Source: Anaerolinea thermophila
GTDB taxonomy: Bacteria; Chloroflexota; Anaerolineae; Anaerolineales; Villigracilaceae
DNA length: 64,000 nucleotides
Direction of reading: 5' to 3'
Assembly (NCBI GenBank): GCA_020722345.1
Contig: DYKZ01000001.1
Coordinates: forward strand, 18,108 to 82,107
This document shows, piece by piece, positions 1 to 64,000 of the stretch. Made by a program: the position numbers and the translations under genes. Positions within the stretch are counted from its first letter, which is position 1. Every line of letters begins with the position of its first letter. Under the pieces are notes generated by a model. That model was not told the origin of the DNA. It saw only the letters and a program-made list of their open reading frames with translations, and did no database searches.

Positions 1-324
1 CGAGTTCACTTTACCTGCGAGGCAGAAAAGCTGGACAGCATCGGTCGGGTAATTGACTTCAACGACATCAAGTCACGCCTGTGCATGTGGCTCGAAGACG
101 AGTGGGATCACAAGACGCTCATCTGGGAGAACGATCCTTGGGCAAAGGTTCTGCCCAGCATCGACCCCACGATTGTCATCGTGCCGTTCAACCCGACGGC
201 CGAGAACATCGCGCGATACCTCGTCGAAGTCGTGGGGCCGCAGCAGCTCCAGGGCACCGGCATCAAGCTCGTCCACTGCGATGTCGAAGAGACGCGCAAG
301 TGCTCCGCCTCTTTCCACGCATAA
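1..324 (+). CDS. queD: 6-carboxy-5,6,7,8-tetrahydropterin synthase (QueD), 5'-truncated by window edge
   Basis: Frame 1 is open from nt 1 to TAA 322-324. The translation ...[52 protein letters not shown] matches the C-terminal half of PTPS/QueD (IDFxxLK, DHxxL, NPTxENIA, ET). Confidence 0.8.
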
Positions 325-334
325 GGTGACCCAA

Positions 335-1231
335 ATGAAGAAACTCAGTATCGGTGAACTCAACACGCTGGCCAAGCGCACGGCCCAGCAGATCAACAGC
401 GCCCGCGTAGCGGGGCAGATCGCGGGGCTGGTGGCTTACCCCATACCCCGTGGCGGTGTCAGCGCTGCGCTGGCTGTAGTCGCCTGCCTCGACGGTATGG
501 TGCTGACCGAGAACCCTGCCGAGGCGGACTTTTTCCTGGACGATCTGATCGACAGCGGCAGCACGATGGAACGCTGGTGCGACGAGCATCCGGGCAAGCC
601 GTTCTTCGCACTGATCGACAAGAAGTCCGAACCCGAGTTTCGCGACCGCTGGGTCGTGTTCCCGTGGGAGGAGACTGCCGAGGCTGGTATCGAGGATCAC
701 ATCGTGCGTCTGCTGGAATACGTCGGCGACGACCCATCGCGCGGCGGTCTGCTGGAGACGCCCAAGCGCGTAGCGAAGGCGTGGCGCCACTGGTGCGGCG
801 GCTACGGTAAGGATCCGAAAGAGCTGCTCAAGGTGTTCGAAGACGGTGCCGAGAAGCATGACCAGATGGTGACGGTCAAAGACATCCCCATCTACTCACA
901 CTGCGAGCACCATCTGGCTCCCATCTTCGGCACCGCGACCATCAGCTACATCCCGAACGGAAAGATCGTCGGTCTGAGCAAGCTGTCGCGCCTGGCGGAT
1001 ATGTTTGCGCGGCGCCTGCAAGTGCAGGAACGCCTGACCGACCAGATCGCGGACGCGCTGTTCGAGCACCTCGGAGCGAAGGGCGTCGGTGTGGTTATCA
1101 AGGCCCGCCATATGTGCATGGAGTCCCGGGGCATCTGCCAGCAAGGGCACCACACCATCACGACCGCGCTGCGCGGTGCCATGCGCGATGAGCCCGACAC
1201 CCGTGCCGAGTTTCTTCGGCTTGCCCAGTAA
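335..1231 (+). CDS. folE: Fusion protein: N-terminal Gpt-like type I phosphoribosyltransferase domain plus C-terminal GTP cyclohydrolase I (FolE)
   Basis: ATG at 335 starts MKKLSIGEL. The PRPP loop [12 protein letters not shown] and the ending RWVVFPWEE resemble xanthine-guanine PRTase. The C-terminal half has [40 protein letters not shown] and HMCMESRGI, all typical of FolE. The 392-aa track ORF's first 94 aa are an out-of-frame read through queD. Confidence 0.85.
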
Positions 1232-1247
1232 CCGCTAGTTCTGCTAC

Positions 1248-1278
1248 AATAACGGGACATTATCGATGTCCCGTTATT
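1248..1278 (+). promoter_or_regulatory. Perfect 13-bp inverted repeat (AATAACGGGACAT / ATGTCCCGTTATT, 5-nt loop) between folE and dpdA
   Basis: Read directly from the sequence. It sits just 5' of the GGAGG (1281-1285) and ATG 1290. No U-run follows. Confidence 0.4.
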
Positions 1279-1289
1279 ACGGAGGTCTC

Positions 1290-2210
1290 ATGAATATATT
1301 CATGGCGGCCGTTTATACGAACGGCTACATGCCGGGGCAAACCCGACACGCCAAGCTGACTGAACACGAGCAGAACATCTGTAAGAACCTGCCGCACATT
1401 CTCGAATCGTATCACTACGTCGGGAAACAGAAATACGTCGATGACATGCGTCGCGATGGTGCTAAAGTGTTCCTCGACTCCGGTGCGTTCTCTGCGTACA
1501 CGCTGGGAGTGGACATCAGCGTGGCTGAGTATTGCGACTATATCAATCGCAACCGAGACATCATCCGGGTTGAGGATGGTGTCATGATGGCGTCTGTGCT
1601 GGACGGCATCGGTGACCCGCTACAGACGTGGCGCAATCAACTCGAGATGGAGCAACGCGGGGCGAAGCCGCTGCCATGCTTCCACGCTGGTGAGGATGAG
1701 CGTTATCTGGAATGGTACGTCGCCAACTACGAATATATCACGCTGGGCGGCATGGTGGGCAGCTCCACGAAACAGCTCTGCATCTGGCTGGACCGCATGT
1801 GGGATCGCTACCTGACCGACGGTAGCGGGAACGCACGCATCAAGGTTCACGGGTTCGGCATCACCTCCATTCCTATCATGGAGCGCTATCCGTGGTATTC
1901 CTGTGACTCGTCCTCCTGGATTCAGTCTGCTGCGTTCGGTAGCATTGTTACACCGAAGCACGGGCCCATAAGCGTGTCCGAGAAGTCCCCCAGCAGGCAT
2001 GACGCGGGGCAGCACGTAACCACACTGACGCAGCAGGAGCAGGACTACGTTCTGCAGATGCTCGAGGAACAGGGCTTCACCTATGAGCGCCTGTCGTCTG
2101 TGTACGAATCGCGTGCCGCGTACAACCTCTGGGCATTCGGTGTTATCAACACTATGATCAACGCTGCGAACTCCGAGAAGTTCAAGGCCCGTGTCCAGGA
2201 GCTTTTCTGA
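1290..2210 (+). CDS. dpdA: DpdA-like DNA-guanine transglycosylase (TGT superfamily, 7-deazaguanine insertion into DNA)
   Basis: TGT-like motifs are present: VFLDSGAFS, ITLGGMVG, VHGFGIT, CDSSSW. There is no tRNA-TGT zinc site. The gene lies next to queD/folE. ATG 1290 has a GGAGG 4 nt upstream, whereas the in-frame ATG 1266 lies inside the hairpin. Confidence 0.75.
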   Translation: MNIFMAAVYTNGYMPGQTRHAKLTEHEQNICKNLPHILESYHYVGKQKYVDDMRRDGAKVFLDSGAFSAYTLGVDISVAEYCDYINRNRDIIRVEDGVMMASVLDGIGDPLQTWRNQLEMEQRGAKPLPCFHAGEDERYLEWYVANYEYITLGGMVGSSTKQLCIWLDRMWDRYLTDGSGNARIKVHGFGITSIPIMERYPWYSCDSSSWIQSAAFGSIVTPKHGPISVSEKSPSRHDAGQHVTTLTQQEQDYVLQMLEEQGFTYERLSSVYESRAAYNLWAFGVINTMINAANSEKFKARVQELF

Positions 2211-3163
2211 TGCTTAAAGAACTCAAATTCGTACAGGGCGCGGTGGCGAAGAAAGATTTCGTCCCCGCGATGACGCACTTTGCAATCGAAGACGGAACCG
2301 TGCGCTCGTATAACGGCACGCTGGCGCTGTGCAGCCCCATCCCGTTCGATATCAACTGCAAACCGAAAGCGGGCCCGCTGGTGCAAGCGATCAGCAATTG
2401 TGATGACACCGTCACGCTAAGCATGACGCCTGCGGGAAAGCTCAGAATTCAGAGCGGCAAGTTCAAGGCGTTCGTGGACTGCATCGAGGGTGAGACCGCT
2501 CACGTACTACCCGAGGGGCAGGAAGTCGATTTTGACGGCGAGCAGATTCTCAAGGCGTTCAAGACGCTGTCACCGTTCGTGGGCGATGACGCCTCGCGTC
2601 CGTGGACGAATGGTATTCTGCTCCGTGGGCAGTCGGCCTTCGCGACGAACAACGTGTGCCTCGTGGAGTATTGGGTCGGCGCGCAGATCCCATTCACCGC
2701 CAACATTCCGTTCCAAGCAATCCGCGAAATGCTCCGCATCAACGAAGCGCCCACGCATGCGCAGCTCACCGAAGGGAGCATCACCTTCCACTATACCGAC
2801 GGCCGCTGGATCCGCAGCCAGCTCTATAGCACCAGCTGGCCTGACCTGTCCCGCGTGCTGGACCGTGAGTGCGCACCTGTGGCCATCGACGAGCGTATTT
2901 TCGACGGTCTCGAGGTGATCAAGCCCTTTGCAGATAAGCTGGGCCGGGTGTTCTTCCACGGGGAAGCGGTCAAGACCCACATGGAAGAGGGCATCGGTGC
3001 TTCGTACGATATGCCCGGGTTTCAGGTTGAAGGCATCTATCAGATTGAGATGCTCAAGCTGCTGAAAGGTGTGTGTCACAAGATCGACTTCGCTGCGTAC
3101 CCGAACCCCTGCATCTTCTTCGGGGATCGCCTGCGGGGTGCAATCATAGGCATGCGCCTGTAA
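2210..3163 (+). CDS. DNA polymerase sliding clamp (beta-clamp-like)
   Basis: 317 aa. The N-terminus MLKELKFVQGAVAKKDFVPAMTHFAIEDGTV..GTLAL has the pattern of beta-clamp N-termini. The start overlaps the dpdA stop (TGATG) and the gene directly precedes a polymerase. Confidence 0.55.
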   Translation: MLKELKFVQGAVAKKDFVPAMTHFAIEDGTVRSYNGTLALCSPIPFDINCKPKAGPLVQAISNCDDTVTLSMTPAGKLRIQSGKFKAFVDCIEGETAHVLPEGQEVDFDGEQILKAFKTLSPFVGDDASRPWTNGILLRGQSAFATNNVCLVEYWVGAQIPFTANIPFQAIREMLRINEAPTHAQLTEGSITFHYTDGRWIRSQLYSTSWPDLSRVLDRECAPVAIDERIFDGLEVIKPFADKLGRVFFHGEAVKTHMEEGIGASYDMPGFQVEGIYQIEMLKLLKGVCHKIDFAAYPNPCIFFGDRLRGAIIGMRL

Positions 3164-3217
3164 GCTATACACCACAGCGCCACGGCCCGCTTAATGGCCT
3201 TTATTTGAGGAAAGTCA

Positions 3218-5428
3218 ATGCGTTCAGATGCTCTTGGTCTGTTCTGGGAAGACAGACCGCCACCGCCCAAAGAGAAGGCCGAAAAGGCAAAGCGGACCCC
3301 GCCGGACCCTGTATGGCTCCGCCCTGACTATCTGCCAGGGCTAGAAGAAGCGCTGCGCATGCCCATCGGGGTGATGACGCAGGCGGAGATGGTGCAGGCT
3401 GCAATGGCACGCGACCGCATGCTGTTCGACATCGAGTGTTATGAGAACTACTTCCTGGCATCGTTCCGCTCGCTGACGACCGGCAAGGTCGCATTCTTCG
3501 AGATGTACGAGGAACACCCACTCGACATCAACACGCTGGGATGGGCCTTGCAGAACTTCCTGACCGTTGGGTTCAACTCGCTCTCGTACGACTTGCCAAT
3601 CACCTATCTTGCACTCGCCGGCAAGCCTATGTCATTGCTGAAGCATGCAACGAACCAGATCGTTCTGGAGGGTTGGCGAGGGCAAGACGTGCTGAAACAG
3701 TACAAGGTGAAGGCGCTGAAGGTTGACCACATCGACCTGATCGAAGTCGCTCCGCTACGCGCCAGCCTGAAGATCTACGGCGGTAGGCTGCACGTTCCGC
3801 GTATGCAGGATCTGCCGTTCCACCCTGACACTATTCTGACACCCGAACAGCGTGCGATCGTTCGCTGGTACAACCTCAACAGCGACTTGACGAGCACAGG
3901 GTTCCTCCATGAGTGCCTACGCGAGCACCTGGACCTCCGTACTACTCTCTCGAACGAGATCGGGGTGGACCTGCGTAGCAAGTCAGACGCACAGATCGCT
4001 GAAGCGGTGATTGCGGAGGAATACCTGCGCCGCACGGGTAAGCGCCCGGAGAAGCCCATCATTGAGGTGGGCACGATGTACCGCTACCGCGTGCCCCAAT
4101 TCATCAAGTACCAGTCCGAACTCCTCAATTGGGCGCTCGGTGTGGTAGCGAACGCCAACTTCATCGTTGACGACACGGGATCCATCGGGATGCCGGAAGA
4201 GATCAAGGCGCTAAAGTTGGATATCAACGGGTCGGTGTACCGCATGGGCATCGGCGGTCTACACTCAAGCGAAAGCACCGCAGCGCACGTCAGCGACGAC
4301 CAGTACCTCCTGATCGACAAAGACGTGACATCGTACTACCCGTTCATCATCTTGAACCTCGGTCTGTACCCGCATCACCTGGGCCCGGTGTTTCTGCACA
4401 TCTATAAGAACATCGTTGACCGGCGCATTGCAGCCAAGGCGCGCGGGGACAAGGTGACCGCGGACTCCCTCAAGATCACGATCAACGGGTCGTTCGGCAA
4501 GCTGGGCAGCAAGTATTCGATCCTGTACTCGCCTGACCTGCTGATTCAGGTGACAGTGACGGGTCAGCTGAGCCTGCTGATGTTGATTGAGCGCCTGGAG
4601 ATAGCCGGCATCCATGTGGTCAGCGCCAACACCGACGGCATAGTGATCAAGTGCCCGCGCAACATGCAAGGCGTGATGGATGGCATCGTGGCGCAATGGG
4701 AAAAGGACACGGGCTTCCAGACTGAAGAGTCCCGTTACCTCGCTCTGTACAGTCGCGACGTGAATAACTACATCGCAGTCAAGCAGAAGCAAGATAAGGA
4801 GACTAAGGCCTGGCTGAACGAACCTGACGGAACGAAGTGCAAAGGCGCCTATGCCAACCCGTGGGCCAGCAAGAAGAACATGGCCGAACGGTTGCACAAG
4901 AACCCGACGAATACGATCTGCGTCGAGGCTGTGGAGGCGCTACTAACGAAGGGCGTGCCGATCACCACAACGATTCGCCAGTGCCGTGACATCACGAAGT
5001 TCGTTAGCGTGCGCAGCGTCAAGGGTGGCGCGGTGAAGGTGTGGGAGCGTATTCCTCCGCCCGCGCACACATCACAAGAAGAACTTCTGAGGATGGCTGG
5101 GTTCGTTCCGTTTTCTTCCGGTAGCTGGGTCAGGGGTGAAGACAAGCTGGGGCGCACTGCCATGGCGACCGATCGTGCGTATAAGGTAGCCTGGGACGAA
5201 CTGTCGAAGCCTGGGCTAACAGAGTTCCTGGGCAAGTCGATCCGCTGGTATTACGCGCAGGGCGTAGCGGGTGAGATCGTGTACGCGACGAACGGGAACA
5301 AGGTGCCCCGATCTGAGGGAGCGAAGCCCCTCATGGACCTGCCGAGTGAATTCCCGACCGACGTAGATTTCGAGTGGTACGAAGAGGAAGCTCGAAAGAT
5401 CCTCGAGGTGATAGGGTACGCCACATGA
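3218..5428 (+). CDS. Family B DNA polymerase with 3'-5' exonuclease domain
   Basis: Exo I FDIECYE, Exo II FNSLSYDLP, Exo III WYNLNSDL. Pol motif A DKDVTSYYPFII, motif B KITINGSFGKLG, motif C SANTDGIV. RBS GAGGAAA precedes the ATG. Confidence 0.85.
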   Translation: MRSDALGLFWEDRPPPPKEKAEKAKRTPPDPVWLRPDYLPGLEEALRMPIGVMTQAEMVQAAMARDRMLFDIECYENYFLASFRSLTTGKVAFFEMYEEHPLDINTLGWALQNFLTVGFNSLSYDLPITYLALAGKPMSLLKHATNQIVLEGWRGQDVLKQYKVKALKVDHIDLIEVAPLRASLKIYGGRLHVPRMQDLPFHPDTILTPEQRAIVRWYNLNSDLTSTGFLHECLREHLDLRTTLSNEIGVDLRSKSDAQIAEAVIAEEYLRRTGKRPEKPIIEVGTMYRYRVPQFIKYQSELLNWALGVVANANFIVDDTGSIGMPEEIKALKLDINGSVYRMGIGGLHSSESTAAHVSDDQYLLIDKDVTSYYPFIILNLGLYPHHLGPVFLHIYKNIVDRRIAAKARGDKVTADSLKITINGSFGKLGSKYSILYSPDLLIQVTVTGQLSLLMLIERLEIAGIHVVSANTDGIVIKCPRNMQGVMDGIVAQWEKDTGFQTEESRYLALYSRDVNNYIAVKQKQDKETKAWLNEPDGTKCKGAYANPWASKKNMAERLHKNPTNTICVEAVEALLTKGVPITTTIRQCRDITKFVSVRSVKGGAVKVWERIPPPAHTSQEELLRMAGFVPFSSGSWVRGEDKLGRTAMATDRAYKVAWDELSKPGLTEFLGKSIRWYYAQGVAGEIVYATNGNKVPRSEGAKPLMDLPSEFPTDVDFEWYEEEARKILEVIGYAT

Positions 5429-5507
5429 ACTGTTACACCTTCTGCGGTAGCACAAAGGTTGTGGGCAGTTTTGTGGAAAACGGGCTTGATAGGCTGCGCC
5501 TGACAGG

Positions 5508-5552
5508 ACGGGCTTGTCGATTGAAAGAAATATCGGCAAGCCCGTTTTTATT
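5508..5552 (+). terminator. Rho-independent terminator after the polB gene
   Basis: Stem ACGGGCTTG (5508-5516) pairs with CAAGCCCGT (5537-5545), with an inner TCGAT/ATCG extension, followed by TTTTTATT. An extra direct copy of ACGGGCTTG lies at 5480-5488. Confidence 0.6.
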
Positions 5553-5618
5553 GCTTGCATCTGCTCATGAGGTGTCCTACAGTTACACCATGCCGCAAGT
5601 CGATATTGGAGAGTTGAT

Positions 5619-5897
5619 ATGGAAGAGACCCTCATCGAGGAGATCGTGCTGCGTTACCGCCGTCTGGTTCCGATGACCACGCATGGCGAGCACCTGTTGT
5701 TCATGAAGGTGAAACACGCGCACATGATGCACCCTCTTCAGCTGGACGCACTGCTGATCGCTACCGACGAGGATCTCGTTCATGACGTGGAAGGCATTGC
5801 GCAACACTTCGACACCGCTGCCGGCGTTTACCGCGAGCTGTTTTGGCCGCGCTACGCGGCGGCGTGCGGTGGCCAGTGCAACCATACCGGCCACTAA
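5619..5897 (+). CDS. hypothetical protein
   Basis: 92-aa ORF with GGAG 7 nt upstream of the ATG. No recognisable motif. Confidence 0.45.
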   Translation: MEETLIEEIVLRYRRLVPMTTHGEHLLFMKVKHAHMMHPLQLDALLIATDEDLVHDVEGIAQHFDTAAGVYRELFWPRYAAACGGQCNHTGH

Positions 5898-5958
5898 CCG
5901 ATCGCGGCCTGTACCCCCGAAAGCGGGGCCCGCAGCATAGTTCAATAAGGAGAGCGCA

Positions 5959-6183
5959 ATGCGCAGACGTACCAAAGACAATTTCTATCGAATCTGCGCC
6001 GGTTTGGCCTTTGTTCTTGTGGCCGGTGTCGTCGGGTCCATGGACTACGAAGACGCAGTCCTGGAGGAGCGTGCATACTGCAAGAACGTCCACGAGGGCA
6101 TCTGGCCCGACTATGATGAAATCTATGCGGAGGTGTGCTATGAAGGCCAGCGTCGCGCTGATCTCGCTACTGCTGAGCGCTAA
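5959..6183 (+). CDS. hypothetical membrane protein
   Basis: AAGGAG RBS. One hydrophobic helix, ICAGLAFVLVAGVVG. Confidence 0.45.
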   Translation: MRRRTKDNFYRICAGLAFVLVAGVVGSMDYEDAVLEERAYCKNVHEGIWPDYDEIYAEVCYEGQRRADLATAER

Positions 6184-6535
6184 CGCTGCGCAGGCCTGTG
6201 ACTGGCGCTGCACCGCAGCCTGGTTCAACAGCGACCCAGCTACCCGCATGACAGCGGACGGCCCGAACCTTGCTGCCTACGGGCAAGCCGGCGCAAGCGG
6301 GGCGGAGGCGGTGTCGCGGTGCAAGCTGGACGTCGCGTATGCGGTGACCGAACTCGCCAAGCGGGAGGAGTTTCAGAGGAAGTGTTATGACCTGTATCGC
6401 GCTGACGTGCGCGAGGACATGCGGGCCGTAGATGCGCGGGTCGGTACGTCACCGTCGCGTGTGGACATTCATATCAACATTGAGCGGGAGAACGACAATG
6501 CGCCTCTTTATCAAGATCCCTGCCTGCGCTCGTGA
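6140..6535 (+). CDS. hypothetical secreted protein
   Basis: Internal ATG 6140 has GGAGGTG upstream. The N-terminus MKASVALISLLLSANAAQA looks like a Sec signal peptide. The upstream part of the 230-aa track ORF is Arg/Pro-rich and not protein-like. Confidence 0.5.
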   Translation: MKASVALISLLLSANAAQACDWRCTAAWFNSDPATRMTADGPNLAAYGQAGASGAEAVSRCKLDVAYAVTELAKREEFQRKCYDLYRADVREDMRAVDARVGTSPSRVDIHINIERENDNAPLYQDPCLRS

Positions 6536-6620
6536 TTGGCGGTGCGGTCGCCTGGATCCTAATCGAAATCTTCTCGACGATCAACACCGCCCTCACTACC
6601 GCCATGAAGGTCGCAGGGGG

Positions 6621-6989
6621 CTAGAGCGCCACTCCCGCTGACCAGCCGCCTGCCTTGAACGCGGAGAGCTTCTCCTCGTCCTCGATGTATGCGACCCAGC
6701 CAATGCGCGGTTGCGCGAATACCCAGGAGCCGGCCGGCGTGCCCGGAACCCATACGGCGACGTTTCCGTCGTACCCCAGCCAGGCATCGGTGGCGCCGGT
6801 CGGGACAATGTAGGTGTCGCCTTCTGCTGGTGCGCCTGGAGGTGCGGTGAGGTCGCGGTCCTTCACGGACAGGTGAAAGCCGAAGCGTCCCATGCGCAGC
6901 AGGTTCGCGTCCATGCCGGCGTTCCAGCCGTTCTCACCATACGTCCAGCCCCAGGCAAAGCCCGAGCGCGGTTCAGTCTTCGATGCCAT
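6621..6989 (-). CDS. DUF2793-like tail fibre-associated protein
   Basis: GDTYIVPTGATDAWLGYDGNVAVWVPG..WVFAQPRIGWVAYIEDE matches the DUF2793 pattern as I recall it (GDrYiv..atGaW.G....a.w..g.W.f..P..GW). It is the last gene of the tail module. Confidence 0.6.
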   Translation of the reverse strand: MASKTEPRSGFAWGWTYGENGWNAGMDANLLRMGRFGFHLSVKDRDLTAPPGAPAEGDTYIVPTGATDAWLGYDGNVAVWVPGTPAGSWVFAQPRIGWVAYIEDEEKLSAFKAGGWSAGVAL

Positions 6990-7001
6990 GTTGTTCTCCT
7001 G

Positions 7002-8237
7002 TTACGGGTTGCGCGGAACGAGGCCCGGGATCACCTCGAACTCGATGTTTGGGTCAAGATAAACGATGCGGTCAGGAAGCTGAAACCAGTCATAAGGCGA
7101 CGTGATCTTGCGCCGCGGCTTCAGCGCGCCGGTCGTGGCGTTGTCCAGGAGCTTCTGCTTGACCGCCTGAACCTGCGCCCGGGTCGTCAGCCTCCGGTAG
7201 CCCTGGAGCATACAGGCTACCACGCCGGCGACTATGGGCGTTGCGTAGCTCGTCCCGTTGCCGAGCCGGTAGCCGCCCCCCTCGGACGCCCTCTGAGCCG
7301 ATAGCGTGCGCTGGGCCGGGGCGAGAATGTCCACGTCAGTCAGGCTCCAGTTCGTCCCGTAGCCCGATTCAGGCGTGTAGTACGGGGTGTCATCCGGGGC
7401 GAGCCCGCCGCACACAATGGTGTCCGGGTCCGACTCCGCCGGGCGGATCACGGAGGCCGTGATGTCGGTCGCCTCGTTGCCTGCGGGATAGCAGCAGACG
7501 ATCCCCGCGTTGATCATGTCCGTCACCGCGGCGTCGATGGTACTGGAGAAGTCGGACCAGCTCATGAACATCACCGCCGGGCGGTCATCGTCCGCTTGGG
7601 TGTTGTACTGGGACAAGATCGCGCCCATGGCGGCGACCGCGTTGGTCACGCTTGCTCCCGAGTGGGCGTCGTAGAACTTCATGGAATGGCCGCGGGCTTC
7701 GCGGGCGATGCCGACCGTGCGCCCGAGGGCGAGCCCGAGGCAGTGCGAACCGTGACCGGAGGCGTCCAGCTCCGCTTTCGCGTAGTTCGAACGGTAGTGC
7801 CAATATTGGTTGACCCGGCCCCCGAACTCCGGGTGCGTGTACTCCACCCCGGAGTCGATGATAAAGATGTCCACCCCCGCTCCGGTCCGCTTCGCGTTGA
7901 ACGTCGAAGTGCGCGGGAACGGCAGCGCCCCGCCTCCGGGCGTCCACCACGGGTTCCTCCGGCGGATAACCCGGGCGGCGGACCAGCCGCCGGTTCCCCG
8001 CATGTTCTGCTCCAATACCAATTCCTGGAAGCAGGGCGTCAGTTCCTCGTCACCGTCATCGACGGCCTGGACCGAGGGGTGGGCGCGGAACGGAAATGCC
8101 GCCGCGGCCACTCCAGGCACGCGGAGATGGCGAGGAAGGCCCGGGAAGGGCTCAATGGTCAGGCCCGCGGCCCGGACCTCCTCCGCGAAGGCCGCGGCGA
8201 GGTCGGGCGACTTCAGCACAACGATAGTCTCAGCCAT
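7002..8237 (-). CDS. Subtilisin-family (peptidase S8) serine protease with N-terminal propeptide-like domain
   Basis: Catalytic triad contexts: IIDSGVEYTHPEF (Asp), SGHGSHCLG (His), GNGTSYATPIVAGVVA (Ser). About 110 aa lie N-terminal to the Asp box. Confidence 0.85.
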   Translation of the reverse strand: MAETIVVLKSPDLAAAFAEEVRAAGLTIEPFPGLPRHLRVPGVAAAAFPFRAHPSVQAVDDGDEELTPCFQELVLEQNMRGTGGWSAARVIRRRNPWWTPGGGALPFPRTSTFNAKRTGAGVDIFIIDSGVEYTHPEFGGRVNQYWHYRSNYAKAELDASGHGSHCLGLALGRTVGIAREARGHSMKFYDAHSGASVTNAVAAMGAILSQYNTQADDDRPAVMFMSWSDFSSTIDAAVTDMINAGIVCCYPAGNEATDITASVIRPAESDPDTIVCGGLAPDDTPYYTPESGYGTNWSLTDVDILAPAQRTLSAQRASEGGGYRLGNGTSYATPIVAGVVACMLQGYRRLTTRAQVQAVKQKLLDNATTGALKPRRKITSPYDWFQLPDRIVYLDPNIEFEVIPGLVPRNP

Positions 8238-8239
8238 GA

Positions 8240-8860
8240 TCAGACCACCACCGCGGAACCTTCGATGACCTCAAGGCACATCCACGTGTAGTTCGCCAGA
8301 ACGTCGTTCAGGTCTGAAGTCATATCGTAGCCGTTAATGCGCAGCTCGAAGTAGTCCCCCTCAACCACCGGGATTACAGCAGTTTGGGCGTGATAGATGT
8401 TATCTGTGTAACCCGAAGTGTAGTGCTTGTTGTTTTCGCTCCCCGCCCCCGGCCATCCGCCGGTGCCGTTCTTGTAAAAGGACGTGTACACGGAGTGGGA
8501 CGTGTTGACGGCGGTCAGCCCGACCTGCCCGCTCAGGCGGACCTTGTGGACCCCCGCCGGTATAGTGATCATGGTGGGCTGGCCCGCGTTCCAGAAGCCG
8601 TCCGTGTCGTAGGCTACCGCGTCCCATGGGATCAGGAACGGCTGGTTGACAATGGGCGCATCAACGAGGTCCACGGAGCGGTAGGCGAGCACGCCCCGGA
8701 ACGGGGTTGCCCAAGTCTGGGCGGAGGTGACCCCCGCCAGCGCAGCGGCGATCTGGGCCAAGGTCGCCTTCCGGCTGTTCCCCGCCTGTACCAAGTGAAG
8801 TAGCTCGTCCCCGGTGATCGCGTCCGCGGCGATCAGGTCCTCAATCGTCTTGTTTGCCAT
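8240..8860 (-). CDS. tail fibre protein
   Basis: The N-terminus MANKTIEDLIAADAITGDELLHLVQAGNSRKATLAQIA is typical of fibre N-termini. The C-terminus is beta-rich. Position in the tail-fibre block supports the call. Confidence 0.6.
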   Translation of the reverse strand: MANKTIEDLIAADAITGDELLHLVQAGNSRKATLAQIAAALAGVTSAQTWATPFRGVLAYRSVDLVDAPIVNQPFLIPWDAVAYDTDGFWNAGQPTMITIPAGVHKVRLSGQVGLTAVNTSHSVYTSFYKNGTGGWPGAGSENNKHYTSGYTDNIYHAQTAVIPVVEGDYFELRINGYDMTSDLNDVLANYTWMCLEVIEGSAVVV

Positions 8861-8872
8861 GATTCATTCCTC

Positions 8873-9229
8873 TCAAAGTTCAAGCAGGTCGCCGCCGGTC
8901 TGGGCGTCCCCGGACAGCATAAGGTTGTTGTCCAAGCCCTCGTCCAGCTCGTCCAAACTCAGCATCAGCTTCGCCCGGGGCGCGGGCGTCGCATCCGTGG
9001 TCACCTCTATCTCCGGCCCGACCTGCTGAAGCCCGGCGAGGAAGGCCGCCACGCGGTAGTAATAGGTGGTGTTGGGCAGCGCCGTCTCGTCCACGTACTC
9101 CGTGACGCCCGGCCCGACCTCCGCGAGCGGGGCCGGGAGGTTCTGAGGGTCCATCGGGCTCGTGGAGCGGTAGATGCGGTGCCCGTCCTCAACCGTGTTG
9201 TTGTCGTCCCACGTCAATAATACGCTCAT
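8873..9229 (-). CDS. FN3-like domain tail/fibre accessory protein
   Basis: LTWDDNNTVEDGHRIYRS...TEYVDETALPNTTYYYRVAAF has the fibronectin type III signature. It is paralogous to the N-terminus of the next gene. Confidence 0.55.
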   Translation of the reverse strand: MSVLLTWDDNNTVEDGHRIYRSTSPMDPQNLPAPLAEVGPGVTEYVDETALPNTTYYYRVAAFLAGLQQVGPEIEVTTDATPAPRAKLMLSLDELDEGLDNNLMLSGDAQTGGDLLEL

Positions 9230-9240
9230 TCAACCCTCCG

Positions 9241-10161
9241 TCAAACGTGTATCGCCAGTATAACGTCGCTCCGCCGGTCCTCCGGTTCCTCTAAGGACAC
9301 GTTCCAGCCCGCCGTCTCGAAATTGCACGCCTCGTTGGCGGCGGCTTCTACAAACCAAGCAAAATACCGCATTTGTCGCGCGTTCGGCTCCTCGATAGGC
9401 CAGCGGGTCGGGCGACACATCGGGATCATCCGTGACGGGAAGCCCTCCACGTAGGACTCGCCAGAGGTCGTTTGGTAAATCCAGGACGTACAGACCATCA
9501 CGAGCGCGGGCTTGTTCGTGTTCGTGAAGGTGAAGGCCGCGGCCCTCAGAGGGCCTTTGATCCTGGACGCGCCCAGAGGAGTCACCTGGAGGGGCTTCGA
9601 GTCATGGCGGATAACCGCGATGGAGGCCATCAGGCGCACGTTGCTCGCCTGCTGGAGCGTCACTTGCGCCCCTGACTCCGAGCCGTCCGCGATCTTCCAC
9701 AGGGCGAACGTCCATTGTTGGAAGCCGTTGTCCGCGTCCGCCGGTTCCGGCCCCAGGGTCCATCCCGGAGGCGTGGATACCCAAGCGTCCCGGCGAGCCC
9801 CGAAGATAACGAGCAGGTCCCCTGCCTTACAATCCGGGACCGTCAGCGTGAGGGTCGCACCGTCGCCGTTGTACCCCAGCTGAATTTGCTGCGTCGCGTA
9901 CAGGAAGCGCGGCAGCTCCTCCTCCGGGGTCACGGCCCGCGCTACGCCTTCGCCCACCTCCTCGTTGACGAACGGGGCGACGTAGTAGTGCTGTTGGACG
10001 CCCGCGGGGGCGGTCTGGTCCTCGAACACCCCCCGGCCCGCCGGCACGGAGGCCAGGGGCGCGGGCAGGGCCTGCGGGTCAATCGGGGCCGGGTCCCGGA
10101 AGATTTGAACACCGTCCTCCGCCAGCTCCCGGTCTTTCCAAGTGAGACGTACTTTCGCCAT
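9241..10161 (-). CDS. tail fibre/baseplate protein with N-terminal FN3-like module
   Basis: RLTWKDRELAEDGVQIFRD..PQALPAPLASV..HYYVAPF parallels the 8873-9229 product. The C-terminal 200 aa are unassigned. Confidence 0.55.
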   Translation of the reverse strand: MAKVRLTWKDRELAEDGVQIFRDPAPIDPQALPAPLASVPAGRGVFEDQTAPAGVQQHYYVAPFVNEEVGEGVARAVTPEEELPRFLYATQQIQLGYNGDGATLTLTVPDCKAGDLLVIFGARRDAWVSTPPGWTLGPEPADADNGFQQWTFALWKIADGSESGAQVTLQQASNVRLMASIAVIRHDSKPLQVTPLGASRIKGPLRAAAFTFTNTNKPALVMVCTSWIYQTTSGESYVEGFPSRMIPMCRPTRWPIEEPNARQMRYFAWFVEAAANEACNFETAGWNVSLEEPEDRRSDVILAIHV

Positions 10162-10162
10162 A

Positions 10163-13045
10163 TCAAACTCCTCCGCCGACCGCGTAGGCTTCCACGTCTA
10201 CCGGCGCGAACAGGTTGCCCGTCTTAGCCGCCATGTTAGAAGGCGGCGCCAAGAGCGGCAGCTTCAGCTCCGCTGGCCTCCAGGACTTGAGCCCATCCCG
10301 AACCGCCCGGACCTGGAGCACGAGAATGGCGGAACCGTCCGGGATAGTGTGTTCAAGCAGGTCAATCGTGTAGGTTTTCAACGCCCCGATGTCCTGCTGG
10401 AAGAACTGAACCTGGTTGCCGTCCTCCGTCTCGCCCAACATCGTGATCTCATAGGTGGTTCCAGCCTCCGGGACCACCTCCCCGTCCGTCCAGGCGAGCG
10501 GAACACCGCCCGTCTCCTGGAGCCGGTTGCGGCCCACCCACGTCGCCACCGCCGGGTAAGCCACGTTGTCGTTGGGGTCCACGTCCAGCTCGCCGTTGAT
10601 GCGGAGGTTCGCCGGGCGGTAGGGCCGGGCCGCGCGTCCCTCTATCGTCAGGGACATTTCCGGGGCCGCGGCGATGTCCAGCTGGCCGGAGCCCGTGACG
10701 GTCGCCAGCTTGACACGGACCTGCTCGCTGTTGACATACTCCGTGGGGGAGCCCGCCGGGAAGGCGTCCCAGAAGTAGATGACGGACCCCGCGCCGTGCT
10801 CCTTGGGCACCGTGTCATAGATCGCGCGGCGGACCGTCACGGTGTTGAGCACCGGGTCCAGCGCCTCGATCCACACCAGCTCCTCCCCGATCTGGGCCCA
10901 TGACGGGACCTCGACCAGATCAAGGTCCACGCCGCCTTGTATGGAGAACTCAGTGTTGAATCGCCCAACGGGTGCGGACAGCTTCGCGTAGGGGCAGAAG
11001 TCCAGCACCCCGGCTTCCTCGAAGGTTTCGCCCAGGCCCGCCGCCGTGTAGAGACGGGCGTTGAGGCTCGCCACGTTCGGACGGCCCGCCGCCGCCCCCA
11101 CGTAGCCCAGATCAGGCTCCGCGGCCAGGGTCTGGTCAGTCTGCGCCTGCCCCTGCTGTTGAACCAGCTCGATGTACGGGATTTCGTACACGATCTGATC
11201 AGCCACCGGGGTCGGGCCGCTGTTCGGGTCCTCCCATTGCGGCGGGTCGGGCGTGACCAGCGCCGTCTCCGGGAGGTCGAACACGTCCTCAGTACAGGTG
11301 ATTTTGATGCGGTTCGTCCGTCCGTCGCCATAGGCGATGCCGTTGACGCGCATCACCACCTCGCTGAGGTTGTAGTCCGCCCAGGACAGCTTGAACACGT
11401 CGCCAATCGTCAGGTCCTTCGCCGTCCGGTCCGCGTAGATGGTACACGAGGCCCGCTGCGAGGAGAGGGCCTTGAGGTCACGTTGCGCGACCCGGGAGGC
11501 AATGGCGGGGTCCACAAATCCCGGGTACTGGATGGTGGTCCCGATAGTGACGCCCTGCATCTGCTGAAGCGCGATGTCCTGGGCGGACACGCTCGCGTCC
11601 CTCCCGGTATTCACGTTCCAGTAGTTGACCGTGACCGCGTTCGTCAGCTCCCCGAAGGCCGGGCGCGTGAAGTTCTCGATCTTGTCAATATTGTCTTCGT
11701 TCAGGTGAAGCAGGTTGTCCTTGTTGTATCCTCCGCGGATCAGCTTCAGAGTGAACAGGCCGGTCTTGCGGTCCACGTACAGGGCCGCGTCGATATGCTT
11801 CACAATCTCCCCGATGAAGTCCTCAATCGGGGTCTGGCGGTCCCAGAGGATGCTGATGCCCATCCGCTCGTTGTAGAGCTGGTCCGCCGCGGCCATGAAG
11901 GACTGGTCATCCACCTCCGCGTCCGAGTAGCCCATGCCCCAATCGGGGTCGGTCAGGCACTCCCGGATGATGTGGGCCGGGTTCATGGCGGAGCTGTCGC
12001 CCATCACCGCGAAGAACACCGCGTTGTACAGGGCGTTGGACTCCGCGGAGTCAACCACCGGGATACCGTCCTGCGGCGTGTTCTCGACCAACGCGATGTA
12101 GGAGGTGTTTGAGAGGTCGATGCTGATGCCGTACACGTCCACGGGGCTCTGCGCCCAGACGCCCTCCTTGCGGATCATCGGACCCGCGACGGCCAGCGCC
12201 TGATCGACCGTGGTGGCGGGTTCCGGGAGGCCGTCCGTGATGAAGAACATCGCCCGGCGGCGACCGTCCGCGGAGCCGGGCTGAAACCAGTTGACCGCGT
12301 TGCCGTAGGGCTGGCTGAAGTCGGTCCCTCCCGAGGCGGACAAGCCGTCCACAAAGTTCTTGAGGTCCTGTATGTCCGCGGAGGAGACGTTGAAGCGGCT
12401 CATCTGGGTCGTGGACGTGCTCCAGCCGCAGACAGCGATGTCCACCTGGACCTTGGAGTCAATCCGCAGTTGGTCGATAGCGTCCAGCACCGCCTTCATC
12501 TGGGTCTTGGCGAGCTGGAGACGGGTCAAGCCGCCCGACACCACCGTGTCCATCGACCCGGACGTGTCCAGGGCGAAGAAGAACATTTGGCGCTGCTTGA
12601 AGTTCGAGGCGACCTTGATTTCAGCCTTCGGGTAGTACCACTGAGCCGCGCCGCTCTGGCGCATATGAATGCGCTGGACCCTGAATGCCCACTTCTTCAG
12701 GTACGGGTTCAGCCCGAGGTACACCTGACGGAGGACCACGCCGACAACGCCCCGGTAGGCCGGAATCAGGGACCCGAGCTTGCTGAGCAGGTAGCTGTTC
12801 TGCCCCTGGGCCGGTCCGCCGGGCTCGAAGTCCACCGTGCCCTGGATACCGCCCTCCCGGCTTTCGCCGCCGAACAGGTCCGGGTTGTCCACGTAGATGG
12901 AGCCGCTGTTGCGGTCGCCCAACCAGGCGTCCTTCCCGTCCACTCGAATGCGCAGGATGCGATCCACCGGACCGTGGCACAGGATCATGTGCATGCCCAA
13001 GTAGTATTTGTATCCAACGGTGACTTTCTTACTGCTTCCGCCCAC
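10163..13045 (-). CDS. tail tip / host-specificity protein (GTA g15-like body) with inserted vWA domain
   Basis: GTG start with GGAGG upstream. The N-terminus GGSSKKVTVGYKYYLGMHMILCHGPV matches the conserved GGGKG..YsY..alCeGpi region of GTA-type host-specificity proteins. vWA MIDAS DTSGSMD...GGTDF...FFITDGLPEP lies near aa 160-340. Confidence 0.75.
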   Translation of the reverse strand: MGGSSKKVTVGYKYYLGMHMILCHGPVDRILRIRVDGKDAWLGDRNSGSIYVDNPDLFGGESREGGIQGTVDFEPGGPAQGQNSYLLSKLGSLIPAYRGVVGVVLRQVYLGLNPYLKKWAFRVQRIHMRQSGAAQWYYPKAEIKVASNFKQRQMFFFALDTSGSMDTVVSGGLTRLQLAKTQMKAVLDAIDQLRIDSKVQVDIAVCGWSTSTTQMSRFNVSSADIQDLKNFVDGLSASGGTDFSQPYGNAVNWFQPGSADGRRRAMFFITDGLPEPATTVDQALAVAGPMIRKEGVWAQSPVDVYGISIDLSNTSYIALVENTPQDGIPVVDSAESNALYNAVFFAVMGDSSAMNPAHIIRECLTDPDWGMGYSDAEVDDQSFMAAADQLYNERMGISILWDRQTPIEDFIGEIVKHIDAALYVDRKTGLFTLKLIRGGYNKDNLLHLNEDNIDKIENFTRPAFGELTNAVTVNYWNVNTGRDASVSAQDIALQQMQGVTIGTTIQYPGFVDPAIASRVAQRDLKALSSQRASCTIYADRTAKDLTIGDVFKLSWADYNLSEVVMRVNGIAYGDGRTNRIKITCTEDVFDLPETALVTPDPPQWEDPNSGPTPVADQIVYEIPYIELVQQQGQAQTDQTLAAEPDLGYVGAAAGRPNVASLNARLYTAAGLGETFEEAGVLDFCPYAKLSAPVGRFNTEFSIQGGVDLDLVEVPSWAQIGEELVWIEALDPVLNTVTVRRAIYDTVPKEHGAGSVIYFWDAFPAGSPTEYVNSEQVRVKLATVTGSGQLDIAAAPEMSLTIEGRAARPYRPANLRINGELDVDPNDNVAYPAVATWVGRNRLQETGGVPLAWTDGEVVPEAGTTYEITMLGETEDGNQVQFFQQDIGALKTYTIDLLEHTIPDGSAILVLQVRAVRDGLKSWRPAELKLPLLAPPSNMAAKTGNLFAPVDVEAYAVGGGV

Positions 13046-13235
13046 GGGCCGCCTCCACTACTTGGAGGGCCATCGGATCGCCGGTGGCCACGAGTTTGTC
13101 CGCGGCGATCCCGTTCGCCAGGAACTCCGACCAGTTGAGCCCGTGTCGCTCGAAGAAGGCCCGCGCCCCGCGGGAGCACATCTTGACGGCTCGCACGTCA
13201 TCCATTCGGATGATCAGTTGGCTATCGTCCGTCAT
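13029..13235 (-). CDS. hypothetical protein lying between the two host-specificity gene pieces
   Basis: 68 aa. ATGA overlap with the upstream gene and 17-nt overlap with the downstream GTG. The sequence MTDDSQLIIRMDDVRAVKMCSRGARAFFERHGLNW is not assignable. Confidence 0.5.
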   Translation of the reverse strand: MTDDSQLIIRMDDVRAVKMCSRGARAFFERHGLNWSEFLANGIAADKLVATGDPMALQVVEAARGRKQ

Positions 13236-13465
13236 TTCTTGCCGCCCTTCTTCTTGATCGCCACGGTGCGCAAGTCACCGAACCACACCACGTTCGGCCC
13301 TTCAATGTCCCGGGTCCCGAACAGCACCGGGATTTCCCGGCCCTCCTCCGCGGTCGGCACCTTGAAGTCGCCCAGGCCCGCGGGCTTCGCGTTCTGCGGC
13401 TTGGGCGTCAGCGAGTAGCTGACCACCAGCGCGACCACGAAGACCGCGATGTACCACCAAACCAT
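13232..13465 (-). CDS. N-terminal fragment-like piece of host-specificity protein (TM helix plus IPxxFGTxxxxGxxxW box)
   Basis: ATG 13465 has GGAGG upstream. The product MVWWYIAVFVVALVVSYSL...EIPVLFGTRDIEGPNVVWFGDLRTV..KKKGGKK resembles the extreme N-terminus of GTA g15-type proteins. Confidence 0.5.
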   Translation of the reverse strand: MVWWYIAVFVVALVVSYSLTPKPQNAKPAGLGDFKVPTAEEGREIPVLFGTRDIEGPNVVWFGDLRTVAIKKKGGKK

Positions 13466-13478
13466 GGTCTGGCCTCCT

Positions 13479-14924
13479 CTACACGATGGATGAACCGTCG
13501 AACGGATTGCGAATGGGTATCCAGTCAAATCCGCCGTAGTTCATCAAGTTATTGAAACGCCCGTGGCAGGTCCCCCGGGTCCGGTCGCACCCCGGGAACA
13601 TGCGCACTGCCGCGCCGCCGTAATACTGGCCATAGGATAGCCCGTAGCCGTCAAGCGCCAAAGCCTTCGCCATCGACTCGAACGGACGGAGGAGGGTCAG
13701 CTGGTTCCCCACGTGGTTCGTGATGAAGCGCAGCGTCCCGTCCGGGCCTTCGAGGATGCCCGTGGTGAAGTAGCCGTTGGGGTAGGCCGCGGCCTCCGGG
13801 ACCGTGACCACGAGGCCGTTGATGGCGGTCGGGACGCCCTTGACGGCCCAGGCTTCCTTACTCACCCCGCAACCGCGGGAGTACAGCATGTGGCGGCAGC
13901 TCCGCTGATAGCGGGCGCGGAGCCCGGGGCGGCGCAGCGACGTGAACACGGACTCAAAGTTGAGGATGATTTCGCTCATGGTGGGCTTGACGCCCGACAA
14001 CCGGCCCTTCCAGACGATGCTGATTTCATCGTCCTCGTCCCGCTCGAAGATCGTCAGTGTGACCAGCGTCTCTACGTGGTCGTGGAGCCAGCGTTGTCCC
14101 ATGGAGTTGCCCAGGTCCACCTTGACTTCGATGTTCGCCCGGCTCAGTTCGTTCTTCGTCTCCGCCTCGCTGCGACCGATAGGCACGGGCGTGTACGTCT
14201 CGCCCATGTAGTCCACCGGCTCGTCCCCGCTCGTGAAGGTCCAGACCTCCGACTCAGTAGGCCCCGCGCTCAGGATGGCGTTGTACAAGGCGTCCGAGTT
14301 CGTGGAGGAGAGGACCGGCACGCCGTCCCGGGGCGTGTTGTCGAGCAGCCCAAGATAGGTCGTGTCATAATGGTCCACGGACATACAATAGATGTCCACC
14401 TCATTCCCGGAGGCGGGCGAGAAGGCCCCGGTGCGGGTGATCATGTCCGCCGCGAGGCTCGCCGCGTTCGCGGCAGAGCTGGCGGGCTCCGGCACCCCGT
14501 CCGTGATGAAGAACAGGGACTGGCGGAAGTCCGCCGGGGTCGGGGTCAGGAAGTAGTTGCGCGCCGCGGCCACGGGCGCGTCATAGGGCGTCCCGCCCTC
14601 AGCGACCAGCCCATCAATCCACGCCTTCAGGTCCGCGATGGAGGAGCTGGAGACGTTCCGGCGGACAATCGTCACGGTCCCGGTCCCGGAGAAGGCCGCC
14701 ATGCCGATATGGACAGCCACGTTCTTCTCAATCCGCTTCCGGTCGATTTCGTCCAGGACCCGCTTCAGCTGATCCTTGGCGACCTGGAACCGGGTCATCC
14801 CGGGCGACCCCTGTTCATTCATGGACCCGGACTTGTCCACGATGAAGTAGAAGTTTTGGTTGCCGTCGAAGGGGTCCTTGAGCCCCTGCTCGACAAATCT
14901 GTACATCTCAACTTTTGTACTCAT
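13479..14924 (-). CDS. tail hub protein (DUF2163 / BR0599-like, GTA g13-like) with N-terminal vWA domain
   Basis: The C-terminus FPGCDRTRGTCHGRFNNLMNYGGFDWIP is the BR0599 signature. The N-terminus carries vWA MIDAS DKSGSMN...GGTPYD...FFITDGVPEP. Confidence 0.7.
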   Translation of the reverse strand: MSTKVEMYRFVEQGLKDPFDGNQNFYFIVDKSGSMNEQGSPGMTRFQVAKDQLKRVLDEIDRKRIEKNVAVHIGMAAFSGTGTVTIVRRNVSSSSIADLKAWIDGLVAEGGTPYDAPVAAARNYFLTPTPADFRQSLFFITDGVPEPASSAANAASLAADMITRTGAFSPASGNEVDIYCMSVDHYDTTYLGLLDNTPRDGVPVLSSTNSDALYNAILSAGPTESEVWTFTSGDEPVDYMGETYTPVPIGRSEAETKNELSRANIEVKVDLGNSMGQRWLHDHVETLVTLTIFERDEDDEISIVWKGRLSGVKPTMSEIILNFESVFTSLRRPGLRARYQRSCRHMLYSRGCGVSKEAWAVKGVPTAINGLVVTVPEAAAYPNGYFTTGILEGPDGTLRFITNHVGNQLTLLRPFESMAKALALDGYGLSYGQYYGGAAVRMFPGCDRTRGTCHGRFNNLMNYGGFDWIPIRNPFDGSSIV

Positions 14925-16090
14925 GGTTGAATCTCCAGGGTGTTCACCGTACAGCGCAGAACGCTATTGCCCAACCAGTTCAACTCTACTCGATCAGTGT
15001 CCAACCGGCGAAGCCCGAGGAAGCTGACCGCGGCGATGGATTGGGCCGGGACGTTCAGAGCCGTGTCCAGGGTCAGTTCAACGGTCGAAGCATTCCCTGG
15101 GAGCGGCACCGCCGCCGTCACCGTCCGGCAGAGCCAGGCCCCGGCGAGGGTCTGGACTGCGACATGGTTGCGCAGCGGGAGCCAATCCAGGAGCCCTTCC
15201 CGGGCTTCCACCAAGAGTTTGTCCGCGACGGTCCCGGTGGACTTGTGTCGCAGATCGTTCTCAAAGGTCGGGCTCCAGTAGGGCCGGAACCGGCCCGCGC
15301 GCCGCATAAGCCAGTTGCGGAAAGCCCGGACCTCCGCCGGGCCGTCGCACACCACGTGTCGCGGTCGCAGGTCCCTATTGTAGCGCCAAGGCGTCCGCCG
15401 CGCCACTTTGCCGAGTTCATAGTCAACGCGGTCAACGCGGGTGGTAATTTCCTGCCCGTAGGTGCTCGCGGACATCATGCCTGGCTCTAGGTACAGGTCA
15501 CGTCCTAGAAACTGCGCCGGGGCATCCTCCGCCAGCGCCTCGATGTCCTCGACCTCGAACCGGACGGACGTTTCAGCCTCATAGCCGTTTGAACTGCGTT
15601 CGGGCGAGCCGTCGATGTGCCCGACCCGCACCGGCACCAGGAAGGCGGCGGAGAAGGCCCCGGGGTAGTCCGTCAGCGTGATTTCGCCCGGGGCCACGGC
15701 CTCAATCTCCACCAGCTCCCAGCGGTCATAGCTCTGCCAGAGGAGGGCGAGCCCGCCCGCCCGGAGGTCGTACAGCTCCGTGTTACACTGGATCGTGATG
15801 GTGTTGAGAAGGATGCCGCCGATGGGCTGGGCCTCGCACCAGAGCGGGATTGCCCAGCGCCGCCCCAGCGCCCCGTATTGGGCGAGGTAGGCACGAGGCT
15901 TGACCGCCGCCGTCTCCGGGAGGAGGTAGGTGAGAGTCATCCGCGGATGATTCCGCAGCTGAATCGCCTTCTCCGTCCCGTTGAAGGAGGTCATGAGGTC
16001 CGTTTTCCACTCCAGCAGCTCCCGAACCGGCACGCGGGCCGGGAGCGGGAGCAGCGCGAGCTCACCGAGGCTTGTTTGTACTTTCGCCAT
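14921..16090 (-). CDS. distal tail protein (GTA g12-like by position)
   Basis: 389 aa, lying directly between the tape measure and the hub, with ATGA coupling at its 3' end. The assignment is positional only. Confidence 0.5.
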   Translation of the reverse strand: MAKVQTSLGELALLPLPARVPVRELLEWKTDLMTSFNGTEKAIQLRNHPRMTLTYLLPETAAVKPRAYLAQYGALGRRWAIPLWCEAQPIGGILLNTITIQCNTELYDLRAGGLALLWQSYDRWELVEIEAVAPGEITLTDYPGAFSAAFLVPVRVGHIDGSPERSSNGYEAETSVRFEVEDIEALAEDAPAQFLGRDLYLEPGMMSASTYGQEITTRVDRVDYELGKVARRTPWRYNRDLRPRHVVCDGPAEVRAFRNWLMRRAGRFRPYWSPTFENDLRHKSTGTVADKLLVEAREGLLDWLPLRNHVAVQTLAGAWLCRTVTAAVPLPGNASTVELTLDTALNVPAQSIAAVSFLGLRRLDTDRVELNWLGNSVLRCTVNTLEIQP

Positions 16091-16091
16091 A

Positions 16092-18911
16092 TCAGCCGCT
16101 CACGATAGCGCGGGCGGTGTCGGAGTTCCGCCGCATCACGTTCATGATCACCTCCTCGCCTTCCGGGGTGCTCAGGTAGTCGCCCAGCATAGCCGGGTCC
16201 ACCACGTTGATGATCCGGGCGTTGACCTGCGGCGGGGCCGGGGGGCTTCCCTCATAGGGGTCGCCCTTGCGGACCTGTTCGGGCCGCGCCACGCTCACCT
16301 TCTCGCCCGGGGTCGCCCGGAAGGCAACCATTTGGGAGTCAGGCCCGCCGGAGCCGCCCACCACGAAGCTGCCGCCGGTCTGGAAGCCCAGGTTGGTGCT
16401 CAGGATGCTCGCCACGTTCGCCGCCGCCGCAACGCCCGCCGCCGCGGCGAGGGCGTAGTTGGCCGGAGGCGGAGCGGAGGCGAGGGCCTTCTGGACCGCC
16501 AGCACGCCGTCGATGGTCGCCTGAGTGACCGCCGCCGCCTTACCAATCGCCGCCAGCTCCCGGTTCTTCGAGCGGGACAGCCCGGCGAGGTTGCCGAAGA
16601 ACTGCTGCGCCCCGGACAACTGCTTGGCGTACAGGTCCGCGTTCGCCCGGGCCTTCAGTTGGACCGCCGTTTGCTCACTGATCAGGTCCGCCTGCCGCAG
16701 GGCGTCGATTTGGGCCAGGGTCTGCTCATAGTTCGTGAGCATCGCCTGCTGGGCTTCAATCGTCCCCTCCAGCAGCGACTGGTTCTGCTCGACAAGGTAG
16801 GCGTTGGCCTGCTCGCGCGTGATCGACCCGTCCGCAATCAGGGAGTTGATTGCGGCGAGCTGTTCCATGAAGGTCTTTTGGTTGCCCTGGACCGCCTGGA
16901 GGACCTGGTTGCGCTGCTCCATGATCCGGGTATCGGCCTGGAGCAAGGTCAGCCGCTCGCGGAGCTGCTGGAGTTCCTGCTCATTCAGGATGATGCCCTG
17001 CTGGAGGAGGTCCTGCTGAATCTGGCGCACCTGGTTCTCGATTTCACGCTGATCTGCGGTCATGCCCAGCAGCTCGCGCTCGCGGTCCAGCTCGCGGTTG
17101 ACGGCCCCCAGTGGGTCCATCGCGTCCTTGAGCTGCTCCCGCATCAGCCGGATCACCTCGTTCTTGCGCTCCGCGGTGATCAGTCCGGTCCGCTCAGCCT
17201 GTTCAAGGAGGCGGATGCCTTCCGCGTACTCCTGTTGGGCTTTCCACGCGCGGTCGTAGGAGCCAATGAGGCGGTCCAGCTCGTCCCGCAGCTTCTTGGC
17301 GACCTTTTCCGCCTCCGGGTTCGCGATCTGAGCCCGCGGACCCTTCTGGGTCAGGTCCGCCGCCGGACCGTTGCCCGCCGCCGCGCGCTCGCGCCCAATC
17401 TCCTGGGCGCGGGTCGTCAGCCGCTCCAGGAAGTCCTGAGCGTAGTTGGTGTTGCGGAAGCCTTCGCTGAAGGCGGCACCGATGTCCTGCCCGAGCTGAC
17501 GCGCGGCCCCTTCGTTCTCGTTGGTCAGCTGAAGGTCCAACGCGGCGATCTTGCCCAAGCCCACGAACTCCGTCACCGTGCTCAGGAGTTCGCCCGCGGC
17601 GTTCACGAAGCGGCCGATTTTGTCCAGGACCACGTTCAGCACCCGGGTCATCAGGTCCCCGAGGGCCGCGGGAAGGCCCTTGAACAGGGCGACCACGGCC
17701 ATGATCGCTCCGCGCCAAGCCCCGATGTATGTGTCCACGCCCTTCGCCACAAGGCGGAGGATGCCGATGATGCTGACATCGACCTCGCCCACCCAGTCCT
17801 GGATCAGCTGGATCAGCGGCCCGAAGGTGTCCTTGGCCCACTGCCAGATCGCCCCGAACACTGCCCCGACCGTCTCCCCGAGGACACGCATCATATCGCC
17901 CAGGGTCGTGACCTCGTCCGCCCCCAGGTTGATCTGGTCGCGGAACAAGGTCAGCGCGGTGATCGCGGAGGTGAGCCCCACGAGGAGGAAGCCGATTGGG
18001 TTGGTGGCGACAGCGGCATTCAGCGCTAGCACCGCGTTCCGGGCCAGGTTGATCGCCCTCGTGGCCCCGCCCACGAGGGCGAGCCCCGCCGCCGCGGACA
18101 CGGCGACCTTGGCGATGGTGTCCAGGTTCTCGCTCACGAACCGCAGCGCCCGGGAAATGGCCTCACTGGCCCCGGTTGCTTGGTCGAAGCGGCCCACCAG
18201 GTCAATGACGTTGTTCTTCAGGACCTGGAAGGACTGGCCGATGGTCGGAACCGCCTTGCCAAACCGCTCCTCCAGCTCGCCGCGGGCGTTCTGGAAGGCG
18301 TCGAAGATGATGTCAGCGGTGATCTTGCCGTCCTCGCCCATCTTGCGGAGCTGGCCGCGGGTGACGTTCAGCTGCTTGGCGATCACGTCTGCGACGGTCG
18401 GCAGCTGTTCCAGGACGCTGTTCAGCTCATCGCCGCGGAGGACGCCCGAGGCCATACCCTGGGCGAGCTGGATCATGCCCGCCTGGGCCTCCGTCGCGCT
18501 CGCGCCCGACAGGGCAATGGCCTGGTTCAGCGACTTCGTGAAGTCGATCAGCTCTTGCTGGCTCAGGCCCATGTCCTTCGCGCTGTTGGCCAATCGTCCA
18601 TACGTCTCCACCGTCCCCTCGAAGGACTGGCGGGTGCTGTTGGCTACGCCCAGCAGCTGCTGATAGACCGCGGTGAGGTTCTGGGCCTCCAGGCCGGTCG
18701 CCCGGAGTCGGTTCTGGAGGTTGGTGAAGGTGTCCAGAAGTCGGACCAGCTCGCCCGCGGTGATCGCGGCCCCGAGGGTCGCCAGGGCCTTCTTCAGGAA
18801 CTCCACCCCATCAGCGGACTTTCGAGCACCCCCGCCGATGTCCTCCAGGTTGCGCTTAACAACCCGGGAACCTCGCTCAGTGATGACTATGTCAATGCGT
18901 TCTTCGGCCAT
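16092..18911 (-). CDS. tail tape measure protein
   Basis: 939 aa and highly helical. The N-terminal tape-measure domain reads LQNRLRATGL..TYGRLANSAKDMGLSQQELIDFTKSLNQAIALSGAS..GMIQLAQGMASGVLRGDELNSVLEQLP. Confidence 0.9.
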   Translation of the reverse strand: MAEERIDIVITERGSRVVKRNLEDIGGGARKSADGVEFLKKALATLGAAITAGELVRLLDTFTNLQNRLRATGLEAQNLTAVYQQLLGVANSTRQSFEGTVETYGRLANSAKDMGLSQQELIDFTKSLNQAIALSGASATEAQAGMIQLAQGMASGVLRGDELNSVLEQLPTVADVIAKQLNVTRGQLRKMGEDGKITADIIFDAFQNARGELEERFGKAVPTIGQSFQVLKNNVIDLVGRFDQATGASEAISRALRFVSENLDTIAKVAVSAAAGLALVGGATRAINLARNAVLALNAAVATNPIGFLLVGLTSAITALTLFRDQINLGADEVTTLGDMMRVLGETVGAVFGAIWQWAKDTFGPLIQLIQDWVGEVDVSIIGILRLVAKGVDTYIGAWRGAIMAVVALFKGLPAALGDLMTRVLNVVLDKIGRFVNAAGELLSTVTEFVGLGKIAALDLQLTNENEGAARQLGQDIGAAFSEGFRNTNYAQDFLERLTTRAQEIGRERAAAGNGPAADLTQKGPRAQIANPEAEKVAKKLRDELDRLIGSYDRAWKAQQEYAEGIRLLEQAERTGLITAERKNEVIRLMREQLKDAMDPLGAVNRELDRERELLGMTADQREIENQVRQIQQDLLQQGIILNEQELQQLRERLTLLQADTRIMEQRNQVLQAVQGNQKTFMEQLAAINSLIADGSITREQANAYLVEQNQSLLEGTIEAQQAMLTNYEQTLAQIDALRQADLISEQTAVQLKARANADLYAKQLSGAQQFFGNLAGLSRSKNRELAAIGKAAAVTQATIDGVLAVQKALASAPPPANYALAAAAGVAAAANVASILSTNLGFQTGGSFVVGGSGGPDSQMVAFRATPGEKVSVARPEQVRKGDPYEGSPPAPPQVNARIINVVDPAMLGDYLSTPEGEEVIMNVMRRNSDTARAIVSG

Positions 18912-18913
18912 CG

Positions 18914-19360
18914 TCAGCTCCCCGGATCGCCGTCAACAATACGGCCAAATTGAACAACCTGAACGGCCTCCATGACCGCCTGCTCCACGAAGTTCGCCGG
19001 AGCCTGGGCGGAGTACCCGTCATTCAGCCGCTGGATGTACGGCAGGTTGTTGGTGATGTGGATTTCCTCGCCCGCCGTGTACCCGCTGATGACGGCTTCG
19101 GCCTGATTCAGCGCAGCTTGGGTGTTCGCCGCTTCGGTGCTCCCGGACTCGCCCGGGGCATAGGCGTCGATGACGGAGGAGGCGGGACCGCCAATGGCGG
19201 CGATCCAGTTGGAGCGGGCGCGGCCCGTGTCCACGGGCGTCCCTGAGACCACGGCTTGGTCTGCGGCGAGGGCGACCTTGCGCGTCAGCGCGTCAGCACC
19301 CTCCGCGACCTTGCGGCCCCGGAGGGTGATGCGTCTGCTGAAATCACTTAGACTTGGCAC
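18914..19360 (-). CDS. HK97 gp10-family tail-completion/neck protein
   Basis: GTG 19360 has GGAG 8 nt upstream. It has the PVDTGRARSNW box and NNLPYIQRLNDG. The upstream part of the track ORF overlaps the chaperone gene. Confidence 0.6.
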   Translation of the reverse strand: MPSLSDFSRRITLRGRKVAEGADALTRKVALAADQAVVSGTPVDTGRARSNWIAAIGGPASSVIDAYAPGESGSTEAANTQAALNQAEAVISGYTAGEEIHITNNLPYIQRLNDGYSAQAPANFVEQAVMEAVQVVQFGRIVDGDPGS

Positions 19361-19682
19361 GGGCCTTACTCCATTCAAGGTACTTCGAGTCAAGCCGCTG
19401 GATGAACCAAATGAAGTCCTCCCGCTGCTCGCCGTCGATTTCGTTGATGACACAATACTCCAGAATGGACAACAACGGAATCGGACCCAGGCCCATGCCT
19501 ATTTGCCGACATGACGTCAGCTCCAAAAAGCCCGTGTAGAATAGCTCTGAGCCAAGGTTTAGCTCCGGGGCGTTCTGTATGCGGTCGGGCAACGGCATCC
19601 CGAACCGCATACACTGCTCAATGATCTTCCGTTCTACGGGGCCTTGCTCGAACCCGTAGTGGAGGACTTCCCAGAGTTTCCC
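19344..19682 (-). CDS. tail assembly chaperone T-like segment, reached by -1 frameshift from the G-like gene (G-T fusion 20092->19676 / 19682->19344)
   Basis: The -1 frame is open across the end of the upstream gene (..LWEVLHYGFEQGPVERKIIEQCMRFGMPLPDR..). The domain is DUF1799-like. An internal ATG at 19610 also exists. Confidence 0.6.
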   Translation of the reverse strand, partial: GKLWEVLHYGFEQGPVERKIIEQCMRFGMPLPDRIQNAPELNLGSELFYTGFLELTSCRQIGMGLGPIPLLSILEYCVINEIDGEQREDFIWFIQRLDSKYLEWSKARAKSK

Positions 19683-20092
19683 AGGTCGGCTTCCCGCACT
19701 TCTTCCCGGAACAGGGCCACGTTGTTGGCCTGCTCGCGGAGGTCCGCAAACAGGTCCGGCAGGTCCTCGAACAGCTTCAGGACGTTCTCGCGCTTGAACT
19801 CCATCGGCTGGCCGTCCGGCCCTTCCACGTTGATCCAGTCCAGCACCACCGTGTCCGCGAACACCTCCTTGTACAGCTTGTCGGCGGTCTTGTTGTCCAG
19901 CATCCCGGTCTGGATGGCCTTGCGATAGGGGCGGGTGGCTTTCTCCAGGGCCTTCGAGAAGGAGGAGTTGTGACCACCGGCTCGCGCGATCTTGATGCGG
20001 ACCGGCTCGCCCTTTTCGGTCTGACCGTATTCCAGCCAGATGCCATCGGTTTCCAGGTTCTCGTTGGTCTTGAACAGTTTGTACAGGCTCAT
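19634..20092 (-). CDS. tail assembly chaperone (G-like)
   Basis: MSLYKLFKTNENLETDGIWLEY...VLDWINVEGPDGQPMEFKRENVLKLFEDLPDLF has the typical chaperone pattern. It lies between the major tail and tape measure genes. Confidence 0.7.
   Translation of the reverse strand: MSLYKLFKTNENLETDGIWLEYGQTEKGEPVRIKIARAGGHNSSFSKALEKATRPYRKAIQTGMLDNKTADKLYKEVFADTVVLDWINVEGPDGQPMEFKRENVLKLFEDLPDLFADLREQANNVALFREEVREADLGNSGKSSTTGSSKAP
19676..19682 (-). other. Programmed -1 ribosomal frameshift slippery heptamer G GGA AAC
   Basis: The - strand reads CTG GGA AAC in the zero frame (..ADLGNSG..), an X XXY YYZ heptamer. The lambda G/GT site is G GGA AAG. Confidence 0.6.
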
Positions 20093-20120
20093 TCTCGTTT
20101 TCTCCGCGGTTGAGAGGGTT

Positions 20121-20140
20121 CGGGCGGGCCGGAGCCCGCC
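20121..20140 (-). other. GC-rich stem-loop after the major tail gene (no U-run)
   Basis: GGGCGGGC / GCCCGCCC 8-bp stem with a 4-nt loop, between stop 20150 and start 20092. Confidence 0.4.
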
Positions 20141-20149
20141 CCGGGTTGC

Positions 20150-21676
20150 TTATACGTCAGCAGCGTTCGGAAGGTAAGGGAATTCATTGAACAAGAGGGT
20201 GTGCTTGTTCGAGCCTTCCGCCGCTTCGATGGACAGGGGCAGGGTGATGGGCTGGTCCTGCTCCACGTTCAGGCGACCGTCGCCCAACGCGATCAGCGGG
20301 ATGTCCCAGACCATGCCAGCGTTGTTCTTCACCAGGGCGAAGTCCAGCGCCACGTCCGAGTTGTTGCGCACCGCCTGAACCGCGGCGATGTCCGCGAAGT
20401 AGGCGGTGACCGAACCCGACACCGCGAAGGTGCCCGCGCTCACGTCGAAGGCCCCGAGGACAGCGACCGCCTTGTTGGGCGAGACGTTGTTGTTCACGGT
20501 CAGGGTCAGTTCCGTGAGGAATGCGAACAGCGGGTTGGGGTTCGCGTTCCCGGCGGTGACCAGGTGCATCTTGATCCGGCTGAAGTCCGAGGAGGTGTTG
20601 AAGGCGGGAGCCTCCACGAGGTCGGGACGGGTGCCCGACTTCACGCCCACGGAGCCGTCGCGCTGCTCGTTGTCCACCGCGATGAAACCCAGCTCCGCCG
20701 TGACCTTGTCGGCCTGACGGATTTGGAGGCTCATCTCATTCGGGACCGCGCCCACCAGGTACTCCGACATGGTGCCGTTGGCGTCCTGGCCCAGGGTACG
20801 CTCCAGCTGGTAGCTGCGGCGCTTGATCAGGTTCGCTGCGGCCTCGTTCTTGATGACGTTGCCGAAGAACAGGCGGAGGGTCTTGCCGGTTCCGGTTTCG
20901 GTCACCATCGTGGCTGCGGTCTTGTCCAGCTCGATGTAGGCGGCAGCGACCGCGCGGACGCGGGCGAAGCCGTTGTTGGCGGCGTTGGTGAACTTGGTCG
21001 CCGCCGCGTCCCCGCCGATGAACACCCACTCGCCCGGGATCAGGCCCAGGGTCGTCAGGTCCTTCGTGCCCGAGGCGCGAACCAGGCGCGGGTAGCTGCC
21101 CGACACGTCCACGTTGATCTCCGCGGAGCCGAACTGAAAACCAACCTTCTGGAGCTTGGCGTCAGCGCCCGGGGTTTCGTCCACGAGGCCGTCCCCCACC
21201 ACCACGGTTCCGGCGGTGGAGCTGGCGACCTGCTTCAGGCCGTTGTTCGCTGCTTGGGCGAAGCCCGAGGCCAGCACCAGATCGCCCGCGAGGAAGCCAG
21301 CGAGGCCCGAGGCCGCAGCATAGGTGTCGGTGGAGGCCACCACGCCGGTCAGGACCACCGCCGCGCCGTTCATCGGAGCCGTGGTCAGCTTCTCGCGGAT
21401 GTCCGCGAAGAAGAAGCCCTGCAGCAACCGGGTCAGGTTGGTCTGGGTGATGTCCTGGGCGAAACCGCCGGAGGCGTCCAGGTCAGTCGTCACGCCCTTC
21501 TTGCGCTGGCGAGACGGGTTGATGGGGTTCCGGGCGATGGTGCTGATTTGGCCACCAAAGTCGTTGTAGCTGTTCGGCTCCAGAGGATGCCAAACGGGCG
21601 AGCCCGGAAGGGTCTTGATGTCAGTTTCCTCAGCGTACCGGAGGCCGGTCACGTTGGAGTCGATTTTGTTGGCCAT
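20150..21676 (-). CDS. major tail protein (putative)
   Basis: 508 aa, lying immediately upstream of the chaperone pair. No sheath/tube gene pair is present, which implies a siphovirus-type tail. The call is based on position and size. Confidence 0.6.
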   Translation of the reverse strand: MANKIDSNVTGLRYAEETDIKTLPGSPVWHPLEPNSYNDFGGQISTIARNPINPSRQRKKGVTTDLDASGGFAQDITQTNLTRLLQGFFFADIREKLTTAPMNGAAVVLTGVVASTDTYAAASGLAGFLAGDLVLASGFAQAANNGLKQVASSTAGTVVVGDGLVDETPGADAKLQKVGFQFGSAEINVDVSGSYPRLVRASGTKDLTTLGLIPGEWVFIGGDAAATKFTNAANNGFARVRAVAAAYIELDKTAATMVTETGTGKTLRLFFGNVIKNEAAANLIKRRSYQLERTLGQDANGTMSEYLVGAVPNEMSLQIRQADKVTAELGFIAVDNEQRDGSVGVKSGTRPDLVEAPAFNTSSDFSRIKMHLVTAGNANPNPLFAFLTELTLTVNNNVSPNKAVAVLGAFDVSAGTFAVSGSVTAYFADIAAVQAVRNNSDVALDFALVKNNAGMVWDIPLIALGDGRLNVEQDQPITLPLSIEAAEGSNKHTLLFNEFPYLPNAADV

Positions 21677-21708
21677 GTTCAGCTCCTTATATCAAGTGGG
21701 CGAGGGGT

Positions 21709-22161
21709 TCACCGCAGTTCGTCATACACAAATTCCACCAGGACGTTCATCTGGTACCACGTCCCGTCCGGTCCAATCTCCTGAATCCGGGCGTTGCGGA
21801 ACCAAATGCCACTCGCGGTGCCTCGCCCCTCGAAGGCGTCCCGGGCAATTATCGCGCATTTTTCAGCAAGAGACAAGCCTTGTCCCCCCGACAGGGGCGT
21901 GAAAACTTGTACCGTGATCAGTCCGGGACGGGTAAAGCGGCGACCGCCGGTGGGTCCGAAGGTCGCCTGCCGCGAAGTCGTGTGGCGCAACGTGATCCGG
22001 GCATAGGGCTTGTCCGCGGGCGGAGGATCGCCCGCGTCCACCCCGGGCCATTCCACGCGGATCGGAGCCCCGCCGTTGAGGGCCGGGGTGTCCGTGGTCC
22101 ACTTGGTGTTGAACAGCCCAAGGATTTCGTCGCGGGCGCTGTCGAAGGTCGGGAGGGTCAT
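21709..22161 (-). CDS. tail terminator-like protein (DUF4128-like)
   Basis: 150 aa ending TWYQMNVLVEFVYDELR. It lies directly before the major tail gene. Confidence 0.55.
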   Translation of the reverse strand: MTLPTFDSARDEILGLFNTKWTTDTPALNGGAPIRVEWPGVDAGDPPPADKPYARITLRHTTSRQATFGPTGGRRFTRPGLITVQVFTPLSGGQGLSLAEKCAIIARDAFEGRGTASGIWFRNARIQEIGPDGTWYQMNVLVEFVYDELR

Positions 22162-22526
22162 TGGCGCACCTGCAATTCATACATGATCGCTTGCCCGTTC
22201 GGGTTCAGCGGTTTCACGGCGATGACCTTCCAGACCTCCGCGCTGCGCAGCACCAAGCCTTCGACCTCCGGCGGAGCCGTCAGGCCCTCCGCGGGCATAA
22301 ACACCCGCTGGTCACCCATGCGGATCGTCTGGCCGTCGATGTAGCGTTGCTCATAGTCCAGGAACACCGCCTCAATCGGTTGATCCGCCGGGACGTTCCC
22401 GCCGGGCTTCCACGGCTTCGCCGGATCGGGCGCAGCGTTGGTGGTGAACCCGCGCAGGGTCACGGCCTGACCGTTCTTCTTGATCAGCTTCTTGGCCAGC
22501 GCGATAGCGGAGTCAAACCGTGCCAT
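22158..22526 (-). CDS. head-tail joining / head closure protein
   Basis: 122 aa with ATGA coupling, lying between the adaptor and the terminator. Confidence 0.5.
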   Translation of the reverse strand: MARFDSAIALAKKLIKKNGQAVTLRGFTTNAAPDPAKPWKPGGNVPADQPIEAVFLDYEQRYIDGQTIRMGDQRVFMPAEGLTAPPEVEGLVLRSAEVWKVIAVKPLNPNGQAIMYELQVRQ

Positions 22527-22529
22527 GGA

Positions 22530-23051
22530 TCACCCCCGCAGCAACGTGCCGCCGGAGCGGACAAGGCCCGCGCGGACCAGCTTCTGGTCCGCCGCCGGGT
22601 ATTTGGGCATCTGGAACACGGCCCCGCCCACGAAGGTGACGGACTCGCTGATGGGTCCGACCGCTTCCGACTTCGACAGGACCGCCACGCCCGAGGCGTT
22701 CCGCTCCGGGTCGGGGTTCAGCTCCGCGGCGAGGGCACGCAGGGCGTACTCACAGCAGGCTTCCTTCACCTCCGGCGGGATGCCGTTGACGTAGCTGCGG
22801 TCACGGTCCCGGGCGTCCGTCCGGGGCCATTCCGTGGTCTGGTTGCGGCCCAGCCGCTTCTTGCCCACGAAGTTGAACCGCTGGTCAAGGTAGTCGGTTG
22901 CGCGGATGACCGCGGCCTCAATCTGAGGGTCCGTGGAGCCCGCGAAGGAGTTGCCCCGGTCAGTGTGGTAGGTCTTGAACTCCGCCACACTGATGTAGGC
23001 GTTCGCCCCGGCGACGGCTCCGGTGTTGTCTTGGACGATCAAGGCCATCAC
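22530..23051 (-). CDS. head-tail adaptor (gp6-like / DnaT-like domain)
   Basis: ANAYISVAEFKTYHTDRGNSF....IEAAVIRATDYLDQRF..GKK......EWPR is the typical adaptor N-terminal pattern. Confidence 0.65.
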   Translation of the reverse strand: MMALIVQDNTGAVAGANAYISVAEFKTYHTDRGNSFAGSTDPQIEAAVIRATDYLDQRFNFVGKKRLGRNQTTEWPRTDARDRDRSYVNGIPPEVKEACCEYALRALAAELNPDPERNASGVAVLSKSEAVGPISESVTFVGGAVFQMPKYPAADQKLVRAGLVRSGGTLLRG

Positions 23052-23773
23052 GTCCTCCAGAAGGCTTGATATTTGGCCCGGCGGATCGTCAGGACGTTCC
23101 GCACGTGGCTCCGGTTGATCTCATACCAGCTCCGGTTCCCGTACCCGGGCTGAGGGACGCGGGACTTGAGGCTGGTGCGTTCTACGTGCCCAAACCAACG
23201 GGCCGGGTCGCATCCGCGGGTGTTCGAGCACAGGCGGCGATCCTGTAGGACGCCCGCCGCCCCGCCGTTGTAGCTGGACAGGACGAAGGCCCACTGGTCC
23301 GTGACCGTCGCGCCCGGGTTCGCGGCGATCCTCCGCCACAGGCTCCGGTTCATTTCCACGATGGCCGTGAGCTGGAAGCCCGGGTCATAGCGGTTCTCCC
23401 AGGTCCAGTCGCGGAGGGAGGCGTGGGTGTTGCGCAGTTCGTTGAACACGTTCATGCGTTCGGAGCCGTCCGGGCGATAGGCGACCGTGACCTGACCGAA
23501 GCCGAAGCCGTATTCACGATGGGTGCGCAGCTCCGCCCGCGGGTTCCAGCAGCGGGAGTGCGTCAGGCTGATACAGCTTTCCTGCTCCACCAGACCGGCG
23601 AGGGTCCAGGGCTCCGGGGCTTGCGGCCAGACCGCCTCCTGCTTCTCGACCAGCACTGGCGCGTACACCTTCGCCCCCGAAGGGACGAAGGTGCGGGCGT
23701 CCTGGGCGAGGGCGACGGAGCCGAAGGCCCAGCAGAGGACCGCGAAGGCGAAGTGAATCAGGCTTTTGCCCAT
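23048..23773 (-). CDS. lytic transglycosylase (SLT-domain) endolysin with signal peptide
   Basis: ATG 23773 begins MGKSLIHFAFAVLCWAFGSVALAQD (signal). It has VEQESCIS (catalytic Glu), GFGQV and SSYNGGAAG. The upstream part of the track ORF is Arg/Pro-rich junk. Confidence 0.75.
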   Translation of the reverse strand: MGKSLIHFAFAVLCWAFGSVALAQDARTFVPSGAKVYAPVLVEKQEAVWPQAPEPWTLAGLVEQESCISLTHSRCWNPRAELRTHREYGFGFGQVTVAYRPDGSERMNVFNELRNTHASLRDWTWENRYDPGFQLTAIVEMNRSLWRRIAANPGATVTDQWAFVLSSYNGGAAGVLQDRRLCSNTRGCDPARWFGHVERTSLKSRVPQPGYGNRSWYEINRSHVRNVLTIRRAKYQAFWRT

Positions 23774-24093
23774 AGCACCAATCCCAAGAAGGTGAAGCAG
23801 ATGGTCAGGGCGACGGCGAGGACCACGAGGCCCCCGGCCACGGAGCCCTCCCGGGCATGCGCGAGCCATTCCGACAGGTCCACCTGGGGTAGTACCACAC
23901 GGGTGATCACAACGGTGATCCCTGCCAGCGCGAGGGCAAACGCTGTCCACTGCGCGAGGGTCACGACCATGGCCGGGTCGATCAGCAGCAACGGGACGAT
24001 GCTGGCGATGAGCAGGACCCAGGCCGTGAGGTCCAGGAAGGGGGCGAGGCGCTTGCGCAGTCGGGCGAGGAAGCGGGTGACGGCGATGTTCAT
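23758..24093 (-). CDS. holin candidate (three transmembrane helices)
   Basis: ATG 24093 has GGAGAA upstream and an ATGA overlap with the spanin gene. TM segments: WVLLIASIVPLLLI, FALALAGITVVITRVV, GGLVVLAVALTICFTFLGLVLW. Confidence 0.55.
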   Translation of the reverse strand: MNIAVTRFLARLRKRLAPFLDLTAWVLLIASIVPLLLIDPAMVVTLAQWTAFALALAGITVVITRVVLPQVDLSEWLAHAREGSVAGGLVVLAVALTICFTFLGLVLWAKA

Positions 24094-24659
24094 TGTTGGT
24101 TCTCCGGTTGCGGTAGGGTACACAGCTGGACGGCGGACCGCGCCCAAGCCTGAAGGGCGGTCAGTTTCCTGATGGCCCGGTCGCCGTCTGCGGCGATTCC
24201 CCAGAGAGCTGCTGAAGTCTCTGGCGCAAGTTCGGCTGTTCCGGCTCCATCAGCTCCGCCGGGGGCGGACTCAGCCGCACCGGATCGGGCCGCACTACAA
24301 GAGGAGACTTGGAGGCGCAGCCGCTGATTGCCAGACCGCAGATCAGCAATAGTGCGCTCATCCCGCGCCCGGGCGTCCGCTTGCTGTTGGGCGAACTCCG
24401 CCCGGAGGTCTGCGACACGCTGTTCATGGGCTTTCTCCTGTTCACGGTTCTTGTCGTTGGCCTCAGCCAGGAGGCGTTCCTGCTCCCGTTCCCGGGCGCG
24501 GACCTCCTCCTTGTATTTGTCCATGGCCTCCGCCGCCTCCGCGGTCGCGTCCGCCTTCCCGGAGCCGTAGCCGTAGCCGTAGCCCGCGAAGGCGATCAAG
24601 GCGACGGCGAGCAGGACGCCCGCCGCGGCCCAGACCTTGGAGGAGGGGAAGCCGAACAT
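24090..24659 (-). CDS. i-spanin (Rz-like)
   Basis: N-terminal TM VWAAAGVLLAVALIAFAG, a charged coiled coil, and the box IADLRSGNQRLRLQ. Confidence 0.7.
   Translation of the reverse strand: MFGFPSSKVWAAAGVLLAVALIAFAGYGYGYGSGKADATAEAAEAMDKYKEEVRAREREQERLLAEANDKNREQEKAHEQRVADLRAEFAQQQADARARDERTIADLRSGNQRLRLQVSSCSAARSGAAESAPGGADGAGTAELAPETSAALWGIAADGDRAIRKLTALQAWARSAVQLCTLPQPENQQ
24161..24361 (-). CDS. o-spanin (Rz1-like lipoprotein), fully embedded in the i-spanin gene in another frame
   Basis: ATG 24361 begins MSALLLICGLAISGCASKSP. It has the lipobox AISGC and a proline-rich mature part. Confidence 0.65.
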   Translation of the reverse strand: MSALLLICGLAISGCASKSPLVVRPDPVRLSPPPAELMEPEQPNLRQRLQQLSGESPQTATGPSGN

Positions 24660-24662
24660 GGG

Positions 24663-24833
24663 TCAGACCCCGCCCTTGTCCATGCCCTTGATCGGGGCGG
24701 TGGGACCGGAAGGGGCCGGAGCGGACTTTCCGCCCATGACCACGTTCTTCGAGTTCTGGCCGTGACGCACGCCAGACTTCGAGGCATTGACCATCTTCGA
24801 GGCGGTTGCCTTGGTGGTGCCGGATTTCGCCAT
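24663..24833 (-). CDS. small Lys/Gly/Ser-rich protein (56 aa), not in ORF track
   Basis: AAGGAG RBS and ATG 24833. The product is MAKSGTTKATASKMVNASKSGVRHGQNSKNVVMGGKSAPAPSGPTAPIKGMDKGGV. The stop lies 3 nt before the Rz start. Confidence 0.4.
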   Translation of the reverse strand: MAKSGTTKATASKMVNASKSGVRHGQNSKNVVMGGKSAPAPSGPTAPIKGMDKGGV

Positions 24834-24860
24834 GATGTTTCTCCTTCGGAGTTGGTTGGG

Positions 24861-25466
24861 TTACTGAGCGGCCTTCGCCTTGTCGCGGGTATGACCCGGG
24901 GCGACGGCTTCCACGTCAGCGCGGGTGATGCCGGCAGAGCCATACAGCTTCTCCACGGCGGTCATCGCGGGCTTTCCGTCCTTGGTCCAGTGGGTGTCGT
25001 CCGCCGGGTCCAGGCCCAGGACCGCCTTCTGGAGCTTGGTGTTCAGCTCCACGGTCGGCTCCTTCGCCGGATCGGTCAGGACCGCCGGTTGTCCGTCCCC
25101 ATCGGGTACGCCCCCGGCTTGCCCGGCTTCGGCTTCGACACCTCCGCCGCTGACAGGTGCCGCGTCACCGGCTTCAGTCCCGCCCCCGTTGGGCTGAACG
25201 TCGCTGTGTACCGGCTGTTGGCCGTCCGGCTGGGAGCCTTCTTGAAGATCACGCTGGCCATCGGGCACCTCCTTCAGTGCGGGGTGTCCTTCCGGGTAAG
25301 CCTGCCAGTTGCGTTCGAGGAAGCGGGCGTGCAGGGCGACCTCCTCCGCCGGAGCGGTGATGGTCAAGCGGCCCTTGTCGAACGGGTAGGGCTGACTGCC
25401 CCGGCGGACGGTCTTGCCCGCCAGGGGTCCGGTCAGGACGAAGGTTGTTTGAATGATGGTGGACAT
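24861..25466 (-). CDS. hypothetical head-module protein
   Basis: 201 aa with a Gly/Pro/Asp-rich central linker. It lies downstream of the capsid gene. Confidence 0.5.
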   Translation of the reverse strand: MSTIIQTTFVLTGPLAGKTVRRGSQPYPFDKGRLTITAPAEEVALHARFLERNWQAYPEGHPALKEVPDGQRDLQEGSQPDGQQPVHSDVQPNGGGTEAGDAAPVSGGGVEAEAGQAGGVPDGDGQPAVLTDPAKEPTVELNTKLQKAVLGLDPADDTHWTKDGKPAMTAVEKLYGSAGITRADVEAVAPGHTRDKAKAAQ

Positions 25467-25490
25467 TTGTACAGTTCTCCGGGGTTGGTG

Positions 25491-26069
25491 TTAGACCTGG
25501 GCGACGGGGGCCAGGACGTTCGGGATCACGGCGTTGTCCGCCGGGAGCACCACGGTCAGGTCGGCAGCGGCAACTCCGCCGTCCGTGATCGTGCCCACGA
25601 GGGAGGCGATGGAGGCCGAACCGCCCGGGGGGATGATCGACACTTCCAGCTTCTGGTCGCCCAGGGCGTCCGCCGTACCGGCGACGGTCAGGGTGTTCGT
25701 GGTCGCGTTGTAGGCGGCGTTGGCGATCCCGTCCAGGGCGTTCAGCGCGGTCACGAGGGCCGCGGCGATTTCGTCCACGGTGTTGTCGGTCGCATCGCCC
25801 ACGACAGCGACGGTGCGCGGTTCGTCTCCGCCGGTGCCGAAGCCTCCGAGGATCGCCACGCGGAAGGTCCAGCCGTTCCAGTCGGCTCCGGCGGTGATTT
25901 CGGTCACGGTCGAATCGTTGAGCCAGGCCAGGCCGTCGCCATCGAACTTGGCGGCAGCGGCTTGCTTGGCCGCGGTCGCGGAGGCGGCGAAGACGTCCAT
26001 GGCGGCAGCGCCATGGACGAGGGGGTGGCCGGATTTCGTCCGATCCCGGGTCACGAGGTAAGCAAGCAC
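25491..26069 (-). CDS. hypothetical head-module protein (possible decoration protein)
   Basis: 192 aa, Ala/Gly/Thr-rich. It is the first gene after the capsid terminator. Confidence 0.5.
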   Translation of the reverse strand: MLAYLVTRDRTKSGHPLVHGAAAMDVFAASATAAKQAAAAKFDGDGLAWLNDSTVTEITAGADWNGWTFRVAILGGFGTGGDEPRTVAVVGDATDNTVDEIAAALVTALNALDGIANAAYNATTNTLTVAGTADALGDQKLEVSIIPPGGSASIASLVGTITDGGVAAADLTVVLPADNAVIPNVLAPVAQV

Positions 26070-26091
26070 GATAGCGTCTCCTGAGTGCGTT

Positions 26092-26129
26092 CAAACAAAA
26101 GGGCGGACCAGTCTCAGACCGGCCCGCCC
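26092..26129 (-). terminator. Rho-independent terminator after the major capsid gene
   Basis: The - strand RNA reads GGGCGGGCCGGUCUGAGACUGGUCCGCCC followed by UUUUGUUU. Confidence 0.65.
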
Positions 26130-26175
26130 TTCGGGTGCTGCGCGGGGTAGAACCCTCCCCGATAGGGGCGAGCCC

Positions 26176-27108
26176 TTAGTCGAGGATGCCGTCCGCGGCA
26201 GCAAGCCCCTTCTCACTGAACAGAGCCAGGCCACAGTACCACTTGACGCGCCAGATGTGCTCATCGGAGTCCTCCGACTCGCCCACGTCCACAACCTGGA
26301 TGCCCGCGGCCTGGGTCGCGGTCAGACCGGCGATGCCGTGGGTGCGGCTCCCGTCATCGAACGTGCCAGCGAAGATCGTGGTGGAGCCCGTGCTGGTGCC
26401 CTTGGTCTGGTCGGTCGGGATATAGTCGTTGCGGAAGATCGGGGTGCCTGAGTAGGCCGGGACCTCCGCCCCGCTGGGCAGCTCGACCACTTCGTTGACG
26501 GACGCACCACCCAGGGCGCGGAGCAGCGCCTTGTAGCTGCGCAGGGTACGCGCATGCATGGTGATGTAGTCCACCTGGCCGTCCTTGTCCACCACGAGGT
26601 CCATCAGCTCATCCAGGATGTCGAACGAGAGGGCGGAACCGTTCGCGCCGGTGTCCGCCTTCTGGGAGGCGGCATACAGCTGGATCAAGCCAGCGAACTC
26701 GTTGCCCGCGCCGGTGCCGTTGATCAGCTGGTCCTGGTACTTGCGGCCAGCGGACTTCGCCTTGGAGGCGATCTGGACAGCGGTCTGGTCGTTGCCGTCG
26801 CCGGAGCGGGTAGCCTGGATCAGGCCGTTCACTTCGGCGTCACCCATGATGGTGGTGAGGTTGGAGTTGACCTTGGTGAAGGTCGCAGCGCCCTTACCAG
26901 CACCGGCGCCGGAGAAGGTCGTGCCGACACCGGCCATGATGACGTCGCCAAGGACGTTCTCGCGGTTGTACGCGAGGCTGTTGCCTTCGATGGAATCGAA
27001 GGGCAGGACGTCAAACATGCGGTTGACGGTGATGATGTTTTCGATCACGCCAGCAACCAGTTCGTCCTGGGCCAGCTTGGCGCTTTCGGCAAGGGTAACA
27101 GAAGCCAT
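26176..27108 (-). CDS. major capsid protein
   Basis: 310 aa, lying directly after the scaffold gene and bracketed by terminators (consistent with high expression). The N-terminus is MASVTLAESAKLAQDELVAGVIENI. Confidence 0.8.
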   Translation of the reverse strand: MASVTLAESAKLAQDELVAGVIENIITVNRMFDVLPFDSIEGNSLAYNRENVLGDVIMAGVGTTFSGAGAGKGAATFTKVNSNLTTIMGDAEVNGLIQATRSGDGNDQTAVQIASKAKSAGRKYQDQLINGTGAGNEFAGLIQLYAASQKADTGANGSALSFDILDELMDLVVDKDGQVDYITMHARTLRSYKALLRALGGASVNEVVELPSGAEVPAYSGTPIFRNDYIPTDQTKGTSTGSTTIFAGTFDDGSRTHGIAGLTATQAAGIQVVDVGESEDSDEHIWRVKWYCGLALFSEKGLAAADGILD

Positions 27109-27258
27109 GATTGGCCCTCCTTCAGAAGTTGATGACTCAAGCGGTTTTCAGCCGTGCCGGATCACCCGGTGTTCCGTCGCGGCCCGCGGAATCACTCCTG
27201 TGGGCCTTCGCCTCTGGCTATACAACCAAAAGTGACGTCAGTATAGTACCAAGTTGCG

Positions 27259-27296
27259 AAAAAGGGAAGCCCCCTGGCCAAACTTGGGGGCCTCCC
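27259..27296 (-). terminator. Rho-independent terminator after the scaffold gene
   Basis: The - strand reads GGGAGGCCCCC-loop-GGGGGCUUCCC followed by UUUUUCG. A TATACT hexamer (27240-27245) lies just downstream of it. Confidence 0.6.
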
Positions 27297-27303
27297 CGAT
27301 CCG

Positions 27304-28086
27304 TCACGCCCGACCGCGGCCCGCCTTGAACTGACCCTTGGCGAGGCCCTGGGCGATCTTTTCGTTGGCCGTCAGGACCTTGCCCTGCTGGCGCGGAGGC
27401 GTCTGACCGCCACGCGGAGGCATGCCGCCGCCCGCCGGGGCTTCCGACTCGAACAGGCGGCCATACTTCTCGTTGGCCTTCATTTCGCTGACCAGCTCGC
27501 GGATGGTCATGGGCTGGCCGGTCACGCCCGAGTAACGCTGGTCACCCTGGGCATCGACCACGAACACCTTGAATTCACCGTCCTGCTCGACAACCTTGAC
27601 CTGGTTCTTGATGAACGGCAGCAGGAGTTCCGGGACGCCCTTCAGCTCCGCGACGGCGGCAGTGGCGGCGTTCTCGACCAGGAGCCCATACAGCTGGTTC
27701 TGGAGGGCTTCGGCGCGGGCTCCGGCCTTCTTCAGGTCCTTCGCGTGCGCATCGGCCAGCTCCTGGCGAACCTTGTCCAGGTTCAGCTTGGCTTCGCCGC
27801 CCTTGGCCAGTTCGTTCTGGAGTTCGGTCAGCTTCGTGGTGATGTTGGCCTTGATTTCCTCCGGCGTCGCACCGAAGTCAGCCAGCGGGGTCAGGTCCAC
27901 GGAGGTCTTGGCCTTCGCCTCCGCACGAGCAGCCTTGAGGGAGCGGTTCAGGCCGGTCACGGCCTCCACGATCCCCTTGTGGGCTTCGTCCGGGACGTAC
28001 TTGCCATCATCGCCCTGCTTGTAGATTCCCCGGAACTGTTCCGGGACCTTGTCGATGGAATCGACCGGAGTGAATTCAAAGTCCAT
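27304..28086 (-). CDS. scaffolding protein
   Basis: 260 aa, charged and helical (AEAKAKT.., LQNELAKGGEAKLNLDKVRQELADAHAKDLKKAGARAEALQNQL). It lies between the minor head and capsid genes. Confidence 0.75.
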   Translation of the reverse strand: MDFEFTPVDSIDKVPEQFRGIYKQGDDGKYVPDEAHKGIVEAVTGLNRSLKAARAEAKAKTSVDLTPLADFGATPEEIKANITTKLTELQNELAKGGEAKLNLDKVRQELADAHAKDLKKAGARAEALQNQLYGLLVENAATAAVAELKGVPELLLPFIKNQVKVVEQDGEFKVFVVDAQGDQRYSGVTGQPMTIRELVSEMKANEKYGRLFESEAPAGGGMPPRGGQTPPRQQGKVLTANEKIAQGLAKGQFKAGRGRA

Positions 28087-28154
28087 AATTGTATCCTCAT
28101 TGTCAGCGGATCACCCGCCAGTGTTGTGCCTCACGCACGGTTCATATTGTAGCC

Positions 28155-29363
28155 TCAGAACTTTTCAGGGTCAAGGCCAGCCTTGCGGAAGGCGTCCGGC
28201 TTGCGCTCCGCGAGTTGGGACAGGGTCAGCTCGTTGCCGGCCCGATCCACAAATTGGTCCACGTTCAGCCCGCCCTCCCGGAACAGCTTGGCCTTGGTCT
28301 TGCCCAGGACCTCATCCTGGAAGCCCGCGGGCTGACGCTTCAAGAAGTCCTGATATGTGGTCGCCGCCGGAACCCGGCCCACGTTCTGCGCGGCCCAAGC
28401 CTTCCTGATGTCCTGGATCGGCTTGCCCTGCTCCTTCGCCATCCGGCGGAAGTCGATTTCACGCTTGGCGCGGGTCCGGGTGTCCGTCACGGTCGGGCGA
28501 TTGCCCAGGAGGCCCACGCCGTCGATGTAGGCGACCATCACCGACCGGCAGTTGAAGTGGGCCGGGGGCTTCGCGTCCTTGGGCTGGAGCAGGGGGATGT
28601 CCGCGGGCAGGTCGTTGTCGCCCACGGGGGTCCCGTGACCGTCCCGGGCGCGGCATACAGCCGTGGTCCGACCGTCCAGCGTGCTCACCCAGACCTTCGC
28701 CGTGATGATGTCGCTGTTGGCGTCCCAGACGTAGCCCCGCGCGGTGTTGGACACGTGGTTCACCGCGGTGCGGACGATCCCCTGGGCGTCCCGCCGGGTC
28801 ATCGACAGGATGCCGTCCGCATAGGCGTTCTTGCGCGTTCCGACCACTCGCCGCACGATGTCGTCAATGGGCTCCCCGTTCGTCATCCCGAGCTGAAGGG
28901 CCGTGGTCAGCCGCTGCTGGTCCGCCGCCTCCAACGTGCTGAACCAGTCCCGGAGGAACCGGCCCTGGAACGGGCGGGAGGTGGCGATGGCCCGGAGCTG
29001 GTCCGCGTTCACCGCCATGAAGCCCACCTCAATCGTGATGGCGGACTGCAGCAGGTCGATTTCGGCCTGGCCTTCGAGGACGGCGAGCTGCCCGAGTTCG
29101 TCCCGCACCAGGGTCTTGTACTCCGCGAGGGCCGCGGCCCGGGCTCCGCGGATGTCCGTGAGCAGGGCCTTCCAGCGTTCGCCGGTGAAGTCCAAGTCAC
29201 GGCCCTCGAAGCGGGCGAGCCGGGTGCGCAGGCGTTCGGTCAGGTCGCGGTCCGCCTCCTCCAGGAGCCGGGCGACCCGCTTGGTGACGCCCGCGGTGTA
29301 GCGGCGCAGGTCGATTTGGTGACGCAGCGCGGCGTCCCGGTATTCCTCATTGAATGTGGGCAT
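28155..29363 (-). CDS. head morphogenesis / minor head protein (Mu F, SPP1 gp7 family)
   Basis: It has the VWVSTLDGRTTAVCRARDGH box and lies directly after the portal gene. Confidence 0.8.
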   Translation of the reverse strand: MPTFNEEYRDAALRHQIDLRRYTAGVTKRVARLLEEADRDLTERLRTRLARFEGRDLDFTGERWKALLTDIRGARAAALAEYKTLVRDELGQLAVLEGQAEIDLLQSAITIEVGFMAVNADQLRAIATSRPFQGRFLRDWFSTLEAADQQRLTTALQLGMTNGEPIDDIVRRVVGTRKNAYADGILSMTRRDAQGIVRTAVNHVSNTARGYVWDANSDIITAKVWVSTLDGRTTAVCRARDGHGTPVGDNDLPADIPLLQPKDAKPPAHFNCRSVMVAYIDGVGLLGNRPTVTDTRTRAKREIDFRRMAKEQGKPIQDIRKAWAAQNVGRVPAATTYQDFLKRQPAGFQDEVLGKTKAKLFREGGLNVDQFVDRAGNELTLSQLAERKPDAFRKAGLDPEKF

Positions 29364-29478
29364 CCCGCTTCTCCATTTCTTTGGGTCCGTTCATGCCGAA
29401 GTGGATACAACGCCCGATCAACGGGGCGAGGACGATGCTCAGGAGGAGCCAAAGCCCCAAGAAGTGCCAGACGTTCAT
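29347..29478 (-). CDS. 43-aa hydrophobic micro-ORF, not in ORF track
   Basis: ATGA overlap with the portal stop. The product is MNVWHFLGLWLLLSIVLAPLIGRCIHFGMNGPKEMEKRDAHIQ. It overlaps the next start by 17 nt. Confidence 0.3.
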   Translation of the reverse strand: MNVWHFLGLWLLLSIVLAPLIGRCIHFGMNGPKEMEKRDAHIQ

Positions 29479-30974
29479 GACTCGCCTCCAGGATTTCCAC
29501 CACCTTCGCCGCCTTCTCCACCTTCGGGCGGGTTCTTCTGGGCCGGGTCCAGGTCCAAGCCAGCGCGGCCCATCGCCTCGCTGATTTCCTCCATCAGCTC
29601 CTCCCAGTCCTCATCCTCATCGAAGTCCTCCGGGAGGACCCCGCGCAGGCGGAGGCCGTTCAGGTAGGTCTTGCGGCTGATGTCGCGCTTCTCGCGTGCG
29701 ACTTGGAGGGCCTGAAGGCCCGGGGCGTCCATTTCCTCCAGGTCATAGTCCTTCACCAGCTCCACGGTGCCGCCGTTCGGCCCAAGGCGGAGCCAGTCCG
29801 CGGTGATGTCCAGGGCCTGGGCCAAGGCGTCCTCGAACAGCCCAGTCATCGCGCTCAGGTCGCTGGTCGCCTCCGCGCTGTCCAGCGCCCGGGCGGTCGC
29901 CGTCTGGTTCCCGGTCTTGCGCTTCAGGAACTCCGCGCCATAGCCCGCCATCTGCTCCTCAAGGTCCTTGAGGTCCGTGCGGCCCGCGGCGATGGCTTGG
30001 CCGGTGTGCTCCACGTAGTAGAACCGGCCCGCCGGGTCCGGGTTGTACAGCACCTTGTTCGGCCCGACCACCACTGGGTCCGAGTCCTCCCCGGACGCCC
30101 CCGAGCAGGCGAGGATCGGGAAGCGGGAGACGGTGAGGATGTGGCGTTGGTCGGAGGCGGACTGCCAGTGCGCCACGTTGAGGTGAGCCAGGTCCAGGAG
30201 CGGGGGCTTGCCCATCATGAAGCCTTGGCGGTCCGCGTAGAAGGTGACCAGCGGGACGTAGTTCAGCCCCGTCGCCCACTCATCCGCCAGCGCCCACTCC
30301 TCCTTCTGGGCGTTGGACTTCTTCACCGGCTCCCAGAGCTGGACAAGGCCCGGCTCCAGGACGCGGATGCGGCGCTTGCAGACCTCCGCGAAGCCGTCCT
30401 GCTCCATGTAGTGTTCGAGGATGCGGACGTGCTGGAGGACTTCGACCCCGTTGATCGCCTCCGACCGGGCGAACAGCAGGCACTCCGGCTTGATCATCAC
30501 CCAGTACGGGCGCAGGCCCTCCCGGCGGTCATCCGCCAGGGTCCGGGGTTGGCCGTCCTCCCGCGGGGCCGGGCGGGGCATGTCGATGAGGACGTGGCAG
30601 AGGGCCTTGGCCATGCCTTCGCGGAACCACTGACGGGCGAACACGTCCAGGTTGTTCCCCTGGAGGTCCACGTCAGGCAGGATCGTCTCCTCAATCGCCT
30701 TGGGCACGTCCTCGTTGAGCTTGATCGGCTCGCTGAAGGGCTTGCCGCTGAGGGTGTCCAGCGTCTGCTCGACCATGTTGAGGAGGACGGCGGACGCCAG
30801 GCGCTCCTGATAGCCCTTGTCCGTCTCCTCCTGGTGGCGGGGCAGGTACGTCTCGCCCGCCTCGCGCATTGCTTCGGTCCCGCCCAGCAGCGTCTCGATG
30901 ACGTGCCAGCGCGGGAGCATCTGGTCATACGCCCCGCTGGTCGTGGCGGGGCTCTTTGGGTCTTTGTCGGCCAT
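29475..30974 (-). CDS. portal protein
   Basis: ATG 30974 has AGGAGAA upstream. About 500 aa, lying directly after terL, with an acidic C-terminus. Confidence 0.8.
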   Translation of the reverse strand: MADKDPKSPATTSGAYDQMLPRWHVIETLLGGTEAMREAGETYLPRHQEETDKGYQERLASAVLLNMVEQTLDTLSGKPFSEPIKLNEDVPKAIEETILPDVDLQGNNLDVFARQWFREGMAKALCHVLIDMPRPAPREDGQPRTLADDRREGLRPYWVMIKPECLLFARSEAINGVEVLQHVRILEHYMEQDGFAEVCKRRIRVLEPGLVQLWEPVKKSNAQKEEWALADEWATGLNYVPLVTFYADRQGFMMGKPPLLDLAHLNVAHWQSASDQRHILTVSRFPILACSGASGEDSDPVVVGPNKVLYNPDPAGRFYYVEHTGQAIAAGRTDLKDLEEQMAGYGAEFLKRKTGNQTATARALDSAEATSDLSAMTGLFEDALAQALDITADWLRLGPNGGTVELVKDYDLEEMDAPGLQALQVAREKRDISRKTYLNGLRLRGVLPEDFDEDEDWEELMEEISEAMGRAGLDLDPAQKNPPEGGEGGEGGGNPGGES

Positions 30975-31031
30975 GGTCGGTTCTCCTGGTTCGCGGATTC
31001 TCGCCCGAAGGCGAGGACCCGGCAAGTTGTA

Positions 31032-32579
31032 TTACATGTTGCCCTGCTTGACGCCACGCAGCTTCTTGCGCACGCGGTAGCGGATCGCGTCACCAATGTG
31101 GTCCTCCGCCTCCGTGTTCACGTCATCCAGGTCCTTGTCATCGCGGGGCAGCACAGGGACCGTCTCGATGGTCTGCTGACACCAGTCGAAGATGAACAGC
31201 CCAGGGACCTCGCGCGGTCCCCCGCCCGCCGGAGGCAGCGCCCCCTTGAGCAGCTTGCGGATTTGCTCCCAGCCCTGCTTGCGCGAGCCTGGGCCCTTGT
31301 CCGCGGGCGTCCAGCGCACGCCCTTCTTCTCCATGTCCACGGCGATGCTGTTGCCGTTCTCCACGTCGAAGATGGAGGAGTCAGCGGGGCCGGGCTTGAC
31401 CCGACCTTCCAGCGCCCAATCCTCCTCCCGGTCCTTCACCCCTTGGGCGACCTCCGAGGCGAGCATGCGGACGCCCTCGTTGCGCGTTCCGTTCCAGCCG
31501 TACCACTCCTGGATCAGGTACAGATCGCCCCGCACCTTCCCGTACACGCGGCCATTCCACTCGAACGGCTCCCCATTCGACTCCGCCCACCAGAGGACGG
31601 CGAAGGGCTTGGAGCTGCCCCAGTCGAAGCTGCGGTCAATCTTCCACCGCTTCGGGATCACCGACAGCGGGACGGAGGGCACCACGTGTACGTCCCCGCG
31701 GTAGATGTCGTCAAACATCCCACCCGCGATGATGTCCCAGGAGCCATGGAGCCAGGCGGCGAGTTCGGAGGGGTTCCGGGCCGCGGCTCGAATCTTGCTG
31801 ATGTACTCCGGGTCAGCGTGGAGCAGGATTTGGTTCTCATAGATGGACCCGTGGATGGCGACCCGGGGCGGCTCGCGCTCGCCGTCGCGCATCGCGTCCA
31901 GGATCACCCGACCGCGCATGTGGGGGAGGCGGAAGCGGGCCTTGACCCAGTTGTGGCCGGGGCCGTAGGGGTTGGTGGTCGCCCGGTAGCAGCGGGGCAT
32001 CCCCGGCTTCGTGGAGCGGCAGCAGGACATCATGACGGTGTAGCACTTGTCATCGGCCCAGTTGCAGAGTTCTTCCCAGCCAATCCACGGATAGGCGTGG
32101 CCGTGGTAGTTCCAATAATCCTCCGGCGACTTCATGTGACGCAGCAGCAGCTCCTCGCCGTCCGGGAAGGTCCACTTGTGCTCCACCTTGTTGTACTTGG
32201 CCCCCGGGAAGATGCGCTTGAACCACTTGTTGGTCTTGTTGATCACGTCCGACAACTGGGGGTAGGTCTGACGGAACAAGATGCCGCGCCACTCCGACCC
32301 GTAGCCCTTCCCCACGTGCTGGAGGAAGTCCATCAGCAGGCAGTCGGTCTTACCCGGGCCGCGCGTCCCCTCATACAGCACCTCGAAGATCGGGTGCGCC
32401 ATGAGGAAGGCGAGCTGCGACCCGTACTGCGGGCACCAGGTCGCCTCCGACTCCTTCCCCGTCTCCGGGTCCACGTAGTAGCCCCGCAGCTCGCCGGGCT
32501 CCGCCTCGCGCCACTCAATCGGGTAGTCCGGGCGGGCGGCGATGGCGACCGCCTTGCTCACTTCGGTCTGGGCGAACAT
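31032..32579 (-). CDS. terL: terminase large subunit
   Basis: Walker A YEGTRGPGKTDCLL, with a C-terminal nuclease-like half (TEAEDHIGDAIRY). Confidence 0.9.
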   Translation of the reverse strand: MFAQTEVSKAVAIAARPDYPIEWREAEPGELRGYYVDPETGKESEATWCPQYGSQLAFLMAHPIFEVLYEGTRGPGKTDCLLMDFLQHVGKGYGSEWRGILFRQTYPQLSDVINKTNKWFKRIFPGAKYNKVEHKWTFPDGEELLLRHMKSPEDYWNYHGHAYPWIGWEELCNWADDKCYTVMMSCCRSTKPGMPRCYRATTNPYGPGHNWVKARFRLPHMRGRVILDAMRDGEREPPRVAIHGSIYENQILLHADPEYISKIRAAARNPSELAAWLHGSWDIIAGGMFDDIYRGDVHVVPSVPLSVIPKRWKIDRSFDWGSSKPFAVLWWAESNGEPFEWNGRVYGKVRGDLYLIQEWYGWNGTRNEGVRMLASEVAQGVKDREEDWALEGRVKPGPADSSIFDVENGNSIAVDMEKKGVRWTPADKGPGSRKQGWEQIRKLLKGALPPAGGGPREVPGLFIFDWCQQTIETVPVLPRDDKDLDDVNTEAEDHIGDAIRYRVRKKLRGVKQGNM

Positions 32580-33109
32580 CAGCTGCCCTCCCCGGTCGGA
32601 CGGCCCACGGTCCCGCGGGCGAGGTCCCCAAACTGGTTCTGCCAGTCGTTGATCGTGGCCGGAGCCCCCGGGACGATCAGCACCCCGCCGGTGCCCGAGG
32701 CGGTCATGCTGGCCGCGTCCTTCCCGTCCTTGAACTCCGCACGATGGGCGCGGAGCATCATGGCCATCAGCGAATCGCTGTACACCCGCTCATAGGTGAT
32801 GATCTCATCCTTGAACTTCCCGCCGATGATCGGGCGCTCCACGCCGTCCCGCGCCCGCTTCAGGGCCGCGCTGAACAGGTGCTCGTCAATCCACGCTTGG
32901 CGGGCGTCCTCCAGAGCCTGGGCAAACTCCGGGTCATTCTTGACATGATAGTCGATGGTGGAGCCGGAGACGCCCACGGCCTCCGCGCACAGGTACTTCC
33001 GCCCACCCAGTTCGGGGTGCGTGCGGAACAACTCCAGGTACTGCTCCTTGCGATCCGAGGTGAATGGCACCATCGGCTTCGGCTTCAGTTTCTCAATTGG
33101 GTGCATCAC
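32579..33109 (-). CDS. terS: terminase small subunit (HTH)
   Basis: 176 aa. Its stop overlaps the terL start. It has the HTH-like segment GGRKYLCAEAVGVSGSTIDYHVKND. Confidence 0.65.
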   Translation of the reverse strand: MMHPIEKLKPKPMVPFTSDRKEQYLELFRTHPELGGRKYLCAEAVGVSGSTIDYHVKNDPEFAQALEDARQAWIDEHLFSAALKRARDGVERPIIGGKFKDEIITYERVYSDSLMAMMLRAHRAEFKDGKDAASMTASGTGGVLIVPGAPATINDWQNQFGDLARGTVGRPTGEGS

Positions 33110-33197
33110 GCTCCCCCCTTCGGTGTGTACTGTTCGTCAATCGCGCATCACGCGGCGATCCGTCCCCGGCCTCACGCCCAAGGACATCCTCGCCGCG

Positions 33198-33226
33198 AGT
33201 ATAGCGTGAGCTTGTACATTAGCCAA
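33198..33226 (-). promoter_or_regulatory. sigma70-like promoter candidate for the packaging/structural operon (TTGGCT-N17-TATACT)
   Basis: Hexamers read on the - strand: -10 at 33198-33203 and -35 at 33221-33226. Confidence 0.35.
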
Positions 33227-33342
33227 GGGCGGGGCGCGCTCGCCCGCGGGGGAGCACGAGGAGCGGGCGGCAGCGGATTGCCCAAGCAGGCAGGCGGCGT
33301 CCTCCGCTTAGGTTCGAGGGGTCGCGCTTCACTTCCACGTCC

Positions 33343-33360
33343 GAAAAAGTAAAAAGTCAA
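33343..33360 (-). repeat. TTGACTTTTTACTTTTTC, left copy of an inverted motif pair
   Basis: The - strand reading equals the + strand motif at 33602-33620 apart from two C/T differences. It is related to the -35 box of the six promoter cassettes. Confidence 0.5.
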
Positions 33361-33392
33361 GCGGGCAAAAAGGCCATATAAAACAGCCCTTT

Positions 33393-33444
33393 ATAGATAG
33401 ATAGATAGATAGATACTTAACTTACTTAACTTACTTACCTTAAC
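33393..33444. repeat. Compound AT-rich microsatellite: (ATAG)x5-ATAC followed by (ACTTA/CTTA) repeats
   Basis: Read directly: ATAGATAGATAGATAGATAGATACTTAACTTACTTAACTTACTTACCTTAAC. It lies in a 550-nt non-coding region of an otherwise GC-rich genome. Confidence 0.85.
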
Positions 33445-33551
33445 CCCTGGGAGCCCTTCGGACAGCAGAAAGCCTCAACAAGGATTCTCTTGGGCCGTCG
33501 CCTCCGGTCGATTTGTCGGGCGAATTTATTTCAGGTAAGAAACCCAAGTAA

Positions 33552-33659
33552 CCTAAGCGCAAGGCGCGGGAACCCCAGCCCCGTATGGCTTAGACCACAG
33601 CTTGACTTCTTTACTTCTTCGAGCATGAACCCAAGCGCACATTTCTATCCCAAGCGCAC
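33552..33659. repeat. Three direct copies of CC(T/C)AAGCGCA(C)
   Basis: Copies at 33552-33561, 33630-33640 and 33649-33659. The last two are identical 11-mers 19 nt apart. Confidence 0.6.
33602..33620 (+). repeat. TTGACTTCTTTACTTCTTC, right copy of the inverted motif pair
   Basis: It contains the CTTTACTTCTTC 12-mer of the promoter cassettes but in the opposite orientation. No credible -10 follows. Confidence 0.5.
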
Positions 33660-33925
33660 TACCCGAAGCTGACGGAGGAGACGCGGCGAACCACGATGAC
33701 GGGAAGGCTTCGCGGCCCGGGGCCTTCGACTTCGACCAGGAGGCGAGGCCCGAGCCCGCGGGACCGCCCGAACGGGGCGTTGCGGCGGTGAGTCCCCGCG
33801 GTGATGTAAGGGGCGGCAAGTTCGTTCGGGTCTGAGCCCGGCGGGACCCGTTCCAGGACGCGGCCCTTGATCCAGAGTCCGTGAGTGTTCTGCCAGCGTA
33901 CCCGGTCGCCCTTGTACAGTCTCAC
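33659..33925 (-). CDS. hypothetical protein
   Basis: GTG start with GGAGGAGG upstream. 88 aa. Confidence 0.5.
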   Translation of the reverse strand: MRLYKGDRVRWQNTHGLWIKGRVLERVPPGSDPNELAAPYITAGTHRRNAPFGRSRGLGPRLLVEVEGPGPRSLPVIVVRRVSSVSFG

Positions 33926-34020
33926 GTCCCGCCTCCTCCGGCCTTCGCCGCGAGGGCGGCGTTGAACCGTTCCGCGAAGGCGATGCCGTTGACATGGGCC
34001 GGGTCCGCCTCATCACTCAT
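33922..34020 (-). CDS. 32-aa micro-ORF, not in ORF track
   Basis: The product is MSDEADPAHVNGIAFAERFNAALAAKAGGGGT. GTGA overlap with the next gene, and the start lies inside the ATGAGTG tandem repeat. Confidence 0.25.
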   Translation of the reverse strand: MSDEADPAHVNGIAFAERFNAALAAKAGGGGT

Positions 34021-34132
34021 CACTCATCAGGTGTCGGGCGGCGAGTTCCGCGAGGAGGTCCGCCGGGTCGCATCCGTCCGCGACGGCGCGTTGAAGGGCC
34101 TGGTCCAGGCGTTCGAGGTGTAGTTGCTTCAT
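34013..34132 (-). CDS. 39-aa hypothetical protein
   Basis: ATGA overlap with the upstream gene. The product is MKQLHLERLDQALQRAVADGCDPADLLAELAARHLMSDE. Confidence 0.35.
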   Translation of the reverse strand: MKQLHLERLDQALQRAVADGCDPADLLAELAARHLMSDE

Positions 34133-34551
34133 CACAGGACCCTCGTGATGCCCAGGACCTTCCGACCGAACCAGCCCACGTACTCCTCTGTCCAATCGTC
34201 CAGGGCGCGTTGGAACTCGCTGAGGATGTGGCGGTGATCGTCCGGGCGTAGGGTCCTGACAACGTAGTATTCCAGGTGCTCCGCCCTCCAGCCCAGGGTC
34301 ACTTCCAGGTAGCGGCCCGCGGCGGGGTCGTGGACCAGGTAGTGTAGGATGGGCTCGCCGCCGTCAATGTAGATCGTCTCCACCACGGCCAGGTTCTCCT
34401 CCGGGCGGCGGCGGACGTACTCCACGCAGTTCTCGTGGCAGCGGAAGTTGAACATGCCTTGGACCGGCTCCGGCTTCACCATCGTGAAGCGGGCGCGGAG
34501 GCGGCGGCAGATGCGGTCGCGGGCTCGCTTGAGCATGCGTTGCTTCATCAA
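34132..34551 (-). CDS. hypothetical protein
   Basis: 139-aa ORF coupled to both neighbours. Confidence 0.55.
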   Translation of the reverse strand: MMKQRMLKRARDRICRRLRARFTMVKPEPVQGMFNFRCHENCVEYVRRRPEENLAVVETIYIDGGEPILHYLVHDPAAGRYLEVTLGWRAEHLEYYVVRTLRPDDHRHILSEFQRALDDWTEEYVGWFGRKVLGITRVL

Positions 34552-34799
34552 TCGTTCTCCATCTTGTCAAATACCAGTTGATCAATCCGCTCGCGCTCCG
34601 CGTCCGTCAGCTTCCGCTCCAGCCAGGGCGCGGGGCGTCCGCGGCGGTCGCGGACTTCCCATTCACCGCACCCGCCTTCCGCCGGGTAGCAGTATTCAGG
34701 CGGGCCGCTGACCTTCGCGGGCACGTAGGGTTCCCAGTAGGTGACCACGATGAGGCAGGGGATGCCCGCCACGCGGTCCTCGAACTCAGCCAGTGCCAT
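34548..34799 (-). CDS. hypothetical protein
   Basis: 83-aa ORF with ATGA coupling. Confidence 0.55.
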   Translation of the reverse strand: MALAEFEDRVAGIPCLIVVTYWEPYVPAKVSGPPEYCYPAEGGCGEWEVRDRRGRPAPWLERKLTDAERERIDQLVFDKMEND

Positions 34800-34803
34800 T
34801 GGT

Positions 34804-35166
34804 TCAGTCCCTTACCACGGAAAGGTCCAGGCCCTGGAGGAAGAAGCCCAGCTTGTCGTTCACGGCCCGTTCGATTTCCTTGCGGATCGTCGCAGCCCGT
34901 TTCCGCTTCTCCGTGTACAAGCTGTACGTGATCCGGTTCCCCCAGACGCTGTCACGCACGCTGATTCCGATGCTGGGGCGGTTCAGACACGTGCTGTACT
35001 TGTCGGGGGTCTTGCGGATCGTCGTGAAGTGGAGGTCATTCACCACGAGGTTCTGCGAGTTCTCCCCGATCACCTCCAGTTCCTTCGACTCGAACTTGTT
35101 GGCAGCTCCGATGATCCCGGAGCCGTCCGCAATTTCCACGTAGTAGTGCTTGATCAGTTTCTTCAT
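34804..35166 (-). CDS. hypothetical protein
   Basis: 120-aa ORF with somewhat lower G+C than its neighbours. Confidence 0.55.
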   Translation of the reverse strand: MKKLIKHYYVEIADGSGIIGAANKFESKELEVIGENSQNLVVNDLHFTTIRKTPDKYSTCLNRPSIGISVRDSVWGNRITYSLYTEKRKRAATIRKEIERAVNDKLGFFLQGLDLSVVRD

Positions 35167-35169
35167 GAT

Positions 35170-35361
35170 TCAGTTCCTTGACGGTATGGAAGGGAGCCGG
35201 ACCCAGCGATCAGTCCCGGCTTCGTTGTCGCAGAGTCGCCACAGCGTGCCGTCCTCGCATTCGACAACCACTTGGCGGACCAGGTAGCCGTCGCGGGTCG
35301 TGCCCACGGAGGAGGTCATGGACCGCACGCGGCGGTCGGGCGGGGTGTTGGGCGCGTTCAT
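35170..35361 (-). CDS. hypothetical protein
   Basis: ATG 35361 has GGAGGAGG upstream and an ATGA overlap with the upstream stop. Confidence 0.5.
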   Translation of the reverse strand: MNAPNTPPDRRVRSMTSSVGTTRDGYLVRQVVVECEDGTLWRLCDNEAGTDRWVRLPSIPSRN

Positions 35362-35687
35362 GCGTCCTCCTCCGGCGGGTTCCCGCCTTCCGTCCCGTCG
35401 CAAAAGGTACAGCGGTCAGGACCCAGCGTGCTCTGTTGAAAGCCGGTCGCCTCGCAGGTCGGGCAGGTCCGGTTCTCCTCGAAGTCCTCCGCCGGGAAGG
35501 CGTGCCAGCCGTAGCCCAGGGCGTCCGCGGGCGGGCCTTCGGGCTTCTCCGCCGGGATCGGGTCGCCGCTCCGGGTCAGGCTCCAGTCATCGAACTGGGC
35601 CACGACATGGCCGTGGGTCGCCTCGCGCAGCAGCGCGGTCTTGCCGATCAGGGGCGGGATCGGGCCGCGGTAGATTCCCCGCTTCAT
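35358..35687 (-). CDS. zinc-ribbon protein
   Basis: ATG 35687 has AGGAGGG upstream. It has CPTCEATG...CTFCDG. Confidence 0.55.
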   Translation of the reverse strand: MKRGIYRGPIPPLIGKTALLREATHGHVVAQFDDWSLTRSGDPIPAEKPEGPPADALGYGWHAFPAEDFEENRTCPTCEATGFQQSTLGPDRCTFCDGTEGGNPPEEDA

Positions 35688-36031
35688 GCTCCGCCCTCCT
35701 TCGCCCACGGGCAGTTCGGGGCCGTGTGGCCTTCCCCTCCGCACAGGGTGCAAGCCTTCAGGGCCGCGCGGACTTCGCCCGGGACCTCGTTGAGCAGCTG
35801 GATCGCGTTGGCGTCCAGGGCGCTCGCGCCCCAGTTGAACTTCGGCAGGGCCTCCTCGAACAGGCGAGCGGCCCGGGCGAGGGTCGCCTGGGCTTCGGCC
35901 AGTTGCTTCTTCAGGGCGGGTTCCAGGGCGTCGATCAGCGCCCGGGTACACTCAAGGCACTCCTCCGGGCGTTCCTTCGAGGAGCAGGAGCAGCCCTTGC
36001 GCCACTCTTGTACCATAGCCAGCGGCGTCAT
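35684..36031 (-). CDS. Cys-rich protein with C-terminal CCHC zinc knuckle
   Basis: CTLCGGEGHTAPNC fits CX2CX4HX4C. The N-terminus has CSCSS...CLEC. Confidence 0.55.
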   Translation of the reverse strand: MTPLAMVQEWRKGCSCSSKERPEECLECTRALIDALEPALKKQLAEAQATLARAARLFEEALPKFNWGASALDANAIQLLNEVPGEVRAALKACTLCGGEGHTAPNCPWAKEGGA

Positions 36032-36333
36032 TTCGCGGCCTCCGAGTCGAAGAAGCGGGGCAGGAAGCAGCGGGTGAGCTTCCCGGTGGAGCGGTCGATG
36101 CGACCGGCGATCCCGCCCACGTCATGGGCGAAGTTGAAGTCATCTGCCTCCAGGAGGTCGCGGAGCCGGAGGGGGCAACCGTTCAGGTGCGTCGCCGTCA
36201 GGTCCATGCTGGCGCTGAGGCGGTCGAAGTTCTCCGCAGGGTACAGGCGCTTGAACAGGGCTTCGTGGCGGTCCACGATCTGTTCGATCAGGGCCGCGTC
36301 CTCCTGGGTCGCGTCGAAGTTGATGAGGGTCAT
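36028..36333 (-). CDS. hypothetical protein
   Basis: 101-aa ORF with ATGA coupling. Confidence 0.55.
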   Translation of the reverse strand: MTLINFDATQEDAALIEQIVDRHEALFKRLYPAENFDRLSASMDLTATHLNGCPLRLRDLLEADDFNFAHDVGGIAGRIDRSTGKLTRCFLPRFFDSEAAK

Positions 36334-36356
36334 GGCGTTGCTCCTTTTCTACAAGG

Positions 36357-36692
36357 TCAGAGGATGATCTGCTTGACCATCGTCAGCAGGCGGTCGAAGT
36401 CGCGGGTGAAGTGGGTGATCTTCAGGCCGGACTTGTTCGGGTGGTAGCACAGGCCCTCCGGGGTCGCCATTTCAGCGTAGTGGATGGAGTGGACCTGGTT
36501 CCAGCTCAGGGTCGCCGGGTTCCAGACCTCCGCCCGGGCGAAGGACTGGAACTTGTAGCTGTCGGACTTGATCGTGAGGCGCACTTTGAAGTCGCCCAGG
36601 GACAGGATGCGGCGGGCGGTCACGTCCTGGCGACCTTCGTTGATGGTCTCCTCCAGGAGGTTGGCCTTGGCAGTGTTGGCGGATTTGGTCAT
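36357..36692 (-). CDS. hypothetical protein
   Basis: 111-aa ORF with AAGGAG upstream. Confidence 0.55.
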   Translation of the reverse strand: MTKSANTAKANLLEETINEGRQDVTARRILSLGDFKVRLTIKSDSYKFQSFARAEVWNPATLSWNQVHSIHYAEMATPEGLCYHPNKSGLKITHFTRDFDRLLTMVKQIIL

Positions 36693-36717
36693 GATTGACT
36701 CCTTTTCTGGGAAGTTC

Positions 36718-36738
36718 GGGGCGGATCGGCTCCGCCCC
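36718..36738 (-). other. 8-bp GC stem-loop between the ArdB-like gene and the next gene
   Basis: GGGGCGGA / TCCGCCCC with a 5-nt loop. No U-run follows. Confidence 0.35.
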
Positions 36739-36749
36739 GGGTTGATGTA

Positions 36750-37163
36750 TCAGTCGATGGCGGCGATGATTTCCGCGGCCTCCGGGGGGTCGAAGGCGAA
36801 GTCACGCAGCTTGTAGAACAGGTCCACGTAGTCCTCGCGCTGCGGGTACTTCCAGCAGAGGGCGTTGAACACGAACAGGCAGGTGATCAGGCCCGCGGCG
36901 TCCCCGCTGACCTCGCCCGAGTAGCCGTTGGTGTCCACGGTCAGTCGCAGCTTTCGGTCGGTGATCGCGGGGGCCAGGTACATCGCACCGTTGGACAGCT
37001 GGTACATGAACCAGTACCCGCCGTTGTAGTCCTCCGGGGACATCTTCTGGAGGTGGTCATACAGGGCCATTTCGACCCGGAGGAAGTCCGCCCCGAAGTG
37101 GGCCGGGAGGACCTGGAGGCGCTGGTCATCGTTGTCGATGCGGGTTGCGGTGATCTTGCTCAT
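36750..37163 (-). CDS. ArdB/KlcA-family antirestriction protein
   Basis: YNGGYWFMYQLSNGAMYLAP...LTVDTNGYSGEVSGDAAGLITCLF...PEAAEIIAAID matches KlcA/ArdB as I recall it (Y.GG.W..Y.LSNGGFYMaP, gNGf.G.lSadAAGI). ATG 37163 has GGAGAA upstream. It is the first gene after promoter cassette 1. Confidence 0.75.
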   Translation of the reverse strand: MSKITATRIDNDDQRLQVLPAHFGADFLRVEMALYDHLQKMSPEDYNGGYWFMYQLSNGAMYLAPAITDRKLRLTVDTNGYSGEVSGDAAGLITCLFVFNALCWKYPQREDYVDLFYKLRDFAFDPPEAAEIIAAID

Positions 37164-37197
37164 GTCGGGGTTCTCCATTTCTGATTGAGGTGAAGAA

Positions 37198-37226
37198 AGT
37201 ATAGTGGCGGGACCCGAAGAAGTAAA
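37198..37226 (-). promoter_or_regulatory. Promoter cassette 1: CTTTACTTCTTC-N11-ACTATACTTTCTTCA (TTTACT-N17-TATACT)
   Basis: -10 at 37198-37203 and -35 at 37221-37226 on the - strand. Confidence 0.6.
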
Positions 37227-37250
37227 GCCCCCTCATACAACTTTCTTCGT

Positions 37251-37442
37251 TCACGGCAATTTGTGGCGGTCCCGACAAGGGGCGCAGACTCCTCCCACCA
37301 GTCTCCCGCTCCATTCGCCACACAGGTCACAGTCGCCCGGCTCCCCGGGCGGTATCTTCGCCGCGGCCTCCGCGATCCGGGCCACTTCGCGGTCCGTGTC
37401 GCGGAGGATGCGGTCATTGCTCAAGTCGATTTCGTCAGCCAA
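37251..37442 (-). CDS. DksA/TraR-type C4 zinc-finger protein
   Basis: It has CDLCGE...CAPCRD. 63 aa. Confidence 0.7.
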   Translation of the reverse strand: MADEIDLSNDRILRDTDREVARIAEAAAKIPPGEPGDCDLCGEWSGRLVGGVCAPCRDRHKLP

Positions 37443-38007
37443 TCTTGGGTTCTCCTTCAGGGTTGCCCCGGAGGACGTTCAGGGCGCTCATGAGGCAGAT
37501 GATCTGGCGGCGGCAGTCCTCCAGGCTGGTGTGAACGGCTTGCGTCCCCTCCGGCTTCGACCAGCCCCGCTCCTTCGCCAGGTCATACACGGTGCGCGTG
37601 TCCCGGGCCATGGAATATCCCCACGGGATCGGGACGCCCGCCCGGCGATAGTAACCCTCAAGAATGGCGACGTCAAAGGACGGCCCCTGGGCCCAGACCC
37701 GCTTCAGGTCCGGGTACTTGCCCAACCAGCGTGCGAGGTCCGTCAGCGCGGAGCGCATCGCCTTCGGCGGGCGCTTGGGCTGGAGCCCGCCCTGGTCCCG
37801 CCAGAACTGGACCGTGGAGGCATCGACCTCGCCGCCCAGCAGCAGGGCGCTGTGAAGGTCCACGTCCACCTCGAACAGGTCCGGCTTCACCAATCCGGTT
37901 CGGCTGTTGAACGGGATCGCCCCGACCTGAATGACTCCGGCGTTGGGGCCGGTCGCCATCGTCTCCAGGTCGATCATCACGCTGTCCATCGTGTTGTCAT
38001 CACTCAT
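37435..38007 (-). CDS. DEDDh 3'-5' exonuclease
   Basis: It has MIDLET (D,E), GPSFDV (D) and HTSLEDC (H,D). Confidence 0.7.
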   Translation of the reverse strand: MSDDNTMDSVMIDLETMATGPNAGVIQVGAIPFNSRTGLVKPDLFEVDVDLHSALLLGGEVDASTVQFWRDQGGLQPKRPPKAMRSALTDLARWLGKYPDLKRVWAQGPSFDVAILEGYYRRAGVPIPWGYSMARDTRTVYDLAKERGWSKPEGTQAVHTSLEDCRRQIICLMSALNVLRGNPEGEPKIG

Positions 38008-38008
38008 C

Positions 38009-38137
38009 TCACTTCTCCTTCTTCAGTTTGATCTCGTTGAATCGTACAAACTCTTGCCACACGGGGCATTCCTGGACCGACTCGCCGCCCCCGACCGTCA
38101 GGGCGAGGACGCACGACATCAGAACCTTGGCCATCAT
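38009..38137 (-). CDS. 42-aa micro-ORF, not in ORF track
   Basis: AAGGAGAA RBS. The product is MMAKVLMSCVLALTVGGGESVQECPVWQEFVRFNEIKLKKEK. The stop lies 1 nt before the exonuclease ATG. Confidence 0.35.
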   Translation of the reverse strand: MMAKVLMSCVLALTVGGGESVQECPVWQEFVRFNEIKLKKEK

Positions 38138-38146
38138 CGTTCTCCT

Positions 38147-38311
38147 TCAGAACTCGCGCATGATCCAGACGCGGACGCCCGGCTTGTCGCGCAACTTGTA
38201 CTTGAGGTTGCTCGCCTCCTGACGGGCGCGGTTGTAGCCCGCGACCTTCTTGGAGTTGAGCTTGCCGCCCGGTTCGAGCCAGCAAACCTCCCACTCAACC
38301 GACTCCTTCAA
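38147..38311 (-). CDS. 54-aa hypothetical protein (TTG start), not in ORF track
   Basis: AGGAGG lies 9 nt upstream of TTG 38311, which overlaps the upstream stop. The product is (M)KESVEWEVCWLEPGGKLNSKKVAGYNRARQEASNLKYKLRDKPGVRVWIMREF. Confidence 0.35.
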   Translation of the reverse strand: MKESVEWEVCWLEPGGKLNSKKVAGYNRARQEASNLKYKLRDKPGVRVWIMREF

Positions 38312-38631
38312 TGCCCACCCCTCCTGAATCGGTCCACCTGCTCCTTGCCCAGGAGGGCTTCGAGCCCGTCCCAGGAGGCGGGGGCGTTCGGATCGCCCGG
38401 GACGATCCCGGCGTCACGCTCGCGCTGCTCAACCATCGCCTCCACGAAGGCCTGACGGAACAGCGCGAAGGCGAGGAGCCCGAGCCCTCCCCGAACAACG
38501 GCGAGGTTGATGGGCGGAAGGCCCGCGGGCCGCTCCGCCTTGGGCAGGTACGTCCCGTTGGGTCGCTTGCCTTGCTCCATCCGCTCCTGGATCAGGCGGC
38601 GGATGCGTTCGTGGTCGGACTCTTGGCTCAT
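38308..38631 (-). CDS. hypothetical membrane protein
   Basis: 107 aa with the TM helix GGLGLLAFALFRQAFV. Confidence 0.5.
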   Translation of the reverse strand: MSQESDHERIRRLIQERMEQGKRPNGTYLPKAERPAGLPPINLAVVRGGLGLLAFALFRQAFVEAMVEQRERDAGIVPGDPNAPASWDGLEALLGKEQVDRFRRGGH

Positions 38632-38634
38632 CGG

Positions 38635-38922
38635 TCAGCCCTCCTTCACGCAGAAGTCCATGACGATCAGGTTGAAGCGGCCCGGGTCCTTCTCCTCCCG
38701 GATCGCCTTCCAGTGCCCGTCCTCGATCCGGCGCAGCTCCAGGCGGTAGTCCTCCGGCTCGCCCAGGAAGGCGAGCTGGTGCTGTTCGCCGGTCCACAGC
38801 GCCCGCTCCGGGCACATGACCTGGGCGGGGGAGTCCTTCACGATACAACCGGCGAGCCCGCGCCCGCGGAGGTCGCTGAGGAAGTCCTCAACCCAGGATT
38901 CGACTTGGTGGAATGGGATCAT
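38635..38922 (-). CDS. hypothetical protein
   Basis: 95-aa ORF. Confidence 0.5.
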   Translation of the reverse strand: MIPFHQVESWVEDFLSDLRGRGLAGCIVKDSPAQVMCPERALWTGEQHQLAFLGEPEDYRLELRRIEDGHWKAIREEKDPGRFNLIVMDFCVKEG

Positions 38923-38924
38923 GG

Positions 38925-39230
38925 TCAGTCCTCGAAGGCCCCGCGGGCGGTTTGGCGTTGAATCTCAGCGAAGTGGCGAAGGAGGCGAGCCCGGCGGAAC
39001 TCCACCTGACGGGCGACCGGGGTGCCGCTCAGGACTTCATCCGCGGTGTGTCGCCCGTACACGCTGTCCAGGTAGTTGCGGACCTCCTCCGGCTTCGCGG
39101 TCGGGATCGCGGCGGCGATGTCGCGGAAGGCGACGGCCCAGGCGGCGTCCGCCCCCTCCGCGCCCTTCTTCAGGGCCACGGTCCCATAGAAGCCGTGGAA
39201 CGGGTTGTTGGTCGGGATCGTGCGGCTCAC
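38925..39230 (-). CDS. hypothetical protein
   Basis: GTG 39230 (GTGA overlap) with GGAGG upstream. The rest of the 213-aa track ORF is Arg/Pro-rich. Confidence 0.5.
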   Translation of the reverse strand: MSRTIPTNNPFHGFYGTVALKKGAEGADAAWAVAFRDIAAAIPTAKPEEVRNYLDSVYGRHTADEVLSGTPVARQVEFRRARLLRHFAEIQRQTARGAFED

Positions 39231-39703
39231 AGCTGACCTCCGTGGAGTTCTCCGAGGCGCTGATTCAGCCACGCGACCTCCTTGGGCAGGAGCTGTTCCT
39301 GGTGGTCCACGAGGTAGCGGAGGCGGCGCAGCTGCTCCTGGTTCTCGTTGGACAGCTTCGCCACGTTGCTTTCGAGGCGCTTCAGCTTCGCGGGTACGTC
39401 CTTGGCGAGTTCCGCCATCAGCCGGCACTCCTCCCCGAAGGCGCGGGTGGCGTCCCGGGACGCGGCCACGGGGTCGATGTTGTCCCCGTAGTTGTTGCCC
39501 AGGTACTCCGCGCAAGCGGCTCCCGCCGTCCCGATCAGCTGGAGGAGGTGTTGTTGGCTCGCGCATTGGCCCGGGTCGATGTCCGTGGAGGACTTCAGGC
39601 CGGGGCGCTTCTGGCTGTACACGAGGACCGTCACTTGGTACTTGCGCGGGTCCTCCGGGCTGCGCCCGAGGCGGGCCTGGACGCCCTGAATGGTAGTGGT
39701 CAT
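39227..39703 (-). CDS. hypothetical protein
   Basis: ATG 39703 in an ATGA overlap with the MazG-like gene. The C-terminus is coiled-coil. Confidence 0.5.
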   Translation of the reverse strand: MTTTIQGVQARLGRSPEDPRKYQVTVLVYSQKRPGLKSSTDIDPGQCASQQHLLQLIGTAGAACAEYLGNNYGDNIDPVAASRDATRAFGEECRLMAELAKDVPAKLKRLESNVAKLSNENQEQLRRLRYLVDHQEQLLPKEVAWLNQRLGELHGGQL

Positions 39704-40305
39704 GACGGTTCTCCTTCGCACAGCGGGTTGGCTTTCCAGAAGGCGCGCAACTCGCGGCCCAGGTAGATGTTCACGCCGTCCTGGCCCTCGAAGAAGCCCC
39801 CGGCCTGGAAGGTCGGCACCACGGCGTCCTGCGCCCCGGCGGCGATCCCGTCAGCGGACTGAGCCCAGTTCAGGGCTTGATCGGCGGAGTCGAAGCCCTG
39901 CGGCGTGAAGAAGCTGCCGGAGTCGCTGATGATGTAGAACTTGTCCAACTCCATTTCCAGACCGCTTCCGGGGTCCAGGAAGGTTTCCACGTGCTGCATC
40001 TTCCCGGTCGGGCTCCGGCCCCAGGCGCGGTTGCGGTTCACGCCCATCTTGAAGTCCACCACGGTCGGGAGGTCCACGTTCAGCTTCTCCGCGACCTGGG
40101 CGAGCATGATGAACACGTCCGCGCACTCCTTCTGGAGTTCCTGGACCAGCTCCTGGTCCATGTCCGCGACCGGGACGGCGGCGACGGTGGCGAGTCCGGC
40201 GACCAGCTCCGCCACTTCCACGTTCATCCGCGCGGCGACTTCCGCGGGGTGCTTCGGGCCGAAGGTGTCGTCAGCCCAGCGGGTGATTGATTCTTGGGTT
40301 TCCAT
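39700..40305 (-). CDS. MazG-like nucleoside triphosphate pyrophosphohydrolase domain protein with unassigned C-terminal domain
   Basis: ITRWADDTFGP....EVAEL...ECADVFIMLAQVAEKLNVDL..VVDFKMGVNRNRAW follows the all-alpha NTP-PPase pattern. Confidence 0.6.
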   Translation of the reverse strand: METQESITRWADDTFGPKHPAEVAARMNVEVAELVAGLATVAAVPVADMDQELVQELQKECADVFIMLAQVAEKLNVDLPTVVDFKMGVNRNRAWGRSPTGKMQHVETFLDPGSGLEMELDKFYIISDSGSFFTPQGFDSADQALNWAQSADGIAAGAQDAVVPTFQAGGFFEGQDGVNIYLGRELRAFWKANPLCEGEPS

Positions 40306-40307
40306 AT

Positions 40308-40577
40308 TCAGTTGGTTCTCCGAGGTTCACAAACAATAGTCTTGCCCAGGGGCCGCGACGGATCGTGGCGGCACTCCAGGCGCTCAAACCGGGACGGGTC
40401 CGGCTTTCCTGCCTCCGCCGGTACGGTGACGCGAACCGGCGGGGCGAGACGGGGCGAGAAGCTGCCGACCTGCGCCCGCCGGATCGTCTCCTGGGCGTTA
40501 TACAGGGGGCGATCCTCCGCTTGCGCCTGCGTGGCGAGCGGCAGCAGGACGGCCAGGGCGAGGGTCATCAGTCTCAT
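40308..40577 (-). CDS. small secreted protein
   Basis: ATG 40577 has AGGAG upstream. The signal peptide is MRLMTLALAVLLPLATQAQA. It is the first gene after promoter cassette 2. Confidence 0.5.
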   Translation of the reverse strand: MRLMTLALAVLLPLATQAQAEDRPLYNAQETIRRAQVGSFSPRLAPPVRVTVPAEAGKPDPSRFERLECRHDPSRPLGKTIVCEPRRTN

Positions 40578-40611
40578 GATCGGGCTCCTTCGGTTCGGGG
40601 TCAGTGAAGAA

Positions 40612-40640
40612 AGTATAGTCACGGACCCCGAAGAAGTAAA
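40612..40640 (-). promoter_or_regulatory. Promoter cassette 2 (TTTACT-N17-TATACT)
   Basis: -10 at 40612-40617 and -35 at 40635-40640. It has the same flanks as cassette 1. Confidence 0.6.
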
Positions 40641-40644
40641 GTGG

Positions 40645-40986
40645 TCAGTGCTTTGAGGCGGTCATGGACTGGAGGAGGTCGCCCAAGGAGGGGCGGGCGT
40701 CCTCCGCCTCGCGCTTGCTCAGGAAGGCGCAGCCGTGGTCATCCAGATAGCTCGCGTCCAGTTCCCGCTCGCCCAGCTCCTCCATCGGGAGGTCCGCGGC
40801 GTTCATGAGCACCGGCCAGGCCCGGCTCATCTGCTCCTGGGCGTCCCGCCCGAGTTCGTTCAGCCGCTCCTGGAACTCGCGTTCCAGCTCCGCCTTCCGG
40901 GCGGGGGCCTGTTGGTGGATGCCGTGGACGGCACGGGCAGCGGTCAGGGCGTCTCCGGTGAGACGGATGGTGGTCTTGCGGCTCAT
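40645..40986 (-). CDS. hypothetical protein
   Basis: 113-aa ORF with ATGA coupling to the upstream gene. Confidence 0.5.
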   Translation of the reverse strand: MSRKTTIRLTGDALTAARAVHGIHQQAPARKAELEREFQERLNELGRDAQEQMSRAWPVLMNAADLPMEELGERELDASYLDDHGCAFLSKREAEDARPSLGDLLQSMTASKH

Positions 40987-42161
40987 AGCGGTTCTCCGGT
41001 GATCTGTTCGCCCAAGGACACGATGGTGCCCATCAGGAAGTTCTGCATGGTGCGGGTTTCATCGCACAGCTGGTGGCGGAGGTGGATGAACTCCTCAATC
41101 AGCGTCCCGGCCAGCATCTTGGTCCCCATCATCAAGGTTCGCTTGCTGATGTAGATTTTGCCCTCATGCGCCCGGCCCAGGACCTCCTCGCCCAGGAACT
41201 CGCTGACAATGATCGGGTACTCCCGGACGGCGAAGCCCAGCCGCTCGCAGAAGCCCGCGGCCTTCTCCAGCCGGGTCCGATCCAGCTCGCTCAGGCGCAT
41301 CGGGGTCGCCTCCTCGTGGAGCTGGTCCATGATCCAGACCTGCGAAGCCTTCAGCGCGGAGCGGGACAGCGAGGAGTCGAAGCTGCGGGCGAGTTCGGAG
41401 ACGGTCGCCAGGAAGGGCTTGGACGGCTCCACGCCCTCGAACTCCAGCGCATGCTCGAAGGTCGCCTTGGGCGCGGTGACGGCTTTCTTGATCAGGGGAG
41501 CCTGCTGCGATTCGCAGAGCCCGCGACGGACGGCGGCGCTGATGTCCCAGGACCACTTGATGGTCCGATCCTCCGTCAGGTCCACCTTCTTCTGGATGTT
41601 GTAGGTGAACTGCGAGGGGTTGTCCAGCCGGTAGGCTCGCACGCCCCGGTAGTACACGAAGTGCGACGGGCCGGGGTGGATGTGGACGACCTCGTGGCGC
41701 TCCAGAGGCTCGCTGGACAGGATGATGTCGGAGCGGGAGGCCCAGACATCCAGGAACTTCTCGCCCCGGACCACAATCACGGTTTCGTCCGCGGCGACTT
41801 CCGGGACCTCGCTGGCCTCGAACACCTCGCCCCGTTCGTCCATCGTGTTGCAATACAGCTCGCGGAAGGCTTGCCACACTTCCCAGGTCTTGCCGACCTC
41901 CGTGGTGAAGCCCAGACGGCGGTTGTTCATCGTGACCACGTTGAAGTCATCGACCCGGACGCGATCCCGCTTGATGCCGAACTCCAGCTTGCGCTTCCCG
42001 GCGTGAATGGTGATGTCGCAGCCCTCGCGGAGGAGGACGGCGATGGCGTACTTGAGGCCGGTCCCGAAGAAGCCGATGGCCCCGGGGTTCTCCTTCGAGC
42101 TGACCCCGAAGGTGGTGATGGACTTGGGGTCAATGACGCCCTTGTTGCGGAAGATGATCAC
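40983..42161 (-). CDS. hypothetical protein (392 aa)
   Basis: GTG 42161 has AAGGAG 7 nt upstream. It has the Gly-rich box GAIGFFGTGLKYAI near the N-terminus. No family could be assigned. Confidence 0.55.
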   Translation of the reverse strand: MIIFRNKGVIDPKSITTFGVSSKENPGAIGFFGTGLKYAIAVLLREGCDITIHAGKRKLEFGIKRDRVRVDDFNVVTMNNRRLGFTTEVGKTWEVWQAFRELYCNTMDERGEVFEASEVPEVAADETVIVVRGEKFLDVWASRSDIILSSEPLERHEVVHIHPGPSHFVYYRGVRAYRLDNPSQFTYNIQKKVDLTEDRTIKWSWDISAAVRRGLCESQQAPLIKKAVTAPKATFEHALEFEGVEPSKPFLATVSELARSFDSSLSRSALKASQVWIMDQLHEEATPMRLSELDRTRLEKAAGFCERLGFAVREYPIIVSEFLGEEVLGRAHEGKIYISKRTLMMGTKMLAGTLIEEFIHLRHQLCDETRTMQNFLMGTIVSLGEQITGEPL

Positions 42162-42531
42162 GTTGTGACTCCTTTTCTTGGTACAGTTGCTTCAGGGTAT
42201 CGGCCACGGCTTGTCGCCGTCTCCGTTCGATTTCCCGGAGGGCTTGCTGCCTCCCGAGAAGGTGGTTGCGTGCCTGGAGGTAGTCCATGCCGGTTTCCTC
42301 CATGACGCGCTGAATCTGGGCTTCACCAACCACGCGACCTCGCTCAACCCACACGTGGTGGTAGCGGTCCGGGAGGTTGGAGCAGTCGCCGGGGGAGCCG
42401 TCGATGAACTCCACCCTCACGCATTCCTGGGTCATGTAGGACTGATACACGGTCGGCAGGCCGGTCGCGTCCCAGAAGGCCCAGAGCACCCCACCCACGA
42501 GGAGGGCGATGAAGCCCAAGGGGGCGATCAG
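42130..42531 (-). CDS. hypothetical membrane-anchored protein, start uncertain
   Basis: The TM helix LIAPLGFIALLVGGVLWAFW begins just after the upstream stop. Only CTG/TTG/GTG starts are available unless the gene fully overlaps 42542-42763. Confidence 0.35.
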   Translation of the reverse strand: MIAPLGFIALLVGGVLWAFWDATGLPTVYQSYMTQECVRVEFIDGSPGDCSNLPDRYHHVWVERGRVVGEAQIQRVMEETGMDYLQARNHLLGRQQALREIERRRRQAVADTLKQLYQEKESQRDHLPQQGRH

Positions 42532-42541
42532 CGACCCGAGG

Positions 42542-42763
42542 TCACGGAGTCTCGTCAGCGTCCCAAGCGTGGCCGCGAAGGCGATTGACTTCAAACTCGA
42601 ATCGCAGCGGGCTTGACGCAGCAAGGTGTCGGGCGACTTCTGCGGGCCGCGCCCCGCGGGGTATCGGCTTGCCGAACATGCGGCGGTAGGTTTCTTGGAG
42701 TTCATGGTTGGTCAGCTCCTTCCCAATTGTGAACAGGTCTGTCCGTATCAGTGGCGGGTTCAT
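42542..42763 (-). CDS. hypothetical protein (DUF2924-like N-terminus)
   Basis: It has LTNHELQETYRRMFGKPIPRGARPAEVARHLA. It is the first gene after promoter cassette 3. Confidence 0.5.
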   Translation of the reverse strand: MNPPLIRTDLFTIGKELTNHELQETYRRMFGKPIPRGARPAEVARHLAASSPLRFEFEVNRLRGHAWDADETP

Positions 42764-42781
42764 TTGCGCCTCGTGTGAAGA

Positions 42782-42810
42782 AGTATAGTGTCCATTTCTG
42801 AAGAAGTAAA
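42782..42810 (-). promoter_or_regulatory. Promoter cassette 3 (TTTACT-N17-TATACT)
   Basis: -10 at 42782-42787 and -35 at 42805-42810. Confidence 0.6.
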
Positions 42811-42815
42811 GTGGA

Positions 42816-43031
42816 TCAGGTTAATTCCAGCGCACGGCGGATTTCCCGCCGGACTTGAAGGCGGGCGTTGAGGGCCGCGCGGTGGTCGGAGGAAGTCCGC
42901 GAGCACGTCACCATCAGGGGCTTCCCCCTCACGGTGAAGCGGACCTTGTAGTGTCTCCGGCCCTGCTCCACCGGGTAGGCGATCCCCGCCCCCTCCAGTT
43001 CCCGCTTCGTTGCTTCCAGCGTGTCGCTCAT
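42816..43031 (-). CDS. hypothetical protein
   Basis: 71-aa ORF. Confidence 0.5.
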   Translation of the reverse strand: MSDTLEATKRELEGAGIAYPVEQGRRHYKVRFTVRGKPLMVTCSRTSSDHRAALNARLQVRREIRRALELT

Positions 43032-43041
43032 CGCGGCGTCC

Positions 43042-45465
43042 TCAGAACGGGGGTTTGTCCGACTTCGGGCCGTCCTTCAGAGGCTCCTGGGTCGGTTCGA
43101 CCTTGGGCCACTCGAACGGGCCGCCAAAGTTCTTGTCCCAGTGCGCCCGGACCTGCTCCAGCGGGGGGAGGTGGTACATGTACACGCGCTTCTTGATCAT
43201 CACCTCGAAGCCGTGTTCATTGGTCCATGGAATCTCCGCCATTTCCTGCTTCGACTGCGGCCAGCCGTCCGGGAAGGCCCGGGCAAGCCACTTGCCAAAG
43301 CCGGTGCGGCTCATGCGGAAGTTCCGGCCCTGGTCGCGGAGGTCGTTCACGTAGTCGTCATACAGGCTGTCCTTCACCACCTTGTTCCGCCAGTCCTGGT
43401 CGGTCTTGAGCAACCGACCTTCCCACAGCTTCTCATACATCCACTGGGTTTCCGGCGACATGCTCATGATCTTCTGGTCCTGCAGCGCCCGGGTCTGGGG
43501 GACCTGGCGGACCTCGAAGGCGCTCAGGTCATAGGTCAGGAGGAAGTGGAGCAGGTGCTCAAGCCCTCCGTTGTCCAGATCGTCCTTGATGCGCTTGAAA
43601 TAGGCGTGGTCCTGCTTGTGGCCCTCGCCCACCTCCATGACGAAGAACCGGCGCTCATCCAGACCCGCGGGCACCACCCAATCTTCGTTCGAGGCGAGGA
43701 CCAGGTGGACATAGTTCGGGGCCGCTTCCGCGTCCACGCCCTTGCCCTCGATCACCAGGTGTTCTTCGGTCACGAGGGTCTTGAGCACGCTTTCGTGCTT
43801 CTTGTCCCCGGCGAAGAAAGCCTCATCACCGAACAGCAGGACGGTATCGCGGAGGTGGGCGTTGAAGGAGCCCACCAGGTGCTTCGAGTCGCTGACTTGG
43901 AGGTAGTGACGCCCGAACATCGCGCCCAGGACCTTGGCGAAGAAGGACTTGCCGGTGCCGCGGCGACCGCGGAGGACCACGGCCACTTCGCCCGGGCCGT
44001 CCGGGTGCTGGACCATCCGCGCCATCCACCCGACCAGGTAGTGGTAGTGCTCCGGGTTCCCTGAGCAGACGTTGTCGCGGATGTGGTTCAGGAAGGGCAC
44101 GTGCTTCTCGCCCGGGAGGGAGTCGCACGCGAACCCGCGCCAGAGGTTGTAGGCTTCTTCGACCTCCTGACCGGGGGCAAACACGATGGTCTCATATTGG
44201 CGGCGCTGGGGGTGATCAATCCAGAAGGCTCCCGCGGCCTTCTCGATGGGCTTGCCCTCCTCCGAGTGCCCAACCACCACCTTGATGTGGCGGTAGCGGT
44301 TGCGGAAGTCCTCGAAGGACTGCTTGCTGATTTTGGTCCGCTTCATCGCCGGGTCCCAGACCTCGCTGATGATGCGGCACTTCCCGCCGATGTCTGCGAT
44401 GACGGCGTGCTTCTCGTTGAGCTTGCGCAGCCAAGGGTCCACCGCCTCCTCGTGGGCACGTTCGATCTGCCGCAGGGCGTAGCCTTCCCAGTTCGGCTTG
44501 TCTCTGACGCTCGCGGCGATTTCGTTGGAGCCGGTGATCACCGCGAAGATCATTTCATCAGGGACCTCCGCCCGCACGAGGTCGCAGCAGACCTTGAACA
44601 AGGCTTCCGACCGGGAGGGGTACTTGGTCGGGTCCAGCGGGTCCTGCCCAGTAGCAATCAGCGCCAGCACGTGGTCGCTGATAGCCTTCCCATGCTCATG
44701 GGCCCACTCCCGCAGCTCCTCCGTCCCGATGTCCGGGACGTTGCCCGTGATCTTCACCTTCGGACGGCCCCCGGCCAGGCCCTGCTCCGCCATCTGAACT
44801 CGAACCGCGGGGGTGAATTGTTCGATGGGGTAGCTGGCGTCATTCCACTCCACGAGACGGGCGAGGGTCGGCTGGCGACCCTTCTTGACCTTCTTCGCGG
44901 TGGGCAGGTTGATCGTGCCCGGGAGGCGCATGATGCGGTCCACGTTGTGGCAGTGGTCCGCCTGAAACACCTTCTCCAGCTGGATGTTGTAGGCTTCCAG
45001 CTCCTGAGCCTTCGCCACCGATCCGGCGATGTCCAGCTTGTCGGACGGGTTCAGACGCCAAAAGCCCTGATAGCCCCCGCCCGAGTCGATGATGACCGTG
45101 GGCTTGGGCGTGTAGGACTGGAGCAGCTTCAGAGCCCGCGCCCGCTCCTCCTCGAAGTCCTCCCCGGCTCGCGGGTCGATGTCCACGTGAAGCCACGCGA
45201 GGCGGGCCATGTCCTCCTTCGAGGCTTTCACGTCCATCGCCCGGCGGACCGGGTTCACGTGGAAGTACAGGTTGCGCTTGCCCTGGTGCCCTTCGATCCA
45301 CTCCGCGGCTTTCTGCCAGCGGTCGGGCATGAATGTGACCGTCTCCGTTTTCCCGTCCGGGATGATGGCCGTCAGGACCCACGGCCCCTCCGGGCACCAC
45401 TTCTTCAGGAAGTCGATTGCGTACTTGGTCTTGTGGGCCGGCAGCTCGTTGTTTGATTTCGCCAT
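43042..45465 (-). CDS. bifunctional primase-polymerase (AEP) / SF3 helicase
   Basis: The AEP part has NLYFHVNPV and WLHVDIDP. The SF3 part has Walker A LRGRRGTGKSFF and Walker B VLLFGDEA. Confidence 0.85.
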   Translation of the reverse strand: MAKSNNELPAHKTKYAIDFLKKWCPEGPWVLTAIIPDGKTETVTFMPDRWQKAAEWIEGHQGKRNLYFHVNPVRRAMDVKASKEDMARLAWLHVDIDPRAGEDFEEERARALKLLQSYTPKPTVIIDSGGGYQGFWRLNPSDKLDIAGSVAKAQELEAYNIQLEKVFQADHCHNVDRIMRLPGTINLPTAKKVKKGRQPTLARLVEWNDASYPIEQFTPAVRVQMAEQGLAGGRPKVKITGNVPDIGTEELREWAHEHGKAISDHVLALIATGQDPLDPTKYPSRSEALFKVCCDLVRAEVPDEMIFAVITGSNEIAASVRDKPNWEGYALRQIERAHEEAVDPWLRKLNEKHAVIADIGGKCRIISEVWDPAMKRTKISKQSFEDFRNRYRHIKVVVGHSEEGKPIEKAAGAFWIDHPQRRQYETIVFAPGQEVEEAYNLWRGFACDSLPGEKHVPFLNHIRDNVCSGNPEHYHYLVGWMARMVQHPDGPGEVAVVLRGRRGTGKSFFAKVLGAMFGRHYLQVSDSKHLVGSFNAHLRDTVLLFGDEAFFAGDKKHESVLKTLVTEEHLVIEGKGVDAEAAPNYVHLVLASNEDWVVPAGLDERRFFVMEVGEGHKQDHAYFKRIKDDLDNGGLEHLLHFLLTYDLSAFEVRQVPQTRALQDQKIMSMSPETQWMYEKLWEGRLLKTDQDWRNKVVKDSLYDDYVNDLRDQGRNFRMSRTGFGKWLARAFPDGWPQSKQEMAEIPWTNEHGFEVMIKKRVYMYHLPPLEQVRAHWDKNFGGPFEWPKVEPTQEPLKDGPKSDKPPF

Positions 45466-45468
45466 TCC

Positions 45469-45795
45469 TTACGCCCCCCAATATTCAACAAGCCGCTCAA
45501 CCGGGGCCTTGCCGCCCTCCATCTGGATCACCCAGAGCCTGGTACAACCGATGGCGGCAGCGACTTCCCGCTGTGTCTTGCCCGCCCGGCGGCGGAGCAG
45601 GAAGCAGACCTCATGGGGCTTCACCTCCCCCAGGTGACGGCGCGGTTGATCGTCCAGGCGGCGGTCCGCTTCCCATTCACGGTAGCGGTCCGGGGGCACC
45701 CCGTACTCCTTCGCGGCCTCAATCTGATTGAGACCCTTGCGGCGGCGGTGTAGCAGTAGGCGTTCGCCTTTGGTTGGTGTCACTGTAGCAGCCAT
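45469..45795 (-). CDS. transcriptional regulator with two XRE-type HTH repeats
   Basis: The repeats are RRRKGLNQIEAAKEYGVPPDRYREWE and RRRAGKTQREVAAAIGCTRLWVIQME. Confidence 0.65.
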   Translation of the reverse strand: MAATVTPTKGERLLLHRRRKGLNQIEAAKEYGVPPDRYREWEADRRLDDQPRRHLGEVKPHEVCFLLRRRAGKTQREVAAAIGCTRLWVIQMEGGKAPVERLVEYWGA

Positions 45796-46181
45796 TTACA
45801 AATCTCCTCAGTTCTAGGTTTGCGCGTCCACCGCGCCTTACAAATCTCATACAGCCGTTCGCGCGGGACGTTGCCCAGCTCGACCGCGGCCACGGCTCCG
45901 TCGAACAGAAGCCACTCCGAGGTCCCGACCTTCAGCAGGACGAAAGCCCGGCCCCCGGCCTTCCGTCGCTTAGTCAACCAAGCCCGCTGCTCCTTCGTGA
46001 AGTGATCCACTCGGAGCGGCCCGCCCCGCGGAGGCCAGCGGTCCGCGAACTTGAGCTCAATCCACCCTTGGGTGTAATTGACATCCGGGATACCGGAGCC
46101 GGTCGCCCGGCTCTCAATCCGCACCGGGTCCACCTTCTTCAGGACCGGGCGGAGGGCGTCCCACATCGCGCTCTCACTCAT
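45780..46181 (-). CDS. VRR-NUC / PD-(D/E)xK nuclease
   Basis: GIPDVNYTQGWIELKF fits D-x(n)-E-x-K. 133 aa. Confidence 0.6.
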   Translation of the reverse strand: MSESAMWDALRPVLKKVDPVRIESRATGSGIPDVNYTQGWIELKFADRWPPRGGPLRVDHFTKEQRAWLTKRRKAGGRAFVLLKVGTSEWLLFDGAVAAVELGNVPRERLYEICKARWTRKPRTEEICKWLLQ

Positions 46182-46635
46182 TCAGCACCTCCAGCGCAAT
46201 TCCGTGGTGAGCGGCGACCTCCTGGGAGCGGATGAACCGTTGGGTCCAGTCTCCAACCCAACGGGCGGTCCGCCCCAGCGTCTGGAGCAGCGGGGGGACT
46301 ATCCGACTCGCCCCGGCCTCCGCGGCGCGCTCTACGCAATCGGGACAGCAGGGAGAAGAAATATAGAGCGCGAAGCCACTCGCCGTCTGCCCGAGGAAGT
46401 TGAGGGCGTTCCCCTCCGCGTGTACTACGCGCTTGTACTTGTAATCCCCGTCCAGGTATAGCTCCGGCGAATCATCGTGCCAGGGCGGGAAGCCGTTGAA
46501 TCCGGCGGACGCGACGGAGTTGTTGGGCCGAACGAGGACCGCCCCCACCTTCGTGGACGGGTCTTTGCTCCAGCGCGCGATCGTTCGCGCCAGCTCGATG
46601 TAGCGGCGGTCCCACTTAAGCTGGCGCTCGTTCAC
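46174..46635 (-). CDS. dCMP deaminase (start uncertain; GTG 46635 proposed, track ORF runs to 46734)
   Basis: It has the zinc motifs HAEGNAL and SPCCPDC. The longer start would overlap the methylase gene. Confidence 0.8.
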   Translation of the reverse strand: MNERQLKWDRRYIELARTIARWSKDPSTKVGAVLVRPNNSVASAGFNGFPPWHDDSPELYLDGDYKYKRVVHAEGNALNFLGQTASGFALYISSPCCPDCVERAAEAGASRIVPPLLQTLGRTARWVGDWTQRFIRSQEVAAHHGIALEVLNE

Positions 46636-46676
46636 ATCAGCAACCCTTTGGGCGAAGCGCAGGAATGTCTTGTCCC

Positions 46677-47249
46677 TTACTCCCCCCCCGCCCAAGCAAT
46701 CGGACCATCGACCTCGTCCCCCCAGGCGTCCCAACCGTCGTGGACCTTCCGGGCGAAGAGTTCCAGCCGCCGGGCGTCCGGGAAACGCTCCTCAATCATC
46801 TGGCGGAAGATCGCGGGCTTCTCCGAGTGCCTGCCGGGGAACTCCGCCTCAACGATGGTCCACTGGTTCGAAGCGGCCTGCAGCTTGTTCATCCCTTTGC
46901 CCCGGGTAAAGAGCAGCAGGAACTCCGCGTCAGTCATCCCCCAGGGCCCAACAACCCCGTGGCGGTTCCCATTCTTGGTCTTCTTTGACCAGACCTTGTC
47001 CAGTCGGATATAGCGGAAGCCCCAGGCCCGACCGACCGTCAATGCGTCCTCCAGGAATGGAGACGTTGCCCAGAGGAATAGCGCGGCGGTATCCTCTGCC
47101 AGTTCTCGCACCGGGAGCGCGGCGATCTCCTTCGTCGGCATAGTCCGATAGTCGAGCGGCCCGAAACGACCCCCGCGCGGCCCTCCGCTGCCGTACTCCC
47201 AGGCCGGGTCGGCGTACAGCACGTTGTACTTCTTCTTCTTGTCGTTCAT
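46677..47249 (-). CDS. MT-A70 family N6-adenine DNA methyltransferase
   Basis: VLYADPAWEY is a DPPW-type catalytic motif. ATG 47249 has AAGGAG upstream. Confidence 0.8.
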   Translation of the reverse strand: MNDKKKKYNVLYADPAWEYGSGGPRGGRFGPLDYRTMPTKEIAALPVRELAEDTAALFLWATSPFLEDALTVGRAWGFRYIRLDKVWSKKTKNGNRHGVVGPWGMTDAEFLLLFTRGKGMNKLQAASNQWTIVEAEFPGRHSEKPAIFRQMIEERFPDARRLELFARKVHDGWDAWGDEVDGPIAWAGGE

Positions 47250-47286
47250 CTCAACTCCTTCAGCAAGTTCTTCAATTGGCGCAGCT

Positions 47287-49269
47287 TCATCCATCGAATC
47301 CCATAGAGTGGCCCCAACTCTTCCCGATCTCCACGTCCACCTTTGACGGGAGTTCGAGCGGGGTACTGTTGCGCATGATCTCCGCAGCGCGTTCCGCTTC
47401 GTCGCGGTTCTTCACGCTGAAGGCGATCTCATCGTGGACCTGGAGGATGATGTCCAGGCCCGCCTCAGCGCAGGCCACCATGGCCATCTTCGTCTGATCC
47501 GCGGAGGAGCCCTGGATCAGCCGGTTCAGGGCTTTGTGCGCCCAGTCGAAGTTGCCGTGCGGGTCCTTCGGGAAGCGGCACCGGCGACCGCTCAGGGTCG
47601 TGATGTAGCCCACGGCCTTCGCGCGCTGCTCGCACGCCTTGGCCAACCGCTTGACGAAGGGCACCTTGGCGTCGAAGGTGTCCAGGAGCCGCTGCCCTTC
47701 CGGCCCCGCCGCCTCGAACCGCCGCGCGCCTTCCGCCGCCAGCCGCTGCCCCTCTGGGCTGGTCGCGTCATAGAGGACGCCCCGAGGACCGCGGACCGCC
47801 ATCATGGTCGGGAGCCCGAGCTTGCGGCACATCTTCGCCCCACCCATCCCGTAGGACAGGCCCAGGTAGATTTCCTTGGCGGCTTTCCGCTTGATCCCGG
47901 CCATGTCCGCCATCATCTGGTGGTTGTCCGTGTTCGGGTCGTTGCGGTAGGCGTCCCGGGCGGCGAGCGCGGACCGCCAGGCGTGTTCCCCGATCAGCCC
48001 CCGAGCCAAGCAGGCGTAGTGAACCGCCATCCGCGGCTCCTGCTGGCTGTAGTCGTTGGACGCCCACATCTCGCCCTCCTCCGGGAGGTAGATGGCCCGC
48101 CACATCATGGCGAACTCATCCCGAGCCGGTTGCTGCTGGAGGTTCGGGTGTTCGCTGGACAGTCGCCCGTAGGCAGCGCCCGCGGTCCCGTCGCTTTCGT
48201 CATCCTTCTGGCGGCGGAGCTGGTTGAACGTCCCGTGAAGGCGACCGTTCACCATGTGGTCCCGGACGGAGCTGGCGAAGGTCGTGCGCAGCTTGTTCAC
48301 CTTCCGGGCACGTTCGAGGAGGTCCGCCACGGGGTGGTCGATTGAGCCCAGCAGCTCCTTGTCGATGTTGGGCTTGTCCTGGGAGGTCTTGTTCAGCTTG
48401 ATCCCGATGTGTTCGAGGGCGGGGGCGATCACCTCCGGCTTCCAGACATCGCCCACGGCGATCCGGTGGCCGGTGATCGACCGGACTTGGGCCAGGGCCT
48501 CCGTCTCCTTCTCCAGCGCCCAACGCTCAATCATGTCCAGGCGGTCGCAGTCGATTCGGACGCCCCGGCGGCGAAGGCCCGTGAGGATCGGGAGCAGCTT
48601 GGACTCCAGATTGTACACGCCCCAGAGGTCCTGCTCATCAATCTCCCGCTCCTGGCGGCGGAGGATGTTCAGAGGCAGGCGCGTGTCCTCCTCCGCGTAC
48701 TTCCCGACAAACTTGGCCGGGAGCATCCACATGTCCTTCTTCGGGTCAATCCCATAATCGACCGCGGCGGCACGCAGCAGGGCTTCGTCCTTGCCGTGGA
48801 AGCCCCACCGCTCCGCGATAGCTTGCATGCTGTAGCTGTCGTGGAGTTCGCAGATCAGCGGGTCAGCGATCTGGATGTCGCGGAAGTAGCGGACCCGCTC
48901 GAACTCGATGCCGTCCCCGGCGAGGAAGTCCAGGTCATACGGGAGGTTGGCCCCCACGAGGTCGCCGGTGAACACCTTTGCCTGGGCGCGGAGGTAGGCC
49001 AGCACGCCCTCCAGCGGAAGGTTGCCCCCGCCTTCGTGTCTGATGGGCAAGTACCCGCCCGGGCCGTCCTCGATTGCGAAGCTGATGCCGGTGATGTAGC
49101 TGTTCGGGCGACGGCCCGCCCCCGGCCCGAGTTTGCGCAGGTCCGGGTCCCGCGTCTCGCAGTCGATGGCGACCCGCTTGGCCCCCTCCCACGAGGGGAG
49201 GGTGTTGAGGTCCGGGGCCCCCCAGTCGCTGGAGACGGTCGTGAACAGGGGTGGTTGGAGGTATGACAT
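47287..49269 (-). CDS. Family A DNA polymerase with 3'-5' exonuclease
   Basis: Exo VAIDCETRD, motif A NDYSQQEPR, motif B RKAAKEIYLGLSYGMG, motif C ILQVHDEIAF. Confidence 0.9.
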   Translation of the reverse strand: MSYLQPPLFTTVSSDWGAPDLNTLPSWEGAKRVAIDCETRDPDLRKLGPGAGRRPNSYITGISFAIEDGPGGYLPIRHEGGGNLPLEGVLAYLRAQAKVFTGDLVGANLPYDLDFLAGDGIEFERVRYFRDIQIADPLICELHDSYSMQAIAERWGFHGKDEALLRAAAVDYGIDPKKDMWMLPAKFVGKYAEEDTRLPLNILRRQEREIDEQDLWGVYNLESKLLPILTGLRRRGVRIDCDRLDMIERWALEKETEALAQVRSITGHRIAVGDVWKPEVIAPALEHIGIKLNKTSQDKPNIDKELLGSIDHPVADLLERARKVNKLRTTFASSVRDHMVNGRLHGTFNQLRRQKDDESDGTAGAAYGRLSSEHPNLQQQPARDEFAMMWRAIYLPEEGEMWASNDYSQQEPRMAVHYACLARGLIGEHAWRSALAARDAYRNDPNTDNHQMMADMAGIKRKAAKEIYLGLSYGMGGAKMCRKLGLPTMMAVRGPRGVLYDATSPEGQRLAAEGARRFEAAGPEGQRLLDTFDAKVPFVKRLAKACEQRAKAVGYITTLSGRRCRFPKDPHGNFDWAHKALNRLIQGSSADQTKMAMVACAEAGLDIILQVHDEIAFSVKNRDEAERAAEIMRNSTPLELPSKVDVEIGKSWGHSMGFDG

Positions 49270-49655
49270 CAGGCTCCCACCTCCGCAATCATCTTGCGCA
49301 GGAGGTTCAGGGCCGCGGTCAGCTCCGGGTCGGACTCCCAGAAGGTGAGGATGCGGACCACTTCGGCTTCGTCCTCCGTCAGCCCGTTCGCGGCGGCGAA
49401 GGCGCCCGGGGTAATGACCACGGGGGCGGGGCGGGGCAGAAGGACCCCGTTGCGGTACAGGTCCTGGATCTTCTCCACGTAGTGGATCGCCTTCTCAAGG
49501 TCCTGGCGCGGGTCCTCGTACTTCTTGCGGTTGCGGGTCGCGTACTTGGTCGCGCAGCCTTCGGTGTAGCGGAGGCCGTTCAGCTCCACGTAGTCCCAGT
49601 GTTGGACGGGCGAGCGGTAGTGCTCACCGCCCACTTGCTTTTCGTTCACGCTCAT
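49269..49655 (-). CDS. DUF3310-family protein
   Basis: It has GGEHYRSPVQHWDY...GCATKYATRNRKK...DLEKAIHY. Confidence 0.6.
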   Translation of the reverse strand: MSVNEKQVGGEHYRSPVQHWDYVELNGLRYTEGCATKYATRNRKKYEDPRQDLEKAIHYVEKIQDLYRNGVLLPRPAPVVITPGAFAAANGLTEDEAEVVRILTFWESDPELTAALNLLRKMIAEVGA

Positions 49656-49851
49656 CTTGTAACTCCTTCATCAGTTCCCGGAGCCGGAGTGTTTGCTGGC
49701 GGTACAAGTACCCAAAACACCCGTGCCCCCCGTTCATCATATCTGTATGGACCTTGCGGAGGTGCGCAGCGAGTTCTTCCACCGTGTCGAAGGCGTAGAA
49801 CTTCAGCTGCGGGTCCTCCGCCCAATCACGTCGCAGCTTCTCCAAGTCCAT
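49624..49851 (-). CDS. hypothetical protein
   Basis: ATG 49851 has GAGGAGG upstream. 75 aa. Confidence 0.45.
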   Translation of the reverse strand: MDLEKLRRDWAEDPQLKFYAFDTVEELAAHLRKVHTDMMNGGHGCFGYLYRQQTLRLRELMKELQDERERKASGR

Positions 49852-50461
49852 CGCGCACCACCTCCTCGAAGAAGTCCGAGAGACGGCGATGCGGCTGGTG
49901 CTTCGCTGCCACGTAGAAGGCACGGACGGGTTCGGGCAGACTACCCTCCAGGCCCCGCTTCTCCGTCACCGCCTCGCATGCCCTCCGCATGGCCGTGACC
50001 GCTTCGTTGCCCAGGGCTTCTTCCTCCCGGCACCACAGCCACAGTTCGAGGGTGTCCACGGCCTTCAACCAGTCCTCCTCGTCAGGGAGAAGGCCCGGGA
50101 GCAGGCCCAGGGTCGCCAGCACGCGGCGTTCCGCCTCCTCATACACCTTCCCGAGTTCGGAGTGGGTCCACTTCGCCGGGGCCGGGATGTCGCCCAACCA
50201 ACGCTCCGCGCAGTCGTGCCACTGGACCGCCTTGATCAGGTTCAGCGACGGGTGCGGGTGGAGCAGAAGCAGGAGGCTCACGGCCCCGTAGCTGTGCTGG
50301 GCGATGTTGTACTGACCGTGGTGCGGGACGATGTGGCACCGGCGGACCGTCCCGGCCTCCCGGGTCGCGGCGATCCGGGTCAGGAGCGGGCGGGCGGCGT
50401 GGCGGTTCAGCTCCTCCGCCTCGCGCTCCTCGTCATGAATCTTGCTCATCAGGCTTCCCAT
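49826..50461 (-). CDS. HD-domain phosphohydrolase (YfbR-like 5'-deoxynucleotidase)
   Basis: It has NIAQHSYGAV and VQWHDCAERWLGDIPAP. GAGGAG RBS. Confidence 0.7.
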   Translation of the reverse strand: MGSLMSKIHDEEREAEELNRHAARPLLTRIAATREAGTVRRCHIVPHHGQYNIAQHSYGAVSLLLLLHPHPSLNLIKAVQWHDCAERWLGDIPAPAKWTHSELGKVYEEAERRVLATLGLLPGLLPDEEDWLKAVDTLELWLWCREEEALGNEAVTAMRRACEAVTEKRGLEGSLPEPVRAFYVAAKHQPHRRLSDFFEEVVRDGLGEAAT

Positions 50462-50473
50462 TGTTCCGTCTCC

Positions 50474-51529
50474 TCACTCATATGCCACGCCATCGTCCAT
50501 CGCCCGGGCCTTGCGAGCCTCGAAGGCGGCGCGGCGGCGTTCGATCCATTCCACCCCGGCCAGCTTCCAGTCGGTGGCGGCGACGTTGTCCAGCTCCGCC
50601 AAGGCGGCGTCAAAGCGGGAGGGGTTGGAGGTCTGCTTGAAAGCCTTGTGGGCCTTCAGCATCGGGATCGCCACGCGACGGAAGAACGGGTCACGGAAGC
50701 CCATGGCGTCCGGCTCGCTCAGGAACATCATCAGCTCCTGGTTCCACTCCTCCGGGTCCGTGGACATCAGCGGGTACGGCTCCGCGATCCCGGCGGCGTA
50801 GGGGTCGGGCGTCTCCTTCCCGGTCATCGGGTTGGCGGCGAGGTCCGCGAGCGGGGCGACCTTGTCCAGCACCTCCTCATAGGCGTGGAAGTTGGCGCTG
50901 ACCTGACGATACACGCCCTGCTCCACGCCCACGGAGCGGGCGACGTACTCATGGAGGTAGCTGAAGTGGACCGCGTTGGCCCCGTAGGCTCCCCAGATCA
51001 GGTCGTTGGAGCGGTTGGTCACGGTCATGTCCAGGCGACCGTCGCAGGCGATCTGGAAGATGGCCTGAAGGTTGCACGGGAGGTCCTTGCCTTGACGGCC
51101 CAGGTCCGCGTCCGCGTCCCACATCGACAGGACCTGGCGGCGGTCATCGCGGTTCGCCTTCAGGGCGGCGATGATCTTGGGCAGCTGGTCCTCGAAGAAG
51201 TGCTGGCGCCAGCGGAAGCCGTAGGCCCCATGGAAGGTCAGGCCGTCATCCGAGTAGCTGCGCATGCGGTCCACGAAGCGGGCGACGTACTCCACATCAT
51301 TGCGTCCGCCCAGCATCCAGAGGCTTTCCATCAGGTGGAAGAAGGGGTTGGCGTCCCGTTCCGCCCAGAACAGCACGCGCTCCGCCGGGCGGAGGTACAC
51401 GGTGGTGACGGGTTCCGGGAACATGAACACGGGGCCGTTGCGCGAGTCGCGGCGGACGCCCTCGAAGGACAGTTGATACAGGGCCTCCGGGAGGGCCTGT
51501 TGTACGTTGCGGGTCTTGATGACTTTCAT
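50474..51529 (-). CDS. thymidylate-synthase-family enzyme, probable pyrimidine (dUMP) hydroxymethylase
   Basis: It has RNGP, FHLMESLWML, the catalytic Cys context KDLPCN, and NRSNDL. At 351 aa it is larger and more divergent than ThyA. It lies next to the hmU-processing genes. Confidence 0.8.
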   Translation of the reverse strand: MKVIKTRNVQQALPEALYQLSFEGVRRDSRNGPVFMFPEPVTTVYLRPAERVLFWAERDANPFFHLMESLWMLGGRNDVEYVARFVDRMRSYSDDGLTFHGAYGFRWRQHFFEDQLPKIIAALKANRDDRRQVLSMWDADADLGRQGKDLPCNLQAIFQIACDGRLDMTVTNRSNDLIWGAYGANAVHFSYLHEYVARSVGVEQGVYRQVSANFHAYEEVLDKVAPLADLAANPMTGKETPDPYAAGIAEPYPLMSTDPEEWNQELMMFLSEPDAMGFRDPFFRRVAIPMLKAHKAFKQTSNPSRFDAALAELDNVAATDWKLAGVEWIERRRAAFEARKARAMDDGVAYE

Positions 51530-51638
51530 TTCTTGTTAAACTCCACGAAGATGACGTTGCCGGTCCGGCGAAGGACGCGGGGGCGAGGGAGCCAGACCAA
51601 CCACCAGCTCCAGTACCACCAGAACGGCGAGAAGATCA
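51525..51638 (-). CDS. 37-aa Trp-rich hydrophobic micro-ORF, not in ORF track
   Basis: AGGAGG RBS. The product is MIFSPFWWYWSWWLVWLPRPRVLRRTGNVIFVEFNKK. ATGA overlap with the TS-family gene. Confidence 0.35.
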
Positions 51639-51651
51639 TGGCCCCCTCCTG

Positions 51652-51893
51652 TTAAGCCGAAGCGGTCTGCGGCGGAAGGCCCAGGCGGGCGTTCAGGTCC
51701 TTGATCGGCAGCGCGATAGCCCGGGACGGCGATTCAACCGCGAAGGGGCGGGCGAACTGCTCCACCTCCGGCCAGACCTGAATCAGCTTGTTGACCGTGG
51801 TCACGCTTTCGAGGACGGCCCAGGCTCCGGTCTTGGCCTCCTCGCGCTCGCGCTTGAACTGGGCGCGGTCCTTTTGGACAGACGTACAGCCAT
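51652..51893 (-). pseudogene. Small gene with apparent -1 frame break at an A4 run (pseudogene, recoding or sequencing error)
   Basis: ATG 51893 (GGAGAA RBS) reads MAVRLSK and then a junk frame that stops after 30 codons. The -1 frame reads KDRAQFKREREEAKTGAWAVLESVTTVNKLIQVWPEVEQFARPFAVESPSRAIALPIKDLNARLGLPPQTASA through to TAA 51652. Confidence 0.4.
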
Positions 51894-51948
51894 GATGGTT
51901 TCTCCATTTCGTTGGTGCCGCCGGAATGGTCCGGCGGCGGGGTTTCGA

Positions 51949-52908
51949 TCAGGCGAGGGTAGTTGCCTTGCGCCAGTCATACTTCGAGCGCATCTTGCCT
52001 TCGTTCAGGCGCACGCGCTCATACTTGTCGAACTCGCACAGCGTGTGTTCGATGTCCCGGGCCTCGAACCGCGGCCCCACGTGCGGGCTCCCGAGCTGCG
52101 GCGGTCCGAAGGTTTCGTTGAAGCCCCGGGCGTCCAGGGCGTTCAGCTCCTGCATCAGCTCGATCATTTCCGCGTTCGTCTGCTCCGGGCGCGGCTTCGC
52201 GGCGATGTCCCGCCCGTACAGGCGGTTCAGCCCGCGGATCGCCCCGGGGCCGGCATTGGCCCATGTGTAGATGTCCGGGGCGTTGCGCAGGTAGCGGGTG
52301 TGGCGGAGGTCGGTCACCACTTCATAGGCCATGAACGGCCCCCAGCCCACATAGCGCGGCTCCTGAAACAGCTTCCACGCGCCTTCGAGGGTCTGGCCGG
52401 GCTTCTCCAGCTCCGCGGCGAACCGCTCACGGTCCTCCCAGAGACGGCCCAGGACGATCTCAGCGATGTAGCGGTGCTTGCTCCAGCTGTACCACTCCTT
52501 GGAGGGGTCGGACTCCGCGCGGATCATGTAGGCTCCGGTGTACACCTTGTTGCCGTAGCTGGCCAGGTGTTCGAGGGCCGCGGTCATGTGGCGCGGCTCG
52601 AAGTCCGGCGAGGAGGGCCAGGCGTTCGGGTAGTGCTTGATCAAGGCTTCGAGGGTATCGGGCCAGTTGATGTAGCGGGCGGCTGCGAGCATGAACCAAA
52701 GGTGGGGGTGATCCGCGAAGGGCTTGCGGATGTTCTCCTCAATCCAGATCGTCACGGTGTCCAGCTCGCGGAAGATGTTGCAGAACCGCCCATCACGCAG
52801 AACCGGGTCCGCGGTCCAGGGTCCGGGCTTCCCGGCCTTGCGGTCCAGGTAGATGTCGTGGCGAGCCTTCATGAAGGCGGCGATGTCGTTGATGCGCGGG
52901 GTGGTCAT
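51949..52908 (-). CDS. alpha-glutamyl/putrescinyl-thymine pyrophosphorylase-like (aGPT-Pplase / amino-acid:DNA transferase) paralog 1
   Basis: ATG 52908. 319 aa and helical, with FCNIFRELDTVT and GWGPFMAYEVVTDL. It is sandwiched between the TS-family enzyme and the P-loop kinase, as in known T-hypermodification clusters. Confidence 0.65.
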   Translation of the reverse strand: MTTPRINDIAAFMKARHDIYLDRKAGKPGPWTADPVLRDGRFCNIFRELDTVTIWIEENIRKPFADHPHLWFMLAAARYINWPDTLEALIKHYPNAWPSSPDFEPRHMTAALEHLASYGNKVYTGAYMIRAESDPSKEWYSWSKHRYIAEIVLGRLWEDRERFAAELEKPGQTLEGAWKLFQEPRYVGWGPFMAYEVVTDLRHTRYLRNAPDIYTWANAGPGAIRGLNRLYGRDIAAKPRPEQTNAEMIELMQELNALDARGFNETFGPPQLGSPHVGPRFEARDIEHTLCEFDKYERVRLNEGKMRSKYDWRKATTLA

Positions 52909-52919
52909 AGTCGGGGTCC

Positions 52920-53483
52920 TCAGCCCAAGTTCTCGATGACGGCCTTGATGTCCTTCAGGGCCGTCTCCCAGTGGATGTCGCGGACCGTCTCGCCGTCTGC
53001 CAGGGCCTTGTCGCGGACCCGGGCGATGGTGCGGTGCTTGTCGGCCACCAGGTCCTCCTTGATGGGCTTCCCGCCGTTGCGCTCCTGGATGCGCTTCAGG
53101 CAGACTTCGAGCGGCGTGTCCAGGAAGGCCCAGATCATTCCGCCGTTCGCCTTCGACCACTCCTGCCACGGACCGTAGATGGTGCTGACCACCACGCCCT
53201 CGAACAGGACCGCCTTCACGTCCGGGTCGCGCCCAACCAGCTCCGCGACGGCCTTGGCGGCGGCTTGGGTCTTGATCCGGTCCAGACCGGCGGTGGTCGC
53301 TCCGGCGGCGGCGGGGGTGTAGTCCCCGATGATGGCGATGCCGTCCGGGGCATACGTCACCGGGATCGGCTTGTGGTCCGGGACGATGACGTTGATGACG
53401 CGGCAAAGCGGATCGCGGGCCAGGCAGCGCAGCAGGGTGGTCTTGCCGGAGCCGTTACAGCCCCGCACGTTGATGTACTTCAC
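52920..53483 (-). CDS. P-loop kinase, probable 5-hydroxymethyluracil DNA kinase
   Basis: GTG start with AAGGAG upstream. Walker A GCNGSGKTTL. Function is assigned by context. Confidence 0.65.
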   Translation of the reverse strand: MKYINVRGCNGSGKTTLLRCLARDPLCRVINVIVPDHKPIPVTYAPDGIAIIGDYTPAAAGATTAGLDRIKTQAAAKAVAELVGRDPDVKAVLFEGVVVSTIYGPWQEWSKANGGMIWAFLDTPLEVCLKRIQERNGGKPIKEDLVADKHRTIARVRDKALADGETVRDIHWETALKDIKAVIENLG

Positions 53484-53510
53484 TTCTTGGTTCTCCTTTT
53501 CGCGTTCAAA

Positions 53511-54944
53511 TCAGTCTCGTACTGGGATGATAGGTATGCTCTTGCGCTCCTCCCCTTCTCCCGGCGCTACGGTGAATTTGTAGTCCGCCGCGCGCAGGGC
53601 CTTCGCGGAGCCGAACAGCTCCGACCCGCAGCGGGGCTTCCCGCCGTTGTCGTCCGCGCAGTGGAGACAGCCGGTGGGGGCGCACTCCTTGACCTCCTGG
53701 AAGGGCTGGCCCAGATCGGTCCGGGTGAACATCGGGACGCGCTGGCCGTGGCACTGGTCCGCGGTGATCATTTCGCGGCCCATCGAAAGCCAGGCCGGTT
53801 CGCCGGTTCCGGGCTTCCCGCGGCGGTACTCATAGCACGTCGCGTAGGTCATGCCCAGCTCCGTCGCCCACTTCCGGTACAGCTGGTGGGCTTCGACCCG
53901 GTACGGCTCCGCGATGGTCTTTTGGGCTCCGGCCTGGTTCTCCGTGAACAGGTCCGCGAAGGCTTTGGTGCGCTCCGGGCCGAACCGCTTGTGGAGGCGT
54001 TCGATCATCGCCGGTGCCCAGCTGTAGCCCGCTTCCACAAACTTCACGATCACGTGGTTGTTGCCGACCGCGGCCAGGCGCTCGAACAGGTGGCGGATGT
54101 CGTCATGGGTGACGATCCCCGGGACCACCGGATTGACCTGAATGGACGTGTAGATGCCCTGACGGCGCAGCTCCGCGATTTCGTCAATGTGGTCCTGGAG
54201 GGAAATGGCCCCGGGGGACAACTTGTGCCAGTCGCGGTCGTTGCCGGTGTTCAGCGACTTCTGGGCGTAGCTGTAGGGGTTCCGCTTCAGGAGGTCGATG
54301 GCCCAGGACGGGTAGCTGAGACGGCTCAGGAAGAAGATGGGCAGGCCCAACTCCACGAAGGCTTCCGCCCCCTGCTGGGTGTTGTGGTACACGTCCTCAA
54401 TCGGCAGGAAGGGGTCCGTGAAGCTGGAGAAGTAGCCCGCGGCGGAGGTCCGGGACTTCGAGAGCATGTTGCGGACCTGCTCGCCGTAGTTCACCGGGAC
54501 GCTGATGAGGCCGGTGCCGCGGTAGCCCCGGAACCCGCTGTTGACGTAGCAGAAGGCGCAACCCACGGTGCAGTAGCCTCCATAAGGCTCCGTCAGGATC
54601 GCCTCGCTGAAGCAGGGGCGGGCGCGGGAGCCTCGCTTGTCGTTGTGCTTGTCCTTATGCCAGCCCTGAAGGGGCTTGGCGTTCGGGATGCGGATGTGCG
54701 GGGGGTAGGTGACGTCATTGAAGCCAAGATACACCTTGACCTCCTTCTTGTCGTCATCCTTCGCGTTGCGGACCATCCCCACCTTGGCCATGCGGAACTT
54801 CGCGCGCATGCCGGTCAGCGGGTCCTCCTCCTCCTCGATTGGGCCCAGGAACTCCCGTTGGTTCGGGTCCGGGCGCATGAAATACTTGTAAGCCTCCTGA
54901 GCGGCTTCGCCGGTTTCTTCATTCAGCCATGCTGCGTGGTCCAT
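53511..54944 (-). CDS. radical SAM enzyme (SPL / DNA-photolyase-like class)
   Basis: It has the CxxxCxxC cluster YCTVGCAFCYVNSG. 477 aa. It is the first gene after promoter cassette 4. Confidence 0.85.
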   Translation of the reverse strand: MDHAAWLNEETGEAAQEAYKYFMRPDPNQREFLGPIEEEEDPLTGMRAKFRMAKVGMVRNAKDDDKKEVKVYLGFNDVTYPPHIRIPNAKPLQGWHKDKHNDKRGSRARPCFSEAILTEPYGGYCTVGCAFCYVNSGFRGYRGTGLISVPVNYGEQVRNMLSKSRTSAAGYFSSFTDPFLPIEDVYHNTQQGAEAFVELGLPIFFLSRLSYPSWAIDLLKRNPYSYAQKSLNTGNDRDWHKLSPGAISLQDHIDEIAELRRQGIYTSIQVNPVVPGIVTHDDIRHLFERLAAVGNNHVIVKFVEAGYSWAPAMIERLHKRFGPERTKAFADLFTENQAGAQKTIAEPYRVEAHQLYRKWATELGMTYATCYEYRRGKPGTGEPAWLSMGREMITADQCHGQRVPMFTRTDLGQPFQEVKECAPTGCLHCADDNGGKPRCGSELFGSAKALRAADYKFTVAPGEGEERKSIPIIPVRD

Positions 54945-54971
54945 AGTTCAACTCCTCATCTGTTGCGAAAA

Positions 54972-55000
54972 AGTTTAGTGCCTTACCCGGAAGAAGTAAA
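54972..55000 (-). promoter_or_regulatory. Promoter cassette 4 (TTTACT-N17-TAAACT)
   Basis: -10 at 54972-54977 and -35 at 54995-55000. Confidence 0.55.
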
Positions 55001-55015
55001 GCACTATGAATTGGG

Positions 55016-55848
55016 TCACTCCCCGATGTTCCAGAACACGATGGGGCGTGGGTGGACGGAAGCCAGGTTGAGCGGGTCACTCAGCCACTTCCAAGCCTTC
55101 AGGTCATAGAACGGGCTGCAGGGGAACGGGGCGGAGGCGTCCCGGGCCGCGTCCGCGTACCCGTAGCCCTCGTCAATGAACTTGATCCGGTCGCCCAGGG
55201 TCAGGCCCGCGGCCTTCTCGATGTATTCCCGGGCGGCGTCCTGGCTCCGCGAGTAACCCATGTGAAGGATGACGTTGTAGTTGCGGAGCAGGCCCGCCTC
55301 CTCGAAGCCCTTGAGCCCCCCGGCGGCGACCATCCCCGAGCTGATACTAATGACCAGGGTCCCGGAGCCCGGGAGGTGCGGGGCGGTGCGGACGGCCTCC
55401 GCGGCGTTCTCCGTGATCGACTCCGGGAGCTTCAGGGCGTTCGGCATCAGGTAGCTGTCGTGGTAGTTCTCCCGCAGGGGCTTCTTGGCCGTATGGTACA
55501 GGATCGCGGAGCGGCCCGCCGGGATGTCCACGAGGTCCGCCCCGAGCTGGCGAGCGTGCTGCTGTTGGACGCGCGGGGCGTCCGCGGCCCCGTCGCGCTT
55601 GAAGCGGGGCCAGTAGTCCACGGCCTGTTTCCCGAGCTGCTGACAGACGTAGGCGACCGCCCAGCCCGCCTTCGAGCGGTACGTGTCCAGACAGCCGATG
55701 GTGGTCTCAGGCCGGTTCTTGATGTGGGCGACCACACCGCGAATCTTGCTGAAGGACGGCCCCGGGAGCGGGGCGCACAGGTCCTCCCGCTTGACGATGA
55801 TGGGCACCCCGTTCAGTTCGTGGATTTCGAGGGGCGTGTTGTTGACAA

Positions 55849-55852
<4 letters not shown>
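55016..55852 (-). CDS. PLP-dependent enzyme (fold type II, ACC-deaminase/Trp-synthase-beta-like)
   Basis: It has VKREDLCAPLPGPSFSKIRG (Lys in an NK.RK-like box) and the Gly-rich phosphate loop ISISSGMVAAG. Confidence 0.7.
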
Positions 55853-56966
<1,114 letters not shown>

Positions 56967-57230
56967 TCACAAGTATGCGTGACTGATTTTCCCGCTCAGG
57001 TCCTTCAAGATGTCCCAATCAGAGAATTGGCGACTGAAGGAAGGCTCCATGCGGACTTCTTTGTTGACATGAATACGGGAATGGACCGTCAGCCACTTGC
57101 TGTCGCCGTCCTCCGTGATCACCACGTGAATCCACGGAGGTAGCTTGAAGGGCTCCATTCTGTATCCCCGCTCCGCCGGGTACTCCACCCGGCGGATCAG
57201 GTAGTCATAGGTGCGCTCCGAGGCTCCCAT
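56967..57230 (-). CDS. hypothetical protein
   Basis: ATG 57230 is preferred over the TTG at 57248. Confidence 0.5.
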   Translation of the reverse strand: MGASERTYDYLIRRVEYPAERGYRMEPFKLPPWIHVVITEDGDSKWLTVHSRIHVNKEVRMEPSFSRQFSDWDILKDLSGKISHAYL

Positions 57231-57240
57231 GACCCTTGCC

Positions 57241-57924
57241 TCAGCCAACCAGGCGGGTCTGGCGGGCGTCAGCCTTCGGGGCGGGCTTCAGCGGCTTGTG
57301 GGCCGGGATCGCGTGGCCTTCCGGGACCACGATGTGGAACCGCTCAGTGCCGTCCGCGTCGAAGGCGGAGCGGACCCCGTAGCCCTTCAGCTTCATGTCC
57401 CAGCCGAAGCCGGAGCGCACGGTGGCTTCGGTCCAGGGCTTGTTGCCGCCGCTCAGGGCTTCGATCAGTTCGGCCATGGTCGCACCGTTCGGGCGGGACA
57501 GCATGTCCAGGAGCATGGCTTGCTTCGAGCCCTCGCGGCAGGGGATCGGGGCGTGGCCCGGGGCGACCAGGTTGGTGCCGCGCGGGGCGCGGGCCTTCTT
57601 CTCCTCCGCGGACTTCGGAGCCTTCGGGGCCTTCGGAGCAGCGACGGGGGCGGGGGTTGCGGTTTCGTTCACGGTTTCGACCTTCTGGGGTTCGGCCTGC
57701 GCCTCAGCCTCAACTTCCGGGTGCGCTTCGGCGTAACGCTGAAGCATCTTCCAGGTGCGGGCAATGGCGGTGGTCTTGTCGGCAAATCGGCGGACGTTCG
57801 GGACGGACTCGCCGTTGCGGAAGGTGCCGATGACTTCGTTGTACAGCTCGACCAGGGCCGGGCCGGACAGCTCGCTCAGGGAGGCTTCGGTGTAGGCGAC
57901 GTTGTTGAAGTTGATGGCGTTCAT
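57241..57924 (-). CDS. hypothetical protein with C-terminal DUF3489-like winged-helix region
   Basis: It has SKQAMLLDMLSRPNGATMAELIEAL and a Lys/Ala/Pro-rich linker. It is the first gene after promoter cassette 5. Confidence 0.5.
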   Translation of the reverse strand: MNAINFNNVAYTEASLSELSGPALVELYNEVIGTFRNGESVPNVRRFADKTTAIARTWKMLQRYAEAHPEVEAEAQAEPQKVETVNETATPAPVAAPKAPKAPKSAEEKKARAPRGTNLVAPGHAPIPCREGSKQAMLLDMLSRPNGATMAELIEALSGGNKPWTEATVRSGFGWDMKLKGYGVRSAFDADGTERFHIVVPEGHAIPAHKPLKPAPKADARQTRLVG

Positions 57925-57975
57925 GGTAGGCTCCTTTTCTGGGGTTGAGGTGCGATCTTGTTCGACCGTGAGAGA

Positions 57976-58004
57976 ATCTTAACCCCAACCCCCGAAGAAG
58001 TAAA
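57976..58004 (-). promoter_or_regulatory. Promoter cassette 5 (TTTACT-N17-TAAGAT)
   Basis: -10 at 57976-57981 and -35 at 57999-58004. Confidence 0.5.
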
Positions 58005-58023
58005 GTGGTTTGACTAAACTTTT

Positions 58024-58529
58024 TCAGGTCCCCGTCCGAAGGCCAACAACCGTTGGACGGCGGAGGGCGAACCGTTGTACAACTTCTTCCCAGAAGGCCC
58101 GGGCGGCGTCCTCGTGCCCCGGCTTCCTGTACCAGTGGTTGCGCCCCGAGGTGTGAGGAACCACGGCGACCTCGAAGCCCCAGCGATCATCCGCGAACCA
58201 CTGGTGGAAGTCCAGGTGCTCCGCCGGATAGCCGAAGGCCACGGAGACGTTGCGCCCAACCAGAATCACGGACCGTCCGCCCAACAAGGGCTTCATCGCT
58301 GCGGCAGCAATCTCCGCGTCCCGGGCGGGCCACTTGTCGTCCCGCTTCCAGCGCCCCGGGAAGGTGTGGAGCAGGTTGGCGCGGTCGAAGGTCTTGAGGT
58401 AGTCCTTGGGCGATAGGCCGCCAGCTCCGCCAGTCGCCCTCCCGCGGAGGACCGCGGGAGGGGAGCCAGGGGCCGGTCGGGGTCCGTGTTAGGTCCGGGT
58501 GCTTGGCCGATCAGCAGGGGCTTGTTCAT
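58024..58529 (-). pseudogene. Uracil-DNA-glycosylase-superfamily gene with apparent -1 frame break
   Basis: ATG 58529 (GGAGGAA RBS) reads MNKPLLIGQAPGPNTDPDRPLAPLPRSSAGGRLAELA and then junk. The -1 frame continues LSPKDYLKTFDRANLLHTFPGRW...VILVGRNVSVAFGY...VVPHTSGRNHWY to the stop at 58024. The break lies near 58414-58424. Confidence 0.55.
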
Positions 58530-58674
58530 CTTCGGGTTCCTCCATTTCTTGGGTGATGTTCAGTTTGAGGGTCCGCTCCGGGACCGGGATGGCCCATTCA
58601 GCAAGGCGCATCCCGGTCATGAGCAAGAACCCGGCGGCGATCAGCAGGACCGCCTTCAGGCTCAGTTCTTTCAC
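58489..58674 (-). CDS. 61-aa membrane protein
   Basis: GTG 58674 (GTGA overlap with the RNR stop) with GGAGGGA upstream. It has the TM AVLLIAAGFLLMTGM and an acidic tail. Confidence 0.4.
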   Translation of the reverse strand: MKELSLKAVLLIAAGFLLMTGMRLAEWAIPVPERTLKLNITQEMEEPEDEQAPADRPSTRT

Positions 58675-60533
58675 TCGCACTCCCTCCGTCCGGTGGCCGG
58701 GTCGATGCGGCACTGGCTGGCGGGCTCCTCCGCCGGGGCGTCCGCTTCGGGCTCGCCGCCGTCATCCTTCACCACGAGGATGCCCGACCGCTTCCCGCCC
58801 AGACGGAAGGTGGTGCAGCCCTTCGCCCCGCCTTCCCAGGCGCTCACGTACACGTTCTTGAAGTCCTCCCAGCTGATGTCGGAAGGCACGTTGCAGGTCT
58901 TGCTCACCGCGGAATCGACCCGCTGGGCCGCGACAGTCAGGGCGGCGACGTGCTCCTGGACGGTGACGCGGGAGCAGGCCTTGCCGCGGACCCCGAACAC
59001 GCGGGCACCGTAGTCCTCCACCGTCTCCACCCGCGGGCCGCTGAACTCGATCACGGTGCGGTCGAAGCTGTAGGCGAACACCGGCTCAATCCCGGAGCTG
59101 ACGTTGTCGGCGCACAGGCTGATGGTCCCGGTCGGGGCGATGGAGGTGAGGTGGGAGTTGCGGATGCCGTATTTGGCGATGGCGTCCCGCACGTCCTCGC
59201 GGAGGGTCTTGATGAACTGGCCCTGGAGGTACTTGTCCTTGTCGAACTTCGGGAAGGAGCCCTTGACCTTGGCGATGTGGGCGCTGGCCAGGTAGGACTC
59301 ATCACGCAGCGTGTCCAGCACCTCCGCCTCGAAGGCGAGGAAGGCGGGCGAACCGTACTCATGGCCCAGGGCTTCGGCGGCGTTGGCCAGGCCGGTGATC
59401 CCGAGGCCCATGCGGCGCTTGTCCTTGGCTTCCTGCTTCTGTTGCGGCAGCGGGTAGATCGCGCGATCAACCACGTTGTCCATCGCGCGGACCACCTGCG
59501 GGAGGTCCTCGCGGTACTGGTCCCAGTCGAAGGCGTAGCGGCCCGCCCCGTCCTTGTAGATGTACTTGACCAGGTTGAAGGAGCCCAACAAACAGGCACC
59601 GTAGGGCGGGAGCGGCTGCTCACCGCAGGGGTTCGTGGCGGCGATGGTCTCGCAGTACCACAAGTTGTTCATGCGGTTGATCGCGTCGATGAACAGCACG
59701 CCCGGCTCCGCCCAATCCCAGGTTCCGCGCATGATCGCGTCCCACAGCGCCCGGGCGTCCACTTCGCGGTAGGTCCGGCCCTCGAAGGTGAGGGGGAACG
59801 GCTCGCCGGAGGCGACGCACTCCATGAACTTGTCGGTGATGGCGACGGAGACGTTGAAGCCGGTCAGCTTCAGGGTCTGCTGGAGGGACATGATCAGCTG
59901 CTGCTTCTGGGCCCCTTCCGGGAGTTCGGCCACGAGGTCCCAGAGCGGCTGAACGTCCTTCCCGGGTTGCTTGGCGTGAATGAACTCCTCGATGTCGGGA
60001 TGGTCCACGCGCATCACCCCCATCTGGGCTCCGCGGCGATGGCCGGAGGAGGCGACGCACTTGCAGATCGCGTCGAAGATGTGCATGAAGCTGATGGGGC
60101 CGGAGGAGTGGGACTGGAGCTTGCGGATCAGGTCGCCGCGAGGACGGAGGGTGCTGAAGTCATAGCCGATCCCGCCGCCCATACGCATCGTGGCTGCGGC
60201 TTCCGCGGCCCGGACCATGATGGAGCCTTCGCCGTCCACAAAGCTGTCATTGATCGTCCCGGAGACGTAGCAGTTGTATGGCGTGACTTGGCGGGTGGAG
60301 CCCATCGCGGACTGGATGCGGCCCGCCGGGAGGAAGCGCATGCCCAGGAGGGCGTCCCGGAAGTCCGCGAAGTGCTGGTCATCGTCCTTCAGGGCCGCGG
60401 CGATCCGGTTCATGGCCTCGCGGAAGGACTCGCCGCTGCCGCGGTACTTCTGGGCGTGTAGTTCTTGTGAGTAGGGTACTTGTGGACCGTGCGTTTTGCG
60501 AGTCTCCTTGAAGGGTTGAGGGTTTTCTATCAT
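58671..60533 (-). CDS. nrdJ: class II (adenosylcobalamin-dependent) ribonucleotide reductase
   Basis: 620 aa. It has ATNPCGEQPLPPYGACLLGS (catalytic Cys loop) and the C-terminal Cys pair CRIDPATGRRECE. Confidence 0.85.
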   Translation of the reverse strand: MIENPQPFKETRKTHGPQVPYSQELHAQKYRGSGESFREAMNRIAAALKDDDQHFADFRDALLGMRFLPAGRIQSAMGSTRQVTPYNCYVSGTINDSFVDGEGSIMVRAAEAAATMRMGGGIGYDFSTLRPRGDLIRKLQSHSSGPISFMHIFDAICKCVASSGHRRGAQMGVMRVDHPDIEEFIHAKQPGKDVQPLWDLVAELPEGAQKQQLIMSLQQTLKLTGFNVSVAITDKFMECVASGEPFPLTFEGRTYREVDARALWDAIMRGTWDWAEPGVLFIDAINRMNNLWYCETIAATNPCGEQPLPPYGACLLGSFNLVKYIYKDGAGRYAFDWDQYREDLPQVVRAMDNVVDRAIYPLPQQKQEAKDKRRMGLGITGLANAAEALGHEYGSPAFLAFEAEVLDTLRDESYLASAHIAKVKGSFPKFDKDKYLQGQFIKTLREDVRDAIAKYGIRNSHLTSIAPTGTISLCADNVSSGIEPVFAYSFDRTVIEFSGPRVETVEDYGARVFGVRGKACSRVTVQEHVAALTVAAQRVDSAVSKTCNVPSDISWEDFKNVYVSAWEGGAKGCTTFRLGGKRSGILVVKDDGGEPEADAPAEEPASQCRIDPATGRRECE

Positions 60534-60554
60534 ATCGCTGCTCCTGTTCTTGGG

Positions 60555-61748
60555 CTACATCATAACGATGTCAATGCGCTCCGCGGCGCGGGTGATCGCG
60601 GTGTACAACCATTCCTTGCGGTCCTTCCCGTACCACTCATCAAAGAGCAGGACGTTGTTCCACTGCGAGCCTTGGGACTTGTGGACGGTGAGCGCATAGC
60701 CATAGTCGAACTCCTCCGCGTCCTTCCGCTCCCAATACTCCGGCTTGTTGCCGTGGAAGTAGTGGGGGTGGGCGCTGACTTCGACCTTCGCACCGTCCTC
60801 GCCTTCGATGTCCATGATGACATAGTCGCCGTCGAAGATCGTGTCACGGCGGACCTTCCAGAGCTGGCCGTTGAGCAGGCCCACCTCGTGGTTGTTGCGG
60901 AGGCACACCAGCTTGTCGCCTTCCTGGGGCAGGGCGTTCGTCCGCCCGAGGAGTTCCCGGGCGCGTCCGTTGCTCGTGATTCTCGTGGCGTTCCTGCCAA
61001 CGAGGAGCTGGTCAGTGGACAGTACCATGTCCCGGAGTTCTTCGCGTGGCAGGCGGCCATAGGGGATCACGCGGCTGGCCCCGTAGTCGCCGGGGCGGAG
61101 CACGCGGCCCTCGCGGACCTCCTTGGACATCCAGATGATCGGGTTGTCCTGGGCCTGGCGGTGAATCTCCGTGAGCAGGATGTCTGGCTTGTTCTTGAAG
61201 AAGGGGGTGCCGCCCACGGGCGGGAGCTGTCCCGGATCGCCCAGGGCGAGGATCGGGCAACCGAAGCTGAGCAAGTCCTCCCCCATCTGCTCGTCAATCA
61301 TGGAATACTCATCCACCACGAGCAGCGCGGCCTCGAACAGGGGCGACTCCGTGTTGAGCTGGAACATCGGGCGGGCGAGGTTGATCTGCTCCGCCTTGAT
61401 CGCCGCATCGACCTTCTCCACGAGGGTTTCCGGGACGGGCTTGTGGGTGAGGAGCCGCGCCCGCTCCGCTTGGAGTTCCTTCAGGCGCTGCTGCGACTTG
61501 TCCTTGGGCGTGTAGATGAGCTTGTGGATGGTGCTCACGTTCGTCGCCCCGGACTTCGTGAGGACGTGCGCGGCCTTCCCGGTGTAGGCGGCGAAGTACA
61601 CCGGACCATTGACGGTCGCGGCGAGGTGTTTGGCCAGGGTTGTCTTGCCGGTTCCGGCGTACCCGGCGAGCTGGAACACGGGCTTGTCCCGGGTCTTGAG
61701 CCAGCGCCCAACCCGGTCCAGCGCGGTCTGCTGTTGCGGACTCCACAT
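60555..61748 (-). CDS. SF1 DNA helicase (RecD/Dda-like)
   Basis: Walker A LAGYAGTGKTT, Walker B LLVVDEYSM, plus TVHKSQGSQW and LYTAITRA. Confidence 0.85.
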   Translation of the reverse strand: MWSPQQQTALDRVGRWLKTRDKPVFQLAGYAGTGKTTLAKHLAATVNGPVYFAAYTGKAAHVLTKSGATNVSTIHKLIYTPKDKSQQRLKELQAERARLLTHKPVPETLVEKVDAAIKAEQINLARPMFQLNTESPLFEAALLVVDEYSMIDEQMGEDLLSFGCPILALGDPGQLPPVGGTPFFKNKPDILLTEIHRQAQDNPIIWMSKEVREGRVLRPGDYGASRVIPYGRLPREELRDMVLSTDQLLVGRNATRITSNGRARELLGRTNALPQEGDKLVCLRNNHEVGLLNGQLWKVRRDTIFDGDYVIMDIEGEDGAKVEVSAHPHYFHGNKPEYWERKDAEEFDYGYALTVHKSQGSQWNNVLLFDEWYGKDRKEWLYTAITRAAERIDIVMM

Positions 61749-61771
61749 GATGATCGTTCTCCGTTTCTGAT

Positions 61772-61799
61772 GAAAAAGAGGGGGCCACGAAGGCCCCCA
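61772..61799 (-). terminator. Rho-independent terminator upstream of the helicase gene
   Basis: The - strand reads GGGGGCC-UUCGU-GGCCCCC followed by UCUUUUUCA. A second 8-bp hairpin (ACGGCCCG/CGGGCCGT) lies at about 61805-61830. Confidence 0.6.
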
Positions 61800-61849
61800 G
61801 AAGGTACGGCCCGAGGGGGCGGGCCGTCCGGGTCGGTCCCCCCGGTAGA

Positions 61850-62689
61850 TCAGAACACCGGCTTGCCGCCGCCCGCGCCCTGGGCTTCTTCATCCGCGGA
61901 GCCCGGAGCCTGCGACTCATAGGCGGCGCGGGCCTTGCCCTGCTCAATCATCGACTTGATGTTCACAGCGGACTGGAACAGCGGGTCATCCGGGAGCAGG
62001 CGAGCCTGCTGGGCGTTCTCGCCGTCGAAGGCGATGGCGTCCCAGTTGAAGAACTGGCCCTTGTTGTTCTTCTCGCTCACGGTCTTGAGGCGGTAGCGGT
62101 GGGCGAACAGCGGAGCCGGAATGCGGCGACCGTCCGGCAGCGGAATCTGGATGGTCTTGGCCTTGGTCATCCAGCCCTTGTACTTCTTGATCTTCGTGGA
62201 GCTGAAGGCCAGGACCGCTTCCGAGGCGTTGCCGTCATCATCCAGCGCGATGCCGTACACGTAGAAGGTTTCGATCAGCTCGTTGCCGTCCGGGGTGCTG
62301 TACTTGCCATACTCCGAGGACGCTGCCTTGGCGTGGTTCACCAGATCGCTGTTGACTTCATGGATGCCCACGAAACCGCCGCCCGCATCGCGGGGCTTCC
62401 ACTCCACGTACACGTGCTGGGTGGTCGCCGGGACGAAGGCGATGCCCTTCTTGCCGTCCCAGACTTCGCCGGTGACGGTGTTCAGGATCATGCCCTGGCG
62501 CAGGCTGTCGTTCTCCTGGAGCTGCGGGCTGAGGGCCTGAAGAATCTGGAGGAACGGGATGCTGTAGTCATCGCTGGTCTGGTTCTCGAAACCCGCGCCC
62601 GCGTAGTCGGCATATGCGCCATACTCCGCCATTGCGGTGTTCTGTTCCTTCACTGCGACATCGGTGGTCTTGCTTTCGGTCTTGGCCAT
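61850..62689 (-). CDS. putative ssDNA-binding / annealing protein (Gp2.5-like?)
   Basis: ATG 62689 has AAGGAG upstream. 279 aa. The C-terminal tail SADEEAQGAGGGKPVF ends in an aromatic residue. It is followed by a terminator. The assignment is weak. Confidence 0.4.
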   Translation of the reverse strand: MAKTESKTTDVAVKEQNTAMAEYGAYADYAGAGFENQTSDDYSIPFLQILQALSPQLQENDSLRQGMILNTVTGEVWDGKKGIAFVPATTQHVYVEWKPRDAGGGFVGIHEVNSDLVNHAKAASSEYGKYSTPDGNELIETFYVYGIALDDDGNASEAVLAFSSTKIKKYKGWMTKAKTIQIPLPDGRRIPAPLFAHRYRLKTVSEKNNKGQFFNWDAIAFDGENAQQARLLPDDPLFQSAVNIKSMIEQGKARAAYESQAPGSADEEAQGAGGGKPVF

Positions 62690-62831
62690 GATAGGCTCCT
62701 TTGGTTCAATGTGAGCGGGTCGATTGGGCCCCCGGTCGAATAGCCCCTGCCGTCTCACCGGCTGTACCCGCTGTCACCCGCGGGGCGGTTCGGTTGGGAG
62801 GAAGGCCCGGGGCCGTCCTCCGGCATTCTGG

Positions 62832-63377
62832 TCACACTTCGATCTTGGACACGCGCTGACGATGGACCCCGAACAGGTCCAGGGGGACTTCCTCGCCTTC
62901 ACGCAGCTTCTCGCGGACGAAAGCGGCAAGGGTCGAAGGATGGACGCGGGCGTTGTCGTCCACCTCGAACTCGTCCGCGAGACGCTGGCGCAGTTCATCA
63001 GCCTTCTCGTCCTCGCCCTTGCCGAAGGCGACGGCGACCACGCGCTTGATCATCGCGGCATGGCCGTTCTGCTTGAGCCAGGCGAAGGCGAGCGGGGCCT
63101 TGGCCTTCGGGATGCTGGCGCGGATCGTCTCGTCAATCTTGATCTTCAGGCCGGTGGTGGTCTTGAACTCACCAATGCCGATCTGGTCCATGAGTTCGGG
63201 CACCTGGCGCTCCGCGATGTCGCGGAGTTCTTCGCGGGCCTTGTTGAGCTGGGCTTCGAGGTCTGCGACCTTCGACTGGGCAGCGGCCTGTTGTTCGGCC
63301 AGCTGAGTGAGTTGGCTCAGTTCGCCACCGGCGGTCTGAGGTTGGACATAGTCCAGGTATGCGTTTTCACTTGACAT
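62832..63377 (-). CDS. hypothetical coiled-coil protein (Gp157-like?)
   Basis: 181 aa with an N-terminal coiled coil. It is the first gene after promoter cassette 6. Confidence 0.45.
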   Translation of the reverse strand: MSSENAYLDYVQPQTAGGELSQLTQLAEQQAAAQSKVADLEAQLNKAREELRDIAERQVPELMDQIGIGEFKTTTGLKIKIDETIRASIPKAKAPLAFAWLKQNGHAAMIKRVVAVAFGKGEDEKADELRQRLADEFEVDDNARVHPSTLAAFVREKLREGEEVPLDLFGVHRQRVSKIEV

Positions 63378-63425
63378 GTGGTTCTCCGTTTCTTCGGTGA
63401 GGGGGTATTCCGATCACGCTGAAGA

Positions 63426-63454
63426 AGTATAGCCGGTCAATCGGAAGAAGTAAA
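63426..63454 (-). promoter_or_regulatory. Promoter cassette 6 (TTTACT-N17-TATACT)
   Basis: -10 at 63426-63431 and -35 at 63449-63454. Confidence 0.6.
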
Positions 63455-63790
63455 GAGGCCCGAGGCGTCCACCGCGAGGTAGCGTTGGTCCTTGCCGCTC
63501 CACTGGAGCAGGGACACGTCCCCGTCATTGGCGTCTGCGGCAATGGCGACGGCGAACCCGATCAGGACCGGATTGCCCACGAGCAGGAGGTGGTCCCCCG
63601 GCCCGAAGTCGGCCAGCTTCTCCTTCAGCTCATCAATGAGGGGCTCCGGGCGGAACGGGGCCGCGGTCGGGCTGAGCAGGAACACCAGCTCACCGAACTC
63701 CTCCGCCGGGGCGAGGTTGAATTTGGGCTCGAACCGCTGCTTGTCGCGGTCCCAGCGGTGTTGGTTCTGTACAACAAATACACGGCTCAT
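63437..63790 (-). CDS. hypothetical protein
   Basis: 117-aa ORF. Its 3' end overlaps promoter cassette 6. Confidence 0.5.
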   Translation of the reverse strand: MSRVFVVQNQHRWDRDKQRFEPKFNLAPAEEFGELVFLLSPTAAPFRPEPLIDELKEKLADFGPGDHLLLVGNPVLIGFAVAIAADANDGDVSLLQWSGKDQRYLAVDASGLFTSSD

Positions 63791-63797
63791 AGTAGTC

Positions 63798-64000
63798 TCA
63801 CAACCAGTCTTTGAGGCGGTCGCCGGTGATCTGGCTCGCCACGTTGAATTTGTTCCTCAACGCTTCCACCACCTTCTCATCCACGGAGTCCTCAGCCACG
63901 AGGTCGATGTACAGCACGTTGTTGGTCTGTCCGATCCGGTGGGCGCGGTCCTCCGACTGAAGGCGGTCGATCAGCTTGAAGCTGTTGGAATAATAAATGA
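63798..64000 (-). CDS. SNF2-family helicase, C-terminal fragment (5' part outside window)
   Basis: The - strand translation ..FKLIDRLQSEDRAHRIGQTNNVLYIDLVAEDSVDEKVVEAL.. contains helicase motif VI (QxxxRxxRxGQ). The TGA stop lies at 63798-63800. Confidence 0.7.
   Translation of the reverse strand, partial: IYYSNSFKLIDRLQSEDRAHRIGQTNNVLYIDLVAEDSVDEKVVEALRNKFNVASQITGDRLKDWL

Follow-up and report, generated by a model that had tools for sequence, protein, structure and literature searches.

The cores of the two proteins described here, a hub and a J-like protein, are homologous to tail-tip proteins of phages JBD30 (8rk3; gp50, the upper baseplate protein, and gp53, the baseplate hub) and Chi (8vjh; gp27 BH1P, and BH2P), in whose solved structures hub and J are present in three copies each per tip. 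RcGTA g13/g15, lambda gpL/gpJ and T5 pb3 represent more distant homologues. The JBD30/Chi type shares with our locus the trimeric cone blueprint and a four-cysteine metal site in the hub, of which an equivalent has been described for JBD30 gp50, lambda gpL and RcGTA. However, JBD30, Chi, RcGTA, lambda and T5 pb3 have neither a von Willebrand factor type A (VWA) domain nor any insert at the two sites discussed below; the first-pass annotation rightly placed such domains outside the standard tip blueprint.

Most of the insertions known to date from siphophage tail tips are carbohydrate-binding beta-sandwiches, carried by phages that infect Gram-positive bacteria. In integrin I domains and in the Gram-positive pilus-tip adhesins SpaC and PitA, the metal-ion-dependent adhesion site (MIDAS) of the VWA domain serves cation-dependent ligand capture. 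Several phages related to the one analysed here use type IV pili as their receptor, according to reports or bioinformatic inference (PMC9206674, PMC11946847). Here, we analysed a stretch of 64,000 nucleotides of contig DYKZ01000001.1, referred to as the window, in which two tail-tip proteins contain VWA domains.

Tail-tip block and identity of the carrier proteins

Within the window lie the tail-tip genes of a lambda/GTA/JBD30-type siphophage, kin to Pamexvirus and Mesyanzhinovviridae (Table 1). Both open reading frames singled out by the first-pass annotation were found at their coordinates on the minus strand, with the peptide strings quoted from them. The window's Dit is without an insert.

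Table 1. Coordinates of tail-tip genes, VWA modules and MIDAS residues in the window
Feature	Coordinates	Strand	Evidence and remarks
Tape measure protein, 939 aa	16092..18911	-	Pfam TMP_3, E 6.7e-64; opens the tail-tip block
Distal tail protein (Dit, RcGTA g12-like), 389 aa	14921..16090	-	phrog_1082; homologous to relatives' Dit
Hub or 'upper baseplate' protein, 481 aa, with VWA insert	13479..14924	-	Pfam PF09931 and PF09356; phrog_15205 over full length
Hub VWA module, aa 15-222, 208 aa	14259..14882	-	Pfam VWA_2 and VWA
Hub MIDAS D30/S32/S34 (DKSGS)	14823-14837	-	
Hub MIDAS T112	14589-14591	-	
Hub MIDAS D142	14499-14501	-	
77-aa tail-tip protein	13232..13465	-	phrog_1180, E 2.9e-37
68-aa tail assembly protein or chaperone	13029..13235	-	phrog_1196, E 3.8e-30
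Central tail-tip protein (J/g15-like), 960 aa, with VWA insert	10163..13045	-	Pfam Phage-tail_3
J VWA module, aa 146-352, 207 aa	11990..12610	-	Pfam VWA_2; not in insert-less J homologues
J MIDAS D160/S162/S164 (DTSGS)	12554-12568	-	
J MIDAS T241	12323-12325	-	
J MIDAS D271	12233-12235	-	

The hub contains the Pfam domains of the gpL/RcGTA g13/DUF2163-BR0599 group (PF09931, E 2.6e-11; PF09356, E 1.4e-11), and among solved structures it matched 8vjh_D (E 3.3e-24) and 8rk3_g (E 2.7e-17) over aa 226-480, as well as 6tba_7A (E 4.6e-6). A Foldseek search with the hub model also returned a solved hub (E 4.9e-17). The protein is of the lambda gpL, RcGTA g13, JBD30 gp50 and Chi gp27 type, and residues C343, C352, C446 and C453, invariant in 40 homologues, make up the conserved metal-cluster (metal/Fe-S) site. 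The 960-aa protein, whose gene follows those of the hub and the small tip proteins, contains PF13550 (Phage-tail_3, E 4.4e-10) and matched 8vjh_A (E 1.9e-98) and 8rk3_o (E 9.9e-82) in the PDB, the aligned parts being aa 1-145 and aa 347/352 onwards. Its model retrieved 8rk3_b (Foldseek E 4.6e-62) together with lambda gpJ and T5 pb3; it is of the lambda gpJ, RcGTA g15, JBD30 gp53 and Chi BH2P type. Pfam and PDB matches thus bear out the earlier naming of the carriers as a BR0599/DUF2163-type hub and a g15-like protein.

The two genes had been called adjacent, and they are neighbours, but two small conserved tip genes (77 and 68 aa) separate them. The 77-aa protein has a hydrophobic N-terminal stretch resembling a transmembrane segment and also matches the J family phrog_1101 over the first 72 positions; its gene is found in all related loci except two short fragments. 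Nearly all related loci likewise have a 68-aa gene, which overlaps the start of J by 17 nt.

Paralogous VWA domains with a complete MIDAS

Both tip proteins carry paralogous VWA domains with a complete MIDAS. The pairwise alignment suggested by the first-pass annotation gave 101 identities in 254 positions (40%; BLASTP E 2e-46) between J aa 138-381 and hub aa 8-259. Both domains also lie above the Pfam thresholds, with VWA_2 scores of 36.7 bits for J and 39.9 bits for the hub (cutoff 27), and the hub additionally scores 36.4 bits with VWA (PF00092; cutoff 23.8). As had been claimed, the DxSxS...T...D site is intact in each, with DxSxS, a Thr some 70 to 80 residues on and an Asp after beta4 (Table 1), and these residues are retained in 33 of the 33 hub and J VWA domains aligned, despite identities of 25-47%.

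In the AF2 models, strands and helices alternate, with a pLDDT of 86-96 over most of the hub domain and of about 87-94 over the first half of the J domain. Foldseek matched the fold to many VWA structures with a probability of 1.00. The closest solved structure is the LapA vWFA domain 9no5, in sequence (E 5e-9 and 7e-9 for the two proteins) and in fold (TM 0.74 for the hub model), and it is followed in the Foldseek ranking by the AhLap vWFA domain 9das, the pilus-tip adhesin SpaC, integrin I domains and anthrax-toxin receptors. Judged from the conserved motif, both domains would be expected to bind a divalent cation and the carboxylate of a ligand.

Both domains are inserted in loops of conserved tail-tip proteins

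Comparison with VWA-less homologues, by which the boundaries of the hub insert were set, showed that both VWA domains interrupt loops of conserved tail-tip proteins. The hub domain does lie near the N terminus, as described earlier; nevertheless, it is not a plain N-terminal extension but an insertion behind the hub's first beta-strand. In relatives without the VWA, the sequence is MSTKVEMYRFVEQG followed by RTESEVW, so that the first strand is kept and leads straight to the hub domain. In J, the region had been placed correctly, and the insert is slightly wider than the aa 160-340 first given. Insert-less J homologues of about 724 aa join the flanks directly (KAEING to DMNPAH), and the Chi and JBD30 homologues, themselves without the insert, align on either side of it. 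Each domain is therefore a discrete loop insert with insert-less homologues, the structural trait of 'evolved' tip proteins. In a third group of phages, the RcSpartan-like ones, the same VWA is located within Dit, flanked by Dit aa ~184 and ~211.

The hub copy is dispensable and the J site is a swap hot spot

In near-identical relatives, a clean in-frame indel removes the hub VWA domain while every neighbouring tail gene is kept. In one of them (L005), the DNA flanks are 95% and 93% identical to those of the window and exactly the 621-nt segment encoding the hub VWA is missing, with GGGGC microhomology at both edges of that segment. Another (L003) has a 273-aa hub without the domain, a J VWA 94% identical to that of the window and all five downstream tail genes at high similarity. 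The hub copy is dispensable. At the J site, relatives harbor at least 18 unrelated insert families, or none; of the alternative inserts, only one can be assigned to a lectin family (Laminin_G_3/ConA-like), the others being unannotated. The J site is thus a swap hot spot, and the modules behave as exchangeable cassettes.

Moreover, the VWA domains of the window and of L006 are 94-97% identical while the cores reach only 76-83%, whereas in other relatives the VWA domains have diverged faster than the cores. Identity between the hub and J copies amounts to 41-47% in the window clade versus 25-29% in the PaMx28 clade. Since the two copies form separate, co-diverging clades, their duplication is old.

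Distribution and previous records

Among the best 150 matches in a set of 1.84 billion representative proteins, 110 were J-type, 12 hub-type and 12 Dit-type, and more than 100 metagenomic protein clusters have the VWA architecture at the same site. Commonly, the J VWA occurs by itself (110 of these 150 clusters). A hub VWA was always accompanied by a J VWA wherever the J gene could be read, and the loci concerned belong to three clades. The paired layout, whose novelty the first-pass annotation had implied, is already deposited in GenBank (PaMx28 and Bordetella phages, including MW2), in PHROG and in metagenomes: the PaMx28 orthologues, gp30 and gp33, are listed as virion structural proteins, the J protein of Bordetella phage MW2 is annotated 'von Willebrand factor type A', and an existing family, phrog_15205, spans the full VWA-hub. 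Our literature search found no dedicated paper on VWA function in PaMx28, the Bordetella phages or their relatives. The pilus-using Pamexvirus AXL1 is absent among the VWA matches; therefore, the domain is not the general pilus binder.

Possible function of the VWA modules

The first-pass annotation offered host binding or tip assembly as the role of these domains. We favor the former over the latter because close relatives lose the hub VWA and the J site takes up unrelated modules or none. We propose, with about even confidence, that the VWA domains are accessory cation-dependent host-adhesion modules, six per tip. Adhesin-type domains as the nearest relatives and a lectin-type insert in the J site of a relative lend indirect support to the binding of a host receptor. 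By analogy with the homologous structures, the six domains would be displayed on the outer face of the tip cone. Each may hold a divalent cation, with a carboxylate or phosphate from a ligand on the host surface filling the vacant coordination position, and the modules could serve as auxiliary adhesins that improve adsorption or determine the host range, being exchangeable cassettes rather than load-bearing assembly parts. Inferred in this model are the exposed position, which is taken from the homologous structures, as well as the binding of metal, that a ligand exists and what it is, and any effect on adsorption.

An acidic residue on a different virion protein would suit the conserved MIDAS just as well as a host ligand. 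The domains might then be docking or assembly sites, whose ions bind a virion component, for instance the side fibres or the Dit ring, and keep accessory proteins on the baseplate instead of contacting the host. The upper baseplate protein and Dit of JBD30 form the attachment site for pilus-binding fibres, VWA domains occur in precisely the three proteins of which that region is built (Dit, hub and J), and protein-protein contact through the MIDAS is the classical VWA role, as in integrin I domains. However, the presence of the VWA co-varies with no downstream tail gene: PaMx28 has both domains and is without the 306-, 118-, 206- and 411-aa proteins, L019 has a homologue of the 118-aa protein and no VWA at all, and L003 lost the hub VWA and kept its five downstream genes. 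Phages with the same core also fill the J site with many unrelated modules or leave it empty, and we consider docking unlikely.

It is more doubtful still that the hub VWA, together with the J VWA or a neighbouring subunit, forms a metal-dependent latch that keeps the closed tip cone stable and opens when a receptor is bound or the cation concentration at the cell surface changes. The co-divergence of the paralogues, their higher hub-J identity in the window clade and the occurrence of the hub VWA only alongside a J VWA would fit such a latch, but a single duplication in an ancestor with a J VWA accounts for the co-occurrence, the J VWA is commonest by itself, and close relatives have cleanly lost the hub copy. 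Furthermore, VWA-free tips (Chi, JBD30) open and close normally (PMC11445458). That the domains are largely neutral passengers, kept by linkage and with no specific ligand, agrees with the dispensable hub copy and with a J site that tolerates many inserts or none, but seems equally improbable, because five MIDAS residues strictly kept at 25-47% identity, retention of the module at the same site in more than 100 protein clusters and its recruitment into three different proteins argue for selection on a metal-site function.

If the VWA domains are cation-dependent adhesins, as we prefer, they would be a new module class among siphophage tail-tip insertions, and the lambda/GTA/JBD30-type tip would have two or three defined 'sockets' for natural module exchange (behind strand 1 of the hub, past J aa ~145 and inside Dit). 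The natural variants with and without the hub VWA, with flanks 93-95% identical, would then provide a ready comparison for adsorption and host range; the phage hosts concerned are Pseudomonas, Stenotrophomonas, Xanthomonas and Bordetella. A bolder version of the adhesion reading, which we regard as quite unlikely, is that the VWA is a mobile adhesin cassette, brought into Dit, hub and J by microhomology-driven illegitimate recombination and gained, lost and swapped between near-identical phages, in which the hub and J copies would form a two-tier cation-dependent capture ring for a new receptor class (for example, Mg2+/Ca2+-bridged acid groups of LPS or exopolysaccharide) and the sockets would make host range tunable. 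If the domains are assembly parts or neutral decorations, only the annotation is refined.

Comparison with known systems

Integrin I domains, SpaC and PitA share the VWA fold and the DxSxS...T...D MIDAS with the domains of the window, but at only 9-17% identity and on other host scaffolds, and the window VWAs give no sign of integrin-type open/closed allostery. The ligand-binding vWFA domains of the RTX biofilm adhesins LapA of P. fluorescens (9no5) and AhLap of A. hydrophila (9das) are the closest solved relatives in sequence and fold, with about 23% identity; they likewise 'bud' from a host domain that they split, their N and C termini lying next to each other, and that of AhLap, which binds cell surfaces of diatoms, has an extra 9-kDa insert that the window VWAs lack (PMC12077191). 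Membership of the LapA-type adhesins themselves was considered and rejected: besides VWA, Pfam gives phage tail domains only, the window proteins are without RTX repeats, extender domains and a type I secretion signal, and the likeness to LapA is limited to the VWA module.

Pseudomonas phage PaMx28 and the Bordetella phages CN1, MW2, FP1 and LK3 (Vojvodinavirus) have the same layout as the window, that is, the tape measure protein, Dit, a hub with VWA, two small genes and J with VWA, and the domains occupy the same two sites; PaMx28 gp30 is the top structural match in BFVD. Nevertheless, their VWA domains are only 35-54% identical to those of the window, and their downstream fibre genes differ.

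The same principle is known from siphophages of lactococci and streptococci, whose 'evolved' Dit and Tal proteins have an independently folding adhesion module spliced into a loop of a conserved tip protein, and these modules, as here, are exchangeable and present or absent among close relatives (PMC7291167, PMC7533335). Several of the 'evolved' Dit/Tal carbohydrate-binding modules (CBMs) have demonstrated binding (PMC7291167, PMC7533335), whereas the VWAs of the window and its relatives are predicted binders. The inserted module is a beta-sandwich CBM in the 'evolved' Dit and Tal and, in the window, a MIDAS-type VWA domain in gpL/gpJ-like proteins, in phages of Gram-negative hosts.

VWA domains in the tail-tip proteins

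The hub, a gpL/g13-type tail-tip protein, and J, a gpJ/g15-type protein, had been proposed in the first-pass annotation to carry paralogous von Willebrand A (VWA) domains, each with an intact metal-ion-dependent adhesion site (MIDAS, DxSxS...T...D). The alignments bore this out. Hub aa 8-259 and J aa 138-381 are 40% identical by BLASTP (E 2e-46), both segments exceeded the Pfam gathering threshold of VWA_2 (the hub also that of VWA), and all five MIDAS residues were located in the hub (D30/S32/S34, T112 and D142) as well as in J (D160/S162/S164, T241 and D271). Foldseek assigned both inserts to the VWA fold; for the hub core it found JBD30 gp50 and Chi gp27 as counterparts, and for the J core JBD30 gp53, Chi BH2P, lambda gpJ and T5 pb3. 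Mean pLDDT was 75.6 in the AF2 model of the hub and 80.2 in that of J. Across most of the hub VWA the pLDDT was 86-96; in the J VWA it fell from about 87-94 in the first half to about 49-82 in the second. This lower confidence reflects a shallow alignment over the J VWA, since the word-indexed homologue search (query, J aa 1-420) returned mainly insert-less J proteins and missed the closest J homologues. A conserved DNTPxDG(V/I)P motif was considered as a special site and set aside, as it maps to the usual VWA beta6 region.

Tail-tip genes of the window
Feature	Position	Strand	Family or remark
Tape measure protein	16092-18911	-	Pfam TMP_3
Distal tail protein (Dit), 389 aa	14921-16090	-	
Hub, 481 aa	13479-14924	-	Pfam PF09931 + PF09356
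Small gene, 77 aa	13232-13465	-	N-terminal hydrophobic stretch
Small gene, 68 aa	13029-13235	-	phrog_1196; between 77-aa gene and J
J/g15-like protein, 960 aa	10163-13045	-	Pfam Phage-tail_3

The hub and J genes, described earlier as adjacent, are close neighbours separated by two small genes, which stand where RcGTA has an NlpC/P60 g14-type peptidase; the latter is absent. In the J-protein family phrog_1101, positions 1-72 correspond to the 77-aa protein and J itself matches from position 76, so that some members of this family appear to have the small protein fused to J. The 68-aa gene and the start of J share 17 nt, and the gene keeps its place in the window and nearly all relatives. The BR0599 half of the hub has four invariant cysteines (C343, C352, C446 and C453), the counterpart of the metal/Fe-S site reported in JBD30 gp50, lambda gpL and RcGTA g13.

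Outside the tip, the tail tube protein (20150-21676, minus strand) has 508 aa, with the 266-position Phage_tube_2 profile spread over aa 8-485, whereas the tube of the closely related locus L003 has 312 aa and is only distantly related. Two types of tube are in circulation among phages whose tail tips are near-identical. Past the tail genes, on their downstream side, 6621-8237 (minus strand) encodes a 411-aa subtilase (Peptidase_S8) protein and a 122-aa DUF2793 protein, both conserved in the related loci L003, L006 and L007. Positions 1-6000 are lower in G+C (57-59% versus about 65%) and carry plus-strand genes. The first of these (53-1231) encodes a GTP cyclohydrolase I with an N-terminal extension of ~210 aa and may be part of a module for 7-deazaguanine DNA modification; the DNA of the related phage AXL1 resists restriction (PMC9206674).

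Insertion points

The nearest solved homologues of the window tail tip are those of phage Chi (8vjh, identified via PMC11945409) and JBD30 (8rk3). Both structures align to J aa 1-145 and then again from aa 347-352, and in insert-less J proteins of about 724 aa from Pseudomonas and Xanthomonas phages one flank runs straight into the other (...KAEING followed by DMNPAH...). Judged by these comparisons, the J insert comprises aa 146-352 (207 aa), somewhat wider than the segment at about aa 160-340 first reported. The solved hub homologues align to hub aa 226-480 only, and the first 14 hub residues are kept in VWA-less hubs (MSTKVEMYRFVEQG followed by RTESEVWTF), so the hub VWA (aa 15-222, 208 aa) is spliced in after the first beta-strand. 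A simple N-terminal fusion was therefore rejected; the domain, previously called N-terminal, does lie near the N terminus, as an internal insertion.

An old duplication overlaid by recent exchange

Co-occurrence was surveyed across 80 IMG/VR loci and GenBank relatives. In this set, a hub VWA was always accompanied by a J VWA, and several lineages had a J VWA without one in the hub. RcSpartan-like phages have a VWA in neither protein; theirs interrupts the Dit homologue between aa ~184 and ~211. In a neighbour-joining tree, the 39 VWA domains compared grouped by host protein, with 95% support for the Dit-type clade and a 95% bootstrap setting the window and PaMx28 hub clade apart from the rest; sub-clades within the hub group were mirrored within the J group. 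The window hub VWA is 50% identical to that of PaMx28 and 42% to the window J VWA, and orthologues overall are 50-94% identical. The closer orthologues, the clustering by host protein and the matching sub-clades mean that the hub/J duplication is old and that the copies have co-diverged. Recent within-genome duplication or gene conversion was rejected on the same clustering, its bootstrap and the identities.

Recent modular change is overlaid on this duplication. The related locus L005 shares 95% and 93% DNA identity with the window on either side of the hub VWA; what it lacks is precisely this 621-nt segment, which has GGGGC at both edges. L003 combines a 273-aa hub with a neighbouring J whose VWA has 94% identity to that of the window J. 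Both VWAs of L006 are 94-97% identical to those of the window and its cores only 76-83%; L007 shows the opposite pattern. By segment, L006 (IMGVR_UViG_3300025872_000067) forms a mosaic with the window, at 93-97% identity in both VWAs and the J N-terminus, 83% in the hub core and 76% in the J core, which points to recombination whose breakpoints lie close to the module borders. Another relative, L016 (6989-8448), is identical to L012 in the VWA region and has a hub frame broken into 416-aa and 112-aa ORFs, either by an assembly frameshift or as a hub pseudogene.

The insertion site in J is also a swap hot-spot. From aa ~147 to the conserved DMNPAH, it is empty in some relatives and in others holds a VWA or a member of at least 18 unrelated insert families, these alternative inserts being 119-252 aa long. 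Of these families, one scores above the Pfam threshold as a Laminin_G_3/ConA-like lectin domain, and another weakly matches a beta-galactosidase all-beta domain (E 0.064, under the Pfam cutoff); the remaining families had no Pfam match. The J homologues P0124, P0129, P0133, P0134 and P0137, one of them from a 291-kb Roseovarius autotrophicus genome contig, have a VWA at the usual site and a second insert of ~100 aa after J aa ~46, which hints at one more insertion socket within the N-terminal domain of J.

Distribution

The window tail region has 67-70% DNA identity to Pseudomonas phage PaMx28 and to Xanthomonas, Stenotrophomonas, Variovorax and Bordetella phages, and its two-VWA layout is found in PaMx28 (gp30/gp33) and the Bordetella phages. 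By tblastn, only 24 of 50,697 phage records contained the VWA, 16 of them in two copies. Among 1.84 billion representative proteins, the hub VWA had 334 matches (E up to 1e-3). The best 150 of the 334 comprised 110 J-type proteins (VWA at about aa 146-350), 12 hub-type, 12 Dit-type and 16 fragments or others, including a giant adhesin of cellular origin that has Big_9 and cadherin-like repeats; their overwhelmingly J, hub or Dit type makes this VWA subfamily essentially a phage tail-tip module, most often housed in J. The architecture itself is already deposited and clustered, and the window proteins are new members of that group: the MW2 J protein carries the annotation 'von Willebrand factor type A', and phrog_15205 covers the whole VWA-hub. 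Literature searches found no papers describing or testing VWA domains in these tail tips. New here are the exact insertion points, Dit as a third VWA location, the insertion hot-spot at J aa ~146 and a clean natural plus/minus VWA polymorphism.

Putative function of the VWA domains

Among solved structures, the VWAs are closest to the vWFA domains of two RTX biofilm adhesins, LapA (9no5) and AhLap (9das); the AhLap domain binds diatom cells (PMC12077191). In JBD30, the upper baseplate protein, a hub homologue, touches the Dit ring through its domain I, and the two proteins jointly carry the lateral fibres. By this arrangement, the hub VWA would share its place at the upper rim of the cone with the Dit VWA of other phages. 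Across related loci, no partner fibre gene or downstream tail gene was found to co-vary with VWA presence, and L003 has lost the hub VWA and kept all five downstream genes. With no such co-variation, we consider it unlikely that the VWA is a docking site for virion fibres. A metal latch between hub and J on the closed cone is less probable still. In all 33 hub and J VWAs, the five MIDAS residues are retained despite divergence to 25-47% identity, which argues for selection on the metal site; that the domains are neutral decoration seems as improbable as the latch. Overall, the MIDAS conservation, adhesin relatives, predicted tip placement, absence of gene co-variation and the L003 locus favour an accessory cation-dependent adhesion module over an assembly element. 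Such a module would be exchangeable and present in six copies per virion.

Type IV pili are the reported or inferred receptor of several related phages (PMC9206674, PMC11946847). The VWA is nevertheless probably not the pilus binder of this family, since the pilus-dependent Pamexvirus AXL1 (PMC9206674) was not among the tblastn VWA matches in the phage records. A plausible target of the adhesion module would be a cell-surface ligand reached after pilus retraction.

Splicing adhesion modules into core tip proteins is already a known principle. The carbohydrate-binding modules of 'evolved' Dit and Tal proteins are exchangeable (PMC7291167, PMC7533335), as we propose for the VWA, and the ligand-binding vWFA domains of LapA and AhLap, like the hub and J VWAs, emerge from a 'split' host domain.
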